A stretch of 64,000 nucleotides of DNA, taken from positions 22,542-86,541 of IMG/VR virus record IMGVR_UViG_3300033463_000022; one strand, written 5' to 3'. Positions 1 through 64,000 of the stretch are shown in pieces. The position numbers and the translations under genes are program-made. The notes below the pieces were generated by a model. It did not search any database. It was not told the origin of the DNA and was given only the letters and a program-made list of their open reading frames with translations. The stretch comes from a virus (taxonomy: Duplodnaviria; Heunggongvirae; Uroviricota; Caudoviricetes). Position 1 is the first letter of the stretch. Each line of letters opens with the position of its first letter.

Positions 1-66
1 AATAGGCTAGGTGACGAGACCTTCAATCTCGGGATGCTGGGTTCGAATCCCGCCGGGAGTACCATT
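1..66 (+). tRNA. tRNA-Glu(TTC), 3' portion; window starts inside the gene
   Basis: Anticodon stem CGAGA/TCTCG with loop CCTTCAA, T-loop TTCGAAT, 3' end GGGAGT-A-CCA encoded. Confidence 0.45.
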
Positions 67-400
67 TGCTAAGTCATTTTCTCATCCTTATGGAGAGCTG
101 AGCATCTCTTAAAACTGCTCTTGACTCCCTATGGCCCGTTCCTCTAATCGGACTAGGAGGCCGGTCTCTCACATCGGCAATAAGCGTTCAAGCCGCTTAC
201 GGGTCACCATCGGGCGCGCTTCCGCCCGTTTAAAGGAAGCATTATAGTGAGCGGAAAGGACGGATTTCTTCCACTTAAACTACCACCGGCGGCCGGATCG
301 ACCGATATGTGGTTCCGCGATTTAGCAGCTCACTCAAATAAAAAGACAACCGAAGTAAAGTGGAAACTATAAAACTTGATTTAGAAGGAAGGAATTCTAG

Positions 401-688
401 ATGAAGTATTTCTCTGAGAAGTTGAACAAGGTGTTCGACACTGAGAAAGCGTGCGTCGAAGCAGAGGATGCGCACGACAAGGAAGTGGCTGAAAAGGAAG
501 CCAAGCAGAAGGCGCTCACAGAGGAGCGCGCTACTCGTGCCAAGAACGTGGAAGATCTGTATAAGCAGGCTGTTGAAGCCAAGGCGGCTTACGACAAGGA
601 GCTCCGTGCGTTCCTGGATGACTATGGCAGCTTCCACTGCACTCTGAAGAACGTCGATCCATTCTTCGGGTTCTTCGACTGGTTTTAA
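401..688 (+). CDS. hypothetical protein (95 aa, charged, coiled-coil-like)
   Basis: ORF with GGAAGGAA RBS-like sequence upstream; no TAG. Confidence 0.45.
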   Translation: MKYFSEKLNKVFDTEKACVEAEDAHDKEVAEKEAKQKALTEERATRAKNVEDLYKQAVEAKAAYDKELRAFLDDYGSFHCTLKNVDPFFGFFDWF

Positions 689-883
689 TTAACTGGTCTT
701 AGCGTAGACGGTCTACGCCCAAGATGGTGAAAACGAGTTCGAGTCTCGCTACTAACAAGTTCGACTCTTGCTAGTGCAGGTGCAACAAACCATCTTCTTT
801 ATATTGCGGAGGAGTGAAACGGTTTCCACGCCGCCCTCATAAGGCGGAAACAGCGGGGTCAGCACCCGCCTCCGCAACCATAT

Positions 884-959
884 ACCTCGGTAGCTCAGTC
901 GGTAGAGCACCATCTTCATACGGTGAGGGTCGTTGGTTCGATCCCAACCCGAGGTACCA
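884..959 (+). tRNA. tRNA-Met(CAT)
   Basis: Full cloverleaf: acceptor ACCTCGG/CCGAGGT, D-arm GCTC-AGTCGGTA-GAGC, loop TTCATAC, T-arm GTTGG-TTCGATC-CCAAC, CCA encoded. Confidence 0.7.
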
Positions 960-1026
960 ACAGAGGATTTTTGCTTTGCTCCTCTTCATTTCCCTAGCCA
1001 GCTTGGGTTAAAGCTGGCATTCCTAT

Positions 1027-1117
1027 ATAGAGGTGTCTGAGAGGTCGAAAGAGGCGCCCTGCTAAGGCGTTAATCCTATTCTAGGGTTCGAGGGTTCGAA
1101 TCCCTCCCTCTATGCCA
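1027..1117 (+). tRNA. tRNA-Ser(GCT), type II with long variable arm
   Basis: Acceptor ATAGAGG/CCTCTAT, anticodon stem GCGCC/GGCGT with loop CTGCTAA, T-arm AGGG-TTCGAAT-CCCT, discriminator G, CCA encoded. Confidence 0.55.
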
Positions 1118-1212
1118 ATCTGCGCAGGACGGATGCTTTAAGACCGTAGTGAGGGGCGATACGGCACTATCCTGTACCCCTCCCATACTATAAACGAAGG
1201 AGCGGATATAAT

Positions 1213-2139
1213 ATGGCAAATATCAATTCATTAACCAGAACAAATGCAACATCTTCCATTTATGGCACAAGGAATGTGCTTACGGGTCTTAGTTCGGGAC
1301 TTGACACCGAAGCTATGATTGAAAATAGTGTTTCGGGATATAAAATGAAAATTGAGTCCTTGAAACAAGAGCAAGACCTAATTGGATGGAAACAGGACGC
1401 TTATGGTAATATTATTGATAAAGCCACTAAGCTAAGCAGCAATTTTTTCTCTTATGGATCAAGCACAAACTTACTAAGTAATGGAATCTATGAAGCGGAA
1501 TCTTCTGAAAAGCTGACCCGCGCACTAAAAGACTTTGTTACTCAGTACAACGATTTAGCAACTACTCTAAGAACCGAATTCAAAACCCCCCCTAGCGACA
1601 GCGGCAACAAACCTCTTACAGAGAGCGATAAAGCCGATATGTCAGAAAACGCTATTAAGAACTATGAGGATAAGGCAAAGCAGGGCATCCTTTATAACGA
1701 TTCTGACATTACAAATTTTTATATGAAGTTAACTCAAGCAGTTTCCGCAAACTCTGCTGAGTTATCTAAACTTGGAATTAAGACTCGTTATGAAAGCGGT
1801 CTAACCACCCTTTCTTTTGATGAAGATACATTTAAGTCTGCGGCCGGAGGTATGGAGGAGCTACATGGCTTGATGAATAGGGTCAAAGGGGTAACCGAAA
1901 CCTATACTTCAACCTCGTTCTCTAACCCCGGCATCTTGAATAAGAAGGCGAGTAAGACTGACACACGTTCCGCCTGGAACCAAGAAGCCGCACGCATTGC
2001 CGAGCGAATTAAAATTCAAGAATCTCGCATGAGCCAGAAAATAGATTACTATACTCGTCAGTTTACGGCTTTGGAAAAGCTGATGAATATTATGAATAAT
2101 CAAAGCGAGATGCTTAACGGTTTAATGCTCGGTTACTAA
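1213..2139 (+). CDS. fliD: FliD-like flagellar filament cap protein homologue (308 aa)
   Basis: N-terminal LTGLSSGLDTEAMIENS and C-terminal IDYYTRQFTALEKLMNIMNN resemble FliD terminal helices; strong RBS GAAGGAGCGGATATAAT-ATG. Confidence 0.55.
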   Translation: MANINSLTRTNATSSIYGTRNVLTGLSSGLDTEAMIENSVSGYKMKIESLKQEQDLIGWKQDAYGNIIDKATKLSSNFFSYGSSTNLLSNGIYEAESSEKLTRALKDFVTQYNDLATTLRTEFKTPPSDSGNKPLTESDKADMSENAIKNYEDKAKQGILYNDSDITNFYMKLTQAVSANSAELSKLGIKTRYESGLTTLSFDEDTFKSAAGGMEELHGLMNRVKGVTETYTSTSFSNPGILNKKASKTDTRSAWNQEAARIAERIKIQESRMSQKIDYYTRQFTALEKLMNIMNNQSEMLNGLMLGY

Positions 2140-2143
2140 GGGT

Positions 2144-2184
2144 TTGCAAATAATTAAAAAATAATATATAATATATATAGAAAG
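2144..2184 (+). promoter_or_regulatory. sigma70-type promoter TTGCAA-N17-TATAAT plus ATATATAGAAAG start region
   Basis: -35/-10 with 17-nt spacer; member of a conserved promoter family repeated through the window. Confidence 0.55.
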
Positions 2185-2309
2185 TGAAAGTTAAATCCTG
2201 CTATATCAACGGGTAAACAACCGTGCCTCGATAGCCGCGCTTGCGCGGTGAGGAGAGTGTAGAGAAGGTCTTGATGCCGAAGTACAAGGTGCAGGAGCCT
2301 TAATTATAT

Positions 2310-2384
2310 GGTGTAATTGGTGTAACGGCAGCACGCGTGCCTGTGGAGCACGAGGAATCGGATCGTCCCCGATATTTCACCCCA
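2310..2384 (+). tRNA. tRNA-His(GTG) with G-1
   Basis: Extra 5' G opposite discriminator C (His hallmark), anticodon stem CGTGC/GCACG with loop CTGTGGA, CCA encoded; T-loop ATCGTCC is atypical. Confidence 0.5.
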
Positions 2385-2544
2385 CTTAATAAAATGAAAG
2401 GAGCCGTTAGTAATGGCTGATAAATCTTATAAGAAGCTTCCGGCTTCTGAGGTTCAAGGACTTCTCCAGTTAAGGCGAAGAGGCAGCGTAATAAAAGCAA
2501 AGAAAGGCAAGGGTTCTTACGTCCGTCATCCTAAGCATAGATAC

Positions 2545-2625
2545 GCCGCTGTCGCCAAAGTGGATAAGGCACCGGTCTTCTAAACCGGCATTTTCTTCGG
2601 GGTTCGAGTCCCCGCAGCGGTACCA
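2545..2625 (+). tRNA. candidate tRNA-Arg(TCT) with unusually long (9-nt) variable loop
   Basis: Acceptor GCCGCTG/CAGCGGT, anticodon stem CCGGT/ACCGG with loop CTTCTAA, T-arm CGGGG-TTCGAGT-CCCCG, A-CCA encoded; overlaps the 3' end of a 57-codon ORF (2413..2583). Confidence 0.35.
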
Positions 2626-2632
2626 TATTTGA

Positions 2633-2724
2633 AAGGCACATACAGCAAATATTTATATAGCATAATGGTAATGCAATCGTCTTCAAAACGATCTATGCGG
2701 TTCGAATCCGTCTTTTTGTGCCTT
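2633..2724 (+). ncRNA. tRNA-like structured RNA: framing stem AAGGCAC/GTGCCTT enclosing a D/anticodon/T-arm core whose anticodon loop reads UCA
   Basis: D-arm GCAT-AATGGTA-ATGC, hairpin ATCGT-CTTCAAA-ACGAT, T-arm GCGG-TTCGAAT-CCGT; 20-nt insert ATACAGCAAATATTTATATA between outer stem and D-arm. Confidence 0.4.
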
Positions 2725-2732
2725 GAATCTAT

Positions 2733-2808
2733 ACACAGGTAGCTCAGCTGGTAGAGTACGCGACTGATAATCGCGAGGTCGAGGGATCGTACCCCTCCCT
2801 GTGTACCA
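2733..2808 (+). tRNA. tRNA-Ile(GAT)
   Basis: Acceptor ACACAGG/CCTGTGT, anticodon stem CGCGA/TCGCG with loop CTGATAA, CCA encoded. Confidence 0.7.
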
Positions 2809-2930
2809 GAAACTGCTCGGATGGCCGTAGTCCCAGTCTGATCAACCGTGCAAGCGAGGAGCAGTATAATATAATATGGGCCTCCGCAGCCGAGGTAGGA
2901 CTCTCTCGTTTGCTGCATTTATAACTCTTT

Positions 2931-3004
2931 CGAGGACGGGGTGTGATGGTAGCACGCTGCGCTTGGGACGCAGAGGAGCAGTCCGATTCTGACGTCTTCG
3001 ACCA
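2931..3004 (+). tRNA. possible degenerate tRNA-Pro(TGG)
   Basis: Perfect anticodon arm CTGCG-CTTGGGA-CGCAG and acceptor CGAGGAC/GTCTTCG with A-CCA, but T-arm only 3 bp and D-arm spacing irregular. Confidence 0.25.
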
Positions 3005-3138
3005 GGCTAGTTATGGAACTGGCTAGTATGATTTTTACAGTTCTAGGCTAAAGGAGCAAATGAGCCTCCCGCTGATAGACGTATCAATGGGTGACAAAAT
3101 GGGCAGCGGACCCACGCGACTTAAACTGTGGGACGTAT

Positions 3139-3212
3139 GCGGGTATAGTATAGTGGTAGTACATTAGCTTGCCATGCTAAGGGCGCGGGTTCAATCCCCG
3201 CTACTCGCTCCA
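3139..3212 (+). tRNA. tRNA-Gly(GCC)
   Basis: Acceptor GCGGGTA/TACTCGC, D-arm GTAT-AGTGGTA-GTAC, stem TTAGC/GCTAA with loop TTGCCAT, T-arm GCGGG-TTCAATC-CCCGC, CCA encoded. Confidence 0.7.
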
Positions 3213-3246
3213 TCGACCTTCATGGTCAATCCCTCTCTCTCTTGAT

Positions 3247-3385
3247 TAGACTCATACAGCAAATTATACATATAGAAAATAAAAATTATAGTAAAAAGCT
3301 ATTTGGCTGCTTTTTATGACCCGATCCATGCGTCGAAGCAAGCGCGGTAGGGTGGGAGACAAAGCGCTACAGTTTCGTGAGTCTA
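3247..3385 (+). ncRNA. structured element closed by 8-bp stem TAGACTCA/TGAGTCTA, carrying the shared ATACAGCAAAT motif
   Basis: Inverted 8-mers enclose about 125 nt; 5' motif shared with elements at 2633, 4015 and 17566. Confidence 0.3.
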
Positions 3386-3399
3386 GCATTTATCCTTTA

Positions 3400-3445
3400 T
3401 TGACCTTTCTTAAAAAATATAATATAATATTTATAGAAAGATTGA
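3400..3445 (+). promoter_or_regulatory. sigma70-type promoter TTGACC-N17-TATAAT plus ATTTATAGAAAG
   Basis: Near-consensus -35/-10 with 17-nt spacer upstream of the 3465 ORF. Confidence 0.6.
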
Positions 3446-3464
3446 GAAAGGGAGTGTTCAAGAA

Positions 3465-3650
3465 ATGAAAGTTTATATGGGAGAATATTACAACCTCCCG
3501 AATCTTGGTCTTGTGCGCACCGTCGGCAAGGCTAGGAACTGCGAAACGTGCAAGACAATGATTATGTTCGTTACCGTCAAGGACGGCGGCATCGTGGGTG
3601 ACACGCTGCTGATCAACGAGGAAGATTTTATCAAAAGGATAGAGAAATGA
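3465..3650 (+). CDS. small hypothetical protein (61 aa, CxxC)
   Basis: ORF with AGGGAG RBS immediately downstream of a consensus promoter. Confidence 0.45.
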   Translation: MKVYMGEYYNLPNLGLVRTVGKARNCETCKTMIMFVTVKDGGIVGDTLLINEEDFIKRIEK

Positions 3651-3799
3651 ATCCCGACGGACAAGGCTTTGGCGTATGACAATTTACTAAAAGCGAGAGA
3701 CACTCGTATGACACGTGTCGTTTGAATCGCTGATGTTTATTGAACAGGACGGTGGGACGCGAAAAAAAACGCCGTAAGGCGCGGTGGTCGGGATTTTAT

Positions 3800-3876
3800 G
3801 CTCGCTTAGCTCAGCTGGTTAGAGCGCTTGGTTTACACCCATGAGGTCGCTGGTTCGAGTCCAGCAGCGAGTACCA
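3800..3876 (+). tRNA. tRNA-Val(TAC)
   Basis: Acceptor GCTCGCT/AGCGAGT, D-arm GCTC-AGCTGGTTA-GAGC, anticodon loop TTTACAC, T-arm GCTGG-TTCGAGT-CCAGC, CCA encoded. Confidence 0.6.
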
Positions 3877-4014
3877 GACGCGCGTATCTTGGCTTTGTAT
3901 AGAGTGTGACGTACTTAGCCTCGTAGAAAGCACACCTTACCAGCCTGAGGTAGAAAAGTGGCGGGTTTGGGACGCCCGCTAAAGAAAGGCAAAGTCCCAA
4001 TTATTGATTAGAAT

Positions 4015-4128
4015 AGGCGCACACAGCAAATTTTTACTGATAAAGTAATTTTTAGTGCATTGGTAGCACATTAGAATGTTTAATCTAAAAGAGTGGGTCC
4101 GAATCCCACAAAAATACTTTTTGCGTCT
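4015..4128 (+). ncRNA. tRNA-like RNA with an 8-nt anticodon loop (ATGTTTAA) and AT-rich acceptor-like stem, framed by outer stem AGGCGCA/TGCGTCT
   Basis: Core 4046..4117: TAATTTT-TA-GTGC-ATTGGTA-GCAC-A-TTAGA-ATGTTTAA-TCTAA-AAGA-GTGGG-TCCGAAT-CCCAC-AAAAATA-C; CACAGCAAAT motif in the 5' insert. Confidence 0.35.
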
Positions 4129-4282
4129 AGAATTGATTAAAAGCTGGAAGCAAGTCCTAGAGGGCGACGTCCTGCAGGCGGTTCGTACTGGGCAACCAGC
4201 TTTTACACAAAATTTGGTATGCCCTAGAAAATTGTAGGGCAAAATCTTATAAAGATGCCACAAGTTTTTTTATATATAATAG

Positions 4283-4368
4283 ACGGAGATGACCGAGTGG
4301 TTGAAGGTATCAGACTTTGAATCTGACAGGGAAACCTCGCGTGGGTTCGAATCCCGCTCTCCGCGCCA
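4283..4368 (+). tRNA. type II (Ser-like body, long variable arm) tRNA with anticodon UUG
   Basis: 3-bp D-stem with 11-nt loop GAGTGGTTGAA (Ser-like), stem TCAGA/TCTGA with loop CTTTGAA, T-arm GTGGG-TTCGAAT-CCCGC, A1.C72 mismatch, discriminator G, CCA encoded. Confidence 0.5.
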
Positions 4369-4396
4369 ATTATTTCGAATAAAGGAGAATATAAAA

Positions 4397-5321
4397 TGAC
4401 TTGTGGCATCTATAAAATTGAAAACAACATAAATCATAAGATTTATGTTGGACAATCTCGAAATATAGAGCGTCGTTGGCAAAAACATAAAGCTGCAAAT
4501 GAAGATTACGCGCTCCATAAAGCATTCTAGAAGTACGGAGTTGAAAATTTCACATTTTCTATCCTAGAAGAATGTGATGTTGATATGCTTGATGAACGAG
4601 AAATCTATTGGATAGGATATTTTGACTCTTATCATCAAGGATATAATGAAACTAAAGGCGGTCAAGGTACTTCTGGGCTAACGATGAAGCTTACTGAAGA
4701 TTAGGTTTCTATAATAAGAGAACTTTTAAGAACAACCAACAGAACGAATGCTGATATTGCTGATGAATTTGGTGTTTCAGAGAATGCTATTAGCGGCATA
4801 AATACTGGATATTATTGGAAAAATAATTAGATAGATTACCCCATCAGAAAACAAGTTACTCGTCCTAAAAGCACTAAAAGCACTTATTGCTTACGATGTG
4901 GGCATGAATTAAAATCTCATAGCTCAACTTACTGCCCTGAATGTGCAGCAATCATGAGACGAAAGGTTGAACGCCCTTCCAAAGAAGAGCTTCTAAAAGA
5001 ACTTCAAGAATCTCAAGGTGCCTTTACAGCGATAGGAAAGAAATATGGAGTGACAGATAACACTATCAGAAAATGGTGTTCTGCATACGAACTACCAACA
5101 CACACATCAGATTATAAAATAGTAGTAAAAGAGAAGAAAGGTAAAAACTTTCCACCTGTTCGGGTTTAGCAGATAGATAAGAAAACCGGTGAAGTAATTC
5201 GAGAATTTGAATCTTTATCTCAGGCTCAAAGAGAAACTGGAATTGATCACATTATTCCCGCTAGCGATCCCAATAATACCACTCGAAAGACCGCAGGCGG
5301 ATATATATGGCGAAGAATTTA
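4397..5321 (+). CDS. GIY-YIG homing endonuclease (308 codons, 4 in-frame TAG read as Gln)
   Basis: N-terminal GIYKIEN...YVGQS, KAF-Q-KYGVENF across a TAG, C-terminal NUMOD-like ...QQIDKKTGEVIREFESLSQA; RBS AAAGGAGAAT. Confidence 0.8.
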
Positions 5322-5671
5322 ATTCTTCTCTATAGGGAATTAGTATAACAGCAGTGCGCTAGGCTCTGAACCTAGAGGAGGAGGAGCGTCACCTTCATTC
5401 CCTGCCATTAAGGAGAATATCTCGCCTCCGTATGCTAAAATACGCTACCAAGAGAAATAGAGCGGTAAGGATAAGCACGCTCAGCGAGTTTAACAATAGT
5501 AAGGAAAGCAGGACGGTCGGAAATCGTCTATAAGTCTTTTCTATATAGTGACCAGCGGGATGTAGATCTAGAAAATCATCATTTAAAGAGTCGCTCTAAG
5601 GGCGCAATGAGCGTTTGGGTGAAAACCACACCTCTGGCGTTTGGCGGTAACGTAGAACCGCCACTTCCCTC

Positions 5672-5748
5672 GCTCCAGTAGCCCAACTGGCAGAGGCATC
5701 GCACTTAAGATGCGAAAAGTGTGGGTTCGAATCCCACTTGGAGTACCA
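5672..5748 (+). tRNA. type I tRNA with anticodon UAA (Leu-decoding anticodon on a short-variable-arm body)
   Basis: Stem TCGCA/TGCGA with loop CTTAAGA, T-arm GTGGG-TTCGAAT-CCCAC, acceptor with terminal G.U pairs, A-CCA encoded. Confidence 0.5.
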
Positions 5749-5932
5749 TTAAGACGGTCACAGCAACAACTTTTCTGACAAGTATAAATCAGAGCCATTT
5801 TAACTTACCGTCTAGCTTTTATATAATGCCGCGAGCGGTAATGGTTTAGAAATTCTCCCTACAAATTCACAGTAGTCCTCGGGCGTGCCTGAAATGCCGA
5901 GCAATACGAGGGCCGCGGCTAAAATTTTATAT

Positions 5933-6019
5933 CGGGGAGCTGCTGAGTTGGTGATCAGCGGCGGGCCGTAACCCCGTTGCCCAACGGCTAAGTAGGTTCG
6001 AATCCTACCTCCCTGACCA
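5933..6019 (+). tRNA. tRNA-Tyr(GTA), type II
   Basis: Acceptor CGGGGAG/CTCCCTG, 5-bp D-stem GCTGA/TCAGC, anticodon loop CCGTAAC, variable-arm stem GCC/GGC, T-arm GTAGG-TTCGAAT-CCTAC, A-CCA encoded. Confidence 0.55.
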
Positions 6020-6200
6020 AAACGAAATACGACTATGCAGCTTCATATATTCATCATGATAACCTCCTTTCTTGAAACAATAGCAAGACAGACCTTGGTC
6101 GCTGCATACAAGGTAACTTGCGGCGGTCGCCCTAAAGGTCGGCGAGGCAGCTTTTTCTTCACTCCCCTGCCTCCGACCGGCGCCCGCACTTTCCCTCCCC

Positions 6201-6238
6201 AGACCCAGAGATTAACAGTCTCTGGGTCTTTTCTTTTA
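6201..6238 (+). terminator. intrinsic terminator (AGACCCAGAG-ATTAAC-AGTCTCTGGGTCT plus T-run)
   Basis: Perfect 11-bp hairpin followed by TTTTCTTTT. Confidence 0.6.
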
Positions 6239-6246
6239 TCTGCGCT

Positions 6247-6292
6247 ACCGCGAACGGCCGAATTCCCGTGACTAGGCCCCACCAATTTTTTC
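6247..6292 (+). promoter_or_regulatory. conserved GC-rich element ACCGCGAACGGCCGAATTCCC...CCACCAATTTTTT (copy 1 of 2)
   Basis: 20/21 identical to 32541..32561 and shares the CCACCAA(A)TTTTTT tail; both copies follow a terminator and precede TAG-containing genes. Confidence 0.45.
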
Positions 6293-6380
6293 CTTTCGTT
6301 TACTGGACGAAATTCTTATATTATATTTTCCCAATTTTCATATATCATAGGACAATGAAAATGAAAGGAGATAAAACTCT

Positions 6381-6701
6381 ATGTATACACCGACCTTTCT
6401 TAACGGGCAAGCAGCAAATATGGTTCGCGAGTTTGTTGTTGATACCGTTGAGGATATTACTTCTATAGATGTCTCCTAGTTACTACCTGGCTCAAGGGTA
6501 TTTGTTATTAATACAAGCTAGTGGTATATGCTAAATCACAGAAAATTATGGCAGACTATTAATTGGGGCTCTGGCGGAGGCGGTTCTGGCGGAAGTGTAG
6601 TATATGATGGCGGCAATATAGACGATAATTCAGCGAGCGACAGCGGTTCTGGAAGTGGAACCTCTACAAATAACACTTCATATGACGGTGGACAGCCTTG
6701 A
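6381..6701 (+). CDS. hypothetical structural-region protein (106 aa, Gly/Ser-rich C-terminus; 2 in-frame TAG)
   Basis: RBS AAAGGAG; frame open across TAGs at 6477 and 6519, ends at TGA. Confidence 0.5.
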
Positions 6702-6749
6702 CGGGCTAACCTACGAGTGAAGAATTTGTAAAGGAGGAATAAGGGTACT

Positions 6750-7256
6750 ATGGCAGATACAGTAATTAAAACTACTTTCTAGTTTCGCCGTGGGCAAGCT
6801 GCCACTTGGGCAAGCAAAGACCCAGTATTAGAATATGGCGAACCGGGTTTTGAAAGTGATACTGGAAGATTAAAAATTGGCACCTCAGACAAAAAGCATT
6901 GGAGCCAACTTCCCTACTTTGGTGGCGGAGGTGTATGCCAAGGCTATTATTATAATGGTGCCTTTTATAGCGATGTAAGTCATACGCATGAAATGCCGGC
7001 TTCTGTTGAATATATATATATTGATATTTCAAATTCCAATATATATTTCTATAACGGAAGCGCATATGTCCAAATCATCAATGGCGGTGGTACAATCGTC
7101 CCCGCGACAGATACCACTCCTGGTGTGATGAAGCTCTATAACGCCGCCGGTGCTAATACCGACGGTACTATAACTCAAAAATTTATCACAGAAGAATTAA
7201 ACAAGAAAGTTGAGGCTTCTGTTGATAGTGCACATGAAACTTTAATCCTCGACTAA
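6750..7256 (+). CDS. tail-fibre protein with the conserved phage fibre N-terminal motif (168 aa, 1 TAG)
   Basis: MADTVIKTTF-Q-FRRGQAATWASKDPVLEYGEPGFESDTGRLKIG matches the widespread FQFRRG...NP.L..GEPG.E.DT fibre motif, with Q supplied by the TAG; RBS AAAGGAGGAAT. Confidence 0.75.
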
Positions 7257-7279
7257 TTTTGTTAAGGAGGAATTACATT

Positions 7280-8143
7280 ATGTCTATTAACCCTACTTTT
7301 TCTAATACGCCAGTCCTTGCTAAAGTAAAAATTGGTAATTCCACCTATTTTCTTAAAGATGCAGAACTGCGTAATATTGTAAGCGCATTTGGTAACGCTG
7401 TCGAGCAAGACATTGCAGTTTCTATTGGCTCTGAAGCAACCGGTATTCCTCTCGCTAGTGACGTCTTCGCTTTTGTTGTCAGCGAGATTGGTACTCTTGG
7501 TCAGGCTATTACTCTTCTAAGCGAATCGGATCATACAGAAGTTTTAGTCCCTAGGAATGGTAACTTCGTAGTTGAATCCAACGGTGAAGAATGGCTATAT
7601 GTTGTTGATTCTACTACTGGTGTTGGAGCTTGGCGTGAGGTTGGCAGCGAAAATGCTTATGTTTTAAAGACATTTGAAGTTGCTGGCATTGCTATGAGTG
7701 GTTCTGAGATTACTGCTTCTCAGCTTTCTAGCGCGATGGATCTCAAGGCTTTTGCCCATGCAGATTCTGTTAGTTACACTCCAGAAGGCGGCGTTTCGGT
7801 TTCCCTTTCTACTTCCGATGTGAACGTTGTCACTTCTGTCGGCAAGCTTGGTTCTTTTAATGCGGGTTCTTATGTTGCACCTAGCATTTCTGAATCTTCT
7901 GGTTCTTTTGCAACAGCTGGTCTTGTTGCTTCTGTTGGCAGCGGCGATGATGCAGAAACTTTAATTTTGACTGCTGCAACTCTCGGTAACGCGCTTACCG
8001 CAACCAACTTTAATGCTGGCAGCTATACCGCACCTACTTATACCGGTGCAGAGCTTCCTAGTGTGGCTTCTTTTAGCGCTGCTTATGGTGTCGCTAATGC
8101 AGCTTTTAGTGGCACTAGTGCTACTATTGCTCCTGGCACTTAA
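7280..8143 (+). CDS. Ala/Ser/Gly-rich tail-fibre or structural protein (287 aa)
   Basis: RBS TAAGGAGGAATTACATT-ATG identical in context to the flagellin RBS; low-complexity A/S/G/T composition typical of fibre shafts. Confidence 0.55.
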   Translation: MSINPTFSNTPVLAKVKIGNSTYFLKDAELRNIVSAFGNAVEQDIAVSIGSEATGIPLASDVFAFVVSEIGTLGQAITLLSESDHTEVLVPRNGNFVVESNGEEWLYVVDSTTGVGAWREVGSENAYVLKTFEVAGIAMSGSEITASQLSSAMDLKAFAHADSVSYTPEGGVSVSLSTSDVNVVTSVGKLGSFNAGSYVAPSISESSGSFATAGLVASVGSGDDAETLILTAATLGNALTATNFNAGSYTAPTYTGAELPSVASFSAAYGVANAAFSGTSATIAPGT

Positions 8144-8147
8144 TATT

Positions 8148-8187
8148 AAGGACGGAGTAGATTTATTACTCCGTCCTTAATTTTTAC
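8148..8187 (+). terminator. intrinsic terminator (AAGGACGGAGTAG...CTACTCCGTCCTT plus T-run)
   Basis: 13-bp inverted repeat followed by AATTTTTA. Confidence 0.65.
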
Positions 8188-8214
8188 TGAGAAAAAGGAG
8201 TTAAAAGAATTCAT

Positions 8215-9189
8215 ATGAAGTTATAGATACTAGTCCCTCAATATAAAGAGACGGATGAAATTATTAAGTCTTTGCTGGATTCGCTTTTGATCTAGCAAAA
8301 TGTTGACTTTAATGAATTTAGCGTTATAATTGTGAATGATGGAACGGATGTTTGTTTAAGTGATAAATTACTTACTTCTTATCCGTTTAAAATAGATTAC
8401 TATAAAGCTCCACATCGAGGAGTTTCTGCTACGCGTAATACCTGTCTTGACTATGCAACGGCTGATTATGTCATGTTTTGCGATGCCGATGATATGTTTT
8501 ATAATGCGTGCGGACTGTATTTAATTTTTAGAGAGATTAATTTAGGATTTGACACGCTTTCTTCTAAGTTTATAGAGGAAGGACATACTGATAGCGGTGA
8601 AGTCGTGTATATAAATCGAGAGAACGATAGCACTTTTGTTCATGGTAAGGTTCATCGGAGGTAGTATCTAATAGATAATAACATCAGATGGAATCCAGAA
8701 CTTACAATTCATGAAGATAGCTTCTTTAACTCTCAATGCCAACTGTATACTGATAAGCCAAAGTATTTGAATGAGTCCTTTTATCTTTGGAAGTGGAGAC
8801 CCGACTCCGTCTGTAGGCGCGATCCTGAGTATATATTAAAGACTTATCCCTGTTTAATAGATAGTATAGACTCTTTAGTTGATAAACTTGAGCGAGATGG
8901 GAAGCATGAGAGAGCTGTTTATTATACGGCTTATTTATTGTTCACCAGCTACTATACTATTAATAAACCCTAGTGGAGAGATAAAAAGAACCTTGACTAC
9001 TTAATGAAAATGGAGTTAAGGTGCTATTAGTTTTTTACCAAGCATGAGAGTAAATGGAAAGAATTTCCATTAAAATCGGCTATGGAATTGAGTTCTAAAT
9101 TGCGAGTTTAGGCTATTAATGAAGGTATGCTATTGGAATAGCTTACCTTAGATTAGTGGCTAAATAAACTTATTATGAACTATAAATAA
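8215..9189 (+). CDS. family-2 (GT-A) glycosyltransferase, 324 codons with 8 in-frame TAG
   Basis: ILVPQYKETDEI...VIIVNDGTDV and YVMFCDADDMFYN (DxD) motifs; single frame open from 8215 to TAA at 9189 only if TAG is sense. Confidence 0.7.
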
Positions 9190-9203
9190 AGGAGGATCTG
9201 AAA

Positions 9204-10010
9204 ATGGCAGATATTTCTTTAATAAAGATTAATAAGACAAATATGACCTACGGTGTAAAAGATCTAGAAGCCAGATAGAGCATTGCTAATATAAAAGACG
9301 GAGTTGCCATTGATAGTTTTAGTGACGTTGAGAGTGCTTTAGCTGACAAAGTCGATGCAGAGTCTCTCGGCACGGCTGCCACTATGGAAGCAGGAGCGGC
9401 TAATGGAGTTGCCACCCTTGATAATGGTGGAAAAGTTCCTGCTAATCAGCTTCCATCTTATGTCGATGATGTTCTTGAATATGCGGACGAAGCAAGCTTC
9501 CCTGTAACAGGTGAGGTAGGAAAAATTTATGTAGATATAGCAACTGGAAAGACTTATCGTTGGAGCGGTTCTCAATATATCGAACTAAACACATATGCCG
9601 AAGCTACACAGAGCGCGTCTGGATTAATGAGTAGGAACGATAAGACAAAACTAGATGGTGTAGATGTAGGCGCGGAAGTCAATGTATAGAGCGACTGGAA
9701 TGTAACTGATAATGCATCTGACGCATATATTAAAAATAAGCCATCTATTGCTTAGATAAAGCAATATTCAGTGGTACTTGATAAAGACACTTGGGTAGCA
9801 GGACAGGATAGTTTTTCTTATACTCTATCTATCCCAACTTTAAAGTGCGGCAATGATGGAACCGTAGCTCCTATTATTACTCCAATAAGTAATATAGAAG
9901 AATATTCTACAATAGCTAGCGCAACTGCAACAGTTGGCACAGGAATTGTTTTTGTCGCGCCTGTAAAGCCAACAAAAGGCATTAGTATTATCGTTTAGGA
10001 CGTTGGCTAA
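9204..10010 (+). CDS. tail-fibre protein (268 codons, 4 TAG) with conserved fibre core domain
   Basis: GVATLDNGGKVPANQLPSYVDDVLEYADEASFPVTGEVGKIYVDIATGKTYRWSGSQYIEL and SASGLMSRNDKTKLDGV are canonical tail-fibre motifs. Confidence 0.8.
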
Positions 10011-10032
10011 TTATTATAAGGAGGAATAAATA

Positions 10033-12039
10033 ATGAGCGTAAATGCTATTTTAATGGATCAAGAAACTCTTATAGCGCCGGAATTTAGCACCAGTAACAG
10101 CTATGGGGTTGGAGATTATGTGAAATATGGAAACAGAATCTATAGATTCTTTGAAAGTAAGCCTGCTGGAGCTTGGAACGGAGGCTATGTAGAGGAAATC
10201 AGTGCTGTTGGATAGTATGTAACCGCTGGGCAGAAGAGCGGGACTACATTAGGAAGATACGCAACGGCAGAAGGATACGACACAACCGCTTCTGGCGATT
10301 ATTCTCATGCAGAAGGTGGTTCTACACACGCTTCTGGCGATTATTCTCATGCAGAAGGTGGTTCTACACACGCTACACGTATTTATTCTCACGCAGAAGG
10401 CGAATATACATATGCTAATGGTGAAGCTTCTCACGCAGAAGGCGAATCGACAAATGCTATGGAGGAAGCTTCTCATGCAGAAGGTAATCTAACAACAGCT
10501 TCTGGCGAAGCTTCTCATGCAGAGGGTTATATAACAACAGCATCTGGCGAAGCTTCTCATGCAGAAGGGAAAAATACAATAGCTGTAGGCGATAGCTCTC
10601 ACGTAGAAGGATTTATGGACTACGAAGGGGAAGGTTATTTATTTTTAACCTCAACTTCCTATAACAACAAAATTTATAAATTTAACCTTTCTCCAGAAAA
10701 CTATATCCATATTGGAACAGTGGTAAGTGTTAAGCCCAATGGTGATTGGGATAGCGCAGTTATTAAAGAAATAAATGAAGGTCAATTGACTATCACTTTA
10801 GATAAGACGTTAGGAACTTTATAGAACTAGCATGCTTTTATTGGTGCAGCTTATGGAGCATACTCTCATTCAGAAGGATATGAGACTTCGGCTGCTGGTG
10901 AAGCTTCTCATGCTGAGGGTAACGGTACAGCTGCTTTTAAGTACAATTCTCATGCAGAGGGCAACAATACAGAAGCTTCTGGCGAAGCCTCCCATGCAGA
11001 AGGCCGTTACACAACGGCTCGTGGTATTGGTTCTCATGCAGAAGGAGAGATGACAATAGCTTCTAGTTACGCTTCCCATGTAGAAGGCCGTAGTACAACT
11101 GCTTCTGGCGATTATTCTCATGCAGAAGGAGAGTATACAAAAGCATATGGAAGAGGTTCCCATGCCGAAGGAGGAGCTAGTCTCACAAATGGAAGTTTAA
11201 CTTCAACAGAGAATGATGAAGTATATTCTATCACATCAACTTCGGGTCTTAAGACTGGGGCGGCATTATCTTATAATGGTATCGCAACTGAGATTGTCTC
11301 AATAGATTCTACATCTTCTCCTAAGACAATTACATTAAGTAAAACGTTAGGAACATTATCAAACCAACAGGTTTATGTAGGTGCAGCTTCTGGCGATTGT
11401 TCCCATGCAGAAGGCGATGGGACAACTGCTTCTGGTTATTATTCTCACGCAGAAGGTCGTTACACAACTGCTTCTGGTTATGCTTCCCATGCGGAAGGTG
11501 ATAGTTCAGAAGCTGTCGGTCAAGCTTCTCACGCTGAAGGTGATAGTACAACCGCTTCCAAACCAGGCTCCCATGCGGAAGGTCATGGTACAACCGCTTC
11601 TGGCAACGCTTCCCATGCGGAAGGCTATATTACAACTGCTAAAGGCAATTATTCCCACGCAGAGGGTATTCATACAACCGCTTTCGGTGACTATTCCCAC
11701 GCAGAAGGTTTCAACACGGAGGCTGAAGGTAGTAACTCCCACGCAGAAGGAAATCGTACAACTGCTAATCATAAATCTCAACATGTATTTGGTGAGTGGA
11801 ACGTATTAGACACCAACGCCGCTGCCGCTACGGCCCGCGGAGACTACGTTGAAATTGTTGGTAACGGTTCTGGTTCTTCGGCTCGTTCTAATGCTCGAAC
11901 TCTTGACTGGTCTGGTAATGAGACCCTTGCTGGTACTTTAACCATCGGTGGCACTAACGGTATCACCCTTTCCATTGATTCTAGTGGTAATCTTAAAGTA
12001 ACAAAAGGTAATAAATCCGCCACCATTACTTTAAGTTAA
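10033..12039 (+). CDS. large tail-fibre or tail-spike protein with about 14-residue SHAEG (Hep/Hag-like) beta-repeats, 668 codons, 3 TAG
   Basis: Dozens of ...TTASG(D/E)YSHAEG... repeats; frame continuous across TAGs at 10213, 10822 and 10828. Confidence 0.75.
10289..10372 (+). repeat. perfect 42-bp tandem duplication inside the SHAEG-repeat fibre gene
   Basis: CTTCTGGCGATTATTCTCATGCAGAAGGTGGTTCTACACACG occurs twice back to back. Confidence 0.8.
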
Positions 12040-12108
12040 TAATATAAAAAAGGAGGGGAAAAGATTTTTCTTTTTCCTCCCAACTTCTTCAAGAAAGGAG
12101 TTAAATAA

Positions 12109-13704
12109 ATGGCAGATATTTCTAAAATTAAAATACCAGGCACAAATGATGCTTATAATATAAAAGATGCTGCCGCAAGAGAAGTTCTTTATCCTGTATA
12201 GCTCCCCGTCATCACCAAGCAGCCAGTCGATACTGCTAATTCTTCTGGGTATACAGTAACATTTTCAGTTAGTGCGACCGGGATTGGTCCGCTATCTTAT
12301 CAATGGGAGGTGAAAGCTCCGACAAATGACTGGCATAATTCAACTGCAAGCGGAGCAACAACCAACACTGTTTCTCCCACGCTTACTGCTAGCTCAGTAC
12401 GTGGGTATAAATGGCGATGCAAAATCTCGAATCAAAATGGATATGTGTACACAAACGAAGTAACCAATGCTCCAAAATATGATATTGCTAAACCATTTAA
12501 TAACGCTACAAATTTTCCGGTTGGGGCGTATTGTACGTATGCCGGCATTCTTTACCGCTGCACTACGGCGCATACTGGCGAGTGGGACGCCAGCCATTTT
12601 ACGGCAGTTGAAGTTGGAAACGACCTTACTGTCCTCAATTCCGCACAGCTTCCTGTTATCACTAAGCAGCCCGAAGATGTATATGGCTCGATTGGCGATA
12701 CCATATCATTTACCGTTGAAGCAACCGGGGTTGGAACGCTCACCTATTTGTGGCAGTACAAGTTGCGTGGCTCGTCTACTTGGTATAATGCCTCAGATCA
12801 AACATCAAGCACGGTTAGTTTTTCTATCGCTAATGCCAATATCGGCGAAAAAGTACGCTGCAAAATAACAAACGCCAACGGCACGATTTATTCTAACGAA
12901 GCAGCCGTTAACCCAGAATCTCGTTTTGCACTTCCCGTCATCACCAAGCAGCCCGAAGATGTGTACGTCGCGGTTGGCTCTCCGTATTCATTTAGTGTTG
13001 AAGCGACTGGGTTTGGTACACTCACCTATCAGTGGGAGTACCGATGGAGGAATCATGCGACATGGACGAACATTTCAGGAGCTACGAGCGCAACATATTC
13101 CGATTCGGGGTTGACTGATGCCGAGATTGGCGCGCAAGCTCGATGCAAAATAACCAATACAAATGGAACGGTTTATTCTAATGTAGCAACAATCAATCCA
13201 GAATTTAACTTTGCACCACAATTTGACCCCAATACCCCTGTTCCGTATGGTAGTTATGTCGTTTACAACACCGGCTTGTACCGCTGCACCAATCCGTCCG
13301 GGCATCCCGTGTCTGCGTGGGTAAATGCTGACTTCACGGCGGTCAGCGTGGGCGGGGATATCGTGAACTATCTTCCGACGCTGTTTGCGCCTGCGGGGTT
13401 CGGATTGGGCGGCAGAGGTTTTGTTTTAAATTCAAGCTTCAATTTTGATGCATCGGTGCCAGAGGAAGGAGCTATCACAAAGTCGGGGTTCTACAGTTGG
13501 AGCAGTTCGTCCGTTCCCTCTGGGTTACCGTCTTATTTTTCTAGTAAGAATGGTGTTGCGCTATTTATTGGAGCTTCTTCTGTTGGTTCTTTAATCATAG
13601 CAGCCGCTCTTGGAGGCAGCGGGGACAGCTATGTTCCCAGAATTGCTGTTCGTCAAAAATGGGCTCAAACTGCTTCAAGTTGGCACGAAATCACATTAAC
13701 TTAA
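12109..13704 (+). CDS. tail-fibre protein with three Ig-like repeats (531 codons, 1 TAG)
   Basis: N-terminus MADISKIKIPGTNDAYNIKDAAAR parallels MADISLIKINKT of the 9204 fibre; three LPVITKQPEDVY...ATG.GTLTYQW repeats. Confidence 0.7.
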
Positions 13705-13717
13705 AGGAGGAATCATT

Positions 13718-14032
13718 ATGCAGAGAGTAATCTACGAAGTCTATGCCAAAGTCGTAGACTCTAACGGCACTTACAACACTTTAAACGGATACCCCAAAGT
13801 TTTTGACAGTAAGAACTACGGCGGTGACCAACTCAAGACACGCCAGCGCGCCGAGGGAGAGTTTCATGAATGCATCGGCGCTATGTGTAAAAATGATACC
13901 CGCCAGCTTTAGAGCGTTATTCTTATGAGTGCGGACGGATTTGTACTGGACAGCAAGTCCATTGGCAGGATTGCCGACCTGCCAGATCCAGAAACTGAAG
14001 AGGACGTAGAACCAACTGAGGATGGTGTTTAA
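13718..14032 (+). CDS. hypothetical protein (104 codons, 1 TAG)
   Basis: RBS AAAGGAGGAATCATT-ATG; frame continues through TAG at 13910 to TAA at 14030. Confidence 0.45.
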
Positions 14033-14271
14033 TGTATATTATTAATGAAATTCAGACTACGGCTGATGGCACAGTTGCTATTCTTACTACTCAGAAAGCT
14101 AACCGTAACGAGGCGGAATCTGAGTACCACCGCGTTCTTCAGTATGCCGCTATCAGTACTCTCCCCTGTCATGCTGCATCAATGATGACAGAGGAAGGCT
14201 TTCCTGTCATGCACCAAGCATATAGACACGAAGTCGCTCCTATCGCGCCAGAATCTGAAAAGGAAGCGTAA
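14032..14271 (+). CDS. hypothetical protein (79 aa)
   Basis: ATG overlaps the upstream stop (TAATG). Confidence 0.4.
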   Translation: MYIINEIQTTADGTVAILTTQKANRNEAESEYHRVLQYAAISTLPCHAASMMTEEGFPVMHQAYRHEVAPIAPESEKEA

Positions 14272-14381
14272 TGACGTTGAAAAGGTGACCGCCTTTAAAT
14301 TAAAAGCGGCCGCCTTTTCAATCTTTGCAATTATTAAAAAATTAATTTATAATATATTTAGAAAGTTAAAAGGAATGACTC

Positions 14382-14609
14382 GTGTATATGAAGTTTGATA
14401 TTAAGTACAAAGATCTAAAGCCAATGCAAGTACGAGATAACTATCTTCGTGGAAAAACTTGGGGCAAATGTTGGCATTGCGGCGCCCCTACTCAATTTAT
14501 AGAGATTAACTATGAAGCTCATCTTTGCTCTGAAGAGTGCGAACAGGCGAAAGATGAAGAAATTAATGAAGCTTGTAAAAGGTTTTCGCGAGACAAAAGG
14601 TTTGATTAA
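14382..14609 (+). CDS. small Zn-ribbon hypothetical protein (75 aa)
   Basis: CWHCG...C..EC motif; preceded by promoter TTGCAA-N17-TATAAT. Confidence 0.45.
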   Translation: MYMKFDIKYKDLKPMQVRDNYLRGKTWGKCWHCGAPTQFIEINYEAHLCSEECEQAKDEEINEACKRFSRDKRFD

Positions 14610-14693
14610 AAATCTGGTCGATTAGTTTAACTAGCAAAATAAGGGATTTGTAACCCCTAGTCCTCGGAGCATCACCGAGATCGACCTCCAAAT

Positions 14694-14770
14694 GCGGATG
14701 TAGCTCAATTGGCTAGAGTGTCTGGCTTCCACCCAGAAGGTTGCGGGATCGTGCCCCGTCATCCGCTCCA
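14694..14770 (+). tRNA. tRNA-Gly(TCC)
   Basis: Acceptor GCGGATG/CATCCGC, D-arm GCTC-AATTGGCTA-GAGT, stem TCTGG/CCAGA with loop CTTCCAC, T-CCA encoded. Confidence 0.65.
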
Positions 14771-14802
14771 TTATTCACAAACAAGAGAGAAAGGAAGTAA
14801 CT

Positions 14803-15024
14803 ATGAACAACCATGTTATTGACGAAGTAATTGAGATTCTCATTAACTGGTATCAGGACGGCAAGATTAAAGTTATCGACACTCCCGCAATCGAAGATGC
14901 TTATCGCGAGCGTCTTTGCGGCGCTGACGACAGTGATGTAGATAATATTGTTGCTCTTGTTCTTCACGAACTTCAAAAAGACGAAGATAAGGAGGTTCTC
15001 CTCAAGGAGGGCACGATAGTATGA
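14803..15024 (+). CDS. hypothetical protein (73 aa)
   Basis: ORF with GAAAGGAAG RBS after the tRNA. Confidence 0.4.
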   Translation: MNNHVIDEVIEILINWYQDGKIKVIDTPAIEDAYRERLCGADDSDVDNIVALVLHELQKDEDKEVLLKEGTIV

Positions 15025-15212
15025 ACTTAGTTCAAAATCTTGTCGATGAAGTGAAGTGGCGTTATAAGATAGGCTCCATTGATAAGATTAATGCGGAAGC
15101 TGTTACAGAAGTCGCAGAGGAAATATATCCCAATTTGGGAATTCACAACAGTGATTTTACTTCCAATCTTGACCTTGGAGGTTTAGTCTTCGAAGCTCTA
15201 ATGAAGATATGA
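15021..15212 (+). CDS. hypothetical protein (63 aa)
   Basis: Overlapping start (ATGA), GGAGG RBS. Confidence 0.35.
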   Translation: MNLVQNLVDEVKWRYKIGSIDKINAEAVTEVAEEIYPNLGIHNSDFTSNLDLGGLVFEALMKI

Positions 15213-15661
15213 AAGTTAAAATTTCTTACTTTTATAAAGTTAGATTCTTCAAACCTACCGATATCCCCCTTAGTACCGCTTGGTTAGATCCAAAATGGTA
15301 CTACAACAAGAGACAAGGAGAAGCGTACCGAGATAAACGTGGTGTAATAAATGGCTTGCGGGCGTCGGCTTTCGCACCGGGGCGCCTATGTGAAGGATTA
15401 TGCCACGGAAAAGAAGGTTGCGGTAAGTCTCCCGAGACGTGCGATTTTCTCCAGATGTATCACGTTCAGCTCAAGCATTTAGATTTTGAAGGCATTATGC
15501 GAGAGATGGAATGTCTTTGTAATGAATATGGTGGGGATGCTATCGTTCTCTTAGTACACGAATCTCCAGATAATCCCTGTAGCGAACGCTCAATGATAAT
15601 TAAATGGTTTAAAGAAAATAATTATGAATTAAAGGAGTATAATGAAAATGTATCCGATTGA
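15209..15661 (+). CDS. hypothetical Cys-rich protein (150 aa)
   Basis: Translationally coupled ORF; no recognisable family. Confidence 0.4.
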   Translation: MKVKISYFYKVRFFKPTDIPLSTAWLDPKWYYNKRQGEAYRDKRGVINGLRASAFAPGRLCEGLCHGKEGCGKSPETCDFLQMYHVQLKHLDFEGIMREMECLCNEYGGDAIVLLVHESPDNPCSERSMIIKWFKENNYELKEYNENVSD

Positions 15662-15992
15662 CAAGTACAAGTTCTACACTGATGATCCGAAGAACCCGAC
15701 CAAGATCTACGCTGTTTCTACCTACGCCGGCAGAACTGTGCGTGGTGTTGCAAAGTGCGATCCTCGCGATAAGTTCTCTATGCAGCAGGGTAAGGAGCTT
15801 GCGGCCGCTCGTTGTGAGCTAAAGGTTGCTCAGAAGCGCAAGGCTCGTGCTATACGCTTGTTCGCCGAAGCTACTGCTCGTAAGGCGCAGGCTCTCAAGT
15901 ACGCCGACAAGATGGCTCAGTACGCAGCTGACGCTGATAATGCAGCTATTAACGCCGAAGATCGTATCAACACTCTTCTCGAAAAGATGTAA
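15642..15992 (+). CDS. hypothetical protein (116 aa, basic/Ala-rich C-terminus)
   Basis: GC-rich ORF with AAGGAG RBS. Confidence 0.4.
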   Translation: MKMYPIDKYKFYTDDPKNPTKIYAVSTYAGRTVRGVAKCDPRDKFSMQQGKELAAARCELKVAQKRKARAIRLFAEATARKAQALKYADKMAQYAADADNAAINAEDRINTLLEKM

Positions 15993-16029
15993 TTGCGGCC
16001 GCCGCCTAAAGCGGCGCCTATGCAGGATG

Positions 16030-16245
16030 AACCGGACAAGCGCGCCGGAACCGCCTTGAAAGCGGATTGTAGGGAAACCTATGGAGAGCATGCCTTCCGT
16101 CCTGCGCCATATATACAGCATTAACCAGACAAGCGTGCTGGGCTCGCCTCGAAAGCGAAGCGGAGGGAAACCTCTAGGGTGCAAGTCCTTAGTGCTGTGC
16201 CAGCCCGCGAGGGCAAATCGCGCGGACGAAGGATTGTCCGTAATA
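16030..16245 (+). promoter_or_regulatory. structured GC-rich 5' leader of the flagellin gene with two about 57-nt direct repeats carrying GGA motifs
   Basis: AACCGGACAAGCGCGCCGG...GTAGGGAAACCTATGGAG and AACCAGACAAGCGTGCTGG...GGAGGGAAACCTCTAGGG; SD AAGGAGGA also contains GGA. Confidence 0.4.
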
Positions 16246-16266
16246 TTTTTTAAGGAGGAATACATT

Positions 16267-17466
16267 ATGCGTATTCAACACAATGTCACCGCGATGAACA
16301 GCTATCGCAACTTCAACACCAACAACTCCAATCTCAGCAAGAACCTTGAGAAGCTCTCTTCTGGCTACAAGATCAACCGCGCTGGAGACGACGCCGCAGG
16401 TCTGGCAATCTCCGAGAAAATGCGTGCATAGATCACTGGCCTCGAGGGCGCAACCAAAAACGCCAAGGACGGCATTTCCCTTATCCAGACCGCAGAAGGC
16501 GCACTTACCGAGGTACATTCGATGCTCAACCGTATGACTACTCTTGCCGAGCAGTCTGCAAACGGCACTTATGATAACGACGTCGACCGTACCCAGCTCC
16601 AGAAGGAAGTAGATGCGCTCAAGACCGAAATCAACCGCATTGCCGATTCCACCAACTTCAACGGCATCAAGCTTCTTGATGGCAGCCTTGGTGGATGGAA
16701 CAACACCACCGATATCACCGATTCCATGACTTACACTAGCTTCGATGTTTCTGGCGGCAAGCTCAAGAACGGCGACGCAGTCACCGTTACTCAGAGCGCT
16801 AGCGGCATGGATATTAAGTCGGTCACCGTAGGCGGTGTGACTATCGCAAAGGCCGATCTGGCTGGTAAGGGTCTTACTTGGGAAGCAGATGCCGACAATC
16901 CCGCAGGGAAGACTGGCGCATATAAGTTTACTCTCAAGGTCTCTGACCGCTCCAAGGCAACTGCCGAAGTCGCCGACGCCATTGGCGAAGGTCTCTCGGT
17001 CGCTGTCAACGTAAAGGAGAAGGTTACCTCCAATACTGATCTCGCGTTCACCACTGATGGCACTGGCGGCGGTCTGACTCTTCAGATTGGCGATACCAGC
17101 GACGACTTCAACAAGATGAATGTTCTTGTTGGAGATATGCACACCCAGGCTCTGGGCATTGCTGATATTGATATCAGCACCCAGGAAGGTGCATCCAGCG
17201 CTATGGATCTTATCAAGAACGCTATCAACCAGGTCTCTGACACTCGTGGCGGTCTTGGTGCCCTCCAGAATCGTCTTGACCACACCATCAACAACCTCGG
17301 AACCATGCGCGAGAACATTCAGAACGCTGAGTCCAACATCCGCGATACTGACGTCGCAGAGGAAATGATGGCGTACACCAAGAACAACATTCTGAACCAG
17401 GCTGCTCAGGCTATGCTTGCGCAGGCGAATCAGATGCCTCAGGGCGTACTCCAGCTCCTTCAGTAA
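16267..17466 (+). CDS. fliC: flagellin (FliC/Hag family), 399 codons, 1 in-frame TAG read as Gln
   Basis: [16 protein letters not shown]...[51 protein letters not shown] and C-terminal [15 protein letters not shown]...[16 protein letters not shown]; the universal MRAQI Gln is encoded by TAG. Confidence 0.9.
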
Positions 17467-17565
17467 TACGCAAACTGCGGAGGGGCTTCAATGCCCCTCC
17501 AAAGTAAAAAATTTGCAATAATTAAAAAAATATTTTATAATATATTTGTAAGAATTAAGAAAGGC

Positions 17566-17674
17566 ACTTACAGCAATTATTTACATAATGTAAATGTCGT
17601 AGGTTCAACTCCTACTTCCGCCACGCGGCAGAATAGCTCAATGGATAGAGCGTTACAACTATATTTTGTGCCTT
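17566..17674 (+). ncRNA. circularly permuted tRNA-like (Y-RNA/YrlA-like) element framed by AAGGCAC/GTGCCTT
   Basis: Order is anticodon 3'-strand TGTAA, variable ATGTC, T-arm GTAGG-TTCAACT-CCTAC, acceptor 3' TTCCGCC, tight loop ACGC, acceptor 5' GGCAGAA, D-arm GCTC-AATGGATA-GAGC, anticodon 5'-strand TTACA; RNA ends sit in the anticodon-stem position and carry TTACAGCAAT. Confidence 0.4.
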
Positions 17675-17684
17675 GTTTGTATAA

Positions 17685-17758
17685 TCCGGCTTAGCATAAT
17701 AGTAGTGCAGGGGTCTCTAAAACCTCGGGACTCGGAGCGTAACCGAGAGCCGGTGCCA
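17685..17758 (+). tRNA. candidate amber-suppressor tRNA, anticodon CUA (reads UAG), with Gln-like identity elements
   Basis: Acceptor TCCGGCT/AGCCGGT (1:72 unpaired), D-arm GCAT-AATAGTA-GTGC, stem GGGGT/ACCTC with loop CTCTAAA, T-arm CTCGG-AGCGTAA-CCGAG, discriminator G73, CCA encoded; D and T loops noncanonical. Confidence 0.5.
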
Positions 17759-17813
17759 TCGCAAGCAAGGTTACTATCTCTATCAGTAGCCTTGCTTTTT
17801 TCTTTTTATATCT

Positions 17814-17889
17814 CCGTCGGTAGCCAAGTTGGTAAGGCACCGCACTTTTAATGCGGGTATCGCGGGTTCAAGTCCCGCCCGACGGACCA
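17814..17889 (+). tRNA. tRNA-Lys(TTT)
   Basis: Acceptor CCGTCGG/CCGACGG, stem CCGCA/TGCGG with loop CTTTTAA, T-arm GCGGG-TTCAAGT-CCCGC, A-CCA encoded. Confidence 0.7.
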
Positions 17890-17893
17890 ATAT

Positions 17894-17969
17894 GCGGGTG
17901 TAACTTAATTGGCAGAGTAGCGGTCTCTTAAACCGAAGGTTGCAGGTTCAACTCCTGTCACCCGCACCA
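17894..17969 (+). tRNA. tRNA-Lys(CTT)
   Basis: Acceptor GCGGGTG/CACCCGC, anticodon loop CTCTTAA, T-arm GCAGG-TTCAACT-CCTGT, A-CCA encoded. Confidence 0.65.
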
Positions 17970-17976
17970 AATAAAT

Positions 17977-18055
17977 GTCAGCGTACCCGAAGAGGCGAAC
18001 GGGCCGGTCTGCAAAACCGTGATTTCCACCGCGGGTTCGATTCCCGCCGCTGACT
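17977..18055 (+). tRNA. tRNA-Cys(GCA) candidate with long variable region
   Basis: Acceptor GTCAGCG/CGCTGAC, anticodon loop CTGCAAA, T-arm GCGGG-TTCGATT-CCCGC; no encoded CCA. Confidence 0.45.
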
Positions 18056-18132
18056 CGGTCACAAGAGTATGCCTTCTCGTGGCGTGACTGTTTTTACCAA
18101 ATACTCAATATTAGATAAGGAGCTGTTTAATT

Positions 18133-18795
18133 ATGGCATACATCTATTAGATTACTAATGATGTAAACGGAAAAATTTATATAGGTAAGACAACGCTTCC
18201 TACTATAGAAGAACGATTTAAATAGCACTGTAGAGATAGTAAAAGGACACGGTGCGAAAAGCGTCCGCTTTATGATGCAATGAATAAATATGGCATTGAA
18301 CATTTTCATATTGAGGAGCTTGAAAAAGTTGACGATATAACAAAATTAGAAGATCGTGAAACCTATTGGATAGAACAAAAATGTTCTTTTAAAGAGGGGT
18401 ATAACGCCACAATGGGTGGAGATGGAACGCCGTATATAGATAGGCAAATGGTAGCAAAACTGTGGTCAGAAGGTTTAACTTGTAAGGCAATTGCCGTTTT
18501 AACAAAACATGATGCCGGTAGTATTAGTAAAATACTAAAAACTGAAAATATAGCCACAGCTAAAGAAATCCAAGAAAACGGAATAAAAAGTTTAAAGAAA
18601 CCTGTTTGTCAAATCGATCCATCAACAGGAGATATTGTGGCAGTTTTTAATTGCTTACGAGATGCTAGCAAAGCGATGCTTGAATAGGGGTTTACTCATT
18701 GTCAGGTTAGTACTGGAGCCACCCATATTAGTCAAGTTTGCGCTGGCAAACGTAAAACATTTGCCAGCTTCGCTTGGAAGCTATTAAATATTTAA
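18133..18795 (+). CDS. GIY-YIG homing endonuclease (220 codons, 3 TAG)
   Basis: MAYIY-Q-ITNDVNGKIYIGKTT...YWIEQK; C-terminal helix-turn-helix-like repeats. Confidence 0.75.
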
Positions 18796-18822
18796 ACCAA
18801 GAGAGAAAAAGGAGAATGAAAG

Positions 18823-20343
18823 ATGAACACTTTGCTTAAGTCCATGAAAGAGTCTCAGAACTATAAGTTGACCGAGAACGGTGGCGTTTCCTACAAGTCC
18901 ACCCTGTCCGGTCTGCTCGACCTGTTCGCGATGGGCGGCTCCTATCGTTCTCGCTCTGACGACGACTGTATCCTCTTGTTCAAGAAGGCTTTCGCAGAGG
19001 ACGAAGTGCACGCATTGCGTTGCCTCTTCTACCTTCGTGACTGCCGCGGCGGCCAGGGTGAGCGTCGCTTCTTCCGCGTTGTCATGAAGTGGCTGGCTAA
19101 CGAGAACACCGAGGCTGCTCGTCGTAACCTTGAACACGTTCCTGAGTTCGGCCGCTGGGATGACCTCTACGCTTTCCTCGGCACTCCGCTCGAGCGTGAG
19201 GCTATGGGAATGATCCGGCACCAGCTCGCTCTGGACGTTCAGTGCAAGACCCCGTCTCTGCTCGCCAAGTGGCTGCCGTCCGAAAACGCTTCGTCTCTCA
19301 AGACTCGCGCTCTTGCTACGAAGACTCGTCGCTTCCTGATGATGACCTCGAAGCAGTACCGTAAGGTTCTGTCTACGCTTCGTAAGCGCATCAACGTCCT
19401 TGAGCGTCTTATGAGTGAGGGCCGTTGGGACGAGATCGAGTTCGATAAGATTCCGTCTAAGGCGGGCCTTATCTACCGCAACGCCTTTGCTCGTCACGAC
19501 GTAGAGCGTGCCAAGAACGAGAACGTCCAGACCTATGCTGACTTCGCTAAGGATAAGACCACTAAGGTCAACGCAGAGACTCTCTATCCTTGCGATGTTG
19601 TGCATAAGGCTCTTGGCACTCGTAGCTACTGGGGCGGACATCAATCCGCGATGGATGCGACTGAGCGCGCTATGTTGAATAAGTACTGGGATAATCTTCA
19701 CGATTACTTCCAGAACGCTGTGTTCAACGGTGTTGCTGTTGTTGATACGTCCAGTTCCATGTGGAGCTGTCGCGGCAACGTGAAGGTTGCTCCTATGGAC
19801 GTGGCATGCGCCCTGGGTATGTACTGCGCTGAGAAGTGCAATCCGAACAGTCCGTGGCACGGTCACTACATCAGCTTCTCTCACCAGGCTCGTCTTGTTG
19901 AGATTGAGGGTGTAGACTTCGTGGATAAGGTTCGCCGCATCCGCGACCACGACCTCTGCGAGAACACCAACATCGAGAGCGTGTTCGAGCTTATCCTCAG
20001 CCTCGCGGTGAAGAACCGCGTTCCGCAGAAGGATATGCCTAAGAACATCGTCATTATCTCCGATCTCGAATTCGATGAGGCTCAGGGGTACGATCGTCGT
20101 TCCAATGAGACCGTTATGGAAAAATGGGTTCGGAAATATGAGGAGTGCGGATATACTTGCCCTAAGATTGTCTTCTGGAATGTTGATTGTCGAAATGACA
20201 ATATTCCCATGAAAGACAACGGCAATGTCACTTTTGTGTCGGGGTATAGTCCCTCCCTTTTCGAGCAGCTCCTTACCGGCAAAACCGGTTTGGATTTCGT
20301 GCTCGATAAGCTCGACAGCGAAAGATACTCCTGTATCCGCTAA
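18823..20343 (+). CDS. TROVE-like plus vWA (MIDAS) domain protein, Ro60/Rsr-like; GC-rich and TAG-free
   Basis: N-terminal pattern NGGVSYKSTLSGLLDLF..GGSY and RDCRGGQGER resembles the Ro60 TROVE N-terminus; MIDAS VAVVDTSSSM...IVIISDLEFD; strong RBS AAGGAGAATGAAAG-ATG; GC content far above flanks. Confidence 0.55.
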   Translation: MNTLLKSMKESQNYKLTENGGVSYKSTLSGLLDLFAMGGSYRSRSDDDCILLFKKAFAEDEVHALRCLFYLRDCRGGQGERRFFRVVMKWLANENTEAARRNLEHVPEFGRWDDLYAFLGTPLEREAMGMIRHQLALDVQCKTPSLLAKWLPSENASSLKTRALATKTRRFLMMTSKQYRKVLSTLRKRINVLERLMSEGRWDEIEFDKIPSKAGLIYRNAFARHDVERAKNENVQTYADFAKDKTTKVNAETLYPCDVVHKALGTRSYWGGHQSAMDATERAMLNKYWDNLHDYFQNAVFNGVAVVDTSSSMWSCRGNVKVAPMDVACALGMYCAEKCNPNSPWHGHYISFSHQARLVEIEGVDFVDKVRRIRDHDLCENTNIESVFELILSLAVKNRVPQKDMPKNIVIISDLEFDEAQGYDRRSNETVMEKWVRKYEECGYTCPKIVFWNVDCRNDNIPMKDNGNVTFVSGYSPSLFEQLLTGKTGLDFVLDKLDSERYSCIR

Positions 20344-20420
20344 CAATATGGAAATTGACTGGGCAAAAGAAGTTTGACTAGCCCAGTCAATTTCCATATA
20401 ATATGAAAGGAGCGGATAAT

Positions 20421-21212
20421 ATGGAACTTGAAGAATTAATCCCTTATCATCCTAAGAAAGTGCCTCATAATTTTATTGACTTGACAGGAACCGAAACTCC
20501 AGCCTATAAAATTATATGTCGAGTAGCTCAACCGGAAGGAAAAACTGCTGGAGTTTATTGGGGATGCCAATGTAAGATTTGCGGCAGCTATTGTATAAAA
20601 CTGGGAACAAATGTAAAACGAGATAAAAGTTGCGGCTGCGCGAGAAAAAAGAATATTGGAGCCGCTTTACGAAAAAATTTAGCCGGACAAAAATTTGGTA
20701 TGCTTACGGCTATTGAATATACCGGTCGAAGTAATTCCAGTGGTAATGCAATATGGCGCTGCCAATGCGAATGTGGCAATGAATGCGAAGTTGATAGTAA
20801 TAATCTTACCTCTTTGCATACTGTTTCTTGTGGATGCGTAAAACGTGAAAAATCTGTGGGTGCTAAAAATATAGAAACACTATTAAAACAGTCAAATATT
20901 TCTTTTAAAACAGAGATAGGGTTTAAAGACCTTTATGATAAGAACCCCATTCATTTGCTCCGTTATGATTTTGGTATATATGATAATGCGGGTACTTTAA
21001 TTCGATTAATTGAATTTGATGGAATACAGCACTTTTCAGAAACATGGGGAAAGTGGAATAATCAAGATTCGTTAAAAGACAGACAATATCGAGATAAGCA
21101 AAAGAATGAATACGCTTTATCTCATAATATCCCCCTTGCCCGCATCCCTTATACTGAACGCGATAACATCACTTTAGATATGATACTAGGAGACGAGTAT
21201 CTTATCAAGTAA
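20421..21212 (+). CDS. putative endonuclease (Zn-ribbon N-terminus plus PD-(D/E)xK/DUF559-like C-terminus)
   Basis: CQCKICG...CGC and RYDFGIYDNAGTLIRLIEFDGIQHF motifs; RBS GAAAGGAGCGGATAAT-ATG identical in context to the fliD-like gene. Confidence 0.5.
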   Translation: MELEELIPYHPKKVPHNFIDLTGTETPAYKIICRVAQPEGKTAGVYWGCQCKICGSYCIKLGTNVKRDKSCGCARKKNIGAALRKNLAGQKFGMLTAIEYTGRSNSSGNAIWRCQCECGNECEVDSNNLTSLHTVSCGCVKREKSVGAKNIETLLKQSNISFKTEIGFKDLYDKNPIHLLRYDFGIYDNAGTLIRLIEFDGIQHFSETWGKWNNQDSLKDRQYRDKQKNEYALSHNIPLARIPYTERDNITLDMILGDEYLIK

Positions 21213-21320
21213 CCTAGCGACCTTTTAGAGGAGAGTAGCAAGCCTACTCTCCTCTTTTACTTTTATTAAAATTTATTATATAATATTATTAGAGAATGAG
21301 AAAGGAAGTGTAAGAGTTCT

Positions 21321-21884
21321 ATGAAGATTATTCTGCCCAAACCAATTATTTTCATTGAAAGATGGAAATACAGTAAAGTCTATGGTATTTATGTTTCCAA
21401 TAGAGGCAATTTCCGCGACAAGAATAAACAGGTTATAAAGCCTATGGTTGGCAGTAATGGTTACCTGTCCGTTCAGCTCAAATATGGTACTGAGCTCGCT
21501 CACAGAATTGTCGCTGCGGTGTGGCTGCCATGCGAAGATATGTATCATTTAACAGTTGACCACCTTGACCATAACAAGCGCAACAACTCTGTTTCCAATC
21601 TGGAATGGGTGACGGAGAAAGAGAATCTTCAAAGGGCGCAAGCCGATCTAGAAAGCACTCAACAGACAGTTAAAATTCAAACCAACGCCTCTATTGGTAT
21701 ATTCACTGATGCTGAATATAAAAACGTCATTATTTCATTTGACGGCGCTGCCGAAGCTGCGAAATGGTTGCGAAAAAAGCATCCTGAACTGTGCCGGTTC
21801 AGCGAAGATAGCACGATTGAGAGAATTGCCAAAGCGTGCAACAAAACCGCCGCATGGTGTTCCTACTACTGGAAAGCACTCTAA
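21321..21884 (+). CDS. HNH homing endonuclease
   Basis: NGYLSVQL..G...LAHRIVAAVWLP...HLTVDHLDHNKRNNSVSNLEWVTEKEN. Confidence 0.7.
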   Translation: MKIILPKPIIFIERWKYSKVYGIYVSNRGNFRDKNKQVIKPMVGSNGYLSVQLKYGTELAHRIVAAVWLPCEDMYHLTVDHLDHNKRNNSVSNLEWVTEKENLQRAQADLESTQQTVKIQTNASIGIFTDAEYKNVIISFDGAAEAAKWLRKKHPELCRFSEDSTIERIAKACNKTAAWCSYYWKAL

Positions 21885-21907
21885 TTAAGAAAGGAGAGTT
21901 ATGAGAA

Positions 21908-22213
21908 ATGTTAAAGATTTGGGTTGATGATATAAGATCCGCTCCGGACGGATATATTTGGTGTAAGAGCACCAACGAAGCAAAGAAAACTATCTGGGAT
22001 AGTGATGATATGTCTGTCCTGCTTGACCTCGATCACGACGCCGGTGATTTCTTCTATGACGGCGGCGATTACGTCAAAATTCTCGATTGGTTAGAGTATT
22101 ATGCCATGGGTAAATTCGATATCTCGGTACATATTCATAGCATGAACCCTGTCGGTCGTCAGAATATGGTTCGCATCTGCCAAAGAAATGGCTGGAAGGT
22201 GGAGGTAGACTGA
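21908..22213 (+). CDS. hypothetical protein (101 aa)
   Basis: ORF with AAAGGAGAG RBS. Confidence 0.45.
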   Translation: MLKIWVDDIRSAPDGYIWCKSTNEAKKTIWDSDDMSVLLDLDHDAGDFFYDGGDYVKILDWLEYYAMGKFDISVHIHSMNPVGRQNMVRICQRNGWKVEVD

Positions 22214-22437
22214 TGGAAAAGTTTTATAAGGTTAGCGAAAGTAAATTGAGAGAACTTATTTATGATTCTCTCAGATGGATTGCTCTCGAAAATGGGGGTG
22301 TAGATAATTGGGATTGGTATGGTGCATCGCTTACGGACTATCTACATGGATATAACGAAACAGAGTCATCATTATATGATAGCATCTATGATATTGCTAC
22401 TGATCTTGTCCATCAAGAGTATGAGGAGGTGGAGTAA
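22213..22437 (+). CDS. hypothetical protein (74 aa)
   Basis: Overlapping start ATGG; acidic protein. Confidence 0.4.
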   Translation: MEKFYKVSESKLRELIYDSLRWIALENGGVDNWDWYGASLTDYLHGYNETESSLYDSIYDIATDLVHQEYEEVE

Positions 22438-22742
22438 TGCCTCGAATGAGTGGACATAGCAAGGAGCGCTCCGTCGAGCGAGTAGATGGCGTTGATAATT
22501 TCTCCGACGCCCGCAAGTATGCTAAGCAAGCTTGGCAGAGCGGGAACACAATTAATCACTATATTAAATATCCCAAGTTTTTTAGTTATCTGCAAAACAA
22601 AAAGAATCAAACATGTACTTGCTCATTAAGAATTTATAAGGATAATATTTATATATGGAGAGGACGATTGAGGACACTTGTAACTGTCCATCCAATACCC
22701 GATAGATATATTAAAGAAATGGAAGTGATAGATAATGGCTAA
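22437..22742 (+). CDS. hypothetical protein (101 aa)
   Basis: Translationally coupled (TAATG). Confidence 0.4.
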   Translation: MPRMSGHSKERSVERVDGVDNFSDARKYAKQAWQSGNTINHYIKYPKFFSYLQNKKNQTCTCSLRIYKDNIYIWRGRLRTLVTVHPIPDRYIKEMEVIDNG

Positions 22743-23538
22743 TTATCATAGTGATAAATGGATTATGGATAGAATGATGGAGCATTACAAAGAAGGGTGC
22801 TCCATCATTCCAGAAAAACAGGTGGTTGGTCTCTTTTATCAAGGGTCTGGCAACTATGGATTAGATGTTGAAACCTCTGATGTTGACACGCGCATGGCTA
22901 TCGTACCTACTTTTCACGATATTGCGATGAATAAAAAAGCGATTAGTACCACACACATTCGGGCCAACGAAGAGCACATTGACCTAAAAGATATTAGAAA
23001 TCTTTGTGCAACCTTCAAAAAGCAGAATATGAATTTCGTCGAGCTCCTTTTTACACCCTATAAAGAAGTGAACCCCCTCTATCAAGAGCAATGGGATAGG
23101 CTCGTGCGGGAACGCGAGGTCATCGCGCGTTACTCTCCCTATCAGGCGGTCAAGACCATGAAAGGTATCGCTATGGAGAAGTACCATGCGATGGAACACG
23201 AATATCCGTCAAAGTTGGAAGTCTTGGCTAAGTACGGCTACGACCCGAAACAACTCCACCATCTTTTGAGGGTACTCGACTTCTTGGACAGATATATCAG
23301 AGGCGAGGCTTATGAAGATTGTTTGCGGCCGCGCCCTGCCGACCTTGAGTACCTTAAAAAGGTGAAAATGGGATGCCATGACCTTGAAACCGCGCGCGCT
23401 ATCGCGAACGCCGCAATTAAAACCGTCACCGATATCGCTGATGGTTATACTTCCGCCCACGAATGCACTTGCGATCCCTACGCTGAGGAACTAATCGACG
23501 ATGTGCAATATGAAATTATGAAGATTGCCGTAGAATAG
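22735..23538 (+). CDS. putative nucleotidyltransferase (pol-beta superfamily)
   Basis: GSGNYGLDVETSDVDT matches the G[SG]x9-13D.D NTase motif. Confidence 0.5.
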   Translation: MANYHSDKWIMDRMMEHYKEGCSIIPEKQVVGLFYQGSGNYGLDVETSDVDTRMAIVPTFHDIAMNKKAISTTHIRANEEHIDLKDIRNLCATFKKQNMNFVELLFTPYKEVNPLYQEQWDRLVREREVIARYSPYQAVKTMKGIAMEKYHAMEHEYPSKLEVLAKYGYDPKQLHHLLRVLDFLDRYIRGEAYEDCLRPRPADLEYLKKVKMGCHDLETARAIANAAIKTVTDIADGYTSAHECTCDPYAEELIDDVQYEIMKIAVE

Positions 23539-23549
23539 GAGTTAAAATA

Positions 23550-23774
23550 ATGTATCTATATTTTGAACACTCTAATGGCGATCTCTCTTTCATCTGCGAA
23601 TGTAGCAAGGAAGAGGTCGACAAAAAGATTACGGAGTTTGTCCACTCCATCAACCCTAATTACAAAATTCCCTATATGCGTTCTTGGGGTAGCGAAGACA
23701 ATTTCATCACTTACGACATTGGAAGCCACACTGAATTCTTTCATCTGGTGAAAGATCGTCGTTTCGAGAACTAA
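23550..23774 (+). CDS. hypothetical protein (74 aa)
   Basis: ORF with GGAG RBS. Confidence 0.4.
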   Translation: MYLYFEHSNGDLSFICECSKEEVDKKITEFVHSINPNYKIPYMRSWGSEDNFITYDIGSHTEFFHLVKDRRFEN

Positions 23775-24012
23775 TGCTCTTTTGACCTAAGCATTTTTAT
23801 TTGTTATAATAATTATAGACACTTGAGAAAGGAGTAACTCAAATGAATATCTCTATTGGCGCGACCGTTTATGACAAACGATTCCCCGACACAGTAATTG
23901 GTAAGGCGGTATCCATCAATAGCAAGACTCAGGTAGCAATCATCGAAACCATGCGAGGTTGGAGTGTACTCCCTACTTATATGATTGAAATGAATGGAGG
24001 TCGAAAGAACTA

Positions 24013-24291
24013 ATGCCAGGTAGAAAAAGTCAATACTCAGCGGAGTTTAACGCTCAGATTAAAACAAATTTGCTTATGACCTTGGACGAAGCAACCGAGG
24101 CAGACATCCCCACGACAGATTGGATACAGAGAAATAATATTATCTTGTCTAATGTCACGCCTCAAAAGCTGTCGAGGAGCTTGAATGAGCTTGCAGATAT
24201 GGGGCTTGTAGTTAAAGGGAAGAACAGGGCCGGCAGGATGGTTTATAGACTGAAAGCCAATATGGAGAAAGAGGGGTACACGTTCGAATGA
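24013..24291 (+). CDS. hypothetical protein (92 aa)
   Basis: ORF. Confidence 0.4.
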   Translation: MPGRKSQYSAEFNAQIKTNLLMTLDEATEADIPTTDWIQRNNIILSNVTPQKLSRSLNELADMGLVVKGKNRAGRMVYRLKANMEKEGYTFE

Positions 24292-25055
24292 TAAAGGCGT
24301 TGACAGCTTTAGGAATTATTGGCGCGACAATTTATATTATTATCTTTTGCTTCTGTCTATTTTCAGAAAGACATTTCATTTTCCCCTTTAGATTTCTCAA
24401 TTCTCTTAAAGATTACTATGAATGGCGAAATTCTAGCTACGACTTCTCTATTCTTAAAAGAGAGGGTGGTATTTCTCATATAATGCCTAAGAATCTCCCC
24501 ATTCTCGAATTTGATAAGTTCCTTGATTTATATTCCATTAACCCTAAGAAGTATGATATTGATGGAACTTATGCAGTAAAGTATAATGAAAGTAGTAAAT
24601 ACTATAACTGCTATCAAGCTGTCTTTACTTTCTCTTATCCCGACTGGCTGCGTTATGATGCTTGGAAAAAGAATAATAAACAGCAGAAAGCGGCTTTTGA
24701 AAGCGATAAACGCAGTGCTGTAGCTCAGGTCGCCATGTACGATATGCTGAAAGACGCAGAACAAGATATTGAAAAGCTGAAAGCTAAAAGCCAGCAAGAG
24801 ATGGAAGCAGCCGCAAAGAAGGCGGCAGAGATTGGTCAAAGAGTAGCCGTTAATAACGAAGAGTTTGTTGATTTTCTTCAAACTCTTGGAGCGTGCGGGG
24901 ACGCGATGTTGTCGGGCGACACATCTAGCTCTGAGGCGCCTCAGCCCTCCCCGCCGCTCCCAGATATGACCTTAATTGCTAACTGGCCCGATTATATTGA
25001 ATGGGAAGATCGGGCAGGCCGCCGTTGGTATCAACAAAGAAAGAAAGGAAGATGA
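24288..25055 (+). CDS. hypothetical membrane-anchored protein (255 aa)
   Basis: N-terminal TM helix, coiled-coil centre, Pro-rich tail. Confidence 0.45.
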   Translation: MIKALTALGIIGATIYIIIFCFCLFSERHFIFPFRFLNSLKDYYEWRNSSYDFSILKREGGISHIMPKNLPILEFDKFLDLYSINPKKYDIDGTYAVKYNESSKYYNCYQAVFTFSYPDWLRYDAWKKNNKQQKAAFESDKRSAVAQVAMYDMLKDAEQDIEKLKAKSQQEMEAAAKKAAEIGQRVAVNNEEFVDFLQTLGACGDAMLSGDTSSSEAPQPSPPLPDMTLIANWPDYIEWEDRAGRRWYQQRKKGR

Positions 25056-25061
25056 TAAGTA

Positions 25062-26444
25062 ATGTCTGAACACGTCGGTTATATCGTGAAGGTTGAATTC
25101 CTTCGTCCGCACTCTAACGCTGATCGCCTCAATATTCTCACCGTTTTCGGCGAAGATACCTGTGTTTCTAAGGAAGTTCAGGTTGGCGATATCGGCATCT
25201 ATTTCCCTTGCGATCTCCAGCTGAGCGAGGAGTACTGCGACCAGAACCACCTTTGCCGCAAGAAGGCAGATGGTACTCCCGATACTGGTTATCTTGAGCG
25301 CAACACTCGTCATGTGACCGCCATCAAGCTCCGCGGTGAGAAGTCTAGCGGTCTCTATATGCCTCTCTCTTCTCTTGCTTACTGCGGCAACGCTTCCTTT
25401 GAGGTCGGTCAGAAGATCGACATGGTGAACGGTCATGAAATCTGCCGCAAGTATATCCCCCGTTCTAACACCCGCCAGGGGCAGGTTAGCGAGGGCAACC
25501 GCACTCGCAAAAAGCGCGTGCCTTTGGCGCCTCTCTTCGCTGAGCACGCTGACACTGAGCAGCTTGCTTACAACCTGGCAGCCTTTAAGCCTGGTGACCT
25601 CGTTGAGATCACCTTGAAGATGCACGGCACTTCTCAGCGTACTGGCTACCTGCCTAAGTACTCTGGCGAAAAGCGCACCTTCTGGCAGAAGCTGTTCAAT
25701 AAGCCTGGCACTCCTATCTACGACTGGGGTTATGTAACCGGCACTCGCCGCACCGTACTTAACGACTTCGACGAGGGCGGCTTCTATGGCAACAACGAGT
25801 TCCGTTCGGGCCCCGCCAAGTTCTTCGAGGGTAAGTTGGAGAAGGGTGAAACTGTCTACTACGAAGTCGTAGGTTTCACCACTTCTGGTGCGCCTATCAT
25901 GGCTTCTCAGTCCAACAAGCAGGTTGATAAGCTTCTTGGCGACAAGAGCTTCTCTCAGAAGTACGGCGAGACTACAGTCTTCTCCTATGGTTGCACTCCG
26001 GACGGTGATCTCCAGCAGGACTTCTATGTCTACCGCATGACCTTCACCAACGAGGATGGCTTCGTCGTAGAGTATACTCCCGACTTCATGCGCTATCGTT
26101 GCGAGCAGATGGGAGCTAAGTGCGTACCGCTGCTTTGGAAGGGATTTATTCCAAAGACGCCAAAGCGTTATCCATCCAATGAAGATGGCCTCACCTTCCG
26201 CGAGGAAGAGTGTAGCGCTGGCGAGTATGTTAAGGCAATCGCCGAGGAATACTTCGACGGTCCCGACCCTGTCGGTAAGACCCACGTTCGCGAGGGCGTT
26301 GTCTGCCGTATCGTAAATCGTCCGAAGTTCTGCGCCTACAAGCACAAGAACTTCTCCTTCAAGGTGCTCGAAGGCCTCATTAAGGAGAACGCGCAGGCTC
26401 CTGACATGGAAGAAGCCGAAGATATCAAGAGCGATGAAATCTAG
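25062..26444 (+). CDS. Rnl2-family ATP-dependent RNA ligase fused to an N-terminal tRNA-binding OB domain; GC-rich, TAG-free
   Basis: Nucleotidyltransferase motif I EITLKMHGTSQRTG matches T4 Rnl2 KIHGTN; N-terminal VKVEFLRPHSNADRLNIL resembles the Myf/CsaA tRNA-binding fold. Confidence 0.65.
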   Translation: MSEHVGYIVKVEFLRPHSNADRLNILTVFGEDTCVSKEVQVGDIGIYFPCDLQLSEEYCDQNHLCRKKADGTPDTGYLERNTRHVTAIKLRGEKSSGLYMPLSSLAYCGNASFEVGQKIDMVNGHEICRKYIPRSNTRQGQVSEGNRTRKKRVPLAPLFAEHADTEQLAYNLAAFKPGDLVEITLKMHGTSQRTGYLPKYSGEKRTFWQKLFNKPGTPIYDWGYVTGTRRTVLNDFDEGGFYGNNEFRSGPAKFFEGKLEKGETVYYEVVGFTTSGAPIMASQSNKQVDKLLGDKSFSQKYGETTVFSYGCTPDGDLQQDFYVYRMTFTNEDGFVVEYTPDFMRYRCEQMGAKCVPLLWKGFIPKTPKRYPSNEDGLTFREEECSAGEYVKAIAEEYFDGPDPVGKTHVREGVVCRIVNRPKFCAYKHKNFSFKVLEGLIKENAQAPDMEEAEDIKSDEI

Positions 26445-27048
26445 CTATAAACAAATAGCTTGCGGCGGCATGGTTGCTGGCTTCCTCATAGGGTGCGCAG
26501 CTGCTGCTAGTACCCTCGCCGCCGCAAGCCTTCCCTTTCTAAAACCCCTCATTTTTCCCTTCGCTCTTCTCTTGATTTGTTATGGCAGATTCCATTTATT
26601 TACAGGAAACCTCTATAAAATTGGAAGAGATGAGTCTCTGTCCGCAATAACTAAATATAACTTACTTGCACTTAACTACATTTCCAATTTGCTAGGAACT
26701 TTTTTGACGAGCCTTCTCATAAAAGTTCCAACAGAAGCAATGATGTTTGATAAAGCAGCGCTCGGCGCAAGGAAGATTTTTTTCTTAGGCATCGGTTGTA
26801 ATATCCTCGTATGTTTAGGTGTTAAGCTCTTTAAAGTCTCTCCTTTCGCTACCTATTGTTGCACTGCTTTGTTTGTAGCTTGCGGATTCGAGCACTCTAT
26901 AGCGGATATGTATTATGCGCTATGTCTTCCATTCTCTTGGTCGTATCTCCTAGGTTTTGGTTCTGTAGTAGTGGTTGTGACTGCTGGTAATATAATAGGT
27001 GCTTTTATTGTGATTTTAATAGAAAGGATAATGGAACATGACTCTTGA
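26434..27048 (+). CDS. polytopic membrane protein (204 aa)
   Basis: Five or six hydrophobic helices. Confidence 0.45.
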   Translation: MKSSYKQIACGGMVAGFLIGCAAAASTLAAASLPFLKPLIFPFALLLICYGRFHLFTGNLYKIGRDESLSAITKYNLLALNYISNLLGTFLTSLLIKVPTEAMMFDKAALGARKIFFLGIGCNILVCLGVKLFKVSPFATYCCTALFVACGFEHSIADMYYALCLPFSWSYLLGFGSVVVVVTAGNIIGAFIVILIERIMEHDS

Positions 27049-27292
27049 GCTATTCAAAAAGTCTATCTACAAAATCCGCGAGTTTGTTAATAAGGCATCA
27101 GAAGTCGAGAAGCTAACTGGCTTCAACTGGACAGAGTCTTTCATCGGTGACTTGTTCGACGTTTTCTATGATGTAATGATGCCTAATGCAACAGATGAAG
27201 ATTTCGAAGCCTTTGGCGATTTGCTATTTGCTAATGAAATCAAAGACGATGATATTGAAAATGTTTGGGAACTTTATAAAGAGAGCCTTTGA
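27038..27292 (+). CDS. hypothetical acidic protein (84 aa)
   Basis: ORF followed by a terminator hairpin overlapping the stop. Confidence 0.4.
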   Translation: MTLELFKKSIYKIREFVNKASEVEKLTGFNWTESFIGDLFDVFYDVMMPNATDEDFEAFGDLLFANEIKDDDIENVWELYKESL

Positions 27293-27366
27293 ACAAAGGC
27301 TCTCTTTACTTTTTTAATTATTTATATTATAATATTTATAGAAACTGAAAGAAGGTGTGAGTTCAA

Positions 27367-27582
27367 ATGAGAGATTTCTATGGAGAGATTGATAAGGCAC
27401 TGCAAAGCTATGAACAGTTTAAGCCCTGTCATATTCATAATACAGAATGGATTTGTAATCGCATCGACTGGTGTTATAAGTGGCGGAAAATCACCAAAGA
27501 GCAGATGGAAGAGCTCGTCAACCGTGTAATAGCAGTACTCGACAACGAGCTTGTGAAAGTTTGTAGAAAGAAGGGGTACTGA
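27367..27582 (+). CDS. hypothetical protein (71 aa)
   Basis: Promoter TTTACT-N17-TATAAT and GAAGG RBS upstream. Confidence 0.4.
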   Translation: MRDFYGEIDKALQSYEQFKPCHIHNTEWICNRIDWCYKWRKITKEQMEELVNRVIAVLDNELVKVCRKKGY

Positions 27583-28277
27583 TGGCACGATATGTGGTTT
27601 CCGATCTCCACGGCAGGTTTGACCTCTATCAAGAGATAGAGAAGTTTAGAAAGTCTGGAGATAAAATTATTTGTCTGGGTGACTGCGGCGACCGCGGTCC
27701 GCAGAGCATTGAAGTATGCCAAGCCATTGCAGATAATCCCGATTGGATGTGTCTGATGGGCAATCACGAGCATATGACGCTTGAAGCCCTTAAAGAAGAT
27801 ATATATTGCAGAAGTAGTAGTTACTATAATCCAGATGCCTACTCTGTTTCTTTTGATAATGGCGGAGAAGATACCTACAATGGCATGATGGAAGATCCCC
27901 GATGGTGGATTGACTATCTGAGCAAACTCCCTTATAGAATTAATATTGAGAACGAGCTTGGGCTCAATCTGATCCTCACTCATGCGGGCTTTGATCCGAA
28001 CTACGAACCGAAAAAGTGGGATTATATCTGGAATCGCTCTCATATCAATATGCCGTGGCCCGTAGACCACAAATTTGATAGAACTCTCCTAATCCATGGT
28101 CACACTCCGATCCCCGCTATTAACGAGGATTGGAAGCCGCAGGATGGCTCCTACTCCTATGCCGATGGGCATAAAATCAACATTGACGCCGGCAGTGTAT
28201 GGACGGGAGCGACAATCCTGCTCGACATTGACTCGTTCGACGAGCACATCTTCGATATAGAGGGGGAAAACAAGTGA
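27582..28277 (+). CDS. calcineurin-like metallophosphoesterase (Ser/Thr phosphatase or ApaH-like)
   Basis: DLHG, GDCGDRGP and GNHE motifs. Confidence 0.7.
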   Translation: MARYVVSDLHGRFDLYQEIEKFRKSGDKIICLGDCGDRGPQSIEVCQAIADNPDWMCLMGNHEHMTLEALKEDIYCRSSSYYNPDAYSVSFDNGGEDTYNGMMEDPRWWIDYLSKLPYRINIENELGLNLILTHAGFDPNYEPKKWDYIWNRSHINMPWPVDHKFDRTLLIHGHTPIPAINEDWKPQDGSYSYADGHKINIDAGSVWTGATILLDIDSFDEHIFDIEGENK

Positions 28278-28451
28278 GGGTATTGAGTGGATATTTCTTC
28301 ACAAAGCGCAATGGAATAGTTCCTGTCCCTCCCGACCATCTTGCCGTAATCAACCTCGCTCCGAAAACTTATTTTAATAATTTTGACCGTTCAATTGAAG
28401 AGAATGCTGACCTGCGTGGTTATATGTTTTTGATAGAAGGTGAGGATAAAG

Positions 28452-28964
28452 ATGACTCGTGAATTAAGAATTCTGGTAGGCGTGCCTGGAGTAGGAAAGT
28501 CTACTTGGGCGAAGCGTGAAGCGGCATGTCTCGATGCCGATGGATGGTCTACTGCTATCATCAGTCGCGACAAGATCCGTTTCCGCTTGCTCGACGAAAA
28601 TCCGACCGACGATTACTTTGCCTACGAGAATCAGGTATTCAAGGAGTTTGTTGACGAAATCAATGAATGCCTGTATCTTGGTGTTGATTACATATTTGCT
28701 GATGCCACTCACATCTCCTACAATTCGCGTGCTAAGCTGCTGCGTCAGTTGAAGATTGACCCCGACGTCGCGATTCGCTTCGATGTGTTCGACCTCCCTC
28801 TTGAAGTGGTACTTTATCGCAATAGTCTCCGTGAAGGGCGTGAATGCGTACCCGTCAAGGCTGTGAAGAACATGGTAGCTGCTTTTAAGACGCCCACTTT
28901 CCTCGAAACTGAAGATTGCGGCTTGAAGAATGACGTTTGTATTGTGAAGCACAGTAAGGAGTGA
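28452..28964 (+). CDS. polynucleotide 5'-kinase (T4 Pnk kinase-domain-like)
   Basis: P-loop ILVGVPGVGKSTWAK and CVPVKAVKNM parallel T4 Pnk GCPGSGKSTWA and VPIDVLRSM; RBS GGTGAGGATAAAG. Confidence 0.65.
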   Translation: MTRELRILVGVPGVGKSTWAKREAACLDADGWSTAIISRDKIRFRLLDENPTDDYFAYENQVFKEFVDEINECLYLGVDYIFADATHISYNSRAKLLRQLKIDPDVAIRFDVFDLPLEVVLYRNSLREGRECVPVKAVKNMVAAFKTPTFLETEDCGLKNDVCIVKHSKE

Positions 28965-28968
28965 AGCT

Positions 28969-29532
28969 ATGAATAAAATTTTTCTTACCTCAGATCTCCA
29001 TTTTATGCACGATCGGGAGTTCATCTGGGGTCCTCGCGGTTTCAAGAACGTTCAAGAAATGAACGAAGCGATCGTCAAGCGGGCCTGGGAAGTTATGGAA
29101 GCCAATGATGACCTCTATATTCTTGGCGACCTAATGCTCAAGGACGATGAAATGGGCTTAAAACTCATTAACCAGATGCCTGGCCGCAAGTTCATTGTCG
29201 CAGGGAACCACGATACCGATAGTCGAATTAATAAGTATATTGAACAGGTGTCTGGCCTCGAAGCGATTCAATACGCAATGAGACTTAAATACAACGGTTA
29301 TCACTTTTTTCTCACTCACTTTCCTTGTCTGACTGGCAATCTTGAACATGAATCCTTAAAGCAGACCACTTGTAACCTCTTCGGTCATACGCACTCGAAA
29401 GATAAGTTCTATCAAGATATCCCTTATATGTATAACGTAGCGGTTGACGCTCATGACTGCTATCCCGTCTCGATCGACGAGATTATTGAAGATATGGAAG
29501 CAAAAGTAAAAGAATGTAAGGAGATGCTTTGA
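28969..29532 (+). CDS. metallophosphoesterase (candidate 2',3'-phosphatase partner of the kinase)
   Basis: DLHFMHD, ILGDLM and GNHD motifs; directly downstream of the kinase. Confidence 0.6.
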   Translation: MNKIFLTSDLHFMHDREFIWGPRGFKNVQEMNEAIVKRAWEVMEANDDLYILGDLMLKDDEMGLKLINQMPGRKFIVAGNHDTDSRINKYIEQVSGLEAIQYAMRLKYNGYHFFLTHFPCLTGNLEHESLKQTTCNLFGHTHSKDKFYQDIPYMYNVAVDAHDCYPVSIDEIIEDMEAKVKECKEML

Positions 29533-29535
29533 ACA

Positions 29536-29892
29536 ATGAAGTGCATTAATTGCGGAGGCGCTCCCTGTGAGTTACATCATGTTGTTCCTCTCGCGCTTGG
29601 TGGAAATGACATACCATCTAATAAAGTTCCTCTGTGTAGTAAATGTCACGCCCTTATTCACAATCTTAATGCAGACAGAAGAGGAACCAACTGGCGTAAT
29701 CTACAAGCTGCTGGCATTCACAAAGCAAAAGAGCGTGGTGTTAAGTTTGGTAAGCCATGTAGTAAGAAGCCCGATAATTGGAATGACGTTATTTCTAAAT
29801 GGCAAGCAGGGGAGATCACAGCAGTAAAGGCTATGGAGCTTACCGGCATGACCAAAACAACCTTTTACAAGTATGTGAAGGTATGGAGGTAG
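29536..29892 (+). CDS. HNH endonuclease with C-terminal resolvase-type HTH
   Basis: CELHHVVPLALGG...CSKCH and ...TGMTKTTFYKY. Confidence 0.6.
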   Translation: MKCINCGGAPCELHHVVPLALGGNDIPSNKVPLCSKCHALIHNLNADRRGTNWRNLQAAGIHKAKERGVKFGKPCSKKPDNWNDVISKWQAGEITAVKAMELTGMTKTTFYKYVKVWR

Positions 29893-30006
29893 AATAATGC
29901 AGAAACAAATCAGAACAATCCAAGTCGCAGCCCTTGTTGCTTCAATTGCTATTGCGGTAATCTCACGAACGTGTTCAGAAATTCTTAAGGAGGATGAAGA
30001 GTAATA

Positions 30007-30228
30007 ATGAAGAAGTTTTTAGCAGTAATTATTGCTATTCTTTTAGCACTCTCTCTATCGGCATGCGGACCTGCTGAAAACACCGCTTTGAATGGAAGTG
30101 AAGATCTTTCATTCAATACAGGAGCTCCTTGTGTGGCGTATGTTCTCCATGATTCAAAATATAATAAAGACTACATTGTAGTCCGTTTATATGACAATAG
30201 CGTTGCTATTACACCAAGATTAAAGTGA
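30007..30228 (+). CDS. lipoprotein (73 aa)
   Basis: Signal peptide plus lipobox LSLSAC. Confidence 0.5.
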   Translation: MKKFLAVIIAILLALSLSACGPAENTALNGSEDLSFNTGAPCVAYVLHDSKYNKDYIVVRLYDNSVAITPRLK

Positions 30229-30242
30229 AAGGAAAATGATGA

Positions 30243-31526
30243 ATGACACCTATTTACAATGCACGCAAAGAACTTGGCTGGAAGAAGACAGTACTTACGA
30301 GTCTCAACCACCTACTCGCCATGTTCGGCGCTACGATTCTAGTTCCAATCCTTGTACAATCATACGGCTTGCCCCTTTCAATATCTACTGCCCTCTTTAT
30401 GTCAGGAATTGGGACTCTACTCTTTCACCTGTTTACCAAGTTTAAAGTCCCCGCCTATCTCGGCTCTAGCTTCGCCTATCTCGGCGGTTTCGCAACAATA
30501 GCAGGAATGTATGAGGGTGTAGATCCTCAGACCAAGTTAGCCTATGCTTGCGGCGGCATCGTAATGGCTGGTCTAATCTACCTTGTCCTTGCAGGTATTG
30601 TGTATAAAGTGGGCGCAGATAAGGTAATGAAATACCTGCCTCCTGTGGTTACAGGTCCGGTAATTATTCTAATTGGCTTGACTTTAGCGCCGAGTGCTGT
30701 AACGAATGCGGCAATGTGTTGGCCCCTGGCTCTTACTGCCCTTGCCATTATCGTAATCTGTAATATTTATGGGCGAGGTATGGTAAAGATTATGCCTATC
30801 CTTTTAGGTGTAGCTGGTGCGTATATCGCTGCAATGATAGCGCAATACTTCGGAGTAACCAATGTTGATGGAAGTCCTCTGATTACACTTGCGGCAGCCG
30901 CCTCTCCGGTCGGTTTGCCAGACTTCGTGCTCGCCAAGTTCGACATTTCCGCAATTCTCGTAATGGCGCCCATCGCTCTAGCTAGCATGATGGAACACAT
31001 TGGAGATATTAGCTCTATCTCTGCGACAATTGACCGCCCCTTGCTCAGCGATCCCGGCCTACATCGTACACTCATGGGTGACGGATTGGCAACTTCCCTC
31101 GCCGGTCTTTTTGGCGGACCCGCAAACACCACCTATGGCGAAAATACTGGCGTTCTCGTTCTCAGTAAGGTTTATGACCCCTTCGTAGTGGAGCTTGCGG
31201 CGATATTTGCCATGCTCATAGGATTCCTGCCACCGGTCGCCGCAATTATAGGTTCTATTCCTACCGCAGTCATTGGTGGTATCTCCTTCATCCTTTATGG
31301 TATGATCTCTGCTATTGGTGTCCGTAACCTAGTAGAAAGCAAGACGGATCTAAAGGATTCTCGCAACCTTATTATAATTGCCGCTATCTTTGTGTGCGGA
31401 CTCGGGTTTACTAATGGCCTCACATTTAGCATCGGTTCTACTCCGATCACGCTTACTGGGCTCGCTATAGCGGCGGCCGCAGGCACTATTCTAAATGCGG
31501 TTTTACCTAACGAACATAATAATTAA
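30243..31526 (+). CDS. NCS2-family nucleobase (xanthine/uracil) permease
   Basis: Twelve or more TM segments, typical NCS2 layout; GC-rich. Confidence 0.7.
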   Translation: MTPIYNARKELGWKKTVLTSLNHLLAMFGATILVPILVQSYGLPLSISTALFMSGIGTLLFHLFTKFKVPAYLGSSFAYLGGFATIAGMYEGVDPQTKLAYACGGIVMAGLIYLVLAGIVYKVGADKVMKYLPPVVTGPVIILIGLTLAPSAVTNAAMCWPLALTALAIIVICNIYGRGMVKIMPILLGVAGAYIAAMIAQYFGVTNVDGSPLITLAAAASPVGLPDFVLAKFDISAILVMAPIALASMMEHIGDISSISATIDRPLLSDPGLHRTLMGDGLATSLAGLFGGPANTTYGENTGVLVLSKVYDPFVVELAAIFAMLIGFLPPVAAIIGSIPTAVIGGISFILYGMISAIGVRNLVESKTDLKDSRNLIIIAAIFVCGLGFTNGLTFSIGSTPITLTGLAIAAAAGTILNAVLPNEHNN

Positions 31527-31537
31527 GGAGAAAACAA

Positions 31538-32482
31538 ATGATTGGTGTTATTATCTTCTTCGCGGTTCTCGCTATTGCACTCAATATCACCTTTGGTATT
31601 CTGAGTAAGGAAAAGCCGTCTATGGACGACTATGATAAGCGGCTGTGCCACAAGTTCAAGCGCATTCGTTGGATTGCCACTATTGTTCCTACGGTCTTAA
31701 TGGTTTTAATTATCGCTTTTGCCGGTATCAAGATCATCGACTCCACCACCGTTGGCGTCGTAAAGACTTTCGGCAAGATTGACCACAGTATTTCTGGCGG
31801 TCTGAATTTTGTCAATCCGATTACCGACACAGTTACGACATATGACTTGAAGGTCCAGGCTCATGAAGCTTCCTTCTCGTCTTACACTAAAGATGCCCAG
31901 CCCGTCACCGGCGCCATTGAAGTTCAGTATTCTCTGAACCCCGCGTACATCCTTGATATCGCGCAGGAATACGGTACAATCGAGCAGCTTCAGGCGAAGC
32001 TCGGCAATACCATCGAAGAGCGTACGAAAATCGTCTTTGCTCGATATGGTGCGATGACGCTGCTGGAAAACCGCTCTAGCCTGTCCGCAGAAGTCACGGC
32101 AGAGGTTAAGCAGCTTGAAGAGCAGTTTAACGTAAAGTTCAACCAGGTTATCGTCCGCGATATCGACTTCTCTGATGCGTTCGAAGCTTCTGTTGAAGCT
32201 AAGATGGAAGCGGAGCAGGCTGCTCTGAAGGCCGAGCAGGAAAAGAAGACCGCAGTTATTAAGGCTGAGCAGGAGCAGGAAGTCGCTCGTATTGCTGCTC
32301 AGGCAAAAATTGCCGCCGCTGAAGGCGAAGCCCAAGCTTTGAAGATTACGCAGGAAGCTTTGGAGCAGATGCCCGAGAAGTGGATTCAGCAGATGTACCT
32401 CGAAAAGTGGGATGGCAAACTGCCCACCTACATGGTTGGCGATGGCACTAGCATTATGCTTACGCCTTCTCTTGGAGAGTAA
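31538..32482 (+). CDS. SPFH/band-7 (prohibitin/HflK-like) membrane protein
   Basis: N-terminal TM helix, SPFH core and C-terminal AEQ-rich coiled coil. Confidence 0.7.
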   Translation: MIGVIIFFAVLAIALNITFGILSKEKPSMDDYDKRLCHKFKRIRWIATIVPTVLMVLIIAFAGIKIIDSTTVGVVKTFGKIDHSISGGLNFVNPITDTVTTYDLKVQAHEASFSSYTKDAQPVTGAIEVQYSLNPAYILDIAQEYGTIEQLQAKLGNTIEERTKIVFARYGAMTLLENRSSLSAEVTAEVKQLEEQFNVKFNQVIVRDIDFSDAFEASVEAKMEAEQAALKAEQEKKTAVIKAEQEQEVARIAAQAKIAAAEGEAQALKITQEALEQMPEKWIQQMYLEKWDGKLPTYMVGDGTSIMLTPSLGE

Positions 32483-32497
32483 TATAATATAAATATT

Positions 32498-32531
32498 AAC
32501 CCCTCGGGATTAATCCCGAGGGGTTTTCTTA
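32498..32531 (+). terminator. intrinsic terminator (AACCCCTCGGG-ATTAA-TCCCGAGGGGTT plus T-run)
   Basis: 11-bp perfect hairpin followed by TTTTCTT. Confidence 0.65.
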
Positions 32532-32540
32532 TACCCAGAA

Positions 32541-32588
32541 ACCGCGAACGGCCGAGTTCCCAGTTTTCACACGCCACCAAATTTTTTC
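32541..32588 (+). promoter_or_regulatory. conserved GC-rich element ACCGCGAACGGCCGAGTTCCC...CCACCAAATTTTTTC (copy 2 of 2)
   Basis: See 6247..6292. Confidence 0.45.
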
Positions 32589-32672
32589 ATCAAATCCCTA
32601 ATAAAGTTGCTTTTTCTAAAAACTTATGTTATACTCAAATAAAAGAAATAATAAAGGAGACTTGAAACAAAA

Positions 32673-33151
32673 TGAGTGTCATTGCAGCTATCTACAATGC
32701 CCCCATTGTAGGTAAGGCAGTTCTACCCGAGGCTGGCGAAGTAAGCATCATTATTCAGTATCGTGGCCGCATATACTAGGGTGTTGCGCTCCTCCACCCC
32801 GAAGACAAAGACTTCTTTTCCGAAAAAGTGGGAAGCAATATCGCATTAGCCCGCGCTCGTATTGAAGCTCTATAGGATGCACTATATGATACATAGGCAG
32901 AAGCACAAATAAAACAACAAATGCTCTATGAAGTTATGCGTTTTGGGAAATATCAAAATCAAAATGATACATATGACCCTACTCAAATGTTTCGTCAAAA
33001 CGCCAATCGTGCTTTGCAACGAGTAAAAGCCCTTCAATCTGCTCTTGCTCAAGAGCGTGCGCACCTTAAAAATTATCTTTTTAACCACGGAAAAGCGATA
33101 CAATCATTCAAAATACATAGGGCAGAGCCAAAGGACGAAACTGAACAATAA
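32673..33151 (+). CDS. hypothetical protein (159 codons, 3 TAG)
   Basis: RBS AAAGGAGACTTG; frame open through TAGs at 32775, 32868 and 32895. Confidence 0.5.
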
Positions 33152-33191
33152 AATACCTCTAATTTTCAAATAAGGTTAGAGGTGGTAAATT

Positions 33192-33443
33192 ATGGACAAC
33201 TTACTTACCGGCTATCTATTTACTATCATAGCACTTTCTCTAGCTGATGGAGTTAGTGGTATAGTTAGTGCTGCGGCAGAAAATCTTAAAGCCACAATAA
33301 ATCTTAGCACTGCAAAGAAACAAATCGAAATACAAAAACTTGCAGATGCTCAAGAGCAGAATGGCGGCATGAGCCGCGCCGTAGGATTTGCAATTCCAGA
33401 AGAAGAGGATGATGAAGAAGATGAATTTGAAGACTAGCCCTGA
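33192..33443 (+). CDS. small membrane protein with acidic C-terminus (possible holin-like), 83 codons, 1 TAG
   Basis: One TM helix then EEEDDEEDEFED-Q-P. Confidence 0.4.
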
Positions 33444-34683
33444 CATAAGATTCTACGATACTTGTTCACTATTGTTGGCAGGAGAATAGTTATTTGAGCG
33501 GGGAGAAAAATTCTTAGTATCTTCCATTACATTCTCTGAGCTTGAAAGAATAAAGACAGCCAATAATAAAGATGCTGATGTAAAATACTCAGCACGCTTA
33601 TTACAACGTCTCTTTGAGAAATATCCAGACAACTATACTTTAGTTATTCACACCATTGATAACGAAAATTGGATACGAGAAAACGAGCTAGAAATTACTG
33701 ATGACACAAAGATACTATCTGATGCTATTGCTTATGATGCAGCATTGCGCCCAGACGAAGTAATATTTGTTACCAATGACCTAGCTCTCAAGCATATTGC
33801 GAATCTCTACTTTGGAGATGGTATGATTGAGAGTATTCCAGAAGAGAAGGATGATTATACTGGATATCTGGAAGTCGTCGCTAATGATGAAATGCTTACC
33901 AATTTCTATCAAGATATTAAAAAGAATTGGTGGGATTTAAAAGTAGGGCAGTATCTTATCATAAAGAACCCCGAAGGCGAAGTTATTGATACTCGATGCT
34001 GGACAGGCGAAGAATATCGGTATTTGAAATACGAGAACTTTAACTCTAAAGATTTTGGTAAAGTCAAACCATATGACATTTATCAGAAACTTTTATTTGA
34101 TAGCCTTTCTAATAATATTATAACTATGGTAAAGGGACCGGCCGGCTCCGGAAAAACAATCGCAAGTCTCGGCTACTTAATGAGCAAGCTGGAAAGACAT
34201 GAAATTGATAGAATTATTGTCTTCTGCAATACTGTTGCAACAGCAGACGCCGCAAGACTCGGATTTCTACCTGGAACAAGAGACGAAAAGCTTTTGGATT
34301 CACAAATTGGAAATCTTCTTATTAGTAAGTTTGGAGATCGCATCGCGGTTGAAGAACTAATGAATGAAGGAAAGCTAGTATTACTGCCCTTCTCAGACCT
34401 TCGTGGCTACGACACAACTGGTATGCGCGCAGGTATTTATATTTCAGAGGCTCAAAATTTAAGCCGTAGCCTAATGAAACTAGCTCTACAACGTGTTGGA
34501 AATGACTGCATATGCATTATAGATGGCGACGTCAAGAGCCAAGTAGACTCTATAGCGTTTGCAGGAGAAAATAATGGTATGCGACGTGCTTCCAAGGTTT
34601 ATAGAGGACATAACGTATATGGTGAAGTTACATTAAAGAATATCTATAGAAGCGAGATAGCTAAGATAGCAGAAGAGATATAA
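33421..34683 (+). CDS. PhoH-like ATPase with N-terminal PIN domain (YlaK-type), 420 codons, 1 TAG
   Basis: PIN N-terminus IRFYDTCSLLLAGEQ...; Walker A MVKGPAGSGKT. Confidence 0.75.
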
Positions 34684-34688
34684 TATTT

Positions 34689-34727
34689 TAAAGCCCGCTC
34701 TTAAGAGCGGGCTTTATTTTTTTATTT
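34689..34727 (+). terminator. intrinsic terminator (AAGCCCGCTC-TTAA-GAGCGGGCTT plus T-run)
   Basis: 10-bp hairpin plus TATTTTTTTATTTTT. Confidence 0.75.
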
Positions 34728-34803
34728 TTATATGTTATAATAAATAATAAAAAAGAATAGGAAAATTAAAAAGTAATTATTATAGCTTAAAGCGGGGGAT
34801 AGC

Positions 34804-35004
34804 ATGGAACTTACAAAGTATTTTGTTGCCGTTGGTTTTACCGGAAACGGATCGCTAGGATTCAACGTAGAAACTGGAAGTGAAGAAATGGCAAAACTTA
34901 TAGTCTTACAAGACTATTTGCCTAAAGAGCTTCTCGATATGATTGAGAATATTATAGTTGTTCCTCAGTATCGAATTGATATTTTAGAGAAAAAGGAGAG
35001 ATAG
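34804..35004 (+). CDS. hypothetical protein (66 aa)
   Basis: ORF with GGGGGA RBS. Confidence 0.4.
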   Translation: MELTKYFVAVGFTGNGSLGFNVETGSEEMAKLIVLQDYLPKELLDMIENIIVVPQYRIDILEKKER

Positions 35005-35005
35005 C

Positions 35006-35314
35006 ATGAGCGTACTGATAAAAGGCATGGATATGCCGAAAAGCTGTGAGGAATGCCCCTTTGAAAATCGTAAGTATAACCTCAGTTTTTGCGTGGCAGG
35101 CGCTTATAAAATTCCCACCTGGGATAATCGCCGTCTTAAGGGTAGAAATCCTGATTGCCCGTTAGTAGAAGTCGAAGCGCCGCACAGCGATTTGGTTGAC
35201 CGTGACGCGCTATTAGAAGAATGGCCAAGCGGCGGTTGTGGTAGCAGGGAATGGGTTGAAACTATTAGAGAATCTATAAAACTTGCTACAACAGTGATTA
35301 CAGCGGAGGAATGA
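35006..35314 (+). CDS. Cys-rich hypothetical protein (paralogue A)
   Basis: MP(K/R)SC..C...C...D.CPLVE..PH..L.D.DA pattern shared with the next ORF. Confidence 0.45.
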   Translation: MSVLIKGMDMPKSCEECPFENRKYNLSFCVAGAYKIPTWDNRRLKGRNPDCPLVEVEAPHSDLVDRDALLEEWPSGGCGSREWVETIRESIKLATTVITAEE

Positions 35315-35598
35315 GCATGGGCGTGTATAATCCGTGGGCTGAAATGCCGCGAAGCTGTGTTGTATGCGATTACCGAGATAAATGCCCGCTATTCAGCCAA
35401 AACTTTTATGGGCTTTCATCGTACAAGCATGACAGTTGCCCGTTGGTCGAAACCCCCGTACCGCATGGGCGGCTGATTGATGCGGACGCGATATTGAACG
35501 AATCAGGCAATTATATTGAGTTGTATGGTCACGACAAACTTTACCACGAAACGATATTGCAGAACGCGTCCACGGTAATTGGAGCGGAGGATGAATGA
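35311..35598 (+). CDS. Cys-rich hypothetical protein (paralogue B)
   Basis: Tandem paralogue of 35006..35314. Confidence 0.45.
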   Translation: MSMGVYNPWAEMPRSCVVCDYRDKCPLFSQNFYGLSSYKHDSCPLVETPVPHGRLIDADAILNESGNYIELYGHDKLYHETILQNASTVIGAEDE

Positions 35599-36306
35599 AT
35601 GAAATGGACAGATATACTACCTCAAGAAGCTATAGTTAAAATGAAAGAGTTGGCAAATCGCGCAGAAGAAGAGCGAAAGAAGGGCAAAATTATATGCCCT
35701 TCTCAAGAAAATATTTTTCGTGCTTTACAATTAACACCACCAGACAGAATTAAAGTCTGCATCATCGGACAAGATCCTTATCATTCTGGAATAGATGTCG
35801 CTAATGGTCTCGCATTCTCTGTCGCGCCTAAAAACCCCCTCCAGCCGAGCCTTCGCAATATCTTCAAAGAACTTAGAAGCGATATTGGGTGCGGCGTCCC
35901 GGCCTGTGGTGACCTCACACCATGGGCTGAACGTGGTGTACTCTTACTTAATACTGTTCTTACAGTCGAGGCTCATAAAGCCAATAGCCACGCAGACTGG
36001 GGGTGGCAAGAGTTTACTAGCGAGGTTTTTAGAGTATGTTCATTCTTGCCTCAGCCTATCGTATTTATTGCGTGGGGCAAGAGTGCTCAAGACATTGTAT
36101 GGAGATTTTTCCCACCTGGAACGGGATGGGAGGCGCTTATGAGCAACCGCCGCAAGGCTTGTATTTTTAGCACCCATCCATCTCCTTTTAGCGCCACAAG
36201 AGCTTCCTCAACTGCACCTGCTTTTGTTGGTAGTAAGCCGTTTTCGACAGCTAATAGATGTTTGGAGAAGATGGGCGCAGAACCTATAGATTGGAGTTTA
36301 CCGTAA
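35599..36306 (+). CDS. ung: uracil-DNA glycosylase (family 1, Ung)
   Basis: CIIGQDPYHSG...ANGLAFSV water-activating and Pro-rich loops; HPSP motif near the C-terminus. Confidence 0.8.
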   Translation: MKWTDILPQEAIVKMKELANRAEEERKKGKIICPSQENIFRALQLTPPDRIKVCIIGQDPYHSGIDVANGLAFSVAPKNPLQPSLRNIFKELRSDIGCGVPACGDLTPWAERGVLLLNTVLTVEAHKANSHADWGWQEFTSEVFRVCSFLPQPIVFIAWGKSAQDIVWRFFPPGTGWEALMSNRRKACIFSTHPSPFSATRASSTAPAFVGSKPFSTANRCLEKMGAEPIDWSLP

Positions 36307-36635
36307 TGGAAGAACAATTTATTTCTAAAACACGATTGCTGAAAGCTATTGAGAAGAGTCGATTCGACAATCCACATAATGATCCAAAAGTTCGAGCTAA
36401 TCATGATTATGAACATGACCACTTTTCTTATATGGTTCTTAACACACCAAATGCCGATGTGCGGCCTGTGGTTCATGCGCGGTGGATTGAAAACGAAGAC
36501 AGCTACGCAGAACCGCCGAAAGAGCAGAACATGACTTGCTCAAATTGCGGTCAACGCAGTAACCGCCCTGTTGGAAACTTTTGCAGATGGTGCGGCGCGG
36601 ATATGCGGGAGGTGACCCCTGATGACCAGAGATAA
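36306..36635 (+). CDS. hypothetical Zn-ribbon protein (109 aa)
   Basis: CSNCG...CRWCG. Confidence 0.45.
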   Translation: MEEQFISKTRLLKAIEKSRFDNPHNDPKVRANHDYEHDHFSYMVLNTPNADVRPVVHARWIENEDSYAEPPKEQNMTCSNCGQRSNRPVGNFCRWCGADMREVTPDDQR

Positions 36636-36775
36636 ACTCGTCAGAGCTGTCGATGCTATTGAAGATTTAATGATCGACACTGGCAAAGGCACGACTCGCA
36701 TTGATAGAATTATCTGGTGGGCTTGTAAATCTATCTGGCCGACATTACAGAAGGAATTGAGGAGAAAGGAAGAAA

Positions 36776-37216
36776 ATGAAGTTTCTACATGAATATTCAC
36801 ATTACCCAAACGGTCAAGTTATAGAAAATGGTTATTGGGCGATAGAAGGGGATCGCCTGGTAAATTCCTGCGGTGGTTGGCACCCTTATACCCCTAGCCC
36901 AGATGACGAAATTATTGATAGCGATTGGGACACAATCGAGAAATTATATGCCAAATCAAAGATTAATAATGACGCTACGACAGGGTGGATTGCTCCAGAC
37001 GGAACATTCTATGGCTGTGATTATAGGAGCCATGGATGGATAGCACGATATCTTGACATGACGGAACGAGAAATGGAAATACATGGTTATGTAAAGATAT
37101 TTGATGTTTTCCCAAACTCCTATGATGGCGTAAAATATGGATATTGGTGTGAGAAGCACCTTACCGAAGCTCAAAAGAAAGTTCTTGAGCAGAAAGGAAT
37201 TGTGATATTTGAATGA
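36776..37216 (+). CDS. hypothetical protein (146 aa)
   Basis: ORF with GAAAGGAAG RBS. Confidence 0.45.
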   Translation: MKFLHEYSHYPNGQVIENGYWAIEGDRLVNSCGGWHPYTPSPDDEIIDSDWDTIEKLYAKSKINNDATTGWIAPDGTFYGCDYRSHGWIARYLDMTEREMEIHGYVKIFDVFPNSYDGVKYGYWCEKHLTEAQKKVLEQKGIVIFE

Positions 37217-37635
37217 GACTATGGCACGAAGCATTACTTCCGTATCTTCCTCGGCAACAATTATTGGGCCAGCATAGGGAAGTATGCGCACTCAGGGGCA
37301 GAGGCTGGGGTCGCAATCACTCGGTTGTAAATTATGTCTTTGAGCATCCTAAAGAGTGGCTCTGGGCCTACCATATGAGAGTAATGAGCGAGATGCTTAA
37401 TCGAGGTTATCATCCTGATATGAAGTGGGCAGATATGAGATATCAAGGAGAATCATTGCCACTAAGAGATATCGTTGATGGTGCTGAAGAGGTTGATATG
37501 GCTGGAATGACAGAAAAGCTCGAATCTGGCGATTATATTTACCCCGAGCATGATGATGCGTACCTTGAAGAGTGCTTAAAGAATCTTGAAGGTAAAGGAA
37601 TTTATTTAAGAGAACAGGTCGATAAAAATGACTGA
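37213..37635 (+). CDS. hypothetical protein (140 aa)
   Basis: Translationally coupled ORF. Confidence 0.4.
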   Translation: MRLWHEALLPYLPRQQLLGQHREVCALRGRGWGRNHSVVNYVFEHPKEWLWAYHMRVMSEMLNRGYHPDMKWADMRYQGESLPLRDIVDGAEEVDMAGMTEKLESGDYIYPEHDDAYLEECLKNLEGKGIYLREQVDKND

Positions 37636-37893
37636 TGTTGAAGTTCTACAACGAGAACTTGAATGTGTCAAGCGCCAACAATGCGACAGAGACTGTTTTC
37701 ACTGCGACCTTGTTATGGAGGAGCAAGATATCATTCGAGCACTTACACACGCTATCAATGTTTTAACGCTAGATGTTTGAACATCTAGCGTTTTTATTAG
37801 CTGTAGCTTGATTTTATTATAAAAATAAGGTATAATATATATATATAATAGAAAAAAGTGAATGAAAACTTTAACAAAAGGAGGTTATAACTC

Positions 37894-39786
37894 TTGGCTG
37901 ACAAAACCCTATACACAGAAAAAAGTATCGAGTCACTTAGCCCACTAGAGTTTACAAGGCTCCGGCCGCAGGTATACGCCGGTGATTGTACCTACTCAAC
38001 TCAGCTCCTAGTCGAAATTCTCGCTAATGCGATCGACGAGTTCCGTCTTGGTCACGGCTCGGATATCGACGTCAACATCAATAAGGACATAGTGCTTGTC
38101 CGTGACTATGGACAAGGCTTCCTAGTTAATTCTACCCGCGAAGACGGCAAGACCGTTCTCGAAGCCGCGTTCTCTGTTCTTAACACTTCCGGTAAATACC
38201 ACGATGATGGTGTTTATGAAGGTACGTCACTCGGCTCCTTCGGTATCGGTAGTAAAATCACTACCTTCCTCTCTCATTGGCTCCGTGTAACTACTTACCG
38301 CGATGGGCAATATGAGCAGCTTGATTTCAAGGAAGGTGTTTTTGATAAGCGGCAGGTCGGGAAAACAATCAATCCTCATATCACTGGCACAGAAGTATCT
38401 TGGCAGCCTAGCGAGCAATTCTTCACCCATACCGAGGTAGACGTTCCTATTATTACTAAGCTAATCCAAACGCTTGTGTGTCTGTGTCCCGGGCTCACAA
38501 TTAACCTTCAAGTAAATGGGAATACCTCTCATTATCATTCTGAGCATGGAATTGACGACCTTGTAGACCAAGGTACTAACGGTAAGGAAATCATCAAGAA
38601 CCGTTTCTCTACCCATTTCGAAGAAGGTAAGAATAAACTCGACCTCGTCCTCACCTATACCTCTAACCATTCTCTAACTATTGTTCCTTATGTCAATACA
38701 GGACTTACAGAGAGCGGTCCGCATATCGTCCAGATTAAGACCCTTCTCACTCGCGAGTTCAATAAGTTCTTCCGAGAGAAAGGCTACCTCAAAGAGAAGG
38801 ACGAAAATCTATCGGGCGACGATATCCAAGAAGGTATGTACCTTGTCTTTAATGTCACCGCACCTAATGTGGCTTACGATGCACAGGTCAAGTCCCGTGT
38901 CACTAGGCTGGAAATGAAGCCATTTACTTCTGCTCTTGCTGAAAACTTGCAATTCTGGTTGCAAGCTAATGAGAAGGAAGTTAAAGCAATTGCGGAAAAG
39001 GCATTGACTGCGCGCAAAGCCCGTGAAGCAGCTCGCAAGGCTCGCGATGCAGTCAGGGATATCAAGCCAAAAGAGAAAAACACCCTTAAGGCTAAGATGG
39101 CTTTGAGCGATAAATTTATTGACTGTACTAACAAAGACCCCGATAAGCGTACTTTAATTATCGTCGAAGGCGTGTCCGCGGCAGGAGCAGTTATCGAGGC
39201 TCGTAATCCTCAGACAGATGCCATCTATCTTCTCCGCGGTAAAATTATCAGCCCTCTTAAAACAGATGTTTCTAAGATCCTCGCCAATCAAGAGATGAGC
39301 GATTTAGTGAAGGTTATTGGCGCTGGTTTTGATAAGACTTTTGACCTTAGTAAGATGAACTTCAGTAAGATTCTTATCGCCACCGACCAAGATTCAGATG
39401 GTGAAGATATCGAACTTATGCTCACCACTTTCTTCTTTACGTACATGCGGCCGCTCGTGCTTGCTGGCAAACTCTACCGTGCTGTAACGCCTCTATATAT
39501 CGTCCGCCGCAACGGAAAAGAGCAATACTTCTATAGTGAAGAAGAATACCAAAATTGGCGAAAAGTAGATGGCAAAGGTGATGTTACTCGCGCGAAGGGC
39601 CTTGGTGAATTGAACGCTCCTGACCTGCACGCAGTTTGCTTTGAACACGAACGCTATAAGAGGCTTACGGTTAATGACGAAAAGGCTGTAACCGCTCTGC
39701 TAGAGACCTTGATGGGTAGCGCTATCGAACCCCGCAAACAATATATCTATAATAACGCAGAAAGGCTAGGGTTTAACTTCGTATGA
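37894..39786 (+). CDS. type II DNA topoisomerase large subunit (GyrB/T4 gp39-like: GHKL ATPase plus Toprim)
   Basis: ILANAIDE and GLHH-like ATPase motifs; Toprim EGVSAAG...DQDSDG; TAG-free. Confidence 0.85.
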   Translation: MADKTLYTEKSIESLSPLEFTRLRPQVYAGDCTYSTQLLVEILANAIDEFRLGHGSDIDVNINKDIVLVRDYGQGFLVNSTREDGKTVLEAAFSVLNTSGKYHDDGVYEGTSLGSFGIGSKITTFLSHWLRVTTYRDGQYEQLDFKEGVFDKRQVGKTINPHITGTEVSWQPSEQFFTHTEVDVPIITKLIQTLVCLCPGLTINLQVNGNTSHYHSEHGIDDLVDQGTNGKEIIKNRFSTHFEEGKNKLDLVLTYTSNHSLTIVPYVNTGLTESGPHIVQIKTLLTREFNKFFREKGYLKEKDENLSGDDIQEGMYLVFNVTAPNVAYDAQVKSRVTRLEMKPFTSALAENLQFWLQANEKEVKAIAEKALTARKAREAARKARDAVRDIKPKEKNTLKAKMALSDKFIDCTNKDPDKRTLIIVEGVSAAGAVIEARNPQTDAIYLLRGKIISPLKTDVSKILANQEMSDLVKVIGAGFDKTFDLSKMNFSKILIATDQDSDGEDIELMLTTFFFTYMRPLVLAGKLYRAVTPLYIVRRNGKEQYFYSEEEYQNWRKVDGKGDVTRAKGLGELNAPDLHAVCFEHERYKRLTVNDEKAVTALLETLMGSAIEPRKQYIYNNAERLGFNFV

Positions 39787-39798
39787 GGAGGGTGTAAT

Positions 39799-40485
39799 AT
39801 GGGGTTTATTTATAAAATAAGTTGTCCATATTCTTCAAAAGTCTATATTGGACAAACTATCAATTCAATATAGACGCGATTTCAATAGCATATTAGACGA
39901 GACAGCGGAACAAAACTCGCTTAGGCGTTTCAAAAATATGGAATCGAATCATTTAGCGTTGATTTAGTAGAAGAAGTCGACAACGAACGATTAAATGAGC
40001 GTGAAATTTTTTGGATCAGTCATTATGATTCATATAACCATGGCTATAATATGACTCCTGGCGGACAAACAACGGTTTATGCAGTAGAGCAAACAAAAAA
40101 AGCCGTAGAAAAACGAGACAAAGATACCTTTGAATTATTAGCGGTATATCCTTCTTTAGCCGAAGCAGCTAGAAGTTTAGGACTAGAGGGCGCAGAAAAT
40201 AAACGAAAAAATTTAACAAAATGCTGTCATCGAGAAATCCATGAAATCTATGGTTTCAGATGGAACTTTGTTGGAGAACCGCCTGATACAATAAAAATGG
40301 GCATGGTTAGAAGAATTCCTGTTTATATGTGCGATAAAAACACAAAAGAAATCTTGCAAAAATTTGATAGCGCAAAAGCGGCTAGTATTTATTTGGGTAA
40401 AATAAATGGAAGCCAAATTACTGCCTGTTGCAAGAAGCGTATTCCCAGTGCTTATGGGTATTTTTGGAGATATGTAAATGAATAA
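39799..40485 (+). CDS. GIY-YIG homing endonuclease inserted between the two topoisomerase II subunit genes (228 codons, 3 TAG)
   Basis: MGFIYKISCPYSSKVYIGQT...YWISHYDSYNHGYN plus two repeated IYGFRW/AYGYFWRY helix motifs. Confidence 0.75.
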
Positions 40486-42862
40486 TGAAAAAATTTCTCA
40501 GATAACCGAGATAGACATTCTCGAAGAAGCTAAAGAAAATTTCTTAGTTTATAGTGAGGAGGTCTTGACAGACCGAGCAATTCCGAGCGTTGAAGACGGT
40601 CTTCTATCCTCCCAGCGCAAAATTCTCTGGACGATGGAAGATCCTTTGAAGATGACTTCAAAGGGCAAGACAAAGAAAAGTCAGAGTGTTGTAGGTTCAA
40701 CGCTTTCTACTTCTTACTTCCACGGCGATGCAGCCTGCTATGGCGTTCTCAGTAAGATGGCGCAAACCTATCTAATGCGCTATCCTCTGATCGATGGTCA
40801 AGGTAACCTCGGTACACAGGCAGATAACTCTATGGTATCTGCTCCTCGTTATACAGAAGCCAAGCCTTCCGTCTATACAGACCTCATGATGACTGATTTT
40901 AAGAAGGACGTTGTCCCTCTTAAAGAAACCTATAACAACGAGTACATGGAGCCAGTGGTTCTCCCAGGTCTTTTCCCCAACGCCATCTGCAATGGCCGCC
41001 AAGCCATCGGTATCTCCATGGCGCACAATTCAATGTGCCATAATCTTACCGAAACGTGCAATGCGATTATTAAATATCTTGAGCAGGGCAGCCTTACGAT
41101 TGACGAGCTACTCGAAATCATGCCTGGTCCTGACTTCCCGCTAAGCCAGACAGTAATCAATAAAGATGCAGTGCGTGAAGCGTTCGCTACAGGTAAGTCT
41201 AAAACCTCTCTAAAGCTACGCGGCGACTTTCATGTTGATGGTAACAAAATTATCTTTACTACTATCCCATATCGCACTTATCGTAATAAGATAACTGAAC
41301 AATTCAATAAAAACATTGATGTATTCAGCGAAGTCTTTACAGACTTTAATGACGAGAGCAAACTCGGTCAAAATAAGTTGATCTTCACTCTAAAGCCCGG
41401 CATTGCCCCAGACAGAGCAGTTGCCCTTCTATTTGATCTCACCGACCTGCAAACTTCCGTATCTTACAACATGAACTTCATTGTTAATGGTACACCGAAG
41501 CTTTGCTCAATGATTGACCTTATCAGATATTACTGTGAACATCAAGAGGAAGTCCTCATTAAAGCTACGGAGTTTGATAAGGATAAGGCTGTAAAACGCG
41601 CTCATATCCTCGAAGGGTTGATAGCGGCAGTCGATAAAATTGATGAAGTCATCGCTCTTATTAAGCAGTCTGAATCTCGTGCCGAAGCAGCAGCTGGTCT
41701 TATTAAGCTTCTCTCTATCGACGATATCCAAGCGAAAGCAATTCTTGATATGAAGCTTGGAAACCTTACTCGTATCGACAAGCAAGAGTTAGTGAATGAG
41801 CTAAAGGAAAAGAGAGAGTTTATTGCAAAATGCGACGAGATTTTGAATGATAAGAGCGTGCGGGCCCGCGTGCTCATCGGGCGAGTAACCAAGCTTCGTG
41901 ACGTCTATGGAGACGCTCGCCGCACGAAGCTCGAACAATACAAGGTCGAACCTAAAGCCAAGAAGGAAGTTCCTATTAAGGAGCCTGAGGACGTAGTGGT
42001 TTTGATCTCGAATAATGGCGCCGCTAAGCGGGTGGCCCGCAAGTCCTTCAGAGTTCAAAAGCGTAATACCGCAGGCGTAAAAACCAATGGTGATATCACT
42101 GCTTTCTCTGTCTCAACCAACACTATAGATTCTCTACTTATCTTTACAACAAAAGGTAAGATGTATAGGCTCCTGGTGGAGAAGATCCCCGAAGGTTCTA
42201 ATACTTCAAATGGCACTTTCCTCTCTAACTTAATTGAATTTGACAAAGATGAGTCTCCCATTGCATATGCTACTGTAAATACAGATACAGCTAACAAATA
42301 CTTATTCTTTGCTACGAAAAATGGAGTTATCAAGAAAGTTCCTTTGGAAGAATATCTTAATACCAAGCGTTCCGGGGTACTAGCAATCTCCTTTAAAGAT
42401 GGTGATGAACTAGCGTCAGTAACCTTCATTAATCAAGAGGAAATGATGTTGGTTACAAAGGACGGTATGGTCATTCGATTCCCAACCGCGACAATGCCAA
42501 TCTCTAGTAGAATTGCTCAAGGCGTTAAGGGTATTGGATTGAATGATGGAGACGAGGTATTGGTTGCCCTACCTATTACTAACCCCGAAAATTCTTTGGC
42601 TGTTGTTTCAACAACAGGAAAAGGTAAGAAGACCAAACTCTCTGAATTCACGAGTCAGAACCGTGGAGGTAAGGGTATTGCTTGCTACAAGGAAGAAGTA
42701 GCTGGCGCTGCACTTATCTCAGAAGAGGATAATATTCTAATAAGTGGTAATAAATCTTCTATAGTGATTGCGGCCGGCGATATCCCGCTACTAGGACGCA
42801 CGACTGCTGGTAACATCTTGTTAAAAAACAATGATGCAGTAGTCTCCATTGCTAAGTTCTAA
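40478..42862 (+). CDS. type II DNA topoisomerase subunit A (GyrA/ParC/T4 gp52-like)
   Basis: IPSVEDGLLSSQRKILWTM and AxRYTE active-site Tyr region; C-terminal beta-pinwheel; TAG-free. Confidence 0.85.
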   Translation: MNNEKISQITEIDILEEAKENFLVYSEEVLTDRAIPSVEDGLLSSQRKILWTMEDPLKMTSKGKTKKSQSVVGSTLSTSYFHGDAACYGVLSKMAQTYLMRYPLIDGQGNLGTQADNSMVSAPRYTEAKPSVYTDLMMTDFKKDVVPLKETYNNEYMEPVVLPGLFPNAICNGRQAIGISMAHNSMCHNLTETCNAIIKYLEQGSLTIDELLEIMPGPDFPLSQTVINKDAVREAFATGKSKTSLKLRGDFHVDGNKIIFTTIPYRTYRNKITEQFNKNIDVFSEVFTDFNDESKLGQNKLIFTLKPGIAPDRAVALLFDLTDLQTSVSYNMNFIVNGTPKLCSMIDLIRYYCEHQEEVLIKATEFDKDKAVKRAHILEGLIAAVDKIDEVIALIKQSESRAEAAAGLIKLLSIDDIQAKAILDMKLGNLTRIDKQELVNELKEKREFIAKCDEILNDKSVRARVLIGRVTKLRDVYGDARRTKLEQYKVEPKAKKEVPIKEPEDVVVLISNNGAAKRVARKSFRVQKRNTAGVKTNGDITAFSVSTNTIDSLLIFTTKGKMYRLLVEKIPEGSNTSNGTFLSNLIEFDKDESPIAYATVNTDTANKYLFFATKNGVIKKVPLEEYLNTKRSGVLAISFKDGDELASVTFINQEEMMLVTKDGMVIRFPTATMPISSRIAQGVKGIGLNDGDEVLVALPITNPENSLAVVSTTGKGKKTKLSEFTSQNRGGKGIACYKEEVAGAALISEEDNILISGNKSSIVIAAGDIPLLGRTTAGNILLKNNDAVVSIAKF

Positions 42863-42888
42863 GGAGGGAGAGTAATCTCTCCCTCCAC

Positions 42889-42925
42889 TTGACAGAAATT
42901 TCAATATATTATATTATACTTATAA
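42889..42925 (+). promoter_or_regulatory. sigma70 consensus promoter TTGACA-N17-TATTAT
   Basis: Perfect -35 with 17-nt spacer, upstream of the ligase gene. Confidence 0.6.
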
Positions 42926-42992
42926 AGTAAATATATTATAATATATATTATTATTATTATTAAATCTATATTATTGTGAGGAGTCTCTGTAT

Positions 42993-44159
42993 ATGGGTTT
43001 CGATATAGCTAAAGTAGAGAAACTTTATCCCGGCGCAGGTCCTTTCATGCAGGAAGCGATGCTCATATGGAAGCTTCCCGCAGGAAAAGAAAATAAAATG
43101 AGCGAAGTTTGCTCTAATGGCGAATATTTTGCCGAAGAGAAGATTGACGGTGCGTGGTATCAATTCACCAAAGGAACCGGAGGTCAAGAATATCTCTTCG
43201 GTCGCACTACCTCACGCGTAACAGGTCTTATGACAGAAAAGGGACAGAATGTTCCCCACATTCTTTCTGCTCTTAATTGTTTGCCTAACGGGACAGCTTT
43301 GATCGGTGAGGTATATTTCGATGGAGGCACAGCGAGAGATACTGTTACTATTACGGGATGTCTTCCGCAAGAAGCAGTTCGTCGTCAGAATAATCCAAAA
43401 GGAAAAGGTTTAATTAAATATTACGTTCATGATATTATATTCTATGATGGCGAAAATTTAATGGGAACTGGTGCTTTTGATAGATACGCTATCCTCCAAG
43501 CCATCTGGCAGAAGTATGAGTTATCTAAATTTCCTTTCCTACGTCTTGCTACTATTGTTGAAACAGGTATTGAAGAAGAGGTCTCTCGAATCCTCGCTGC
43601 GGGAGGAGAAGGCATGGTATTAAAGAAGAGAGATGCCGTCTATAGCCCAGGAAAGCGCCCTGCATGGAGTGCTATAAAGTTCAAGCAGATGGATTCAGAG
43701 GATCTCGTTTGTACTCGTACAATCGCACCTACAAAAGAATACACTGGTAAGGAACTTGATACATGGCAGTATTGGGGAAGAATGACATATATCTTCAATG
43801 AAACGACTAAAGAAGGGGTTCCTTGTGAAGTTATTTCCTGCTGTGGACCGACCGACGACAGTGATGAATGGTATCCAATAACTAAACCCTATGCTCTTAA
43901 ATGGCCCTCTGCTATTGGTATCGGCGCATATGACGACAATGGCGAGCTAAAAGAAATTGGTACTATTTCGTCTGGTCTTACTGACGCTGATAAACAAGCA
44001 ATGGCTGATAATCCAGATGCTTTTATTGGCAAAGTTATGCATTGTTACGGCATGTCAAGAGATCGAAAAGAGCAAACATTTAGACACTTCTCCTTTGGTG
44101 GTTGGAGAGATGACAAAGATGCTAAAGATTGCAAACTAAGCGAGATCTTTGGCAGCTAA
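42993..44159 (+). CDS. ATP-dependent DNA ligase
   Basis: Adenylation motif EEKIDGAWYQF (KxDG) and OB domain. Confidence 0.8.
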   Translation: MGFDIAKVEKLYPGAGPFMQEAMLIWKLPAGKENKMSEVCSNGEYFAEEKIDGAWYQFTKGTGGQEYLFGRTTSRVTGLMTEKGQNVPHILSALNCLPNGTALIGEVYFDGGTARDTVTITGCLPQEAVRRQNNPKGKGLIKYYVHDIIFYDGENLMGTGAFDRYAILQAIWQKYELSKFPFLRLATIVETGIEEEVSRILAAGGEGMVLKKRDAVYSPGKRPAWSAIKFKQMDSEDLVCTRTIAPTKEYTGKELDTWQYWGRMTYIFNETTKEGVPCEVISCCGPTDDSDEWYPITKPYALKWPSAIGIGAYDDNGELKEIGTISSGLTDADKQAMADNPDAFIGKVMHCYGMSRDRKEQTFRHFSFGGWRDDKDAKDCKLSEIFGS

Positions 44160-44213
44160 TAGTTGAAAAAACAAAAAAAATATTTTATTATATATTCACA
44201 ATAGTAAAGGAGG

Positions 44214-44432
44214 TTGCCAATGACCCGTACTCAGATAAATAAGCTTGCAAATACCATAGTCTCTTATGAGCAAGCCTTAAAAGATCCTAATAACTCGTAT
44301 GAAAAAAAGAAAGAGGCCGAGTCACAAATCAACCAAATTGCTATGATGCTTTCTAGGTTGCCAAACGGTCTACGAGTAATGCAACAAGTGGATGAAGTAG
44401 TACAATTAAAACTAGAGAGCATAAATATTTAG
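44214..44432 (+). CDS. hypothetical protein (72 aa)
   Basis: RBS AAAGGAGG. Confidence 0.45.
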   Translation: MPMTRTQINKLANTIVSYEQALKDPNNSYEKKKEAESQINQIAMMLSRLPNGLRVMQQVDEVVQLKLESINI

Positions 44433-44449
44433 AAAGAAGGATAATTATT

Positions 44450-44722
44450 ATGGCAGCAATGAAAGAGAATTCCCGCAAGGTACTTACCTATCTACAGGAT
44501 CACAATGGCGAAGATCTTATCGCAGCAGACGTCGCCGAGGCTCTTGGGCTCGAGAAGCGTTCTGTCGACGGTATCTTTACTGCATTCCAGAAGAAGGAAC
44601 TTGGCTATCGCCAGGAGACCGAACGCGAGAATGAAGATGGAACCCATTCTAAGGTTAAGCTCCTAAAGCTCACAGATGCCGGGCTTGCATTCAATCCCGA
44701 CGCGGAAGAGAACAAGGACTAA
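44450..44722 (+). CDS. winged-helix DNA-binding protein (putative transcription regulator)
   Basis: LTYLQDHNGEDLIAADVAEALGLEKRSVDGIFTAFQKKELGYR is a MarR/wHTH-like pattern. Confidence 0.5.
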   Translation: MAAMKENSRKVLTYLQDHNGEDLIAADVAEALGLEKRSVDGIFTAFQKKELGYRQETERENEDGTHSKVKLLKLTDAGLAFNPDAEENKD

Positions 44723-44773
44723 GAAACAATAGCGAGAAGTTGATACTTTTAACTTCTCGCTAATTTTCTACCC

Positions 44774-45733
44774 ATGTTTTACGGTTTAATTATCGAAGGC
44801 ATCTGTCTACTTGCTCTTTTTATTCTGTACTTGCGGGCGCGAGGTCAAGCGCGGCATACAGTCTAGCGTAACGACGCCATAGAGCAAGAAAACTAGCAAT
44901 TGGCTAATACAAATGACTAGCTACGTATTGAGTAGATGGCTCTTAATGAGTAGCGCAATGCTTCAGAGAAGCACTTAGAGTCATTAAAAACTTAGGTGTA
45001 GGCATAGGGCAACATTTTATAGAGCTACACTTTAACCACCCAATAGCTTGAAAAAGACGCCAAAGAGCGGGCTGAGCAGAGCTATTAGGCGGCGGCCGCA
45101 AGCCTAGCACAAAAGTATGGTTAGCAAGAAGCTGAATTAGAAACAACTTATTAGCAACACTCATAGTAGTTATTATCCCGTATTAAAGAAGAAGAAAATA
45201 AGCTAAAAGATTTAGAAGATAAATAGCTTGCTTATATTAAAGCAAAACAACGAGAAGAAGAAATTGCTGCTTAGCGAGATTATTATCGACTAGTTCTTGA
45301 AGATATAGATTGTGAAGAGATAAAGCTTCTTCGTAATTTATAGGTACAATTCTCAAGGAAAGAAGCCATCGATAAGCTTATATGGGAGAGTTACTACAAA
45401 GCAGCTTACGACCTCTTGATGACGCATTTGTTCTAGAGTTCTGATAAATTATGCGGCATCTATAAAATCACTAATCTTGAAAACGGTTAGGCGTATATTG
45501 GGCAGTCTGTTGATATAAAAGAGCGGTTTAGATAGCATATCAAATCTGCTCTAACAAGCGGCCCTACAACCAATAAGCTATATCAATAGATGAAGAAATA
45601 CTAGCCCGAAAATTTCACTTTTGAAATACTGGAATCGGTTTCGCGAGATAAATTGAATGAACGAGAATAGTACTGGATAGACTTTTATAAAACAAAAGAC
45701 TATGGAATGAATGGGACAAAAGGTGGGTCATGA
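44774..45733 (+). CDS. TAG-saturated ORF: TM helix plus Gln-rich coiled coil fused to a C-terminal GIY-YIG nuclease domain (319 codons, about 25 in-frame TAG)
   Basis: Frame free of TAA/TGA for 319 codons in AT-rich DNA while carrying about 25 TAG; C-terminal LCGIYKITNLENG-Q-AYIGQSVDIKERFR-Q-HIK...NEREQYWIDFYKT is a GIY-YIG core. Confidence 0.55.
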
Positions 45734-46110
45734 ATACTGATTGGTTAAAAACTAAATATACATGCAGCCTCTGTGGTCGACAAACAGACGTGACAGGAAG
45801 TGTCATCCCCACAGAGTATCAAGGCTATATACTATGTATAGCTTGCGGGCAGATGCTCTATACTTGCGGCACTTGCAAACATAATGCCTGCGGGGTCGAC
45901 AATGCTCTTCATGGCGGCCAATGCCCAGTTAGTCCAGTCGTACAGGTTGTAACGCAAGACGGTTTCATGACAATGGAGCGGCCTGAAATCAATCCGCGAT
46001 TAGTAGATATTTACTGCGAGGATTGCATATGCCGTGACGATAAACGATGCGTACATTTTACAGTACATTCATGTGATAAATATGAGATAATGGAGAAGAA
46101 ATATAAATGA
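45730..46110 (+). CDS. Cys-rich hypothetical protein (126 aa)
   Basis: Multiple CxxC pairs; overlapping start ATGA. Confidence 0.45.
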   Translation: MNTDWLKTKYTCSLCGRQTDVTGSVIPTEYQGYILCIACGQMLYTCGTCKHNACGVDNALHGGQCPVSPVVQVVTQDGFMTMERPEINPRLVDIYCEDCICRDDKRCVHFTVHSCDKYEIMEKKYK

Positions 46111-46772
46111 GTGAACGTATAATTGGAACAGCGAGTTATCGCTGTGTAAATAACGCTGTTGTCTATGACTTGGAAGAAAGTTTGATCGCTAGTGGGTATC
46201 CAATGAGGACGACAGCTCCGGACGGCACAATGACAGATAGGGATATAGCAAGAGGTAGTACGTTGTCTGCCGCAGCGAATGGTATTAACCACGCGCATGA
46301 CCAGTTTCTTTCTGGTATCCGAGTGAACTTCGATCTTACTTTTAGTAATAAGGCTTGGATTGAAGCGGAACGTTATAGGTTCCTAACTTTTGTAAGTTCT
46401 CAGTCTACGATGCATCGCATTACCAAGTTTGATATTAAGAACCAGTGTAATAAGTACGTGCGGCCGGAGGTTATCTCGCTACTAGAGAACTTGGTTCACG
46501 AGTATCATATCATGACCAGTGAACGCGATGAAGCTCCTGGTCTTGAAAAAGCAGAATGGGACAAGAAGCTTGCTGAGAAATACCTCGAAATTCTCTATAA
46601 TACCCCCTCTGGCTTTGAACTCACGGCTCGTATGTCTACCAATTATCGCTGTCTCAAGAATATCTATAACCAGCGTAAAGATCATCGCCTCCCCGAATGG
46701 AGAGAATTTTGCAGCTGGATAGAGACTTTGCCATATGCGCATGAATTAATTCTATGTGATAGCAAGACCTAA
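46107..46772 (+). CDS. ThyX-like flavin-dependent thymidylate synthase homologue with variant RYR motif
   Basis: ERYRFLTFVSSQS parallels ThyX RHRxxSxxxxS; TNYRCLKNIYNQRKDHRLPEWREF parallels the NARSLMNFLNLRAD region. Confidence 0.5.
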   Translation: MSERIIGTASYRCVNNAVVYDLEESLIASGYPMRTTAPDGTMTDRDIARGSTLSAAANGINHAHDQFLSGIRVNFDLTFSNKAWIEAERYRFLTFVSSQSTMHRITKFDIKNQCNKYVRPEVISLLENLVHEYHIMTSERDEAPGLEKAEWDKKLAEKYLEILYNTPSGFELTARMSTNYRCLKNIYNQRKDHRLPEWREFCSWIETLPYAHELILCDSKT

Positions 46773-46781
46773 TGCGCTTTA

Positions 46782-46822
46782 TTGACTTATTATTCATTTT
46801 ATTGTATAATAGATATATAGAA
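46782..46822 (+). promoter_or_regulatory. sigma70-type promoter TTGACT-N17-TATAAT plus AGATATATAGAATG
   Basis: Near-consensus -35/-10 with 17-nt spacer. Confidence 0.6.
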
Positions 46823-46852
46823 TGAAAGAAAAGGATAAAAGGATAAAAAGTT

Positions 46853-47218
46853 ATGAACAAAGCTTATGTATTGTTTGAAGGAATCGTAACTAACTATGGT
46901 ATTTCCCGCGATGATGAAATGGTTAAAGAGCTCTATGAGCTTCTTAACGCGCAGTCTGACCCCAGTAAGCCAGAAGTAACTGAAGCTGGTCTCGCAATTC
47001 TTGAATATATGCAGAATTGCGAAACTTCCAATCTCAAAGCCAAGGATATCGCTGAAGGCATGGGAGTTGCTTCTCGTAAGGTGTCTGGTTCTATTCGTAA
47101 GCTCGTAACAGACCAGTTTGTGGAAAAGGTAGGGCAAAATCCCGTTATCTACTCTCTTACAAGCAAAGGAAAAGAATTTGATACCAAGACTTATAAAGAA
47201 CAACTGCAAGACAAATAA
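46853..47218 (+). CDS. hypothetical wHTH-like protein (121 aa)
   Basis: ORF after a consensus promoter. Confidence 0.45.
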   Translation: MNKAYVLFEGIVTNYGISRDDEMVKELYELLNAQSDPSKPEVTEAGLAILEYMQNCETSNLKAKDIAEGMGVASRKVSGSIRKLVTDQFVEKVGQNPVIYSLTSKGKEFDTKTYKEQLQDK

Positions 47219-47242
47219 GAACAATTAAAGGAGAATTAAGTA

Positions 47243-48199
47243 ATGAAGAAGAATATGTATAACTCTTGCCACATTGAAGGCTATCTCTATGAGCACAACC
47301 TTGAGCTCAAGACTACCGGCGAGAAGTCTAAGAACCCTGGCACTGAATTTATCACTGGGTCGATTGGCATCGCTACCGATGATGATATGATGAATGTCGT
47401 GCAGGTACATTTTACCTATGTAACTGCCGTTACCTCTAAGGGTAAGCCTAATAACACCTTTAATACTCTTCAGGCGATTATTGACGAGAAGCTTCCAAGC
47501 GTCATGGGCTCCGGCAAGGAGAATGCCGCTCGTCTCCGCGTTGACTCTGCTATTGCTTTGAACGAGTGGTATGACAGTCGTACCGAGGGCAATCCTCTTA
47601 TCTCCGTTAAGCGTAACGAGGGCGGTTTTGTCCATCAGATGACCATGGCAGAGCAGCTTAATGAAGATCCTCATGCTCGTGCCACCTTTGATTGCGATAT
47701 CCTTCTCACAAAGGCAACTCGTGTTGAAGCTAACCCCGAGCGCAATATCCCCGAGAAGGTCGTTCTTAAGGGTTACATCTTCGATTTCCGTAAGAGCATT
47801 ATGCCTGTTGAGTTCTCTGTGACCAAGCCTGGCGCTATGAATTACTTTGAGGGTCTTGACCTCTCTAGTAAGAATCCTCTCTTTACCCGTATCAAAGGCG
47901 AGCAGATCTCTCAGACCATTGAGCGCAAGATTGAGGAAGAGTCTGCGTTTGGTGACGTCAACGTTCGCACTGTAAAGAGTTCTCAGCGTGACTTTGTGGT
48001 TACCTGGGCCGCTAAGGAGCCTTATGAGTGGGATACTGAAGATACCCTTCTTGGTTCCGAAGTTGAGAAAGCTCTTGCTGATCGTGAGGTTTACCTTGCT
48101 GATGTGAAGAAGCGCCAGGATGAATATCTTGCCTCTAAGGGTAATGCTATTGCAGATGCCCCTGCTACCACTCCTAAAAAGGGAACTTATGACTTCTAA
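47243..48199 (+). CDS. putative ssDNA-binding or recombination-associated protein (318 aa)
   Basis: Position between regulator and RecA-like ATPase; no firm motif. Confidence 0.35.
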   Translation: MKKNMYNSCHIEGYLYEHNLELKTTGEKSKNPGTEFITGSIGIATDDDMMNVVQVHFTYVTAVTSKGKPNNTFNTLQAIIDEKLPSVMGSGKENAARLRVDSAIALNEWYDSRTEGNPLISVKRNEGGFVHQMTMAEQLNEDPHARATFDCDILLTKATRVEANPERNIPEKVVLKGYIFDFRKSIMPVEFSVTKPGAMNYFEGLDLSSKNPLFTRIKGEQISQTIERKIEEESAFGDVNVRTVKSSQRDFVVTWAAKEPYEWDTEDTLLGSEVEKALADREVYLADVKKRQDEYLASKGNAIADAPATTPKKGTYDF

Positions 48200-48233
48200 G
48201 GGGAAACCCTTAGAAGTCTATAGGAGGTAACAT

Positions 48234-49217
48234 ATGGCTATTGATCTTTTAGCAATAGAACCTCATAAGGTTAGTACTGATCTCTCGGGGTATATTACCT
48301 ACCTCTATGGAGCTGCTAAGGTCGGTAAAACAACTCTTTGTAGTAAATTTCCTGGCACATTGATCCTGGCTTTTGAGCGTGGTTATAACGCCCTGCCTGG
48401 CGTTATGGTTCAAGACATTACTCGTTGGAGCGAATTCCGAGAAGTTATTCGTGAACTCAAGAAGCCAGAGGTTAAAGAGAAGTTTTCAACTATCGTAGTT
48501 GACACTGTTGATGTTGCTGGTTCTCTCTGCGATAAGTATATCTGTAATCAGCTTGGCATTGATACCCTTGGTGAGGGTGGATGGTCGGTGAACGGTTGGG
48601 CAGCATATAAGAAAGAGCTTGAAGACTGCTTCCGCACTATTACTCAGATGGGCTATGCCTTGGTGTGCATTAGCCATGACCAAGATAAGACATTCAAGCG
48701 CAAAGACGGCACCGAATATAACCAAGTTGTTCCTACTGCACAGAAGAGCTTGAACAATATCATTCGTGATATGGCTGACCTTTATCTTTACGCAGCAATA
48801 GACGAGAGCACCAAAGAGCGTAAACTCATTGTTCGTTCTCTTGATAATACTGTTGACTGCGGCAGCCGCTTTAAGTATATGGCTAACGAGATTCCTCTCG
48901 ACTACAACGCTCTTGTAAAGGCGCTGAATGACGCCATTGATGAAGAAGCTAAGGAACACGACAATCAGTTTGTTACTAACGAGAAGATAAAGCCTCTTGA
49001 GGCTACTCCAAAGCAGGACTTCAACTCTATGAAGGATGAATTTGGCGAGCTAGTTGGCAAGGTCATGCAATCCAATCCAGCTAACGCCGCAAGCATCACG
49101 GCCATCGTTGACAAGTATCTCGGTAAAGGCAAGAAGGTTGGAGATTGCAATCCTGCTCAAAGTGAACAGCTCGAGCTGATACTAGTCGAGCTTCGCGACC
49201 TCGCAAACAATAACTAA
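48234..49217 (+). CDS. RecA-family ATPase (Sak4/RadA-like)
   Basis: Walker A GYITYLYGAAKVGKTTL and Walker B IVVDTVD. Confidence 0.65.
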   Translation: MAIDLLAIEPHKVSTDLSGYITYLYGAAKVGKTTLCSKFPGTLILAFERGYNALPGVMVQDITRWSEFREVIRELKKPEVKEKFSTIVVDTVDVAGSLCDKYICNQLGIDTLGEGGWSVNGWAAYKKELEDCFRTITQMGYALVCISHDQDKTFKRKDGTEYNQVVPTAQKSLNNIIRDMADLYLYAAIDESTKERKLIVRSLDNTVDCGSRFKYMANEIPLDYNALVKALNDAIDEEAKEHDNQFVTNEKIKPLEATPKQDFNSMKDEFGELVGKVMQSNPANAASITAIVDKYLGKGKKVGDCNPAQSEQLELILVELRDLANNN

Positions 49218-49299
49218 ATACTCTACAAAGGGAGGGCTTGCCAGCACGAGCCTTCCCTTGACTTTTTTTTTATTATACGTTATAATATAAAAGGAAGGA

Positions 49300-49833
49300 G
49301 TGAACAGCTTGGCAAAACAACCGAAAGTTAAATGTCCCATATGCGGGGAACAATTCTATAGGGAAGATACTCCTTTTATCAAAATAAAGACACGTTATTA
49401 CCATACTTCTTGCTACGAAGCAGTAGAGGCTGCGAAGACAGAGGAAGAAAAAGAGCATGAGCGTTTGATTGAATATATCAAACAATTATTTAATGTAAAT
49501 ATATTAACTGTAAAGATAAATAAACAAATAAAAGACTATATAGAAAAAGGTTACTCTTACAAAGGAATTAGAAAAACTTTACAATATTGGTTTGAAATTA
49601 AGGGTAATTCTATTGAGAAAGCGAATGGTGGCATTGGAATAGTACCGTACACCTATGAGCAGGCGCTTACATATTGGAGAGGAATTTGGGAAGCTCAGCA
49701 GCGCAATCAACAGACAGGTGTAGCCGAGATTACTATCCCAGTTAGAGAAATCCGTATCGCTCCTCCAGAAAGGAAGCCCATGAAAATCACGCGCAAATTA
49801 TTTACCTTTTTAGAAGAGGATGGTGAGGATTAG
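49300..49833 (+). CDS. Zn-finger protein, possible helicase loader (177 aa)
   Basis: CPICG...YHTSCYE; immediately upstream of dnaB-like gene. Confidence 0.4.
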   Translation: MNSLAKQPKVKCPICGEQFYREDTPFIKIKTRYYHTSCYEAVEAAKTEEEKEHERLIEYIKQLFNVNILTVKINKQIKDYIEKGYSYKGIRKTLQYWFEIKGNSIEKANGGIGIVPYTYEQALTYWRGIWEAQQRNQQTGVAEITIPVREIRIAPPERKPMKITRKLFTFLEEDGED

Positions 49834-51374
49834 TGAATAGTTATAATGATCCTGCCGCAATCACTCAGGTTATAGGCTGTGTATTCAACAACCCCAGCTT
49901 ATTGGATGAAACAGATAAATACACTATTTCTGATGATGACTTCCCCGAAGAGTTTCATAGAATTGTCTTTGGATCTATATATAATATTCATGCTACCCAA
50001 AGCGAAGTTACAATAGATGCCATAATTGATTATCTTGCCAATAGGCCAAAGTATGAAGCAGTATTCAATGTAAATAAAGGTATTGAATATCTTGCAGAAG
50101 CAAGTAGGTATGCTAAAGAAAATACCTTTAATTATTACTACGGTCGTATGAAGAAGTTTACTCTACTTCGTATGTATAATAAGTACGGTGTTGACGTTTC
50201 TTGGTTGTACTCTCCCTTGACTCTTGATACTCAACTTCGTCAGCAACAGGAAGATTGGTTAGATGCTACAAGCCTTGTAGATATAGCTAATAAAGTAGAT
50301 AGCAAAATTGAAGAGATAAAGTCAAAATATGTTGACGATGAAATAGATGAAGGTATGCAGGCAGGCGAAGGTATTGATAATTTGCTTGAAGAACTGCAAA
50401 AACATCCCGAAGTTGGTATTCCTCTTTATGGTCCGCTTATAAACACTGTAACAAGAGGAGCAAGATTAAGAAAGTTTTACTTGCGGTCCGCGGCCACTGG
50501 CGTCGGTAAGACAAGGTCTATGGTCGCTGATGCCTGGAACTTTGCTGCTACAGAGATATATAGCGAGCAGTTCGGAATGTGGATTAAAAACGGGCCGTCA
50601 CAGCCTACTCTCTTCATCGTAACAGAGCAGGATATGGGAGAGTTCCAGACCATGTCTCTTGCTTTTCTATCTGGAGTTGATGAAGGTCATATCCTTGATA
50701 ATAGATATGAAGAAGGCGAATGGGATAGAATCCTTAAAGCCAAAGAAATTATCAAGAACAGTTGCTTGTGGGTTGAGCAGTTGCCAGATTTCTCTATTCA
50801 AGACGTCGAAGGAAAGATAAAGAAACATATAAGAGATCATGATGTAAAGTATGTATTCTTTGATTATCTGCACACTTCGATGAAAATTCTTGAAGAAGTT
50901 AGCCGACGTTCCGGTGGGGTTAAGTTGAGAGAAGATAATGTCCTGTTTATGCTTTCAACCCACTTGAAAGACTTGGCTAACCAATATGGAGTTTTTATTA
51001 TGTCAGCAACACAATTGAATGCCGACTATCAAGATAGTGAAACGCCAGACCAAAACCTGCTGCGCGGAGCGAAGAGTATCGCAGATAGAATTGACGTTGG
51101 TATGATTCTATTGAGCGTGACAGATTCTGACTTGAAGAAGATAGAACCTATCATGGAGCTTCATCCAGAGTTCTCTTCTCCAATACTTAAAATTTCTGTT
51201 TATAAAAACAGAAGAGGCGCATATAGAGGATGCTATTTATTCTGTAGAGGTAATCTTGGAACTTGCAGAATAGAACCGATGTTTATGACCGATTGGCGAC
51301 ATCAGCTTATGTCGATTGAAGATATTAAAATATTTGTAGAAGATGACCTTCCTCCATGGGAAGATCAAAAATAA
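49833..51374 (+). CDS. dnaB: DnaB-family replicative helicase
   Basis: Walker A AATGVGKTRSMVADAW plus N-terminal DnaB domain; TAG-free. Confidence 0.8.
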   Translation: MNSYNDPAAITQVIGCVFNNPSLLDETDKYTISDDDFPEEFHRIVFGSIYNIHATQSEVTIDAIIDYLANRPKYEAVFNVNKGIEYLAEASRYAKENTFNYYYGRMKKFTLLRMYNKYGVDVSWLYSPLTLDTQLRQQQEDWLDATSLVDIANKVDSKIEEIKSKYVDDEIDEGMQAGEGIDNLLEELQKHPEVGIPLYGPLINTVTRGARLRKFYLRSAATGVGKTRSMVADAWNFAATEIYSEQFGMWIKNGPSQPTLFIVTEQDMGEFQTMSLAFLSGVDEGHILDNRYEEGEWDRILKAKEIIKNSCLWVEQLPDFSIQDVEGKIKKHIRDHDVKYVFFDYLHTSMKILEEVSRRSGGVKLREDNVLFMLSTHLKDLANQYGVFIMSATQLNADYQDSETPDQNLLRGAKSIADRIDVGMILLSVTDSDLKKIEPIMELHPEFSSPILKISVYKNRRGAYRGCYLFCRGNLGTCRIEPMFMTDWRHQLMSIEDIKIFVEDDLPPWEDQK

Positions 51375-51607
51375 AAAGGAGATTTTTTATTATGAAGCAC
51401 GCAGGAATTGAATATCAGATGACTAAGAAAATGTTTGATAGTCTTCTAAAAACGCGTTCAGAATCTGAAAAGAGTATGAACCCCTACGCCTTTGTTATGA
51501 AGGTTATTAATGAACAATTCGGTATCAAGGGGCAAGTAACCCACGTAACATTTTACGAATAATACCGCTAAGTAGCGGTCATTATTGTATTAAGAAAGGT
51601 AGATATA

Positions 51608-52708
51608 ATGAGTCGCTACTTTGATAAAGATAAGCTAAAAGAAGCTCTTGAGCTTGGGCAGATCTACGATCTGCTTGAGCTCTGGGGCGGTGAGCCAGAA
51701 GAATTCGAAGGCGGACTAGTTTCTAGAACCATTTGCCACAACGTTCCAGGCGAGGGATCACGAAAACTGTATTATTATGAAAATACTCGCCTATTTCATT
51801 GCTTTACTGGTTGTATTGAACCTTCATTTGATATTTTTGAATTAGCTGCAAAAGTTGCAAAGATACAAAAAGGGGCAACTTGGGAACTTTATGACGCGAT
51901 GTGCTTTATCGCTGACTACTTTGGCTTCGAAGGAGAAGAGCAAGAGGAAAAGAAGATAGAGCTTGCGGATTGGAAGGTTTTTAGTCGCCATAGGTATGGT
52001 GAAGTAAAGCTACCAAGTAAGGTAACTCTTCCAGAGTATAATCCAGTGATTCTTACTCGTTTTTCTTATCCTAGAATATCAAGCTGGGAAAAAGAAGGTA
52101 TAGCGCCAGAAGTTGTGAAACGAAACGTAATAGGCTATTATGCAGGAGGCGAGCAGATCACTATTCCTCATTTTGACGAAGATGGTAGGCTTATAGGAAT
52201 TAGAGGGAGATTTTTGTCAGAGGAAAGCGCTGATAGATACGGAAAATATCGTCCTCTATATGTCAATAAAACACTCTATAATCATCCACTAAGCATGAAT
52301 TTATACAATCTCAACCACTCGCGTCCGCAGATAGCCAAGAGCGGAATAGCTTTAGTTTTTGAAAGTGAAAAGGCATGTCTACAATATCAGAGTTATTATG
52401 GCGGAGATAATGATATCTCCGTAGCTGTGTGCGGAAGCTCGGTTAGTAGCTACCAAATGCATCTTTTAAAGGAAAGTGGAGCGAGAGAAATAGTGTATTG
52501 CTTTGACCGTGACTTTGAAGAGATAGGCGATGACAAATTCAATAGATTAAAAACAAAGATAACTCACTTATATAATAAGTATAGCAATTCTTTAAAGATT
52601 TCTATTGTATTTGATAAGAATATGATTACTGGACTTCATTCTTCTCCTATTGATGAAGGCAAAGAAAAATTTGAGCAACTATTAAATGAAAGGATTATGT
52701 CACTATGA
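51608..52708 (+). CDS. dnaG: DnaG-type DNA primase
   Basis: Zn-ribbon CHNVPGEGS...FHCFTGC and Toprim LVFESEKACLQYQ...VYCFDRD. Confidence 0.75.
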   Translation: MSRYFDKDKLKEALELGQIYDLLELWGGEPEEFEGGLVSRTICHNVPGEGSRKLYYYENTRLFHCFTGCIEPSFDIFELAAKVAKIQKGATWELYDAMCFIADYFGFEGEEQEEKKIELADWKVFSRHRYGEVKLPSKVTLPEYNPVILTRFSYPRISSWEKEGIAPEVVKRNVIGYYAGGEQITIPHFDEDGRLIGIRGRFLSEESADRYGKYRPLYVNKTLYNHPLSMNLYNLNHSRPQIAKSGIALVFESEKACLQYQSYYGGDNDISVAVCGSSVSSYQMHLLKESGAREIVYCFDRDFEEIGDDKFNRLKTKITHLYNKYSNSLKISIVFDKNMITGLHSSPIDEGKEKFEQLLNERIMSL

Positions 52709-52971
52709 ATCTTGTACCTGCAATTAAAGAGCTTGAATCAGAAATTAGAAAAATGCGTTATGAGTTCGAGCGGAAGGTTAAACCCTATGAAGAGTCTATT
52801 GCTCAACTTAGAAAGTTAAATGATGCTTGTGAATACTGTAATGGTGCGGGTAAAGTATTGCGTTCTAGAGCCTGCGCCGAAGATGATCCCCCAGATGCCA
52901 ATGACCCTAGAGACTGGCTTGTATGTGATCATTGCCGTGGTACGGGAAAATGCAAGAAAAAGGAGAGCTGA
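52705..52971 (+). CDS. hypothetical CxxC protein (88 aa)
   Basis: Overlapping start; CEYCNG...CDHCRGTGKC. Confidence 0.4.
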   Translation: MNLVPAIKELESEIRKMRYEFERKVKPYEESIAQLRKLNDACEYCNGAGKVLRSRACAEDDPPDANDPRDWLVCDHCRGTGKCKKKES

Positions 52972-53010
52972 TATAATGTAGTTTAATAATAAGTAAAGGA
53001 TTTGATTTAA

Positions 53011-54282
53011 TTGGACTATACACTTATAAACCCCATAAACCCCAAAATATCCCCTATTGAATAGGTGCTTGTTAATCGAGGGTTTAAACTAGAAGATATC
53101 CCTCATTATCTTCATGTAACGAAAGAGGACAATTTATCTCCGCGACTTTTGAATAATATTGATAGAGCTGTCTCTCTTTTAGGTAAACATATAATGGATG
53201 ATAATTCTCATATCCATATATAGGTAGATAGTGACTGCGATGGTTATACCAGTGCAGCTTGTTTGCTAGATTATATTTACCTAGCTTTTCCAACCGCTAT
53301 ATCAAAGTTCTCCTATTCCTTCCATGATGATAAAACTCACGGCATTGATACAAAAAACATACCAAGTGACACCACATTAGTAATAGCACCTGATGCTTCT
53401 AGTAATGAATATGATACTCATAAAGCTCTTTCAGAAAAAGGCATTGATGTATTGGTAATAGACCACCACCAAGCCGATAGGATCTCTGAGTACGCCTGTG
53501 TTGTGAATAATCAGCTATGTGACTACCCCAATAAGGCATTAAGTGGCGTAGGTGTGGTATATAAAGTTTGTCAGCGCTTCGACGAACTTATGAATACTGA
53601 CTATGCAAACCAACTAGTAGATTTAGTCATGCTGGGGCTCACGGGAGATATGATGGACTTGCGATCTCTTGAGACTAAATATCTCGTAAATCAAGGTATC
53701 GCGCATCTTAGAAACCCGTTTATTAAGGGCATGGCGGAGAAGAATGAACATTCGCTCGGTTCGCAAATTACACCCATTGGTGTTGCTTTCTATATTGTAC
53801 CATATGTTAATGCTGTAACAAGAGTAGGGACACAAGAAGAGAAGTAGCTGCTTTTTAAAAGTATGCTAAACTGGGAAGCTTTTAATATTGTACCCTCTAC
53901 TAAGAAAGGCTGTAAAGGGCAGACAGAAACTATCGTAACACAAGCTGTTCGTACTTGCCAAAATATCAAGAACCGTCAAACAAAAGTACAGGAAGCCGCG
54001 GTAGAAGATCTTGAAGAGCTGATTGCGGCCGCCGGGTTACTGGAGCATAAAGTCTTAATCTTCCAGCTCGATGACTCATTCTCTATTACGCCAGAACTTC
54101 GAGGTCTGATAGCGAATAAGTTCATGGCTAAATATTGTAGACCAGTACTTATGTTGTCACTCACAGAATACGAAGGTAAGCCCGCTTTAATGGGGTCTGC
54201 ACGAGGTTATGAGAAATCAAAACTCTTGGATTTCCGCAAATTCTGTAGGGAATCTGGTCTGGTGTTCTTGGCTGAGGGTTAG
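53011..54282 (+). CDS. RecJ-like DHH/DHHA1 single-strand exonuclease (423 codons, TTG start, 3 TAG)
   Basis: DHH motifs HIHI-Q-VDSDCDGYTSAA and VLVIDHHQ; frame joins three listed ORF fragments across TAGs at 53062, 53221 and 53848; RBS AAAGGA. Confidence 0.65.
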
Positions 54283-54477
54283 CTTTAGTGTGGCCCTAAA
54301 ACTTTTTTCCGTCTTATCAACGGGGTCGCTAATTAAATGGCCAATTCTGGACATTCTTGATTAGTTGGCTAACGAGAAAACCTAAATATAATAGAGGATA
54401 TTATACATGGTAATCTCGTGGGAAGAATTATTCTTTATATGACGTCCTCTTAATTTAGAATTAAGGAGACATAAAGT

Positions 54478-55326
54478 ATGTTAAAAAGCATCTATAAAAT
54501 TACCAATACCCTAAATAACAAATGCTACATCGGTCAAACAGATGACGTAAAACGTAGATTTACTGAGCATAAAGCTCTAGGGTATGGTCGAGAAAATTCC
54601 ATTTTATATCGCGCTATCAAAAAATACGGTCTTGAGAATTTTACATTTGAAGTAATTGAAGAGAATATTGAAAATTATAACGAAAGAGAAAAATATTGGA
54701 TTGCATATTATGATTCATATTAGAGTGGCTACAATATGACACCAGGTGGAGAAGAGCCTCCAGTGAAATATGGAGAAAATCATCCTCTTGCAACGCACTC
54801 AAAAGCCGAATCCGAGGAAGTAAAAAATCTGTTACTGGCAACTCAAATGACCGTAAAAGAAATCGCTCAAAAGATGGCATATAACGTTTCTTCTATCATA
54901 AGAATTAATAATGGAGCACTTTGGCATGATGATACACTCGATTATCCGCTTAGAAAAGAATTAAGTAAAAAATTCAACGAAGACCGTGCATTAAGAATAA
55001 TTGATGACTTGCTAAATACAAGTATGACCCAGAGAGAAATTGCCGTTAAATACGGAGTAGGACGCTCTACAGTAACAGCCATAAACAATGGTTAGAATAA
55101 TAGGCAAGATGATTTAGAGTATCCAATTCGAGATAAAGATAGAGATAAATAGTCAAAACATATTTTTATGATAGATAAAGACACTGACGAAATTCTTAAA
55201 GATTTTGTTAATGCCAAAGAAGCGGCTCGCTATCTTGGCGATGCCGGTATGGCAACTGCATTACAAACATGCGCAAGGGGGAATTCAAGAACTTCCCATG
55301 GATATAAATGGAGATATAAAGAATGA
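54478..55326 (+). CDS. GIY-YIG homing endonuclease (282 codons, 3 TAG)
   Basis: MLKSIYKITNTLNNKCYIGQTDD...KYWIAYYDSY-Q-SGYNMTPGG; C-terminal NUMOD-like repeats. Confidence 0.75.
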
Positions 55327-55613
55327 TTAACCTGTATCGACTATCTCGGGTGAGACCGAGAGTACTGGCACTATTGATACGTGCTGGGAAAAGGAGTTCC
55401 CTTCGGGGTAAGAAATAGTCAGCGCTGCTGGAAACAGTAGAATAATCGCACCCTAATGCTTTCGGTTTTGGAATCTACCTGGAAAACATAGAGAAGTTCA
55501 TCGCTTACTCTGATGAAAAACTCAAAGATATAGAGTTCTCTCCTAGCTACAGAGTAGACTTTATTTTTCAAGGTTCTCAAGTTGACCCGCAGACCGTTCT
55601 TGAAGTTGGCACT

Positions 55614-55925
55614 ATGAAAACTCTATGGGGACAGAATATCGACGAGGCATATGTCGCAGTTGAAAGGCTAAATGTTACTAAAGAAATGGTAACTCTTATG
55701 TCCCGTGATAAAAGCCCAACACTTAAAATTTCTCTACCTAATGGAGTAGCTTGTATCAAATTCAAGTCAAGCGAAGAAGAGTATGAATCTTTGCTGACTG
55801 AAACAGGTTGCGTAACACTTACAATTATTGGTAAGTGTGAAGTAAATAGATACTTTAACTCTGTCACACCACAGATTATTATTGAAGACTACGAAATTGT
55901 TGATCGAATGGATTATTACTTCTGA
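55614..55925 (+). CDS. OB-fold-like protein, possibly the RecJ C-terminal domain separated by the homing-endonuclease insertion
   Basis: Open frame extends upstream to 55446; beta-rich GCVTLTIIGKCEVNRYFNSVTPQIIIEDYEIV pattern. Confidence 0.35.
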   Translation: MKTLWGQNIDEAYVAVERLNVTKEMVTLMSRDKSPTLKISLPNGVACIKFKSSEEEYESLLTETGCVTLTIIGKCEVNRYFNSVTPQIIIEDYEIVDRMDYYF

Positions 55926-55956
55926 ACGCAACCTCCCATAAAAAGGAGGAAACAAA

Positions 55957-56712
55957 ATGAATAAACGTATTATTTCTATGTTATTGTGTTTGATTTTAAT
56001 TGTTAGCGGTTGCGGATATCATCCGCAGCTAGCAAGCGCCTACCATGTAGAATATGAACAACATCTATATGGTTATAGAGATATGCCAGCTATAAAGAAG
56101 ATGATTGCTGAGCTTGAAACTCGTATGGAGCTTGCGCACAATATGGCCGAAACTGCTCGTGCTTTGGGGTATGAGGATAGCCACCTGGTTATTCTAACCG
56201 CCAAACAAGAGTACGATGAAGCAGAAAAGCTCAAAGTACAATATGAAAATATTTACAATGACTTAGAAGAACATTGGCATAGCAAAGAAGCTGAATACCC
56301 AGAGGCGGCATATGTTTGGAAAACCTTGATGGATGAAGGATACAACGATGAAGTTATTGCGGGTATAATTGGCAATATGATGGTTGAGTGCGGCGGCCAC
56401 ACCCTGGCGCTCCAACCCACGGTTGCTACAGATTCTTATTATGGTATATGCCAATGGAGTCGCGGATATCCTGATGTTTGGGAAACATCATTAGAGGAAC
56501 AAGTCCAATTCTTGTTATCAACAATCAAATATGAATTAAATACATATGGTTATATGTATAAGAAAGGTGCTAACTATGAGACTTTCTTACTTATGACTGA
56601 TGTACGGCAAGCAGCATTAATGTTTGCTAAATCATATGAACGATGTGGAACTTCAACGCATAAGCTACGCCAAAAGTTAGCTGTTGAAGCATATAATTAC
56701 TTTGTTACTTGA
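55957..56712 (+). CDS. lipoprotein with phage tail-lysozyme-like peptidoglycan hydrolase domain
   Basis: Lipobox LIVSGC; GNMMVECGGH...YYGICQWSRGYP resembles the E-x-G-G...G-[LI]-x-Q-W tail-lysozyme motif. Confidence 0.5.
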   Translation: MNKRIISMLLCLILIVSGCGYHPQLASAYHVEYEQHLYGYRDMPAIKKMIAELETRMELAHNMAETARALGYEDSHLVILTAKQEYDEAEKLKVQYENIYNDLEEHWHSKEAEYPEAAYVWKTLMDEGYNDEVIAGIIGNMMVECGGHTLALQPTVATDSYYGICQWSRGYPDVWETSLEEQVQFLLSTIKYELNTYGYMYKKGANYETFLLMTDVRQAALMFAKSYERCGTSTHKLRQKLAVEAYNYFVT

Positions 56713-56717
56713 GAATA

Positions 56718-56752
56718 GGGTCGGTGCAATTCCGACCCAATTTTCTCTTTTA
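56718..56752 (+). terminator. intrinsic terminator (GGGTCGG-TGCAATT-CCGACCC plus T-run)
   Basis: 7-bp GC hairpin followed by AATTTTCTCTTTT. Confidence 0.65.
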
Positions 56753-57096
56753 TGGAGGAAAACATCATGGATGGAATAATATGGTACTGGAAAAACTATA
56801 ATCAAGCTAAAGATATTCTAAAGAGCATGCTTGATAAATATGAGAAGCAGGGAATTGGCCTGTCTACAAAATATACTCACCCTATTCAAGAAATGCAAAG
56901 AAAAATGTGTGTAGTACTAGATAATGGAGACAGATGGCAAGTTATTCAAGTAAATCCACAAGCTCGCGGAATAAAATGTAATATTTCTTACATATCTTAT
57001 TCAATTTCAGAAGAGCTAGTAAATAATATTATAAAACCTTGCACAATAGATTATTATTATCCATATAGAGGTTTTAATTACTGGGTGGAAGAGTAA
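56752..57096 (+). CDS. hypothetical protein (114 aa)
   Basis: ORF with GGAGG RBS. Confidence 0.4.
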   Translation: MEENIMDGIIWYWKNYNQAKDILKSMLDKYEKQGIGLSTKYTHPIQEMQRKMCVVLDNGDRWQVIQVNPQARGIKCNISYISYSISEELVNNIIKPCTIDYYYPYRGFNYWVEE

Positions 57097-57200
57097 AGTC
57101 CGATCGCCACTCCGAGCGCGAGTGTAAACACCGTTCGCCAGATTAAAAAGTGGTTTAACTAATTTTTAGAGCAAATGAACAAGAGGTGAAGAAATTATAA

Positions 57201-58385
57201 ATGGAGTTGACTAAACGACAAGAACAAGGGCTCGCTACGGCGCTATATAAGTACCGTCATGGCGACCCATTCACGGTTATAAGTGGCTACGCAGGTACAG
57301 GTAAGTCTACACTTATCATGTTTATAATCGCGGCGCTCGACCTTAGCCAGCAAAACGTGGCATATGTCGCTTATACCGGCAAAGCCGCTCAAGTGTTAAG
57401 ATCTAAAGGGTGCCCTAACGCGGTTACAGCCCATCGTTTACTATATAAATCAGTCCGACAAAGCGATGGAACTTTTAAACATTATCCGAAGATGGAGCTT
57501 GATGGAAACTATAAGTTGATAGTAGTAGATGAAGTATCTATGCTTCCAAAAAAAATGTGGGACTTGTTACTATCCCATCATATACACGTAATAGCTTGCG
57601 GCGACCCCGCGCAGCTACCCCCCATCGATAAGGATGCAGATAACCACGTTCTAGACCATCCAGACGTCTTCCTTGACGAGATTATGCGCCAGGCCGCAGA
57701 TAATGACATTATTAGACTATCTATGGATGTGAGAGAGGGTCGCGCTATCTCTACATTCAAGGGGAAAGACGCCAATATTGTTCGTTCCGCAGATTTCAAT
57801 GATGGAATGATGGAATGGGCAGACCAAATTATCTGTGGTAAAAACAATACAAGAAACGAGTTAAATCGCCACTATAGAGAGTTGCTGTGGGGCGAGGATG
57901 TAACTTCTATTCCTCTTGTTGGAGACAAATTGATATGTTTGAAGAATGATTGGGATCAAGTTACCGAGGTGGGAGATGCCTTAGTAAATGGAACAACAGG
58001 TCGATTAAAGAAGATAGATATCATAGGTAGCGATGATTTTTTGGGAAAGAAATGTTTTATCGACTTTGACCCAGAAGTAGACGATACTGACCAGCTTGAT
58101 ACAGTATTCCATAATCTCTTGATTGATTGGAAGTTAATAACTACTAATATACCCACTATTACTAAAGAGAACTGGAGAACACTTCCTTGGTTTGTAAAGA
58201 AACTTCCGCTCGAACAGTTTGACTATGGGTATGCCATTACTGCTTGGAAAGCGCAAGGCTCCGAATTTGGAAAAGTAACATTCCTCGCTGAAAACGTTGG
58301 GCATATGGACAGAGATACATACAAGAGGTATTTATACACCGGAATCACACGTGCGAGTGAAAAGCTCACGCTAGTATTGCCATAA
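57201..58385 (+). CDS. Dda/RecD-like SF1 DNA helicase
   Basis: GYAGTGKSTLI, VVDEVSM and GDPAQLPP motifs. Confidence 0.8.
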   Translation: MELTKRQEQGLATALYKYRHGDPFTVISGYAGTGKSTLIMFIIAALDLSQQNVAYVAYTGKAAQVLRSKGCPNAVTAHRLLYKSVRQSDGTFKHYPKMELDGNYKLIVVDEVSMLPKKMWDLLLSHHIHVIACGDPAQLPPIDKDADNHVLDHPDVFLDEIMRQAADNDIIRLSMDVREGRAISTFKGKDANIVRSADFNDGMMEWADQIICGKNNTRNELNRHYRELLWGEDVTSIPLVGDKLICLKNDWDQVTEVGDALVNGTTGRLKKIDIIGSDDFLGKKCFIDFDPEVDDTDQLDTVFHNLLIDWKLITTNIPTITKENWRTLPWFVKKLPLEQFDYGYAITAWKAQGSEFGKVTFLAENVGHMDRDTYKRYLYTGITRASEKLTLVLP

Positions 58386-58618
58386 GGAGAAAATAATATG
58401 ACTAATAAAGAAGAAGGCTGGATTTTTGTAGCCTATGAAATGTATTATAAAGGACTAACAAAAGAAGAGCTAGATAGTATGACTCCTTTTGAAATGGTTG
58501 TGGAGATGGATGACTTTGATAAATGGATTGCTAAAGGAATGCCAGAGCTGTAAGTGCGGGCGCCGGTCGGCGCTGCCCTGAAGATCCGTAAGGCGGCGGC
58601 CGCACTTAGCATCACAGG

Positions 58619-58660
58619 TCGACAAAATATAAAATCTATTGTATAATATAAATATAAACT
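58619..58660 (+). promoter_or_regulatory. sigma70-type promoter TCGACA-N17-TATAAT plus ATAAATATAAAC
   Basis: Upstream of dnaE-like gene. Confidence 0.55.
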
Positions 58661-58721
58661 AAAAGAGTGTTTCCTCGGTATCCGCTGTATTACCTTGTGA
58701 AATCACGGAAAGGATCGCAAT

Positions 58722-61700
58722 ATGTATTTTGATAACCACTCGCATACTTGTTTCTCGAACGTGCGTTTGCTCGACAGCATCAACAATTATGATTCTCTAA
58801 TTAACAAGGCTTTAGAATATGGTCTTAGTGGCATTGCCATTACCGACCATGAAATTCTCTCTAGCCATATGAAAGTAAATAAGCTTGCAAAGAAGCTCCA
58901 TGAGACTAATCCCGATTTTAAGGTCGTCTTGGGGAATGAGATCTATCTTACTGATACACGTGATATGGGTCAGAAATACTATCACTTCATTCTCCTTGCC
59001 AAGGATCTCGTCGGCTATCGTGCGCTCAAGGAGCTTTCTTCTATAGCATGGATGAATAGTTACTATGATCGTCGTCTGGAACGAGTTCCTACACTTAAGA
59101 GCGAACTTGCAGAAGTGATGAAGAAATATAAGGGACATATAGTAGGGACTACTGCCTGTATTGGCGGAGAACTGGGTAGTTCAATCCTTGCTCTTACAGC
59201 TTGCGAAGAAGTTGATGATAATGTAAATGCTCAACGCTATCACAATCAGATTGTTAGCTTTCTTGAATTCTGCATTGACACCTTCGGTAAGCAAGACTTC
59301 TATCTCGAAGTAGCGCCGGCCGCAAGCCCAGAGCAAATTACTGTCAACCAACGCATTCTTTCTATTGCTAAAGCATTTGACCTCAGTCTCTGTATTGGTA
59401 ACGATGCTCACTATCTTACTAAAGAGGATCGCTATATCCATAAAGCCTACCTTAATTCCAAAGGTGGCGAGCGAGAAGTTGATGACTTCTATGAATATTG
59501 CTATCTTAAAACCGAAGAAGAAGTTAAAGACCTTCTTCGTGAAAGTTTTGATGCAACTACAGTAAACTCCATTATTGATTCTTCTAATGAACTAGCTAGT
59601 AAATTTGAGTTTTATAGTCTAGAACACAATCAAAGCGTTCCAGAAGTAGAAGTTAAAGATTATCCTAAGTCTGCTTGGTGGGGAGTAAACAATCCTCTCG
59701 CTGACGATTTTAATCCCGGCGGTCGTTATGAAGAACTAGGTAGATTATTCACTTCTGACAATATCCAAGAGCGTTATTGGGTAAATGAATGCTGGAACGC
59801 CCTTAATGAAAAGATCGGTTATTGGGGCGAGCATGAAGATTATGTAGCAAGATTAAATGAAGAAGCGAGAGTAAAGAGAGTAGTTGGCGAGAAACTCAAT
59901 ACCTGTATGTTCGCCTATCCTAATACTCTAAAGCACTATATCGACCTCTTCTGGGAGTGCGGTTCTACTGTTGGAGCAGGTCGTGGTTCTTCGTGCGCAG
60001 CGCTCAACCACTATCTCCTTGGTATTACCCAACTCGATCCTATCAAATGGGAGCTTCCTTTCTGGCGTTATATGAATGATGACCGTGTTGAGCTAGGCGA
60101 TATTGACCTTGACCTTGCACCTTCTAAAATTCAAACAATTTTTTCTGCGATTAGAGAAGAAAGGGGAGAGCTTGGTCTTGTCCAGGTCTCGACATTTGGT
60201 ACCGAAGGAACTAAGTCTGCAATCCTTACAGCTTGCAGAGGATATAGATCGGAAAGTTTTCCAGAAGGCATTGATACTGATGAAGCCCAGTATCTTAGCT
60301 CACTTATACCGTCAGAACGCGGCTTCCTATGGCCTATCGAAGATGTGGTTAATGGAAATGCAGAGAAAGGCAGAAAGCCAGTCCAACCTTTCATCGCCGC
60401 AGTTAACCAGTATCCAGGACTCTTGGAGATCATTACTCGTATCCAAGGGTTGGTTAACAAAAGATCCAGCCATGCTTCCGGCGTCATCTTATTTAATGAA
60501 GACACTATCTTTGACTCTGCGGCGGTTATGCGAACCCCAAAAGGAGCATTGATTACCCAGTGGGATCTGCATGACCAAGAGGCAGCAGGAAGTGTCAAAT
60601 ATGACTTTCTTTTAACAAGCGTACAAGATATTATTATCAAGACTATCGAACTCTTGCAAGAAGATGGCGTAATTGAAAAAGATATGTCGCTTCGAGAGAT
60701 TTATAATAAATATCTGCATCCTGCTGTTCTTCCGCAAGACGATGAAAAGATGTGGGACGCATTAGCAAACGGCGATGTACTGGGTTGCTTCCAATTTGAT
60801 AGTGCTGTTGGCAGTCGAGCCGCAAAGATGATTAAACCTAAGAATCCAAGAGAAATGGCAGATGCCAATGGATTAATGAGACTAATGACTTCTGAAAAAG
60901 GGCAAGAAACTCCTATGGAGAAGTATGTCCGATTTAAGAATAATATATCTCTTTGGTATAAAGAAATGGACGCTTATGGATTAACAAAAGAAGAGCAAGA
61001 AGCGTTTAAGCCGCATTTTCTTTCTTCTTACGGTGTTCCGCCATCTCAAGAGCAGATGATGACGATGCTACAAGATAAAAAGCTTTGTGGTTTCAGCTTG
61101 AAAGAAGCCAACGACGCACGAAAGATTGTTGGTAAGAAGCAGATGAATCGTATTCCTGAGCTGAAACAAAAGGTGATGGATAGCGCAACGTCTGCGGCGG
61201 TTGGTAGATATATCTGGAATTGTGGCATCGGCCCGCAAATGGGATATTCATTTAGTATCATTCACGCGCTTGCTTATTCATTTATCGGAATGCAAACCCT
61301 TTATCTAGCTACCCATTTCAACCCTATCTATTGGAACACTGCATACTTAATCGTCAATTCTGGTTCTATTGATGAAGATGCGGCAGAGCAGACTGACTAT
61401 ACTAAAGTCGCCAGAGCATTGGGAGAAATTATGAACGCGGGAATTAAAATCTCATTGGCGGATATCAATAAATCAGTCTTTGGCTTCTCTCCCGATGCAG
61501 ATAATAACCAAATTCTATTTGGATTAAAAGGGCTTGTTAACGTTAATAACGATCTCGTTAAAACAATTATCGACAATCGCCCCTACACCTCTATGTATGA
61601 CTTCATGGCTCGCGTTAATCCTAACAAGCAAGCGATGATTGCCTTGATTAAAGGTGGTGCTTTTGACCAGTTCTACCCTACGCGCTATCAGGCTATGGTA

Positions 61701-62618
61701 GAATATATTTGGACGACCTGCGATAAGAAAAAGCGATTGACTTTGCAAAATATGCCAGGTCTAATTCGCGCAGGACTTTTGCCAAACAATACAGAAAAGC
61801 AAAAACTTGCAAGACGCTTCTATGAGTTTAATAGATACCTTAAGGCGGAATGCAAGACGGACGGTGGATATTGGGCAGATGAAAGAGCTATTGATTTCTT
61901 AAATGAATTAGATTATGGTGGTTTAATTCAAAATAAATTTGGTCGTCCCTTTATTGATGCAAAAAACTGGGATAAGGAGTATCAAGGGTGGATGGATGTA
62001 TTCCGCGATTGGATTAAAGCAGATCCACAAGGAATACTTGATAAATTGAATACCAAGATTTTTATGGCAGACTGGGAGAAGTATGGTAAAGGCAGCTTGT
62101 CCTCTTGGGAAATGGAAGCGTTATGCTTCTACTACCATGACCATGAGCTGAAGAATGTCAACAAAAGTAAGTACGGAATTGTAGATTATAGCAGCTTGCC
62201 AGAAGAGCCAGAAGTTGAAAAATTCTTCAAACGTGGCAACGCGCAAATTCCCATTTATAAGCTGCATGTTATCTGCGGCACGTGCTTAGCGAAAGACAAA
62301 ACCAAGCACGTAGTATATTTACTCACCCCAAATGGAGTCGCAACAGTTAAGTTCCGTGGAGAACATTTTGCGGCGTTCGATAAGCAGGTATCTCAAAGAA
62401 ACCCCGATGGTACGAAAACTATCATTGAGCGTAGTTGGTTTAACCGAGGCAATATGCTAATGGTCCAAGGCATCAGACGCGGCGATGAATTCGTAGCGAA
62501 GAAGTACAGTACGAGTAATCTCCATCAATTGTATCATATTGATGGTATTAAAGAGAATGGTGACCTTGTTTTGAGAAGTGAAAGATATGACGGTGAGCAA
62601 GAGGAGGAAGACTCTTGA
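58722..62618 (+). CDS. dnaE: DNA polymerase III alpha subunit (DnaE-type, N-terminal PHP domain), 1298 aa, TAG-free
   Basis: PHP motif FDNHSHTCFS...AITDHE, palm, fingers and C-terminal OB region. Confidence 0.9.
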   Translation: MYFDNHSHTCFSNVRLLDSINNYDSLINKALEYGLSGIAITDHEILSSHMKVNKLAKKLHETNPDFKVVLGNEIYLTDTRDMGQKYYHFILLAKDLVGYRALKELSSIAWMNSYYDRRLERVPTLKSELAEVMKKYKGHIVGTTACIGGELGSSILALTACEEVDDNVNAQRYHNQIVSFLEFCIDTFGKQDFYLEVAPAASPEQITVNQRILSIAKAFDLSLCIGNDAHYLTKEDRYIHKAYLNSKGGEREVDDFYEYCYLKTEEEVKDLLRESFDATTVNSIIDSSNELASKFEFYSLEHNQSVPEVEVKDYPKSAWWGVNNPLADDFNPGGRYEELGRLFTSDNIQERYWVNECWNALNEKIGYWGEHEDYVARLNEEARVKRVVGEKLNTCMFAYPNTLKHYIDLFWECGSTVGAGRGSSCAALNHYLLGITQLDPIKWELPFWRYMNDDRVELGDIDLDLAPSKIQTIFSAIREERGELGLVQVSTFGTEGTKSAILTACRGYRSESFPEGIDTDEAQYLSSLIPSERGFLWPIEDVVNGNAEKGRKPVQPFIAAVNQYPGLLEIITRIQGLVNKRSSHASGVILFNEDTIFDSAAVMRTPKGALITQWDLHDQEAAGSVKYDFLLTSVQDIIIKTIELLQEDGVIEKDMSLREIYNKYLHPAVLPQDDEKMWDALANGDVLGCFQFDSAVGSRAAKMIKPKNPREMADANGLMRLMTSEKGQETPMEKYVRFKNNISLWYKEMDAYGLTKEEQEAFKPHFLSSYGVPPSQEQMMTMLQDKKLCGFSLKEANDARKIVGKKQMNRIPELKQKVMDSATSAAVGRYIWNCGIGPQMGYSFSIIHALAYSFIGMQTLYLATHFNPIYWNTAYLIVNSGSIDEDAAEQTDYTKVARALGEIMNAGIKISLADINKSVFGFSPDADNNQILFGLKGLVNVNNDLVKTIIDNRPYTSMYDFMARVNPNKQAMIALIKGGAFDQFYPTRYQAMVEYIWTTCDKKKRLTLQNMPGLIRAGLLPNNTEKQKLARRFYEFNRYLKAECKTDGGYWADERAIDFLNELDYGGLIQNKFGRPFIDAKNWDKEYQGWMDVFRDWIKADPQGILDKLNTKIFMADWEKYGKGSLSSWEMEALCFYYHDHELKNVNKSKYGIVDYSSLPEEPEVEKFFKRGNAQIPIYKLHVICGTCLAKDKTKHVVYLLTPNGVATVKFRGEHFAAFDKQVSQRNPDGTKTIIERSWFNRGNMLMVQGIRRGDEFVAKKYSTSNLHQLYHIDGIKENGDLVLRSERYDGEQEEEDS

Positions 62619-63052
62619 GAATAGCTGAGCTCGTTAAACAATATAATTATAAGCCGTTGCCTGCGGAGTTATCCGCAGCGCAACGCGCTCAATATCTTAA
62701 AGAACTTCCTTCCAATTTACAGGTTGATGGTGATCAAAACTGTGAATTATATTCAAGAGGTCTAAAGATTAGTAATGGTTATCGTCGTATCGTGATAGGT
62801 GATTATGGAGCCTATATTGAAATTGCGCCTTCGCAAATGGAGATAGAAAATCTTGAAGTAACACCTGGAATGGAATATAGATTAAATAAAAATTATATCT
62901 CTGTTAAATATATTTGGTTATGTCCAAAAGGTCAACCAGATGTCAAGATTTATTTCCAACAGCACCCTGTCTCTTATGCCGACTACCAGCCGATGATGTT
63001 TTACATATCGCCCTTTGAAGTAGCAATAAAACAAAAGGAGAAAGAAGAATGA
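62615..63052 (+). CDS. hypothetical protein (145 aa)
   Basis: Translationally coupled to dnaE. Confidence 0.4.
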   Translation: MRIAELVKQYNYKPLPAELSAAQRAQYLKELPSNLQVDGDQNCELYSRGLKISNGYRRIVIGDYGAYIEIAPSQMEIENLEVTPGMEYRLNKNYISVKYIWLCPKGQPDVKIYFQQHPVSYADYQPMMFYISPFEVAIKQKEKEE

Positions 63053-63240
63053 TTAAAGAAGAACAAGTGCCAATTCAGTGGCGGAAAGAAAGCGTTCTTT
63101 ATTGTGATAACTGCGGTGAAGTTATGAGACTTGACCACGAACGTACTTCTCTTTATGATACAAGCTGGTACTATGAGTGCCCTAAATGTGATTTGCGTTT
63201 GATATCACCCAGAAGATTGGACGGTGTATTAAGTGTATAA
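63049..63240 (+). CDS. Zn-ribbon hypothetical protein (63 aa)
   Basis: CDNCG...CPKCD. Confidence 0.4.
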   Translation: MIKEEQVPIQWRKESVLYCDNCGEVMRLDHERTSLYDTSWYYECPKCDLRLISPRRLDGVLSV

Positions 63241-63805
63241 TATTATAGCAATAGCAGGAAAAGCAGGTAGCGGCAAAGATACTATTATGCAAAGGGTACT
63301 TGCGGCCGCCCCCGATCGGTTCCACGAGATTGTAAGTGCGACGACCCGCCCTCCTCGTGAGGGCGAGGTCGATGGTAAGAACTATCACTTCATGGATTAT
63401 GAAGATTTCAGAAAGATGGCCGACGAAGGTGACATGCTTGAGTTCACTTCATTTAATGGTTGGTATTATGGTACTCCAATTTCCTCTCTCGCCCCTCACA
63501 AAATCAATATCGGCGTTTTCAATCCCGCCGGTCTGCGCTCATTGTTACGATCGCCGCAAGTTTGTCTATTTATTATCTATGTTGATACTCTTGATAAGAT
63601 ACGATTAATAAGACAATTAAATCGAGAGGAAAAACCAAATGTACATGAAATCATCCGCCGTTTCTCCACCGATGAAAAAGATTTTCAAGATTTTATATCT
63701 GATTTCAAGCCCTATATTGTGTTGAATAACAATACCTCTGATCTTGATTTTGCGGTACGAAGCATTACCACCATGATGGCAGATGAAACCTTTGGGCAAA
63801 ATTGA
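63233..63805 (+). CDS. deoxynucleoside monophosphate kinase (T4 gp1-like)
   Basis: P-loop IAGKAGSGKDT as in T4 dNMP kinase SGKDT. Confidence 0.6.
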   Translation: MYNIIAIAGKAGSGKDTIMQRVLAAAPDRFHEIVSATTRPPREGEVDGKNYHFMDYEDFRKMADEGDMLEFTSFNGWYYGTPISSLAPHKINIGVFNPAGLRSLLRSPQVCLFIIYVDTLDKIRLIRQLNREEKPNVHEIIRRFSTDEKDFQDFISDFKPYIVLNNNTSDLDFAVRSITTMMADETFGQN

Positions 63806-63874
63806 TTACAAGATAATGGATAGATTTTAAATATAGTATATACAAAATACAATATCTTGTATAGGAGGGTAAAA

Positions 63875-64000
63875 ATGCTTTAGGTAACAAAGCGAAATGG
63901 TATTAAAGTACCTTTTGATAAACAACGTATTATCGCTGCTGTAAACTCTGCCTTTCTAAGTGTTGATGGCAAGCTCTACGAAACAGATACTGCAAGCGAT
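63875..64000 (+). CDS. ribonucleotide reductase N-terminus (ATP-cone), partial, TAG at codon 3
   Basis: ML-Q-VTKRNGIKVPFDKQRIIAAVNSAF matches the ATP-cone consensus V.KR.G..E.F...KI..A; runs off the window. Confidence 0.5.

What the first reader, a model, noticed from the sequence alone, without database searches (positions are those of the whole stretch)
16030..17466. Phage-encoded flagellin, and a FliD-like cap protein at 1213..2139, with a repeat-structured GGA-rich leader suggestive of CsrA-type control
A full-length FliC/Hag homologue with conserved D0/D1 termini and a variable middle is encoded by the phage and uses a TAG for the conserved Gln, so it is adapted to the phage code. A FliD-like gene lies at 1213..2139. 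The flagellin 5' UTR has two about 57-nt direct repeats forming hairpins with GGA motifs, plus a GGA-containing SD, reminiscent of CsrA binding sites on Bacillus hag mRNA. Possible roles include host-flagellum remodelling, immune or TLR5 decoy, or a structural fibre component.
Basis: partly seen in the sequence, partly recalled or inferred. Interest (0 to 1): 0.7.

Follow-up and report, generated by a model that had tools for sequence, protein, structure and literature searches.

The report
Phage flagellin, headless cap, odd tRNAs
A large phage that reads TAG as glutamine carries an intact copy of its host's flagellar filament protein and a truncated filament-cap protein. The "repeated leader" in front of the filament gene is really two unusual serine tRNA genes, and only the last 45 bases before the gene look like the host's CsrA translational switch.

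Summary
The flagellin gene is real (16267..17466, 399 aa). It is full length once TAG at codon 55 is read as Gln; a sister phage has CAG there. It lies on a phage contig recovered identically from independent assemblies, and it is under strong purifying selection between two phage lineages (dN/dS 0.06 at dS 0.79). The FliD-like gene (1213..2139) is also real, but it lacks the D2-D3 head.

The "two 57-nt repeats with GGA hairpins" are misread. They are two 88-nt units (16022-16109, 16115-16202). Each is a cloverleaf with an 8-bp acceptor stem, a 4-bp T stem, a long variable arm and a GCCA end, with anticodons UGA and CGA. These are (8/4) serine tRNAs, a class already reported from phages.

The CsrA idea survives in a different place. 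A hairpin with AGGA in its loop (16222-16241) plus the SD AAGGAGGA (16252-16259) repeats the leader architecture of the closest bacterial flagellin genes, many of which sit beside fliW-csrA.

Most likely the phage feeds its own flagellin into the host flagellum, gated by amber suppression and host CsrA-FliW. That function is inferred, not shown. Phage flagellins have a precedent, so this is a new variant of a known kind.

The parts
16267..17466 (+). Flagellin gene, 399 aa, with TAG (Gln) at codon 55 (16429-16431) and stop TAA at 17464-17466
   Evidence: Pfam Flagellin_N and Flagellin_C. PDB flagellins 3e-80. dN/dS 0.06 against the sister-phage allele. Termini are 91-94% and 83-84% identical to Oscillospiraceae flagellins; the middle domain is only 42-49% identical to its best bacterial matches.
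16022..16109 (+). Non-canonical (8/4) tRNA-Ser gene, anticodon UGA, G73, encoded CCA (first 'leader repeat')
   Evidence: Fold. Covariation of the 8/4 structure. Covariance model R1 scores 96.6 bits. Missed by ARAGORN and by the Rfam tRNA model.
16115..16202 (+). Non-canonical (8/4) tRNA-Ser gene, anticodon CGA, G73, encoded CCA (second 'leader repeat')
   Evidence: 87.8 bits. The sister phage L013 has only the UGA copy.
16222..16241 (+). Leader hairpin of 8 bp with AGGA (16230-16233) in the loop; a candidate CsrA site equivalent to BS1 of hag and fliC leaders
   Evidence: Conserved in the sister phage and in the bacterial locus L044, with a compensatory C-G to U-A change. Hairpins with GGA in the loop occur in 43 of 72 bacterial homologue leaders against 3-7 of about 72 controls.
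16252..16259 (+). Shine-Dalgarno AAGGAGGA, 7 nt before the ATG; a candidate second CsrA site (BS2 type)
   Evidence: Sequence. The stretch from SD to ATG is identical in the sister phage. All 76 bacterial leaders have GGAG or AGGA in the SD region.
17479..17500 (+). G+C-rich hairpin directly after the flagellin stop codon; probable 3' end or stabiliser of the transcript
   Evidence: Sequence. Read from the sequence only; not tested.
17685..17758 (+). Amber suppressor tRNA (anticodon CUA) needed to read flagellin codon 55
   Evidence: ARAGORN. Rfam tRNA 40.8 bits. U1.U72 mismatch and G73 read from the sequence.
14325..14353 (+). Nearest upstream promoter-like site (TTGCAA-N17-TATAAT); possible start of a transcript running through tRNAs and small ORFs to the flagellin
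   Evidence: 3 matches in the window against 0.13 expected. A consensus match only.
1213..2139 (+). FliD-like cap protein, 308 aa. It keeps the N- and C-terminal helical 'leg' (D0-D1) and lacks the D2-D3 head.
   Evidence: Pfam. About 180 aa are missing relative to a related phage's 489-aa FliD and about 470 aa relative to a bacterial 791-aa FliD. AlphaFold model pLDDT 83, helical. The best structural matches are FliD chains of cap-filament complexes.

Best explanation
A large phage that reads TAG as Gln carries two flagellar genes captured from an Oscillospiraceae-type Clostridia host. Its replication genes resemble those of SPbeta-like phages. The captured genes are an intact flagellin and a cap protein reduced to its leg domains.

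The 250 nt upstream of the flagellin are not a regulatory leader. They hold two tandem genes for (8/4) serine tRNAs that belong to the phage's tRNA arrays.

The true leader is the last 45 nt or so. It is a hairpin displaying AGGA, followed by a GGA-containing Shine-Dalgarno sequence, copied with the gene from the host.

Proposed mechanism:
1. The gene is transcribed from phage promoters, not from a sigma-28 promoter, probably on a transcript that also holds tRNAs. tRNA processing would then free the flagellin mRNA (inferred).
2. Full-length translation needs the phage amber suppressor tRNA (shown from the sequence).
3. Initiation is repressed by host CsrA bound to the hairpin and the SD. Repression is relieved when FliW is free, that is, in cells actively exporting flagellin (inferred from conservation and from the known Hag-FliW-CsrA circuit).
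4. The protein has near-host D0/D1 termini and a different, smaller surface domain. It is exported by the host flagellar apparatus and co-polymerises into the host filament, changing its surface (inferred).
5. The headless FliD probably modifies or competes with the host cap (speculative).
For: Identity and integrity of the flagellin.

TAG reads as Gln. Flagellin Gln codons are 18 CAG, 1 CAA and 1 TAG.

Phage context:
- Topoisomerase II, ligase, Sak4, DnaB, primase, Dda helicase and a 1298-aa polymerase 40% identical to SPbeta YorL.
- Tail-fibre-like genes.
- At least 18 tRNAs.

Independent assemblies carry the same sequence.

Selection: dN/dS 0.06 overall; 0.018 in the N-terminal part, 0.094 in the middle, 0.039 in the C-terminal part.

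Mosaic, host-like termini.

The repeats are tRNA-Ser (8/4). The class is described in PMC5389517.

Leader:
- The hairpin and SD are conserved between the window, the sister phage and bacterial L044, while the flanks are not alignable. There is one compensatory stem change.
- Hairpins with GGA in the loop are enriched in bacterial homologue leaders.
- csrA lies immediately upstream of the flagellin gene in at least 15 bacterial loci. One 65%-identical homologue has the full flgM-flgN-flgK-flgL-fliW-csrA-flagellin operon.
- Published work reports CsrA RIP-seq enrichment at a fliC 5' UTR stem-loop in csrA-tldR-fliC loci, a clade that includes Oscillibacter and Flavonifractor (PMC13418256).
- BS1 and BS2 of the B. 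subtilis hag and C. difficile fliC leaders are described in PMC8523840.

No sigma-28 motif lies near either gene. The window holds no csrA, fliW or fliS.

Precedent for flagellar remodelling by a prophage flagellin: PMC13418256.
Against: - No expression, binding or assembly data exist.
- The host is inferred only from protein similarity.
- The leader hairpin is followed by a T run in both phages and was flagged as terminator-like. It could instead, or also, end the tRNA transcript, which would leave the flagellin without a recognised promoter.
- GC3 of the flagellin (0.63) is far from that of the phage replication genes (0.39). So leader conservation could partly reflect limited divergence, although dS of 0.79 between the two phage alleles argues otherwise.
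- A cap protein without its head might block filament growth rather than help it.
- The phage's lifestyle (temperate or virulent) is unknown. That bears on which benefit is plausible.
Confidence: 0.55

Rival explanations
1. Supply, not remodelling. The phage flagellin only keeps the infected cell motile and chemotactic after host flagellar transcription is shut off. It acts as an auxiliary gene, and its different surface domain has no significance.
For: The gene has lost the sigma-28 promoter that its bacterial homologues carry and sits behind phage-type promoters. It keeps the export and polymerisation termini.
Against: The middle domain is the most divergent part relative to any bacterial flagellin (42-49% identity), yet it is still under purifying selection (dN/dS 0.09). 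A headless FliD is not needed for simple supply.
Confidence: 0.17
2. Virion component. The flagellin-like and FliD-like proteins build a fibre or decoration on the phage particle rather than entering the host flagellum.
For: Both genes lie next to the tail-fibre-like module at 6381-13704. The flagellin carries an in-frame TAG, as the late structural genes do, whereas the replication genes have none. A 'putative flagellin-like protein' is listed beside tail proteins in other TAG-recoded gut phages (PMC10607447).
Against: D0/D1 is 91-94% identical to bona fide bacterial flagellins. A host-type, CsrA-responsive leader is retained. Flagellin normally polymerises only at a capped filament tip after export. 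PHROGs holds no tail or head family for either protein.
Confidence: 0.1
3. Regulatory decoy. The leader RNA or the flagellin protein titrates host CsrA or FliW to reprogramme the host CsrA regulon or to shut off host flagellin, without any need for assembly.
For: The candidate CsrA sites are retained. Close bacterial relatives have fliW-csrA next to the flagellin gene. The flagellin matches Hag chains from two PDB entries (5maw, 6gow) at about 1e-70; I recall these as FliW/FliS complexes, and the search output names them only 'Flagellin'.
Against: The whole protein, including the surface domain, is under purifying selection. A decoy would need only the leader or the C-terminus. The FliD homologue is left unexplained.
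Confidence: 0.1
4. The two upstream repeats are structured parts of the flagellin 5' UTR that present GGA motifs to CsrA.
For: The repeats lie directly upstream on the same strand and contain GGA triplets.
Against: The structure is a covarying 8/4 cloverleaf with a GCCA end and serine anticodons only. The same element sits in unrelated phage tRNA arrays with no flagellin nearby. The sister phage has one copy, not two. Bacterial homologue leaders lack it.
Confidence: 0.03
5. Neutral passenger. The flagellar genes were recently captured from host DNA and have no function for the phage.
For: Host-like codon usage of the flagellin (GC3 0.63 against 0.39 for the polymerase).
Against: The gene is conserved in the same synteny in two phage lineages separated by dS 0.79, with dN/dS 0.06. 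A CAG-to-TAG change tolerated only under the phage code. Short FliD forms are conserved at 52% identity on other contigs, at least one with a phage-like neighbour.
Confidence: 0.05

Closest known systems
Prophage-encoded flagellin FliC_P of the Enterobacter flagellin-remodelling prophage FR-phi (TldR system; PMC13418256)
   Same: A phage carries its own flagellin isoform with host-compatible termini. In FR-phi it replaces host flagellin in the filament and changes motility and immune recognition.
   Different: No TldR/TnpB-like gene was found among the window's large ORFs. The host lineage is Firmicutes rather than Enterobacteria. The phage is about 147 kb, tRNA-rich and TAG-recoded. It adds a headless FliD. 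Control is proposed to act through amber suppression and host CsrA rather than by RNA-guided repression of the host gene.
Hag/FliC-FliW-CsrA flagellin homeostasis circuit of B. subtilis and C. difficile (PMC6529632, PMC8523840)
   Same: The leader has one GGA site in a hairpin loop and one overlapping the SD. Phage BS1-like ACGAAGGAUUGU compares with C. difficile ACAAGGAUGU, and the BS2-like site is UAAGGAGG in both.
   Different: Here the leader sits on a phage gene with no csrA or fliW in the window and no sigma-28 promoter. No binding has been tested.
(8/4) tRNA-Ser of the allo-tRNA group (Mukai et al. 2017, PMC5389517)
   Same: 8-bp acceptor stem, 4-bp T stem, long variable arm, G73, serine anticodons, and occurrence in phage tRNA clusters.
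   Different: The D arm here is a 4-bp stem with a conserved 9-nt loop ACAAGCGYG, not the long stem with tetraloop described for the allo-tRNA consensus. The T loop has G55 in most members. I could not compare with the published sequences because no supplement is held.
phAss-1 group ('Phassvirus'): TAG-recoded gut phages of about 135 kb (PMC10607447)
   Same: Similar genome size, dozens of tRNAs, tRNA-Sup(CUA), TAG read as Gln mainly in structural genes, a predicted Clostridia (possibly Oscillospiraceae) host, and an ORF annotated 'putative flagellin-like protein'.
   Different: Relatedness to this window was not established. Those genomes did not appear among the best GenBank phage matches to the polymerase or the flagellin. 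Their flagellin-like ORF was not analysed in that paper.
Bacterial filament cap FliD (for example the Salmonella cap-filament complex 9gnz and Campylobacter 6sih)
   Same: FliD_N and FliD_C regions. The predicted helical leg matches D0-D1 of solved FliD at Foldseek probability 1.0.
   Different: The D2-D3 head that forms the cap plate is absent.

Membership tests
Bacterial flagellin (FliC/Hag) | N-terminal helical region (Pfam Flagellin_N, D0/D1) | tested here: met
   8.4e-44, residues 3-140, above cut-off
Bacterial flagellin (FliC/Hag) | C-terminal helical region (Pfam Flagellin_C, D1/D0) | tested here: met
   8.5e-29, residues 313-398. Aligns to the last residue of the 6t17 flagellin.
Bacterial flagellin (FliC/Hag) | Export by the flagellar type III system and polymerisation into a filament | not testable with these tools
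   Only inferred, from 91-94% N-terminal and 83-84% C-terminal identity to bacterial flagellins.
FliD filament cap | FliD_N and FliD_C regions | tested here: met
   1.5e-8 and 3.8e-19, both above cut-offs. A profile of homologues hits solved FliD at 6e-21.
FliD filament cap | D2-D3 head domains forming the cap plate | tested here: not met
   About 180 residues are absent relative to the related phage FliD P0122. Residues 94-561 of a bacterial FliD have no counterpart. The model is helical with one beta hairpin.
(8/4) tRNA-Ser (allo-tRNA group) | 12-bp acceptor branch split into an 8-bp acceptor stem and a 4-bp T stem | tested here: met
   Pair 8:84 is GC 7, AU 5, UA 3, CG 2 (17 of 17 paired). 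The pair required by the 7/5 alternative, 68:84, is unpaired in 12 of 17.
(8/4) tRNA-Ser (allo-tRNA group) | Long variable arm and discriminator G73 (SerRS identity elements) | tested here: met
   Variable-arm hairpins UAGG-GAAA-CCUA and GAGG-GAAA-CCUC. Both units end in GCCA.
(8/4) tRNA-Ser (allo-tRNA group) | Serine anticodon in a 7-nt anticodon loop | tested here: met
   Loops CUUGAAA (UGA) and CUCGAAA (CGA). Across the family only UGA, CGA, GGA and GCU occur.
(8/4) tRNA-Ser (allo-tRNA group) | tRNA-Sec-like D arm (long stem, tetraloop) described for the allo-tRNA consensus | tested here: not met
   4-bp D stem with a 9-nt loop. The published figure for the (8/4) tRNA-Ser subclass could not be consulted, so this may not be required for that subclass.
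(8/4) tRNA-Ser (allo-tRNA group) | Serylation and use in translation | not testable with these tools
   None.
CsrA-controlled flagellin leader (hag/fliC type) | Two GGA sites, one in a hairpin loop upstream and one overlapping the SD | tested here: met
   Hairpin 16222-16241 with loop AGGA; SD AAGGAGGA at 16252-16259.
CsrA-controlled flagellin leader (hag/fliC type) | Architecture conserved in homologous leaders beyond chance | tested here: met
   43 of 72 leaders (stem of at least 5 bp) against 7 of 72 and 3 of 73 controls; shuffles average 4.2. Compensatory change against L044.
CsrA-controlled flagellin leader (hag/fliC type) | CsrA and FliW available in the cell | tested here: inconclusive
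   csrA is adjacent to the flagellin gene in at least 15 related bacterial loci, and fliW-csrA in L102. None is in the phage window. The actual host is unknown.
CsrA-controlled flagellin leader (hag/fliC type) | CsrA binding that blocks translation initiation | not testable with these tools
   Published RIP-seq for related bacterial fliC leaders only.
TldR-associated prophage flagellin (FR-phi type) | TnpB-derived TldR gene and guide RNA next to the phage flagellin | tested here: not met
   The neighbours are tRNAs, small ORFs with no family match, a GIY-YIG endonuclease and a Ro60-like protein. No ORF of at least 300 aa scanned in the window matched a TnpB-like family. Only 64 kb of about 147 kb was seen.

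The most novel reading that the evidence does not exclude
A large TAG-recoded phage rebuilds the tip of its host's flagellum with two parts of its own. One is a flagellin with host-type polymerisation termini and a foreign surface domain. The other is a legs-only FliD that inserts into or displaces the host cap. Production would be triple-gated by phage promoters, amber suppression and the host FliW-CsrA checkpoint. This would be the first phage known to carry a cap protein, and the first natural headless FliD. It could serve to mask or shed a flagellar receptor (superinfection exclusion or release of progeny), or to divert the flagellar export channel.
Probability: 0.25. Interest if true: 0.75.

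Novelty: new variant of a known kind. Interest (0 to 1): 0.55.

Why it matters
Flagella are motility organelles, phage receptors and major targets of gut immunity, so a phage that swaps the filament subunit changes all three.

The only worked example is a temperate Enterobacter phage that uses an RNA-guided repressor. This window suggests a second, independent route in gut Clostridia. The phage keeps the host's translational checkpoint on the captured gene, adds dependence on its own suppressor tRNA, and brings a truncated cap protein.

It also gives a concrete case for testing whether in-frame TAG codons time the expression of accessory genes.

There is a practical lesson too. Non-canonical phage tRNAs missed by standard tRNA finders can be mistaken for regulatory leaders.

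Tried and rejected
- **Riboswitch or known RNA family.** I first suspected a tandem riboswitch, for example c-di-GMP. Rfam gave nothing at gathering or at E up to 10 for 15950-16320.
- **7/5 cloverleaf for the repeats.** Rejected in favour of 8/4.
- **Leader hairpin as a pure intrinsic terminator.** It was flagged, but bacterial homologues keep the hairpin without a T run.
- **Sigma-28 promoter upstream of either gene.** None found.
- **csrA, fliW, fliS, flgK/L/M/N in the window.** None found by tblastn.
- **A functional link between the Ser tRNAs and flagellin codon usage.** The flagellin has 0 UCA and 3 UCG codons.
- **Other phages with the pair.**
  - An IMG/VR scan found one partial flagellin relative at a contig end (80% identical over the N-terminal 141 residues, 74% over the C-terminal 121).
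  - It also found one weak N-terminal FliD fragment.
  - GenBank phages gave 11 unannotated or fragmentary flagellin matches.
  - The single metagenome DNA scan returned only the sister allele.
- **Apparent 'permuted tRNA' at 17561-17677.** It turned out to match the Y RNA-like family YrlA.
- **Supplementary sequences of the allo-tRNA paper.** Not held.
- **PHROGs for FliD and the small neighbouring ORFs.** No families.
Full report
**What is at the coordinates.**
- The ATG at 16267 opens a 400-codon frame ending at TAA 17464-17466, with one internal TAG at 16429-16431.
- With that codon read as Gln, the 399-aa product matches Pfam Flagellin_N (8.4e-44) and Flagellin_C (8.5e-29).
- It aligns from residue 1 to 399 with solved filament-forming flagellins of Firmicutes (6t17 at 3e-80; B. 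subtilis Hag entries at about 1e-70). The TAG falls on the Gln of EKMRGQI.
- The 92%-identical allele in a sister phage has CAG at that codon.
- A tRNA with anticodon CUA lies at 17685-17758.
- Treating TAG as sense raises + strand ORF coverage of the window from 68% to 82%.
- TAG is absent from 5,028 codons of replication genes but supplies 9 of 42 Gln codons in the tail-fibre-like genes.

**It is a phage, and it is not a chimera.**
- All ORFs are on one strand.
- The window encodes two topoisomerase II subunits, a DNA ligase, Sak4, DnaB, a primase and a Dda-like helicase. It also encodes a 1298-aa polymerase that is 40% identical over 99% of its length to SPbeta YorL.
- It also holds tail-fibre-like proteins (Mtd_N, YadA-head repeats, Ig domains) and at least 18 tRNA genes.
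- Window 13522-17943, which covers the upstream ORFs, both repeats, the flagellin and the downstream tRNAs, is 100% identical to contigs assembled separately from two sequencing runs.
- Window 1-6260 and 380-12139, which carry the FliD-like gene, recur at 100% and 99.2% identity in JGI and ENA assemblies.
- A second lineage (L013, L014) has the same order: small ORFs, tRNA-Ser, flagellin, Y-RNA-like element, suppressor tRNA, then a PDDEXK_5 gene and the DUF2828 gene.

**The gene is maintained by selection.**
- Between the two phage alleles dS is 0.79 and dN/dS is 0.06. By region, dN/dS is 0.018 for residues 1-140, 0.094 for 141-270 and 0.039 for 271-399.
- The protein is a mosaic. Its termini are 91-94% (N) and 83-84% (C) identical to Oscillospiraceae flagellins of 570-590 aa. 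Its 130-residue middle is only 42-49% identical to anything bacterial, the best matches being flagellins of about 405 aa.
- Full-length bacterial neighbours (65-68% identity) sit in ordinary flagellar and chemotaxis loci.
- Named relatives are Intestinimonas, Oscillibacter, Flavonifractor and other Oscillospiraceae or Lachnospiraceae.

**The repeats.**
- The direct repeat is real but is 2 x 88 nt with a 93-nt period, 73% identical over the 91-nt aligned repeat.
- Each unit folds into an outer stem enclosing hairpins and ends in GCCA. Neither ARAGORN nor Rfam recognises them.
- A pattern taken from the conserved D arm and anticodon arm hit 11 IMG/VR phage contigs, usually among tRNA genes and often in several copies.
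- In an alignment of 17 distinct members, a cloverleaf with an 8-bp acceptor stem and a 4-bp T stem is 99.1% paired, and 16 of 20 pairs change on both sides. The eighth acceptor pair is GC 7, AU 5, UA 3, CG 2. The pair that a canonical 7/5 fold would need instead is unpaired in 12 of 17.
- Anticodon loops read CUNGAAA or UUGCUAA, giving only UGA, CGA, GGA and GCU, which are serine anticodons from both codon boxes.
- A long variable arm and G73 are present.
- A covariance model built from the family scores 96.6 and 87.8 bits on the two window copies and nothing else comparable. It hits the window's canonical tRNAs weakly, at their exact borders.
- In about 1 Mb of fetched loci it scores strongly only in phage loci.
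- This is the (8/4) tRNA-Ser class that Mukai et al. reported from bacteriophages, proteobacteria and rumen Clostridia (PMC5389517).
- The D arm (4 bp with a 9-nt loop) differs from the Sec-like D arm described for the allo-tRNA consensus.
- The sister phage has one copy (UGA), so the CGA copy is an extra gene in this lineage.
- The flagellin contains no UCA and only three UCG codons, so the adjacency is positional rather than functional.

**The real leader.**
- Between the second tRNA and the ATG lie a small GC hairpin (16203-16214), an 8-bp hairpin at 16222-16241 whose loop is AGGA, a T-rich spacer, and the SD AAGGAGGA at 16252-16259.
- An alignment of the window, the sister phage and the locus of an Oscillospiraceae genome (L044) shows conservation starting at the hairpin and running to the ATG. 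Sequence upstream is unalignable. One stem pair is changed compensatorily, C-G in the phages and U-A in the bacterium.
- Across 72 distinct leaders of bacterial homologues, a hairpin with GGA in its loop lies between -70 and -16 in 43 (stem of at least 5 bp). Two control regions give 7 of 72 and 3 of 73, and shuffles average 4.2. All 76 leaders have a GGA-type SD.
- csrA lies directly upstream of the flagellin gene in at least 15 of these loci. A 65%-identical homologue sits in flgM-flgN-flgK-flgL-DUF6470-fliW-csrA-yjfB-flagellin.
- The arrangement of two sites is that of the B. subtilis hag leader and of the predicted C. difficile fliC leader (PMC8523840; PMC6529632).
- CsrA RIP-seq enrichment at a fliC 5' UTR stem-loop has been reported for csrA-tldR-fliC loci, a clade that includes Oscillibacter and Flavonifractor (PMC13418256).
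- The bacterial genes have sigma-28-type promoters. The phage has none near either flagellar gene.
- The only promoter-like motif is TTGCAA-N17-TATAAT, which occurs three times against 0.13 expected: at 14325, just after the FliD-like gene (2144) and just after the flagellin (17513).
- The window has no csrA, fliW or fliS.

**The FliD-like gene.**
- It passes both Pfam FliD thresholds, but it is 308 aa long.
- Against a related phage's 489-aa FliD it aligns at residues 1-94 (71% identity) and 98-307 (62%), with about 180 residues missing between them.
- Against a bacterial 791-aa FliD, only residues 3-93 and 562-790 have counterparts.
- Three other short forms (316-320 aa, 52% identity) share the same deletion. 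One lies next to a PDDEXK_5 gene like the one in the sister phage.
- The AlphaFold model (pLDDT 83, pTM 0.74) is a helical bundle with one beta hairpin.
- Its best structural matches are FliD chains in Salmonella cap-filament complexes and Campylobacter FliD, at probability 1.0 over about 220 columns.
- It is therefore a FliD leg (D0-D1) without the D2-D3 plate, so I do not file it as a complete cap protein.

**Interpretation.**
- Shown from sequence and comparison:
  - an intact, selected flagellin in a TAG-recoded phage;
  - its dependence on amber suppression;
  - two (8/4) tRNA-Ser genes upstream;
  - a host-type hairpin-plus-SD leader;
  - a headless FliD.
- Inferred: translation is checked by host CsrA-FliW.
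- Inferred: the protein is exported and co-polymerises with host flagellin, altering the filament surface as in the Enterobacter prophage FR-phi.
- Speculative: the headless FliD alters or poisons the cap.
- Rivals are ranked in the report sections: simple supply of flagellin, a virion fibre, a CsrA/FliW decoy and a neutral passenger.
- Retention of a CsrA-responsive leader and near-host termini argues against a virion role.
- Selection across the whole protein argues against the decoy and passenger readings.

**Prior knowledge and novelty.**
- Phage flagellins are rare in collections:
  - 11 doubtful records among 50,697 GenBank phages;
  - one partial relative in IMG/VR;
  - one weak FliD fragment in IMG/VR;
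  - a PHROG family of 'unknown function' that matches flagellin.
- They are not unprecedented. FR-phi carries one, and a 'putative flagellin-like protein' is mentioned without analysis in TAG-recoded gut phages of about 135 kb with a predicted Clostridia host.
- (8/4) tRNA-Ser and CsrA control of flagellin are both known.
- New here are the combination, the headless FliD, and the carry-over of the CsrA leader onto a phage gene.

Noticed in passing
window 17561-17677 (RNA) and 18823-20343 (protein): A Y RNA-like element (Rfam YrlA, 34.8 bits, E 3.5e-6, below the gathering score) lies between the flagellin and the suppressor tRNA. It is conserved in the sister phage with compensatory changes in its acceptor-like stem. 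A Ro60/TROVE-like protein (DUF2828, phrog_850 at 6e-125) and an RNA-ligase-like ORF (25062-26450) are nearby. Together they suggest a phage Ro-Y RNA module beside the tRNA arrays.
   Followed up: partly
window 805-880: Another tRNA-like sequence, missed by ARAGORN and Rfam. It has the anticodon loop CUCAUAA (CAU) and an ACCA end, and sits directly upstream of the canonical tRNA-Met. The sequence at 700-800 also looks like tRNA fragments.
   Followed up: no
window 17685-17758; alignment A1 of the 8/4 tRNA family: The amber suppressor tRNA has a U1.U72 mismatch, G73 and the T loop AGCGUAA (G55 instead of U55). This is the same variant elbow as in the 8/4 Ser tRNAs. In that family, T-loop positions 54:58 covary (A:U, U:A, G:G), and the D loop ACAAGCG goes with G55 while ACAGGCG goes with U55.
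   Followed up: partly
window 44774-45733: A GIY-YIG homing-endonuclease-like ORF with 24 in-frame TAG codons in 319 codons. It is far more heavily recoded than any other gene in the window.
   Followed up: no
window 2144-2172, 14325-14353, 17513-17541: An identical promoter-like motif, TTGCAA-(A/T-rich 17)-TATAAT, occurs only three times (0.13 expected). Each copy lies just upstream of a tRNA array, and two of them lie immediately after the FliD-like and flagellin stop codons.
   Followed up: partly
window 26434-27048 and 30243-31526: The phage carries a formate/nitrite-transporter-like gene (1.3e-26) and a xanthine/uracil permease gene (2.3e-82). Membrane transporters are unusual phage cargo.
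   Followed up: no
window 58722-62618: The 1298-aa DNA polymerase is 40% identical over 99% of its length to YorL of the temperate Bacillus phage SPbeta. The phage may therefore belong to an SPbeta-like lineage, and it cannot be assumed to be virulent.
   Followed up: partly
window 1027-1117 and 1213: The FliD-like gene also directly follows a serine tRNA (canonical tRNA-Ser GCU, 96 nt upstream), just as the flagellin follows two 8/4 Ser tRNAs. This is probably positional, since both genes sit at the ends of tRNA-rich units.
   Followed up: no
window 8215-9189: A family-2 glycosyltransferase with 8 in-frame TAG codons is embedded in the tail-fibre-like module. Whether it modifies fibres, flagellin or host surface glycans is unknown.
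   Followed up: no
L107 (CP027117.1, Bacillus phage EZ-2018a, 73673-74575): An unannotated 118-kb GenBank 'phage' record from Bacillus pumilus contains a 301-aa flagellin ORF, about 60-65% identical to the window's flagellin in the terminal domains. It could be another phage-borne flagellin or a misassigned record.
   Followed up: partly

Follow-up and report, generated by a model that had tools for sequence, protein, structure and literature searches.

The window analysed, 64,000 nt of DNA from a large, stop-codon-recoded phage, contains a locus that encodes, with a probability of roughly 0.7, a phage version of the Ro60/Y-RNA ribonucleoprotein, a particle conserved from bacteria to humans. 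The locus comprises a gene for a 506-aa protein with the Ro60 fold and, upstream on the same strand, a 115-nt RNA with a permuted tRNA-like domain, which is the probable Y-RNA-like partner of the protein (Table 1). The evidence consists of the fold of the protein, the structure and covariation of the RNA, a common terminal module, and the co-occurrence of gene and RNA. The newly added point is this module, which is common to several RNAs and recurs beside DUF2828 genes in very different phages. These findings suggest a widespread, previously undescribed phage counterpart of the Ro60/Y-RNA particle.

Table 1. Features of the Ro60-like locus, the other module-bearing RNAs and the downstream RNA end-healing/sealing genes in the window
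Feature	Position (nt)	Strand	Basis or description
Second module RNA	2633-2725	+	AAGGCAC-AUA-CAGCAA...GUGCCUU-G
Third module RNA	3247-3386	+	UAGACUC-AUA-CAGCAA...GAGUCUA-G
Fourth module RNA	4014-4130	+	UAGGCGC-ACA-CAGCAA...GCGUCUA-G
Promoter-like site, TTGCAA-17 nt-TATAAT	17513-17541	+	20 nt upstream of RNA; 10/12 consensus
Y-RNA-like RNA with permuted tRNA-like domain	17561-17675	+	115 nt; YrlA match, covariation, fold energy
Outer stem, AAGGCAC/GUGCCUU	17561-17567/17668-17674	+	Read from sequence; 7 bp
Spacer UUA, then CAGCAA	17571-17576 (CAGCAA)	+	Read from sequence
Alternative local hairpin	17578-85/17589-96	+	Competes with anticodon-stem-like helix
Anticodon-stem-like helix, UGUAA/UUACA	17589-17593/17653-17657	+	Read from sequence
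T arm, GUAGG-UUCAACU-CCUAC	17599-17615	+	Read from sequence
Acceptor-like stem, UUCCGCC/GGCAGAA, loop ACGC	17616-17633	+	7 bp, one C.A mismatch
D arm, GCUC-AAUGGAUA-GAGC	17636-17651	+	Read from sequence
Unpaired G after 3' strand of outer stem	17675	+	
tRNA(CTA), amber suppressor anticodon	17685-17758	+	ARAGORN
tRNA Lys(TTT)	17814-17889	+	ARAGORN
tRNA Lys(CTT)	17894-17969	+	ARAGORN
tRNA Cys(GCA)	17977-18056	+	ARAGORN
Terminator-like hairpin and T run	18068-18096	+	After tRNA-Cys
Homing endonuclease gene, presumably GIY-YIG-type	18133-18795	+	Three in-frame TAG; between tRNAs and Ro-like gene
Ro60-like ring protein gene	18823-20343	+	506 aa, ATG to TAA, no in-frame TAG
Nucleotidyltransferase	22735-23550	+	phrog_388, 6.3e-19
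RNA ligase	25062-26450	+	phrog_968, 2.9e-65
Phosphoesterase	27582-28277	+	
Polynucleotide-kinase-like P-loop kinase	28452-28964	+	PNK phrog_505, 2.9e-16
Phosphoesterase	28969-29532	+	

Ro60-like protein

In agreement with the original prediction, the ORF was found to be GC-rich and TAG-free, with a GC content of 53.2% (GC3 66%) compared with 42.6% for the whole window. A Pfam search of the predicted protein yielded DUF2828 (4.1e-29), corresponding to the HEAT-repeat part, and DUF7788 (1.9e-41), corresponding to a vWA domain with a MIDAS; both were above their cut-offs and were the sole matches at E<=0.01. The PHROGs profile phrog_850 matched residues 1-503 (6e-125). Profiles for both TROVE and DUF2828 had been proposed as a check, and only the latter was matched, the Pfam search giving no hit to TROVE (PF05731) at E<=0.01. 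Furthermore, no Ro60 chain in the PDB was recovered by phmmer with the protein at E<=1, or by hmmsearch with a profile of the 53-sequence family at E<=10. The best structural matches by two methods were nevertheless to Ro60, and the fold is that of Ro60/Rsr, a HEAT-repeat ring followed by a vWA domain. The protein predicted as Ro60/TROVE thus has the Ro60 fold, and belongs by sequence to DUF2828/DUF7788 (phrog_850) instead of TROVE. The MIDAS vWA domain was also correctly anticipated: the DxSxS...T...D motif is present (VVDTSSSM at residues 306-313), and its five residues (D308, S310, S312, T382, and D414) are invariant across 53 homologues.

Homologues of the protein were found in 704 GenBank phage records, 700 of which cover at least 80% of the query; gp130 of phage Bas63 is 33% identical (E 9e-70). 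The GC contrast of the locus had been taken as a sign of recent acquisition from a host. This proposal was unsupported, as in 50 of 50 related phage loci the GC content of the homologous gene exceeds that of the flanks (by 8.7 points on average) and the close relatives are all on phage-like contigs.

Structure and conservation of the RNA

The element described as a permuted tRNA with an acceptor stem closed by ACGC was originally placed at 17566-17674, about 1.1 kb upstream of the ORF. Its structure was confirmed, with slightly wider ends (Table 1) and a distance of 1,148 nt from the end of the RNA to the start of the ORF on the same strand. The order of elements is T arm, acceptor stem, and D arm, and the two ends pair as the outer stem. 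The Rfam YrlA model (RF02553) aligned to the RNA end to end (positions 1-114) with 34.8 bits and an E-value of 1.2e-5 in a 1-kb search, about half the gathering cut-off of 69 bits. The 5' strand lacks the GNCGAA(N)G/CGAA Rsr-binding motif and reads AAGGCAC-UUA-CAGCAA instead. The YrlA assignment, and the covariance-model check suggested for it, therefore held for the architecture and the full-length alignment but not for the Rfam cut-off or the CGAA motif. Relatives scored 44.9, 34.2, and 28.4 bits (phage EFDG1) and 36.4 bits (Rose5) against the same model.

A model built in this work (R1) gave 101.8 bits for the RNA. Its folding energy had a z-score of -3.43, with none of 200 shuffled sequences folding as well, and covariation was seen in alignments of both 12 and 40 homologues. 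Across the 40 homologues all five helices were kept, with 96.3% of cells paired compared with at most 43% in slid controls, and compensatory changes involving both sides were present at 27 of 28 base pairs. Given the full-length YrlA alignment, the fold z-score, and the covariation in homologues from other phages, the element stands above chance. A single-sequence nhmmer search with the element returned only a few weak relatives. The first structural scan for permuted tRNAs gave many tandem-tRNA false positives; an anticodon-stem criterion and inspection by eye were added.

The anticodon-stem-like helix and the local hairpin were compared in a register-fixed test with cross-unit controls, as a position-free version was misled by chance pairing of the A/U-rich flanks. 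The helix formed all five pairs in 16 of 39 units versus 3% in controls (p = 8e-14), while the hairpin was fully paired in 21 of 39 units versus 12% in controls (p = 1e-9). By this test, the permuted units comprise several sub-architectures.

A terminal module common to several RNAs

The outer stem is part of a terminal module, or handle, composed of a 7-bp stem, 3 nt, CAGCAA, an A/U-rich internal loop, the complementary strand, and an unpaired G. A single RNA had been predicted; that RNA is present, and is one of four in the window that carry the module. The other three are located about 15 kb from the ORF within another tRNA cluster. The second module RNA carries a tRNA-like cargo in normal order (D arm, anticodon arm, and T arm) in which the module replaces the acceptor stem; its anticodon loop is CUUCAAA (anticodon UCA), and it was matched by the Rfam tRNA model (40.9 bits at 2651-2720) without an ARAGORN call. 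The 140-nt cargo of the third has no recognisable tRNA arms. The fourth encloses a tRNA-like body with an 8-nt anticodon loop, reported by ARAGORN as 'tRNA-???' at 4045-4118 and by Rfam with 46.6 bits. In related phages, acceptor-less bodies display the anticodons GUU, GAU, and GUA.

The 5' motif of the module occurred 117 times on the gene strand and once on the opposite strand. A perfect 7-bp complement closed 101 of the 118 sites, compared with 12.6 for shuffled 7-mers, and the base after the closing strand was G at 100 of the 101 closed sites. Positions 11-16 of the 82 distinct units read CAGC(A/U)A, which is fixed by the search pattern itself, and the remaining 5'-end positions are inconsistent with a CGAA motif. 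Clades differ in the sequence of the 7-bp stem but retain CAGCAA and the trailing G. Since the same handle occurs with other cargoes in three window RNAs and beside DUF2828 genes elsewhere, the protein would probably hold a small repertoire of RNAs.

A small self-cleaving ribozyme was rejected as the identity of these units, with about 20 nt conserved, an arbitrary cargo, and no Rfam ribozyme match at E<=10. An integron attC-like DNA site was likewise rejected, as the conserved motif lies on one strand and the cargo is of RNA type.

Module and DUF2828 gene in other phages

Modules adjoin the DUF2828 gene in Listeria phage A511, Bacillus phage Tsamsa, Enterococcus phage EFDG1, the Felix-like coliphages Andreotti and Bas63, Mycobacterium phage Rose5, and Vibrio phage KVP40, with one to five module RNAs beside the gene in each of these unrelated phages. 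The Bas63 array contains four module-bearing RNAs in unannotated gaps (record positions 82072-82906), none of which is an annotated tRNA. In a blind scan of viral contigs, a DUF2828 gene was present in the fetched stretch for 18 of 41 true modules versus 0 of 84 chance matches (Fisher p = 8e-11), with gene and module always on the same strand. Across 80 DUF2828 loci, 148 modules were on the gene strand and 12 on the opposite strand; 144 of the 148 were located within 6 kb upstream of the gene. Of 70 related loci, 15 had no strict module upstream. Among the relatives fetched, the closest (L001-L008) contain short-cargo modules only, none of them permuted tRNA-like.

Genomic neighbourhood

The predicted adjacent tRNA cluster was recovered as four tRNAs by ARAGORN and Rfam (40.8-71.5 bits). 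They lie directly downstream of the RNA, with which they probably share a transcription unit. A promoter-like and a terminator-like site were found on either side (Table 1), in scans in which the number of sites in the region was not above shuffled expectation. Between the RNA and the ORF lie the tRNA cluster and a homing endonuclease gene; the translation of the latter gene begins MAYIY*ITNDVNGKIYIGKT, and its product is presumed from a motif to be of the GIY-YIG type. When the locus was compared by blastn with GenBank phages, only the tRNAs matched.

A set of RNA end-healing/sealing genes (22735-29532) is encoded on the same strand 2.4-9 kb downstream of the ORF, and may be functionally linked to the Ro-like locus. 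In addition to the matches in Table 1, the set includes a phosphoesterase match to phrog_547 (9.5e-42) and Pfam matches to Metallophos and AAA_33.

Alternative explanations

In the phage lineage of the window, an association of the modules with the gene is hard to separate from one with tRNA arrays, because the modules sit in tRNA clusters and the gap between RNA and ORF is filled. The module could be a cassette that aids the processing or stability of transcripts from phage tRNA arrays and is not specifically related to the DUF2828 protein, serving as a stem for a host or phage RNase or as a protective clamp for odd tRNAs, with the gene merely adjoining the arrays. All four window units are inside tRNA clusters and several enclose tRNA-like bodies, and the DUF2828 gene adjoins a tRNA array in A511, KVP40, Tsamsa, EFDG1, and the Felix-like phages. 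This explanation is unlikely, however, given that 6 of 15 gene-plus-module loci are without any tRNA gene, and that the module lies directly beside the gene in the tRNA-free loci of Rose5, L121, L135, L160, L168, and L185. Furthermore, a 26-tRNA array in a T5-like phage without DUF2828 contains no module, most tRNAs in the module-containing arrays are unframed by it, and in the viral scan the module tracks the DUF2828 gene. A reading at the DNA level, with the units as elements bounded by inverted repeats (small mobile cassettes or recombination sites, for instance) that accumulated in a hypervariable region of tRNA and homing endonuclease genes, is highly improbable. Such elements would account for the 7-bp inverted-repeat borders, the variable cargo, the several copies per genome, and the abundance of homing endonucleases in these regions. 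The repeat arms covary, though, rather than being conserved copies; the counts on the two strands are extremely unequal (117:1 and 148:12), only one strand carries the conserved CAGCAA and trailing G, and the cargoes are RNA folds (tRNA arms) with compensatory changes.

Very little credence can be given to a genuine permuted tRNA gene of the type known from the red alga Cyanidioschyzon merolae, whose transcript would be circularised and re-cut into a working tRNA. As in that alga, the 3' half precedes the 5' half and the acceptor ends are joined by a short linker, and in relatives L047, L062, L064, L069, and L071 the acceptor loop contains N-CCA and a spacer of 4-5 nt. The ACGC loop of the window RNA, however, contains no CCA, and joining the ends of the RNA would restore no functional anticodon loop: the one hairpin located there has a loop of 3 nt, not 7 nt. 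The ends are instead locked in a conserved, non-tRNA stem with a conserved single-stranded motif that is not a splice motif. In Mycobacterium smegmatis, moreover, YrlA, itself a Y RNA, can be cleaved by RNase P and receive CCA (bioRxiv 10.1101/312249). It is scarcely credible that the element has no function and arose by decay of two tandem tRNA genes, keeping the 3' part of the first and the 5' part of the second. Tandem tRNAs do weakly match permuted models, as shown by a 16-bit YrlA match at 17860-17918 and by the false positives of the first scan, but a remnant is at odds with the conserved non-tRNA module at the ends and with compensatory conservation across phages of Firmicutes, Actinobacteria, and Proteobacteria.

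Comparison with known systems

The phage Ro60/Y-RNA reading is best compared with Rsr-YrlA of Salmonella Typhimurium and M. smegmatis, in which permuted-tRNA-like YrlA RNAs are encoded on the strand of the Rsr gene and no more than 4 kb from it (PMC4201824). Both systems pair a ring-plus-vWA protein with an RNA a few kb away on the same strand. Proteins of the Ro60/Rsr kind bind Y RNA at the outer face of the ring and the ends of misfolded RNA in its central hole, and YrlA is a stable RNA with tRNA modifications. YrlA has a permuted tRNA-like domain whose acceptor stem is closed and whose ends leave from the anticodon-stem position (PMC4201824; bioRxiv 10.1101/312249). The window RNA shares with it a terminal stem, a tRNA-like domain that runs from the T arm through the closed acceptor stem to the D arm, and an anticodon-stem-like helix joining this domain to the end stem. 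As with YrlA/YrlB, several different RNAs per genome have a common terminal, putatively binding, stem. Unlike Rsr, the window protein is DUF2828/DUF7788 without TROVE sequence signal, and N3-CAGCAA with a trailing G stands in place of the Rsr-binding motif GNCGAA(N)G/CGAA (PMC4201824, PMC12135203). The window RNA also differs from YrlA in missing the second stem, having instead the local hairpin that competes with the anticodon-like helix. Furthermore, the system is phage-encoded here, and its cargoes include tRNA-like bodies with real anticodon loops.

YrlA RNAs have been called before in 22 phages. Among phages, the Ro60 of Thermus phage phiLo binds two Y-like RNAs, Yrl1 and Yrl2, encoded upstream of its gene (PMC12135203; PDB 9KOP, 9L5Y). 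Unlike the window protein, it has a recognisable TROVE domain; its RNAs contain the CGAA motif in a stem-bulge-stem, are not described as tRNA-like, and are reported without a CAGCAA module (PMC12135203). Bas63 gp130 is Ro60-like and is reported to counter the Ppl defence; the preprint names no RNA partner (bioRxiv 10.1101/2024.10.10.617714), whereas module-bearing RNAs were found here. Another member of the DUF2828 family, LeBron gp53, is toxic on over-expression. Vertebrate Ro60 (PDB 1YVP) has about 11-14% sequence identity to the window protein. In contrast to vertebrate Y RNAs, the window RNA lacks the bulged-C GGUCCGA/UUGACC helix and the oligo-U tail for La binding, and its effector domain is a tRNA mimic.

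Proposed role and significance

The phage Ro60/Y-RNA particle is envisaged as follows. The RNA would most likely be co-transcribed with the four downstream tRNAs and trimmed to a handle protected by the protein. The handle at the RNA ends is the putative site of physical binding, analogous to the Ro-binding stem of Y RNAs, and the permuted tRNA-like domain would serve as effector domain, as in YrlA. Rsr-YrlA-PNPase, phiLo Ro60-Yrl-PNPase, and Bas63 gp130 offer an analogy for the role of the particle: during infection, it most likely serves as a tether or gate for host factors that process RNA or recognise tRNA, to the benefit of RNA quality control, repair, or counter-defence.

A bolder and tentative extension is that the CAGCAA handle is a universal adaptor, through which the phage Ro-like ring carries a portfolio of tRNA mimics. 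The portfolio would include permuted bodies with closed acceptors, acceptor-less bodies with anticodon loops, and forms with N-CCA in the acceptor loop. The particle might be a decoy for, or a sensor of, host defences aimed at tRNAs (anticodon nucleases and Ppl-type systems); alternatively, it might be a platform from which tRNAs of the phage or host, once cleaved, pass to the RNA ligase, kinase, and phosphoesterase encoded nearby. The competition between the local hairpin and the anticodon-stem helix could then be a conformational switch. If true, model phages such as the Felix O1-like phages, A511, and KVP40 would possess a counter-defence device of a new, protein-RNA class.

At least 704 sequenced phages encode a member of the DUF2828 family. 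Tractable carriers include Felix O1-like coliphages, Listeria phage A511, Vibrio phage KVP40, Enterococcus and Bacillus phages, and cluster L mycobacteriophages. With probable RNA partners and a compact, mutable, putative binding module, the Ro60/Y-RNA question becomes directly testable. The module RNAs also constitute a new RNA family for annotation, which explains unannotated gaps in phage tRNA arrays and flags spurious small ORF calls there.

The Ro-like protein

The ORF of 506 aa at 18823..20343 (+), described in the original prediction as a Ro60-like protein with a von Willebrand A (vWA) domain, was recovered at that position. A Pfam search yielded DUF2828 and DUF7788 and not TROVE, the best PHROGs match was phrog_850 'RNA-binding protein' (6e-125), and Ro60 in the PDB was found neither by the protein sequence nor by a 53-member family profile; the proposed TROVE membership therefore did not hold at the sequence level. 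Despite this, Ro60 was the top structural match of an AlphaFold2 model (pLDDT 80.8, pTM 0.81), ahead of all else, the best eight Foldseek matches against the PDB all being Ro60 in full-length alignment (top E 1.3e-7, TM 0.59). The vWA MIDAS was also upheld, with residues D308, S310, S312, T382 and D414 invariant across 53 homologues. Taken together, the Ro60 matches of the predicted fold and the invariant MIDAS suggest that the DUF2828/DUF7788 protein works in a Ro60-like manner at the level of fold.

The gene is GC-richer than its flanks in all 50 related loci compared (mean excess 8.7 points). The GC excess is a family trait, and thus the GC contrast does not indicate the recent capture from a host that had been proposed. 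A minus-strand open frame of 537 codons (18784-20397) lies antisense to the gene and is most likely a by-product of its GC3-rich codon usage rather than a gene.

A permuted tRNA-like RNA upstream of the gene

An RNA element approximately 1.1 kb upstream of the ORF is present as predicted, and its arms come in the order of a circularly permuted tRNA whose two ends exit at the anticodon-stem position. The element folded better than 200 of 200 shuffles (z = -3.43). The YrlA likeness stood in part: the Rfam YrlA covariance model aligned over the whole length (17561..17677), but at 34.8 bits, under the cut-off of 69 (E = 1.2e-5 for a 1-kb search space). A tandem-tRNA junction in the same 1-kb stretch reached 16 bits with partial model coverage only.

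Features of the window RNA (as read from the sequence), module-framed units in the window, and relatives with an N-CCA acceptor loop
Feature	Position	Strand	Description
Outer stem	17561-67 x 17668-74	+	AAGGCAC x GUGCCUU, direct reading
Anticodon-stem-like helix		+	UUACA (after D arm and G) x UGUAA just 5' of variable-loop-like stretch
Variable-loop-like stretch		+	5 nt, first inside the RNA body, before T arm
T arm		+	GUAGG-UUCAACU-CCUAC
Acceptor-like stem		+	7 bp, loop ACGC, after T arm; then UA
D arm		+	GCUC-AAUGGAUA-GAGC, after UA; then G
Module unit	2633-2725	+	tRNA-like body in normal order, anticodon UCA
Module unit	3247-3386	+	cargo without tRNA arms
Module unit	4014-4130	+	tRNA-like, 8-nt anticodon loop
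Module unit	17561-17675	+	permuted tRNA-like window RNA, one of four units in the window
N-CCA acceptor loop	L047 4773-4891		
N-CCA acceptor loop	L062 5817-5934		
N-CCA acceptor loop	L064 1-95		
N-CCA acceptor loop	L069 282-394		
N-CCA acceptor loop	L071 5799-5914		
N-CCA acceptor loop	L118, L160, L164		

Among 80 fetched viral loci encoding homologues of the Ro-like protein (54-68% identity), a dozen carried a permuted tRNA-like element upstream on the same strand. An alignment of 12 sequences was 97.9% paired, and 23 of its 28 pairs showed compensatory changes; a covariance model built from it (R1) retrieved further members, some in unrelated phages. Across 40 distinct sequences, 96.3% of cells were paired, 27 of 28 pairs had changed on both sides, and all five helices were supported (slid controls ≤43%), in an alignment that leans towards structure because it was fitted to R1. 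The outer stem, which played no part in picking the first sequences, covaries fully.

In a subset of relatives, N-CCA and a 4-6-nt spacer replace the tetraloop of the acceptor loop. This arrangement looks like the 3' end of a tRNA placed directly against a 5' end, and brings to mind M. smegmatis YrlA, which RNase P cleaves and to which CCA is added (bioRxiv 10.1101/312249).

At 17578-17596, and at the same positions in relatives, a local hairpin (loop 3-5 nt) competes with the anticodon-like helix 17589-93 / 17653-57: in units of the window type, the 5' strand of that helix can alternatively pair with a second copy of its partner located upstream. Each of the two pairings is commoner than in cross-unit controls, which would allow a conformational switch, and they vary in step from phage to phage.

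A shared terminal module

Weaker R1 matches kept both ends throughout while the middle differed. The kept ends form a module (the handle): a 7-bp stem whose 5' strand runs through three nucleotides, often AUA, into CAGCAA. Further on come a 3' loop rich in A/U and poor in G, the strand that completes the stem, and one unpaired G. In the 80 loci and the window, 117 copies of the 5' motif lay on the gene strand, compared with a single one on the opposite strand. A perfect complement within 300 nt closed 101 of these 118 sites, compared to 12.6 for shuffled 7-mers, and was followed by G in 100 of the 101. The 82 distinct units enclose 45 short hairpins, 20 permuted tRNA-like RNAs, some with a complete anticodon arm (loops GUU, GAU or GUA) and some with an acceptor loop of N-CCA and a short spacer, and 17 normal-order tRNA-like RNAs whose acceptor stem is replaced by the module. 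Two tRNA-like units of the window show unusual decoding loops: the UCA anticodon of one would read UGA, and ARAGORN assigns a 4-base anticodon, GUUU, to the 8-nt loop of the other.

Each clade has its own stem sequence (AAGACNN, AGACCNN, AGGAANC, AAGAANC, UGGNCNC), with CAGCAA and the G after the 3' strand unchanged across clades, a sequence pattern expected for a candidate protein-contact site beside a structural helix.

Association of the module with DUF2828 genes

A blind pattern scan of IMG/VR returned 125 matches, 41 closed by stem and G and 84 unclosed. Within the limited flanks covered by these tests, a DUF2828 homologue (26-65% identity, same strand every time) was found in the fetched stretch for 18 of the 41 closed modules and none of the 84 unclosed matches (Fisher p = 8e-11). 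In 80 gene-centred loci, the general pattern (any 7-mer, N3, CAGCAA, complement, G) had 148 occurrences in the orientation of the gene, 144 of them upstream of it, and 12 in the opposite orientation.

Within the window's phage lineage, tRNA arrays and the DUF2828 gene are themselves linked. No tRNA gene was present in six of 15 loci holding both gene and module. The 100 kb scanned of the 112-kb genome of T5-like Bas32, its 26-tRNA array included, had no DUF2828 homologue and only two pattern matches, both at chance level and inside coding regions. Every phage examined from distant groups carried the module beside its DUF2828 gene: three units directly upstream in Listeria A511, five in Bacillus Tsamsa, three in Enterococcus EFDG1 (two tRNA-like; R1 63 and 56 bits, YrlA 44.9 and 34.2 bits), four each in coliphages Andreotti and Bas63, three in tandem directly after the 'Ro-like RNA binding protein' gene of Mycobacterium phage Rose5, and one in Vibrio KVP40.

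Relation to known systems and proposed role

A 2014 description of YrlA RNAs near Rsr also covered 22 phages whose TROVE proteins had been annotated (PMC4201824); a crystal structure followed in 2018, as did the description as a circularly permuted tRNA with a closed acceptor stem (bioRxiv 10.1101/312249). In a Thermus phage, Ro60 has two Y-like RNA partners, which are encoded upstream and carry a CGAA motif, and it enlists PNPase from the host (PMC12135203, 2025). According to a 2024 preprint (bioRxiv 10.1101/2024.10.10.617714), Bas63 gp130, of the DUF2828 family, is similar to Ro60, acts against the Ppl defence and adjoins tRNAs, 'some of which are possibly Y RNAs'. It is a homologue of the window protein (33% identity, E 9e-70), and the candidate Y-like RNAs of Bas63 lie outside the annotated tRNAs, in gaps that bear no annotation. 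In the tRNA array of Bas63 (MZ501086, fetched locus L212, 24749-25023), small 'hypothetical protein' CDSs on the minus strand (bas63_0137 and bas63_0138) overlie candidate RNAs; this recurs in the tRNA array of Andreotti (L085, 6650-7081), and the CDSs are probably spurious calls. A non-exhaustive literature search found no description of the CAGCAA module or of a family of RNA partners for DUF2828 proteins.

We consider it rather probable (roughly 0.7) that the DUF2828 ring recognises its RNAs through the handle, in the way that the stem of a Y RNA is bound by Ro60. Such binding would protect the RNA ends and display the tRNA-like cargo for nucleases or for factors that recognise tRNAs. It is only from the neighbouring genes and the Bas63 phenotype that a partner factor and a purpose (RNA quality control, tRNA repair or counter-defence) would be proposed.

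Genomic surroundings

The tRNA cluster noted beside the window RNA consists of four genes that follow it (CTA, at 17685-17758; Lys-TTT; Lys-CTT; Cys-GCA). With a promoter-like site ahead of the RNA (TTGCAA-17-TATAAT, 17513-41) and a terminator-like hairpin after tRNA-Cys, the RNA and the four tRNAs may form one transcript.

TAG appears to be reassigned to a sense codon in this phage, probably for Gln, in keeping with the presence of the tRNA(CTA). Readthrough lengthens many ORFs in 4396-34683 (8215-9189 holds eight TAGs), and the three in-frame TAGs of a GIY-YIG gene (18133-18795) fall where relatives presumably have Gln (I-TevI motif GIYQIKN). The Ro-like gene has no in-frame TAG, nor do the genes for RNA repair or several further ORFs.

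The stretch downstream of the Ro-like gene encodes two phosphoesterases along with a nucleotidyltransferase, an RNA ligase and a kinase resembling polynucleotide kinase. In A511 the DUF2828 gene is followed, at a distance of 1.3 kb, by a gene for an RtcB 'tRNA splicing ligase', and LeBron-type mycobacteriophages contain an RNA ligase and PNK.

In A511 (NC_009811.2), a ROOL RNA match at 2507-3058 of the fetched locus (87.5 bits, cut-off 99.1) sits between tRNA-Pro and the three handle RNAs with the DUF2828 gene, and EFDG1 encodes a tmRNA (L086, 107-457; 140.6 bits) within its region of tRNAs and Y-like RNAs. The window's phage-like contig also carries a FliD-like flagellar cap gene (1213-2139; FliD_C 3.8e-19, FliD_N 1.5e-8) and a flagellin-like gene (16522-17466; Flagellin_C 5.6e-29, Flagellin_N 5e-12), the latter GC-rich like the Ro-like gene. 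A Band-7/SPFH protein gene is found at 31538-32482 (Band_7 4.3e-25), and Rose5 has a 'band-7-like membrane protein' gene 1 kb upstream of its own Ro-like gene (L081, 2104-2982), which may be coincidence.

What the first reader, a model, noticed from the sequence alone, without database searches (positions are those of the whole stretch)
25062..29532. tRNA heal-and-seal repair toolkit: tRNA-binding Rnl2 ligase plus T4-Pnk-like kinase plus two metallophosphoesterases
An Rnl2-type RNA ligase (motif KMHGTS) is fused to an N-terminal tRNA-binding OB domain. It lies 2 kb from a T4 Pnk kinase-domain homologue (GVPGVGKSTWA) that is immediately followed by a calcineurin-type phosphoesterase, with another phosphoesterase upstream. 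Together these supply 5'-kinase, 2',3'-phosphatase and sealing activities needed to repair tRNAs cleaved by host anticodon nucleases (PrrC, RloC, colicin-like). Combined with about 18 phage tRNAs and the Ro60-like/Y-RNA pair, this forms an unusually rich RNA maintenance module.
Basis: partly seen in the sequence, partly recalled or inferred. Interest (0 to 1): 0.7.

Follow-up and report, generated by a model that had tools for sequence, protein, structure and literature searches.

The report
Phage RNA break-repair gene cassette
A large gut or rumen phage carries a conserved set of genes (RNA ligase, RNA 5'-kinase, two phosphoesterases and a nucleotide-adding enzyme) that most likely mends RNAs, probably tRNAs, cut by bacterial defence nucleases; this kind of kit is already known in phages, here with a less familiar ligase type.

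Summary
The reading as an RNA heal-and-seal kit holds, with corrections.

- **Ligase (25062-26444).** It is not Rnl2. It has the Rnl5 (DraRnl/NgrRnl) layout: an N-terminal PheRS-B2/Trbp111-like OB domain, then the nucleotidyltransferase domain, and no Rnl2 C-domain. The OB domain is the hallmark of that family, not a new fusion.
- **Kinase (28452-28964).** It is a stand-alone Pnk-type polynucleotide 5'-kinase, and every donor-site and acceptor-site residue of CthPnk/T4 Pnk is conserved.
- **Phosphoesterases.** MPE 27582-28277 is lambda-phosphatase/CthPnkp-phosphatase-like. MPE 28969-29532 is aq_1665-like.

Among 70 related phage loci, 65 keep a Pnk kinase and 59 keep RlaP within 10 kb of the ligase. 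Short kinases are followed by the small MPE in 41 of 42 cases. Kinases fused to an HD phosphohydrolase never are (0 of 34). The MPEs therefore most likely supply the 3'-end healing step.

tRNA as the substrate is inferred, not shown. Similar ligase-plus-Pnk pairs are already read as tRNA repair in mycobacteriophages and jumbo phages. This is a new member of a known kind, of modest interest.

The parts
21908..22213 (+). cREC (cyclic-phosphate processing receiver-like) domain protein, 101 aa. Predicted accessory that opens 2',3'-cyclic phosphate ends.
   Evidence: Pfam PF20274 cREC_REC, E 5e-19, 69.2 bits against a cutoff of 27. Found within 10 kb of the ligase in 18 of 36 relatives with the window-type layout, against 1 of 29 with the HD-fused layout. 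The predicted role comes from PMC7824862 and is not tested.
22735..23538 (+). Divergent RlaP-family Pol-beta nucleotidyltransferase, 267 aa. Predicted to add 1-2 nt to damaged RNA 3'-OH ends before ligation.
   Evidence: phrog_388 nucleotidyltransferase 6.2e-19. Pfam RlaP is only 16.8 bits for the window protein (cutoff 23), but 23 of 36 family members hit RlaP, best 4.9e-8. The Pol-beta motif G37 S38 ... D49 D51 is invariant, as is D83, a candidate third acidic residue. Found within 10 kb of the ligase in 59 of 70 loci, and directly after it in layout A. RlaP biochemistry: PMC12776372.
25062..26444 (+). ATP-dependent RNA ligase of Rnl5 (DraRnl/NgrRnl) architecture, 460 aa. N-terminal OB domain (about 6-130), then the NTase domain. 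Motif I is T184-x-K186-x-H188-G189. The protein ends about 30 aa after motif V.
   Evidence: Pfam PHA02142 OB 8-102 and RNA_ligase 181-435. TIGR02306 DRB0094 1.1e-10. Family profile against PDB: NgrRnl 1.1e-10, T4 Rnl2 0.03. AF2 pLDDT 93.3. Foldseek: the top 13 hits are NgrRnl, E 6e-18, TM 0.72. Invariant K186, E268, E411, G412, K427, K429 across 104 homologues.
27582..28277 (+). Lambda-phosphatase-like (PPP-type) binuclear metallophosphoesterase, 231 aa. Candidate 2',3'-cyclic phosphodiesterase / 3'-phosphomonoesterase.
   Evidence: Metallophos 8.5e-13 and phrog_246 NinI-like 9.4e-39. Profile against PDB: lambda phosphatase 1.7e-22, then the CthPnkp phosphatase domain 4J6O at 4.6e-9. Invariant D8 H10, G33 D34, D37 R38 G39, G60 N61 H62 E63, H134. 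Present in 33 of 36 short-kinase loci and 0 of 29 HD-fused loci. Lies directly upstream of the kinase in 27 of 42 cases.
28452..28964 (+). Stand-alone Pnk-family polynucleotide 5'-OH kinase, 170 aa from ATG 28452. The mechanical ORF starts at GTG 28440.
   Evidence: AAA_33 5e-15 and phrog_505 polynucleotide kinase 3e-16. Profile against PDB: CthPnk 1e-16, PSTK, Pnkp1, T4 Pnk 4e-14. Invariant or near-invariant K20 S21, S42 R43 D44 R47, D88 A89 T90, R131, R134. These correspond to CthPnk K21 S22, D38, R41, T80, R120, R123. AF2 pLDDT 94.3; the top folds are PSTK, CthPnk, PNKP, Pnkp1 and T4 Pnk.
28969..29532 (+). Small aq_1665-type binuclear metallophosphoesterase, 187 aa. Obligate downstream partner of the kinase and candidate 3'-end healing phosphoesterase.
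   Evidence: phrog_547 9.5e-42. Profile against PDB: 1XM7 aq_1665 1.5e-24. MPE motifs conserved: H11 and H14, G53 D54, G79 N80 H81, H117, G139 H140 H142. It lies within 1 kb downstream of 41 of 42 short kinases and 0 of 34 HD-fused kinases. The same pairing is seen in three independent distant kinase neighbourhoods.
27277..27333 (+). Terminator-like hairpin (27277-27308) overlapping a promoter-like site (27305-27333). Suggests the ligase unit and the MPE-kinase-MPE unit are transcribed separately.
   Evidence: Consensus scan only: a 14-bp stem plus T-run, then TTTACT-17-TATAAT. The number of terminator-like sites in the region is not above shuffles, so this is weak evidence.

Best explanation
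This is a phage-encoded RNA end-healing and end-sealing cassette. It counters RNA breaks that carry 2',3'-cyclic phosphate and 5'-OH ends. Such breaks are most plausibly host tRNAs, or the phage's own tRNAs, cut in the anticodon loop by defence ribonucleases.

Proposed steps:
1. The 2',3'-cyclic phosphate is opened and removed. The lambda-phosphatase-like MPE (27582-28277) and/or the small MPE (28969-29532) do this, possibly with help from the cREC protein (21908-22213).
2. The Pnk-type kinase (28452-28964) phosphorylates the 5'-OH. D44 acts as general base, and R47 and T90 hold the acceptor strand.
3. If nucleotides were lost, the RlaP-like nucleotidyltransferase (22735-23538) adds one or two to the 3'-OH.
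4. The Rnl5-type ligase (25062-26444) is adenylylated on K186 and seals the 3'-OH/5'-PO4 nick in a duplex-like context. The N-terminal OB domain supports adenylylation and substrate engagement.

Shown here: family membership, intact catalytic residues, and conserved, rearrangement-resistant gene linkage. Inferred: the activities themselves, the division of labour between the two MPEs, the order of steps, and tRNA as the substrate.
For: Ligase.
- It has Rnl5 architecture with all nucleotidyltransferase motifs invariant.
- A separate DNA ligase sits in the replication module, so this enzyme is not the replicative ligase.

Kinase.
- The best sequence and fold matches are RNA or polynucleotide kinases.
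- All CthPnk/T4 Pnk catalytic and acceptor residues are conserved.

Phosphoesterases.
- MPE231 is closest to lambda phosphatase and to the CthPnkp phosphatase domain. Both of these have 2',3'-cyclic phosphodiesterase plus monoesterase activity (PMC2190708, PMC3675462).

Linkage, from 70 related IMG/VR loci with full flanks.
- 65 have a Pnk kinase, 59 have RlaP, and all genes are co-oriented.
- There are two alternative layouts. In one, the ligase is followed by RlaP and a kinase::HD fusion. In the other, the ligase is followed at some distance by MPE231, a short kinase and MPE187.
- MPE187 follows 41 of 42 short kinases and 0 of 34 HD-fused kinases. MPE231 is present in 33 of 36 short-kinase loci and 0 of 29 HD-fused loci.
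- A phosphoesterase always accompanies the kinase, either fused or in trans.
- The loci represent 34 ligase clusters at 90% identity. Both layouts occur within single 70%-identity clusters.

More distant relatives.
- The trio and RlaP persist where ligase identity drops to 38-39% (L087, L088).
- The same neighbourhood appears around kinases only 36-41% identical to the window kinase.
- Bacillus phage PBC2 has a Pnk-domain gene directly after its ligase.

Other.
- Inteins are inserted at ligase motif I in some homologues, which argues that the active site is under selection.
- The same logic is described for jumbo phages and mycobacteriophages (PMC7824862, PMC5511906).
Against: - No activity has been measured for any of these proteins or for any close homologue.
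- Characterised Rnl5 enzymes seal nicks in duplexes whose 3'-OH strand is RNA. Their physiological substrates are called 'uncharted' (PMC5397189). DraRnl is linked to radiation recovery, not tRNA repair.
- The OB domain's resemblance to tRNA-binding domains is at fold level only.
- The ligase scores below the curated cut-offs of TIGR02306, PF21189 and PF09414. It carries about 120 extra residues compared with NgrRnl.
- MPE231 equally resembles protein Ser/Thr phosphatases and ApaH. MPE187's only close solved relative has no known function.
- The ligase and the MPE-kinase-MPE trio are separated by unrelated genes and possibly by a terminator.
- The related loci share ancestry, so the co-occurrence counts are not independent events.
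- No host anticodon nuclease is known for this uncultured phage.
Confidence: 0.68

Rival explanations
1. The cassette is a real RNA (or RNA-DNA junction) nick-repair system, but it is not aimed at tRNA. It might repair rRNA, mRNA or phage transcripts cut by ribotoxins. Alternatively it might seal nicks with ribonucleotide 3' ends in duplex nucleic acid, the substrate characterised for DraRnl and NgrRnl.
For: Rnl5 enzymes are template-directed nick sealers whose biological role is unknown (PMC4408790, PMC5397189). Nothing shows tRNA recognition. The phage already supplies about 20 tRNAs of its own, which is an alternative way to survive tRNA cleavage.
Against: The partners (Pnk kinase, 2',3'-phosphoesterases, RlaP, cREC) are those expected for metal-independent RNase damage, whose best-known targets in phage conflicts are tRNA anticodon loops (PMC7824862). 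RlaP restored the function of over-damaged tRNA in vitro (PMC12776372). The OB domain's nearest folds outside Rnl5 are tRNA-binding modules (PheRS-beta, YtpR, MetRS-C). tRNA genes and a YrlA-like RNA lie within 8 kb.
Confidence: 0.2
2. The genes are neighbours in an accessory-gene island but work separately. MPE231 would be a NinI/lambda-type protein phosphatase or an ApaH-like Ap4A hydrolase. MPE187 would be a phosphodiesterase that degrades cyclic-nucleotide defence signals. The kinase would act on a small molecule. Only the ligase would touch RNA.
For: MPE231 matches phrog_246 'NinI-like serine-threonine phosphatase', ApaH and PrpA/B models. Calcineurin-like phosphodiesterases in phages are also proposed to attack cyclic-nucleotide signals (PMC7824862). 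AAA_33 is a broad family, and adenylate kinase and PFKFB folds score nearly as well as Pnk in Foldseek. Unrelated genes are interspersed.
Against: The small MPE and the HD fusion are strictly complementary (41 of 42 against 0 of 34). MPE231 shows the same pattern with the short kinase (33 of 36 against 0 of 29). These patterns are hard to explain without a shared pathway. The linkage survives rearrangements and holds down to 38% ligase identity. The polynucleotide acceptor-site residues D44, R47 and T90 are invariant.
Confidence: 0.07
3. The kinase and phosphoesterases process DNA ends, as mammalian PNKP does, for phage DNA repair or replication. The 460-aa ligase would seal DNA.
For: Pnk-family kinases accept DNA 5'-OH ends in vitro (PMC3902929). 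Mammalian PNKP is among the fold hits. The cassette lies a few kb upstream of PhoH and the replication module.
Against: The phage has a dedicated ATP-dependent DNA ligase at 42993-44159. The 460-aa enzyme matches RNA ligase clades and not DNA ligases. Rnl5 enzymes require an RNA 3'-OH strand (PMC4408790). RlaP and cREC are RNA-repair associated (PMC12776372, PMC7824862).
Confidence: 0.05

Closest known systems
Rnl5 RNA ligases: Deinococcus radiodurans DraRnl (DRB0094) and Naegleria gruberi NgrRnl (PDB 5COT)
   Same: Domain order is an N-terminal PheRS-B2-like OB module, then the nucleotidyltransferase domain, with no C-terminal appendage. Motif I T-x-K-x-H-G matches the essential DraRnl residues T163, K165, H167 and G168 (PMC1807946). 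Glu of motif III, Glu of motif IV and Lys-x-Lys of motif V are kept. NgrRnl is the best sequence-profile and fold match.
   Different: Only 14-17% identity to NgrRnl. The protein is 460 aa against about 340, with about 120 residues of insertions and a short extra C-terminal helical tail. It scores below the TIGR02306 cut-off (40.9 against 151 bits). It is phage-borne and embedded in a healing cassette, whereas DraRnl and NgrRnl have no assigned pathway. Activity is untested.
Bacteriophage T4 Pnkp + Rnl1 (and Rnl2) tRNA repair pathway
   Same: The same logic of 5'-kinase, 2',3'/3'-phosphatase and ATP-dependent ligase countering an anticodon nuclease. The kinase shares the T4 Pnk residues K15, S16, D35, R38, T86 and R126. 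T4 also encodes an RlaP (NrdC.11; PMC12776372).
   Different: The kinase is not fused to a DxDxT (HAD) phosphatase; phosphoesterases of the metallophosphoesterase superfamily are supplied as separate genes. The ligase is neither Rnl1 nor Rnl2, because there is no Rnl2 C-domain.
Bacterial Pnkp-Hen1 system (Clostridium thermocellum Pnkp: kinase, metallophosphoesterase, ligase) and Pnkp1-Rnl-Hen1
   Same: The same three chemistries. The same superfamilies for the kinase (CthPnk is the top profile hit, 1e-16) and for the phosphatase (the CthPnkp phosphatase domain 4J6O is the second-best hit of MPE231, 4.6e-9).
   Different: Here there are three or four separate genes rather than one tri-domain protein. 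The ligase belongs to a different clade: the CthPnkp ligase domain 3TY5 scores only E 0.013 in Foldseek. No Hen1 methyltransferase was seen among the ORFs scanned, so there is no evidence for 2'-O-methyl 'immunisation' of the repaired junction.
RNA ligase + Pnkp pairs of mycobacteriophages (Omega, Cjw1, Cluster E such as Whirlwind and CrystalP) and of Bacillus phages (PBC2, Kirov, Thrax)
   Same: The same ligase family (31% and 46% identity over 90% or more of the length, annotated 'RNA ligase'). A Pnk-domain gene lies next to the ligase in PBC2. The pair is already interpreted as tRNA repair against host defence (PMC5511906, citing Zhu et al. 2004).
   Different: Those phages use fused kinase-phosphatase proteins. 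The window uses a stand-alone kinase with two MPEs in trans, plus cREC and RlaP. None of these ligases has been characterised biochemically, as far as the held literature shows.
Large-phage RNA repair repertoire described by comparative genomics (Iyer et al. 2021, PMC7824862; Burroughs and Aravind 2016, not held)
   Same: The combination of ATP-dependent RNA ligase, PNK, phosphoesterase, RlaP, cRec, ROT/TROVE-like protein and about 20 tRNAs.
   Different: That survey reports mainly Rnl1 and Rnl2 ligases and HAD phosphatases. It mentions calcineurin-like and HD phosphatases only in 'a small number' of phages and treats divergent actinophage ligases as outliers. Here the Rnl5-like ligase and MPE/HD healing enzymes are the rule across a large uncultured gut/rumen phage clade.

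Membership tests
Rnl5 (DraRnl/NgrRnl) RNA ligases | Distinctive N-terminal OB-like domain preceding the nucleotidyltransferase domain | tested here: met
   Pfam PHA02142 OB-fold at residues 8-102, E 8.6e-5. The family profile aligns with NgrRnl residues 8-179, covering the N domain and motif I, at E 1.1e-10. Foldseek aligns the full length to NgrRnl.
Rnl5 (DraRnl/NgrRnl) RNA ligases | Covalent nucleotidyltransferase motifs with a motif I lysine nucleophile, and no domain C-terminal to the NTase | tested here: met
   K186, E268, E411, G412, K427 and K429 are invariant in 104 homologues. The protein ends 31 aa after K429 with two short helices.
Rnl5 (DraRnl/NgrRnl) RNA ligases | Passes the curated equivalog model TIGR02306 (RNA_lig_DRB0094) | tested here: not met
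   40.9 bits against a cut-off of 151.15, and only residues 10-196 align. It is therefore a divergent sister subfamily rather than an equivalog of DraRnl.
Rnl5 (DraRnl/NgrRnl) RNA ligases | ATP- and Mn-dependent sealing of 3'-OH/5'-PO4 nicks whose 3'-OH strand is RNA | not testable with these tools
   Requires biochemistry.
Rnl2 (T4 Rnl2 / kinetoplastid REL) RNA ligases | N-terminal NTase domain followed by the signature all-helical C-terminal domain | tested here: not met
   The NTase domain is C-terminal here. T4 Rnl2 matches only the NTase core (profile E 0.028; Foldseek 3.6e-7, TM 0.3-0.4). The motif I 'KxHGT' that suggested Rnl2 is shared with DraRnl.
Pnk-family polynucleotide 5'-OH kinases (T4 Pnk, CthPnk) | P-loop Lys/Ser, general-base Asp with partner Arg (D-x-x-R), acceptor-binding Thr (DAT), and lid arginines | tested here: met
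   Invariant or near-invariant in 26 homologues: G19 K20 S21; S42 R43 D44 R47; D88 A89 T90; R131 and R134. R127 of the window protein also aligns with the lid residue R116. These are mapped on CthPnk K21, S22, D38, R41, T80, R116, R120, R123 and on T4 D35, R38, T86, R126.
T4-type bifunctional Pnkp | Kinase fused to a C-terminal DxDxT (HAD) 3'-phosphatase domain | tested here: not met
   The protein is 170-174 aa and kinase only. Relatives with a fused second domain carry an HD domain, not HAD.
Bacterial Pnkp (TIGR04075) / Hen1 system | Single polypeptide kinase-MPE-ligase with a Hen1 methyltransferase partner | tested here: not met
   The genes are separate. TIGR04075 gives only domain-level hits of 27.3 and 17.3 bits against a cut-off of 750. 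No Hen1 was found among the ORFs scanned. The rest of the about 147-kb genome was not examined.
Lambda-phosphatase-like (PPP) metallophosphoesterases | Motifs DxH, GDxxDRG, GNHE and downstream His ligands | tested here: met
   MPE231 has invariant D8 H10, G33 D34, D37 R38 G39, G60 N61 H62 E63 and H134. Lambda phosphatase 1G5B scores 1.7e-22. Activity on RNA ends was not tested.
RlaP (PF10127) RNA-ligase-associated Pol-beta nucleotidyltransferases | Match to PF10127 with the Pol-beta GS...DxD catalytic motif, and gene linkage to an RNA ligase | tested here: inconclusive
   The window protein scores 16.8 bits, below the cut-off of 23. However, 23 of 36 close homologues hit RlaP, best 4.9e-8. G37 S38 D49 D51 are invariant, with invariant D83 as a candidate third acidic residue. 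Linkage to the ligase holds in 59 of 70 loci.
cREC (PF20274) cyclic-phosphate processing receiver domain | Match above the Pfam gathering score | tested here: met
   69.2 bits against 27, E 5e-19. The enzymatic role is itself only predicted in the literature (PMC7824862).

The most novel reading that the evidence does not exclude
The Rnl5-type ligase clade has no assigned physiological role. On this reading it is the dedicated sealing enzyme of a very widespread phage counter-defence pathway. Its PheRS-B2/Trbp111-like OB domain would act as a true tRNA-recognition module. In this lineage the 3'-end healing would be split between two different metallophosphoesterases: a lambda-like cyclic phosphodiesterase and an aq_1665-like monoesterase. 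That would also give the uncharacterised aq_1665/phrog_547 family its first function.
Probability: 0.3. Interest if true: 0.55.

Novelty: new member of a known kind. Interest (0 to 1): 0.35.

Why it matters
If the reading is right, a very abundant clade of large gut and rumen Firmicutes phages routinely carries an RNA repair kit. The ligase family has more than 2,300 clusters at 50% identity and at least 7,990 hits at E <= 0.001 among the 8,000 candidates scored (the cap) in the 90% set. That implies RNA-cleaving defences are a major pressure in these ecosystems.

It also gives the Rnl5 ligase family a concrete, testable biological context, where its function is currently called 'uncharted'. 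The strict either/or pattern (HD fused to the kinase, or MPEs in trans) is a clean natural experiment. It points to the aq_1665-type phosphoesterases as RNA 3'-end healing enzymes. The enzymes could also be useful RNA-end-modifying reagents.

The concept itself, phage heal-and-seal repair of nuclease-cut tRNA, is four decades old and already extended to jumbo phages and mycobacteriophages. The advance is therefore incremental.

Tried and rejected
- A DNA-level search of the region against 50,697 phage records found nothing, so no close cultured relative exists.
- Single-sequence phmmer of the ligase against PDB gave only T4 Rnl2 at E 0.7. A family profile and a predicted structure were needed to resolve Rnl5 from Rnl2.
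- The Rnl2 assignment was rejected on architecture.
- T4-type Pnkp membership was rejected because there is no HAD domain. Bacterial tri-domain Pnkp membership was rejected because the genes are separate and the ligase clade differs.
- The RlaP family profile found no solved structure.
- The scan of genome contigs with the ligase alignment failed for lack of a conserved stretch. The single-protein scan gave only two MAG contigs.
- The large-database search with the small MPE returned only unnamed stand-alone proteins. It showed no kinase fusions, so it provides no Rosetta-stone evidence.
- The key comparative paper (Burroughs and Aravind 2016) is not held. A literature search for DUF2828 was uninformative.
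- Foldseek of the kinase does not by itself separate Pnk from adenylate kinase or PFKFB folds. The argument rests on the conserved acceptor-site residues and on gene linkage.
- The promoter/terminator scan is only suggestive.

Full report
**1. What is in the interval**

All genes in the region are on the + strand.

| Coordinates | Product | Evidence |
|---|---|---|
| 25062-26444 | Ligase, 460 aa, containing 'EITLKMHGTS' | |
| 26434-27048 | Formate/nitrite-transporter-like membrane protein | PF01226, 1.3e-26, |
| 27038-27292 and 27367-27582 | Two small ORFs with no family match | |
| 27582-28277 | Metallophosphoesterase, 231 aa | |
| 28274-28462 | 62-aa ORF | |
| 28440-28964 | P-loop kinase containing 'GVPGVGKSTWA' | |
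| 28969-29532 | Second metallophosphoesterase, 187 aa, starting 4 nt after the kinase stop | |
| 29536-29892 | HNH endonuclease | |

Homologues of the kinase, and the gene call on an identical metagenome contig, begin at 'MTRELRIL'. The kinase therefore probably starts at ATG 28452.

The window is part of an uncultured phage genome. The identical ligase occurs in JGI, Logan and ENA metagenomes, with a longest contig of 147 kb. No DNA-level match exists among cultured phages.

**2. The ligase is Rnl5-type, not Rnl2**

- Pfam gives an N-terminal PHA02142 OB-fold (residues 8-102) and a C-terminal RNA_ligase domain (181-435). Both are just under the gathering score.
- PHROGs gives 'RNA ligase' at 2.8e-65.
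- NCBIfam's only hit is TIGR02306, the model of Deinococcus DRB0094 (DraRnl). It scores 1.1e-10 but far below the equivalog cut-off.
- An exhaustive search found 2,309 clusters at 50% identity.
- An alignment of 104 diverse homologues has invariant K186, S191, E268, G271, Y309, Y324, E411, G412, K427 and K429. These include the motif I lysine, the motif III and IV glutamates and the motif V Lys-x-Lys.
- That profile hits Naegleria NgrRnl (5COT) at 1.1e-10 across the N domain and motif I. T4 Rnl2 reaches only 0.03.
- The AlphaFold model is confident, with pLDDT 93.3 and pTM 0.91.
- In Foldseek the first 13 PDB matches are all NgrRnl (E down to 5.8e-18, TM 0.72 on the target, full-length alignment). 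T4 Rnl2 follows at 3.6e-7 and covers the nucleotidyltransferase core only.
- The OB domain also picks up PheRS beta, YtpR and the MetRS C-domain, which are tRNA-binding OB modules.

This is what the literature says defines the family. [quoted passage not shown] The clade was named Rnl5 (PMC4408790).

Motif I here, T184-x-K186-x-H188-G189, matches the essential DraRnl residues T163, K165, H167 and G168 (PMC1807946). The 'fusion' is not new, and tRNA binding by the domain is unproven.

The enzyme is a divergent Rnl5 relative. It is 14-17% identical to NgrRnl and about 120 residues longer. The phage has a separate ATP-dependent DNA ligase in its replication module (42993-44159), so the 460-aa enzyme is not the replicative ligase.

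**3. The kinase**

- Pfam gives AAA_33 and PHROGs gives 'polynucleotide kinase'.
- The single sequence hits Pnkp1 and T4 Pnk in PDB.
- A 26-member family profile hits, in order: the Clostridium thermocellum Pnkp kinase domain (1.1e-16), PSTK, Pnkp1, T4 Pnk (3.9e-14) and mammalian PNKP. No dNMP kinase appears at E below 0.01.
- Conserved columns are G19 K20 S21, S42 R43 D44 R47, D88 A89 T90, N128 R131 and G133 R134. In the alignment, and according to PMC3902929, these correspond to the following CthPnk residues:
  - the P-loop K21 and S22;
  - the general base D38 and its partner R41, which binds the acceptor strand;
  - the acceptor-binding T80;
  - the lid arginines R120 and R123; R127 of the window protein also aligns with R116.
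- In T4 Pnk the equivalents are D35, R38, T86 and R126.
- The predicted structure (pLDDT 94.3) has PSTK, CthPnk, PNKP, Pnkp1 and T4 Pnk as its top folds. Adenylate kinases and PFKFB score almost as well, so fold alone is not decisive.

The protein has no second domain. It is therefore not a T4-type bifunctional Pnkp.

**4. The phosphoesterases**

MPE231 carries the PPP signature: D8-x-H10, G33-D34-x-x-D37-R38-G39 and G60-N61-H62-E63. Its profile hits lambda phosphatase at 1.7e-22, then the phosphatase domain of CthPnkp (4J6O) at 4.6e-9. PP1/PP2A and ApaH come after these. Lambda phosphatase and CthPnkp both have 2',3'-cyclic phosphodiesterase and phosphomonoesterase activity (PMC2190708, PMC3675462).

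MPE187 keeps all metallophosphoesterase motifs. Its only close solved relative is Aquifex aq_1665 (1XM7, 1.5e-24), a protein of unknown function. A large-database search returned 1,250 unnamed, stand-alone homologues and no informative fusions.

**5. Missed partners upstream**

ORF 22735-23538 (267 aa) matches phrog_388 'nucleotidyltransferase' and, weakly, Pfam RlaP. Of 36 homologues, 23 hit RlaP, best 4.9e-8. The Pol-beta motif G37 S38 ... D49 D51 is invariant, and invariant D83 is a candidate third acidic residue. RlaP enzymes add one or two nucleotides to damaged RNA 3' ends. In vitro they were needed to restore function to over-damaged tRNA (PMC12776372).

ORF 21908-22213 is a cREC domain protein (69.2 bits against a cut-off of 27). 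This family is predicted to process cyclic phosphates and is reported to be linked to RNA ligases (PMC7824862).

**6. Conserved linkage**

A scan of IMG/VR returned 80 loci whose ligases are 55-66% identical. I searched their six-frame ORFs with profiles of each component.

Of 70 loci with full 10-kb flanks, 65 have a Pnk-type kinase, 59 have RlaP, 42 have MPE187, 34 have MPE231 and 20 have cREC. All are co-oriented with the ligase.

Two layouts occur:
- **Layout A:** ligase, RlaP and a kinase of about 300 aa, contiguous. The kinase's C-terminal half is an HD phosphohydrolase domain.
- **Layout B (the window's):** RlaP and cREC lie upstream, and MPE231, a short kinase and MPE187 lie downstream.

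| Kinase type in the locus | MPE187 within 1 kb downstream of the kinase | Any MPE187 within 10 kb | MPE231 within 10 kb | cREC within 10 kb |
|---|---|---|---|---|
| Short kinase (layout B) | 41 of 42 | 36 of 36 | 33 of 36 | 18 of 36 |
| HD-fused kinase (layout A) | 0 of 34 | 6 of 29 (divergent copies) | 0 of 29 | 1 of 29 |

A phosphoesterase thus always accompanies the kinase, either fused (HD) or in trans (MPE). That is the expected signature of a 5'-kinase/3'-phosphatase healing unit.

The loci are not trivially redundant. They fall into 34 ligase clusters at 90% identity, and both layouts occur inside single 70% clusters. The healing genes have therefore been exchanged while the ligase stayed.

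The same module recurs in more distant settings:
- Two 148-kb contigs binned with Eubacterium and Oscillospiraceae MAGs, whose ligases are only 38-39% identical.
- The neighbourhoods of three kinases 36-41% identical to the window's, reached independently of the ligase.
- Cultured Bacillus phage PBC2, whose ligase (46% identical, annotated 'RNA ligase') is followed by a gene with a Pnk kinase domain.

Mycobacteriophages Omega, Thibault and Whirlwind carry the same ligase family at about 31% identity. The RNA ligase plus polynucleotide kinase pair of a Cluster E mycobacteriophage is already described as 'implicated in tRNA repair' (PMC5511906).

**7. Mechanism and its limits**

The best-supported reading is an RNA end-healing and end-sealing cassette.
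1. The phosphoesterases, possibly with cREC, remove the 2',3'-cyclic or 3'-phosphate.
2. The kinase phosphorylates the 5'-OH.
3. RlaP replaces lost nucleotides.
4. The Rnl5-type ligase seals the nick.

Shown here: homology, intact catalytic residues and linkage. Not shown: any activity, which MPE does what, and the substrate.

tRNA is the most plausible target, for four reasons. The partner set fits damage by metal-independent anticodon nucleases. The OB domain resembles tRNA-binding modules. The RlaP data concern tRNA. The phage invests heavily in tRNAs (17-20 genes).

However, characterised Rnl5 enzymes are generic sealers of nicked duplex RNA with 'uncharted' physiology (PMC5397189). A broader RNA or RNA-DNA nick-repair role is therefore a live rival.

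A terminator-like hairpin and a promoter-like site at 27277-27333 suggest that the ligase and the MPE-kinase-MPE trio are separate transcription units (weak evidence).

**8. Comparison with the known, and novelty**

The logic is that of T4 Pnkp/Rnl1 and of bacterial Pnkp-Hen1. The parts list matches the RNA-repair repertoire described for jumbo phages: ligase, PNK, phosphoesterases, RlaP, cRec, ROT/TROVE and many tRNAs (PMC7824862).

What differs is the choice of parts. The ligase is Rnl5-like instead of Rnl1 or Rnl2. The kinase is split from its phosphatase. There are two metallophosphoesterases (or an HD fusion in sister phages) where T4 uses a HAD domain.

I rate it a new member of a known kind. 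The modest points of interest are:
- a physiological context for the Rnl5 family;
- a candidate function for aq_1665-type phosphoesterases;
- the very large size of this uncultured phage clade.

Noticed in passing
window 17561-17677 (+), with 17685-17755 and 18823-20343: A YrlA-like (bacterial Y RNA) candidate. It matches the full length of RF02553 at 34.8 bits (gathering score 69), E 1.9e-4 over 16.5 kb. It keeps the tRNA-like T and D arms and a terminal stem. DUF2828 homologues lie within 10 kb of the ligase in 37 of 85 loci.
   Followed up: partly
window 16522-17466 and 1213-2139; also 11050-12039 and 12310-13704: The phage encodes a flagellin (Flagellin_N and Flagellin_C, 5.6e-29) and a FliD cap protein (3.8e-19). 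It also encodes a YadA-head repeat protein and an Ig-domain protein. These lie among the tRNA genes and are unusual cargo for a phage.
   Followed up: no
homologues P0155, P0161 (about 800 aa) and P0177, P0188 (about 600 aa) of the ligase: Inteins (Hint domain, in the 800-aa proteins also with a LAGLIDADG endonuclease) are inserted immediately after motif I (KxHGTS) of the ligase in several relatives.
   Followed up: partly
L004 10001-11344 (Hadza gut contig, 199.5 kb); window 17685-17755: The ligase of a 65%-identical relative has an in-frame TAG at codon 133, yet the source called a 447-aa product. That relative probably reads TAG as an amino acid. The window carries a tRNA with anticodon CUA but still ends 3 of 30 checked genes with TAG.
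   Followed up: partly
window 26434-27048 (gene call 26470-27048): A short (192-204 aa) formate/nitrite-transporter-family membrane protein lies between the ligase and the phosphoesterase genes. It is rare among relatives (5 of 85 loci) and its role in a phage is unexplained.
   Followed up: no
window 30243-31526 and 31538-32482: A xanthine/uracil permease homologue (2.3e-82) and an SPFH/Band 7 protein lie directly downstream of the cassette. Band 7 and PhoH also follow the cassette in relatives.
   Followed up: no
window 22213-22437; L004 11599-11880; L089 4098-4325: A small protein matching the T7 gp5.9 RecBCD-inhibitor family (1.8e-7) lies between cREC and RlaP. It recurs beside the ligase in distant relatives.
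   Followed up: no
window 29536-29892 and 21321-21884: Two HNH homing-endonuclease-like genes flank the cassette. One is HNH plus a resolvase-type HTH directly after MPE187, and the other is HNH_3 plus NUMOD4 before cREC. Both are nearly absent from relatives, which suggests recent mobile insertions.
   Followed up: no
L010-L085, layout A loci, e.g. L020 12745-13686: Sister phages encode kinase::HD fusion proteins of about 300 aa (AAA_33 plus HD) directly after ligase and RlaP. This Pnk-HD architecture differs from T4 Pnkp (HAD) and CthPnkp (MPE). Six of these loci also carry a divergent MPE187-like gene; in L028, L029, L043, L044 and L054 it lies 1.0-1.5 kb upstream of the ligase.
   Followed up: partly
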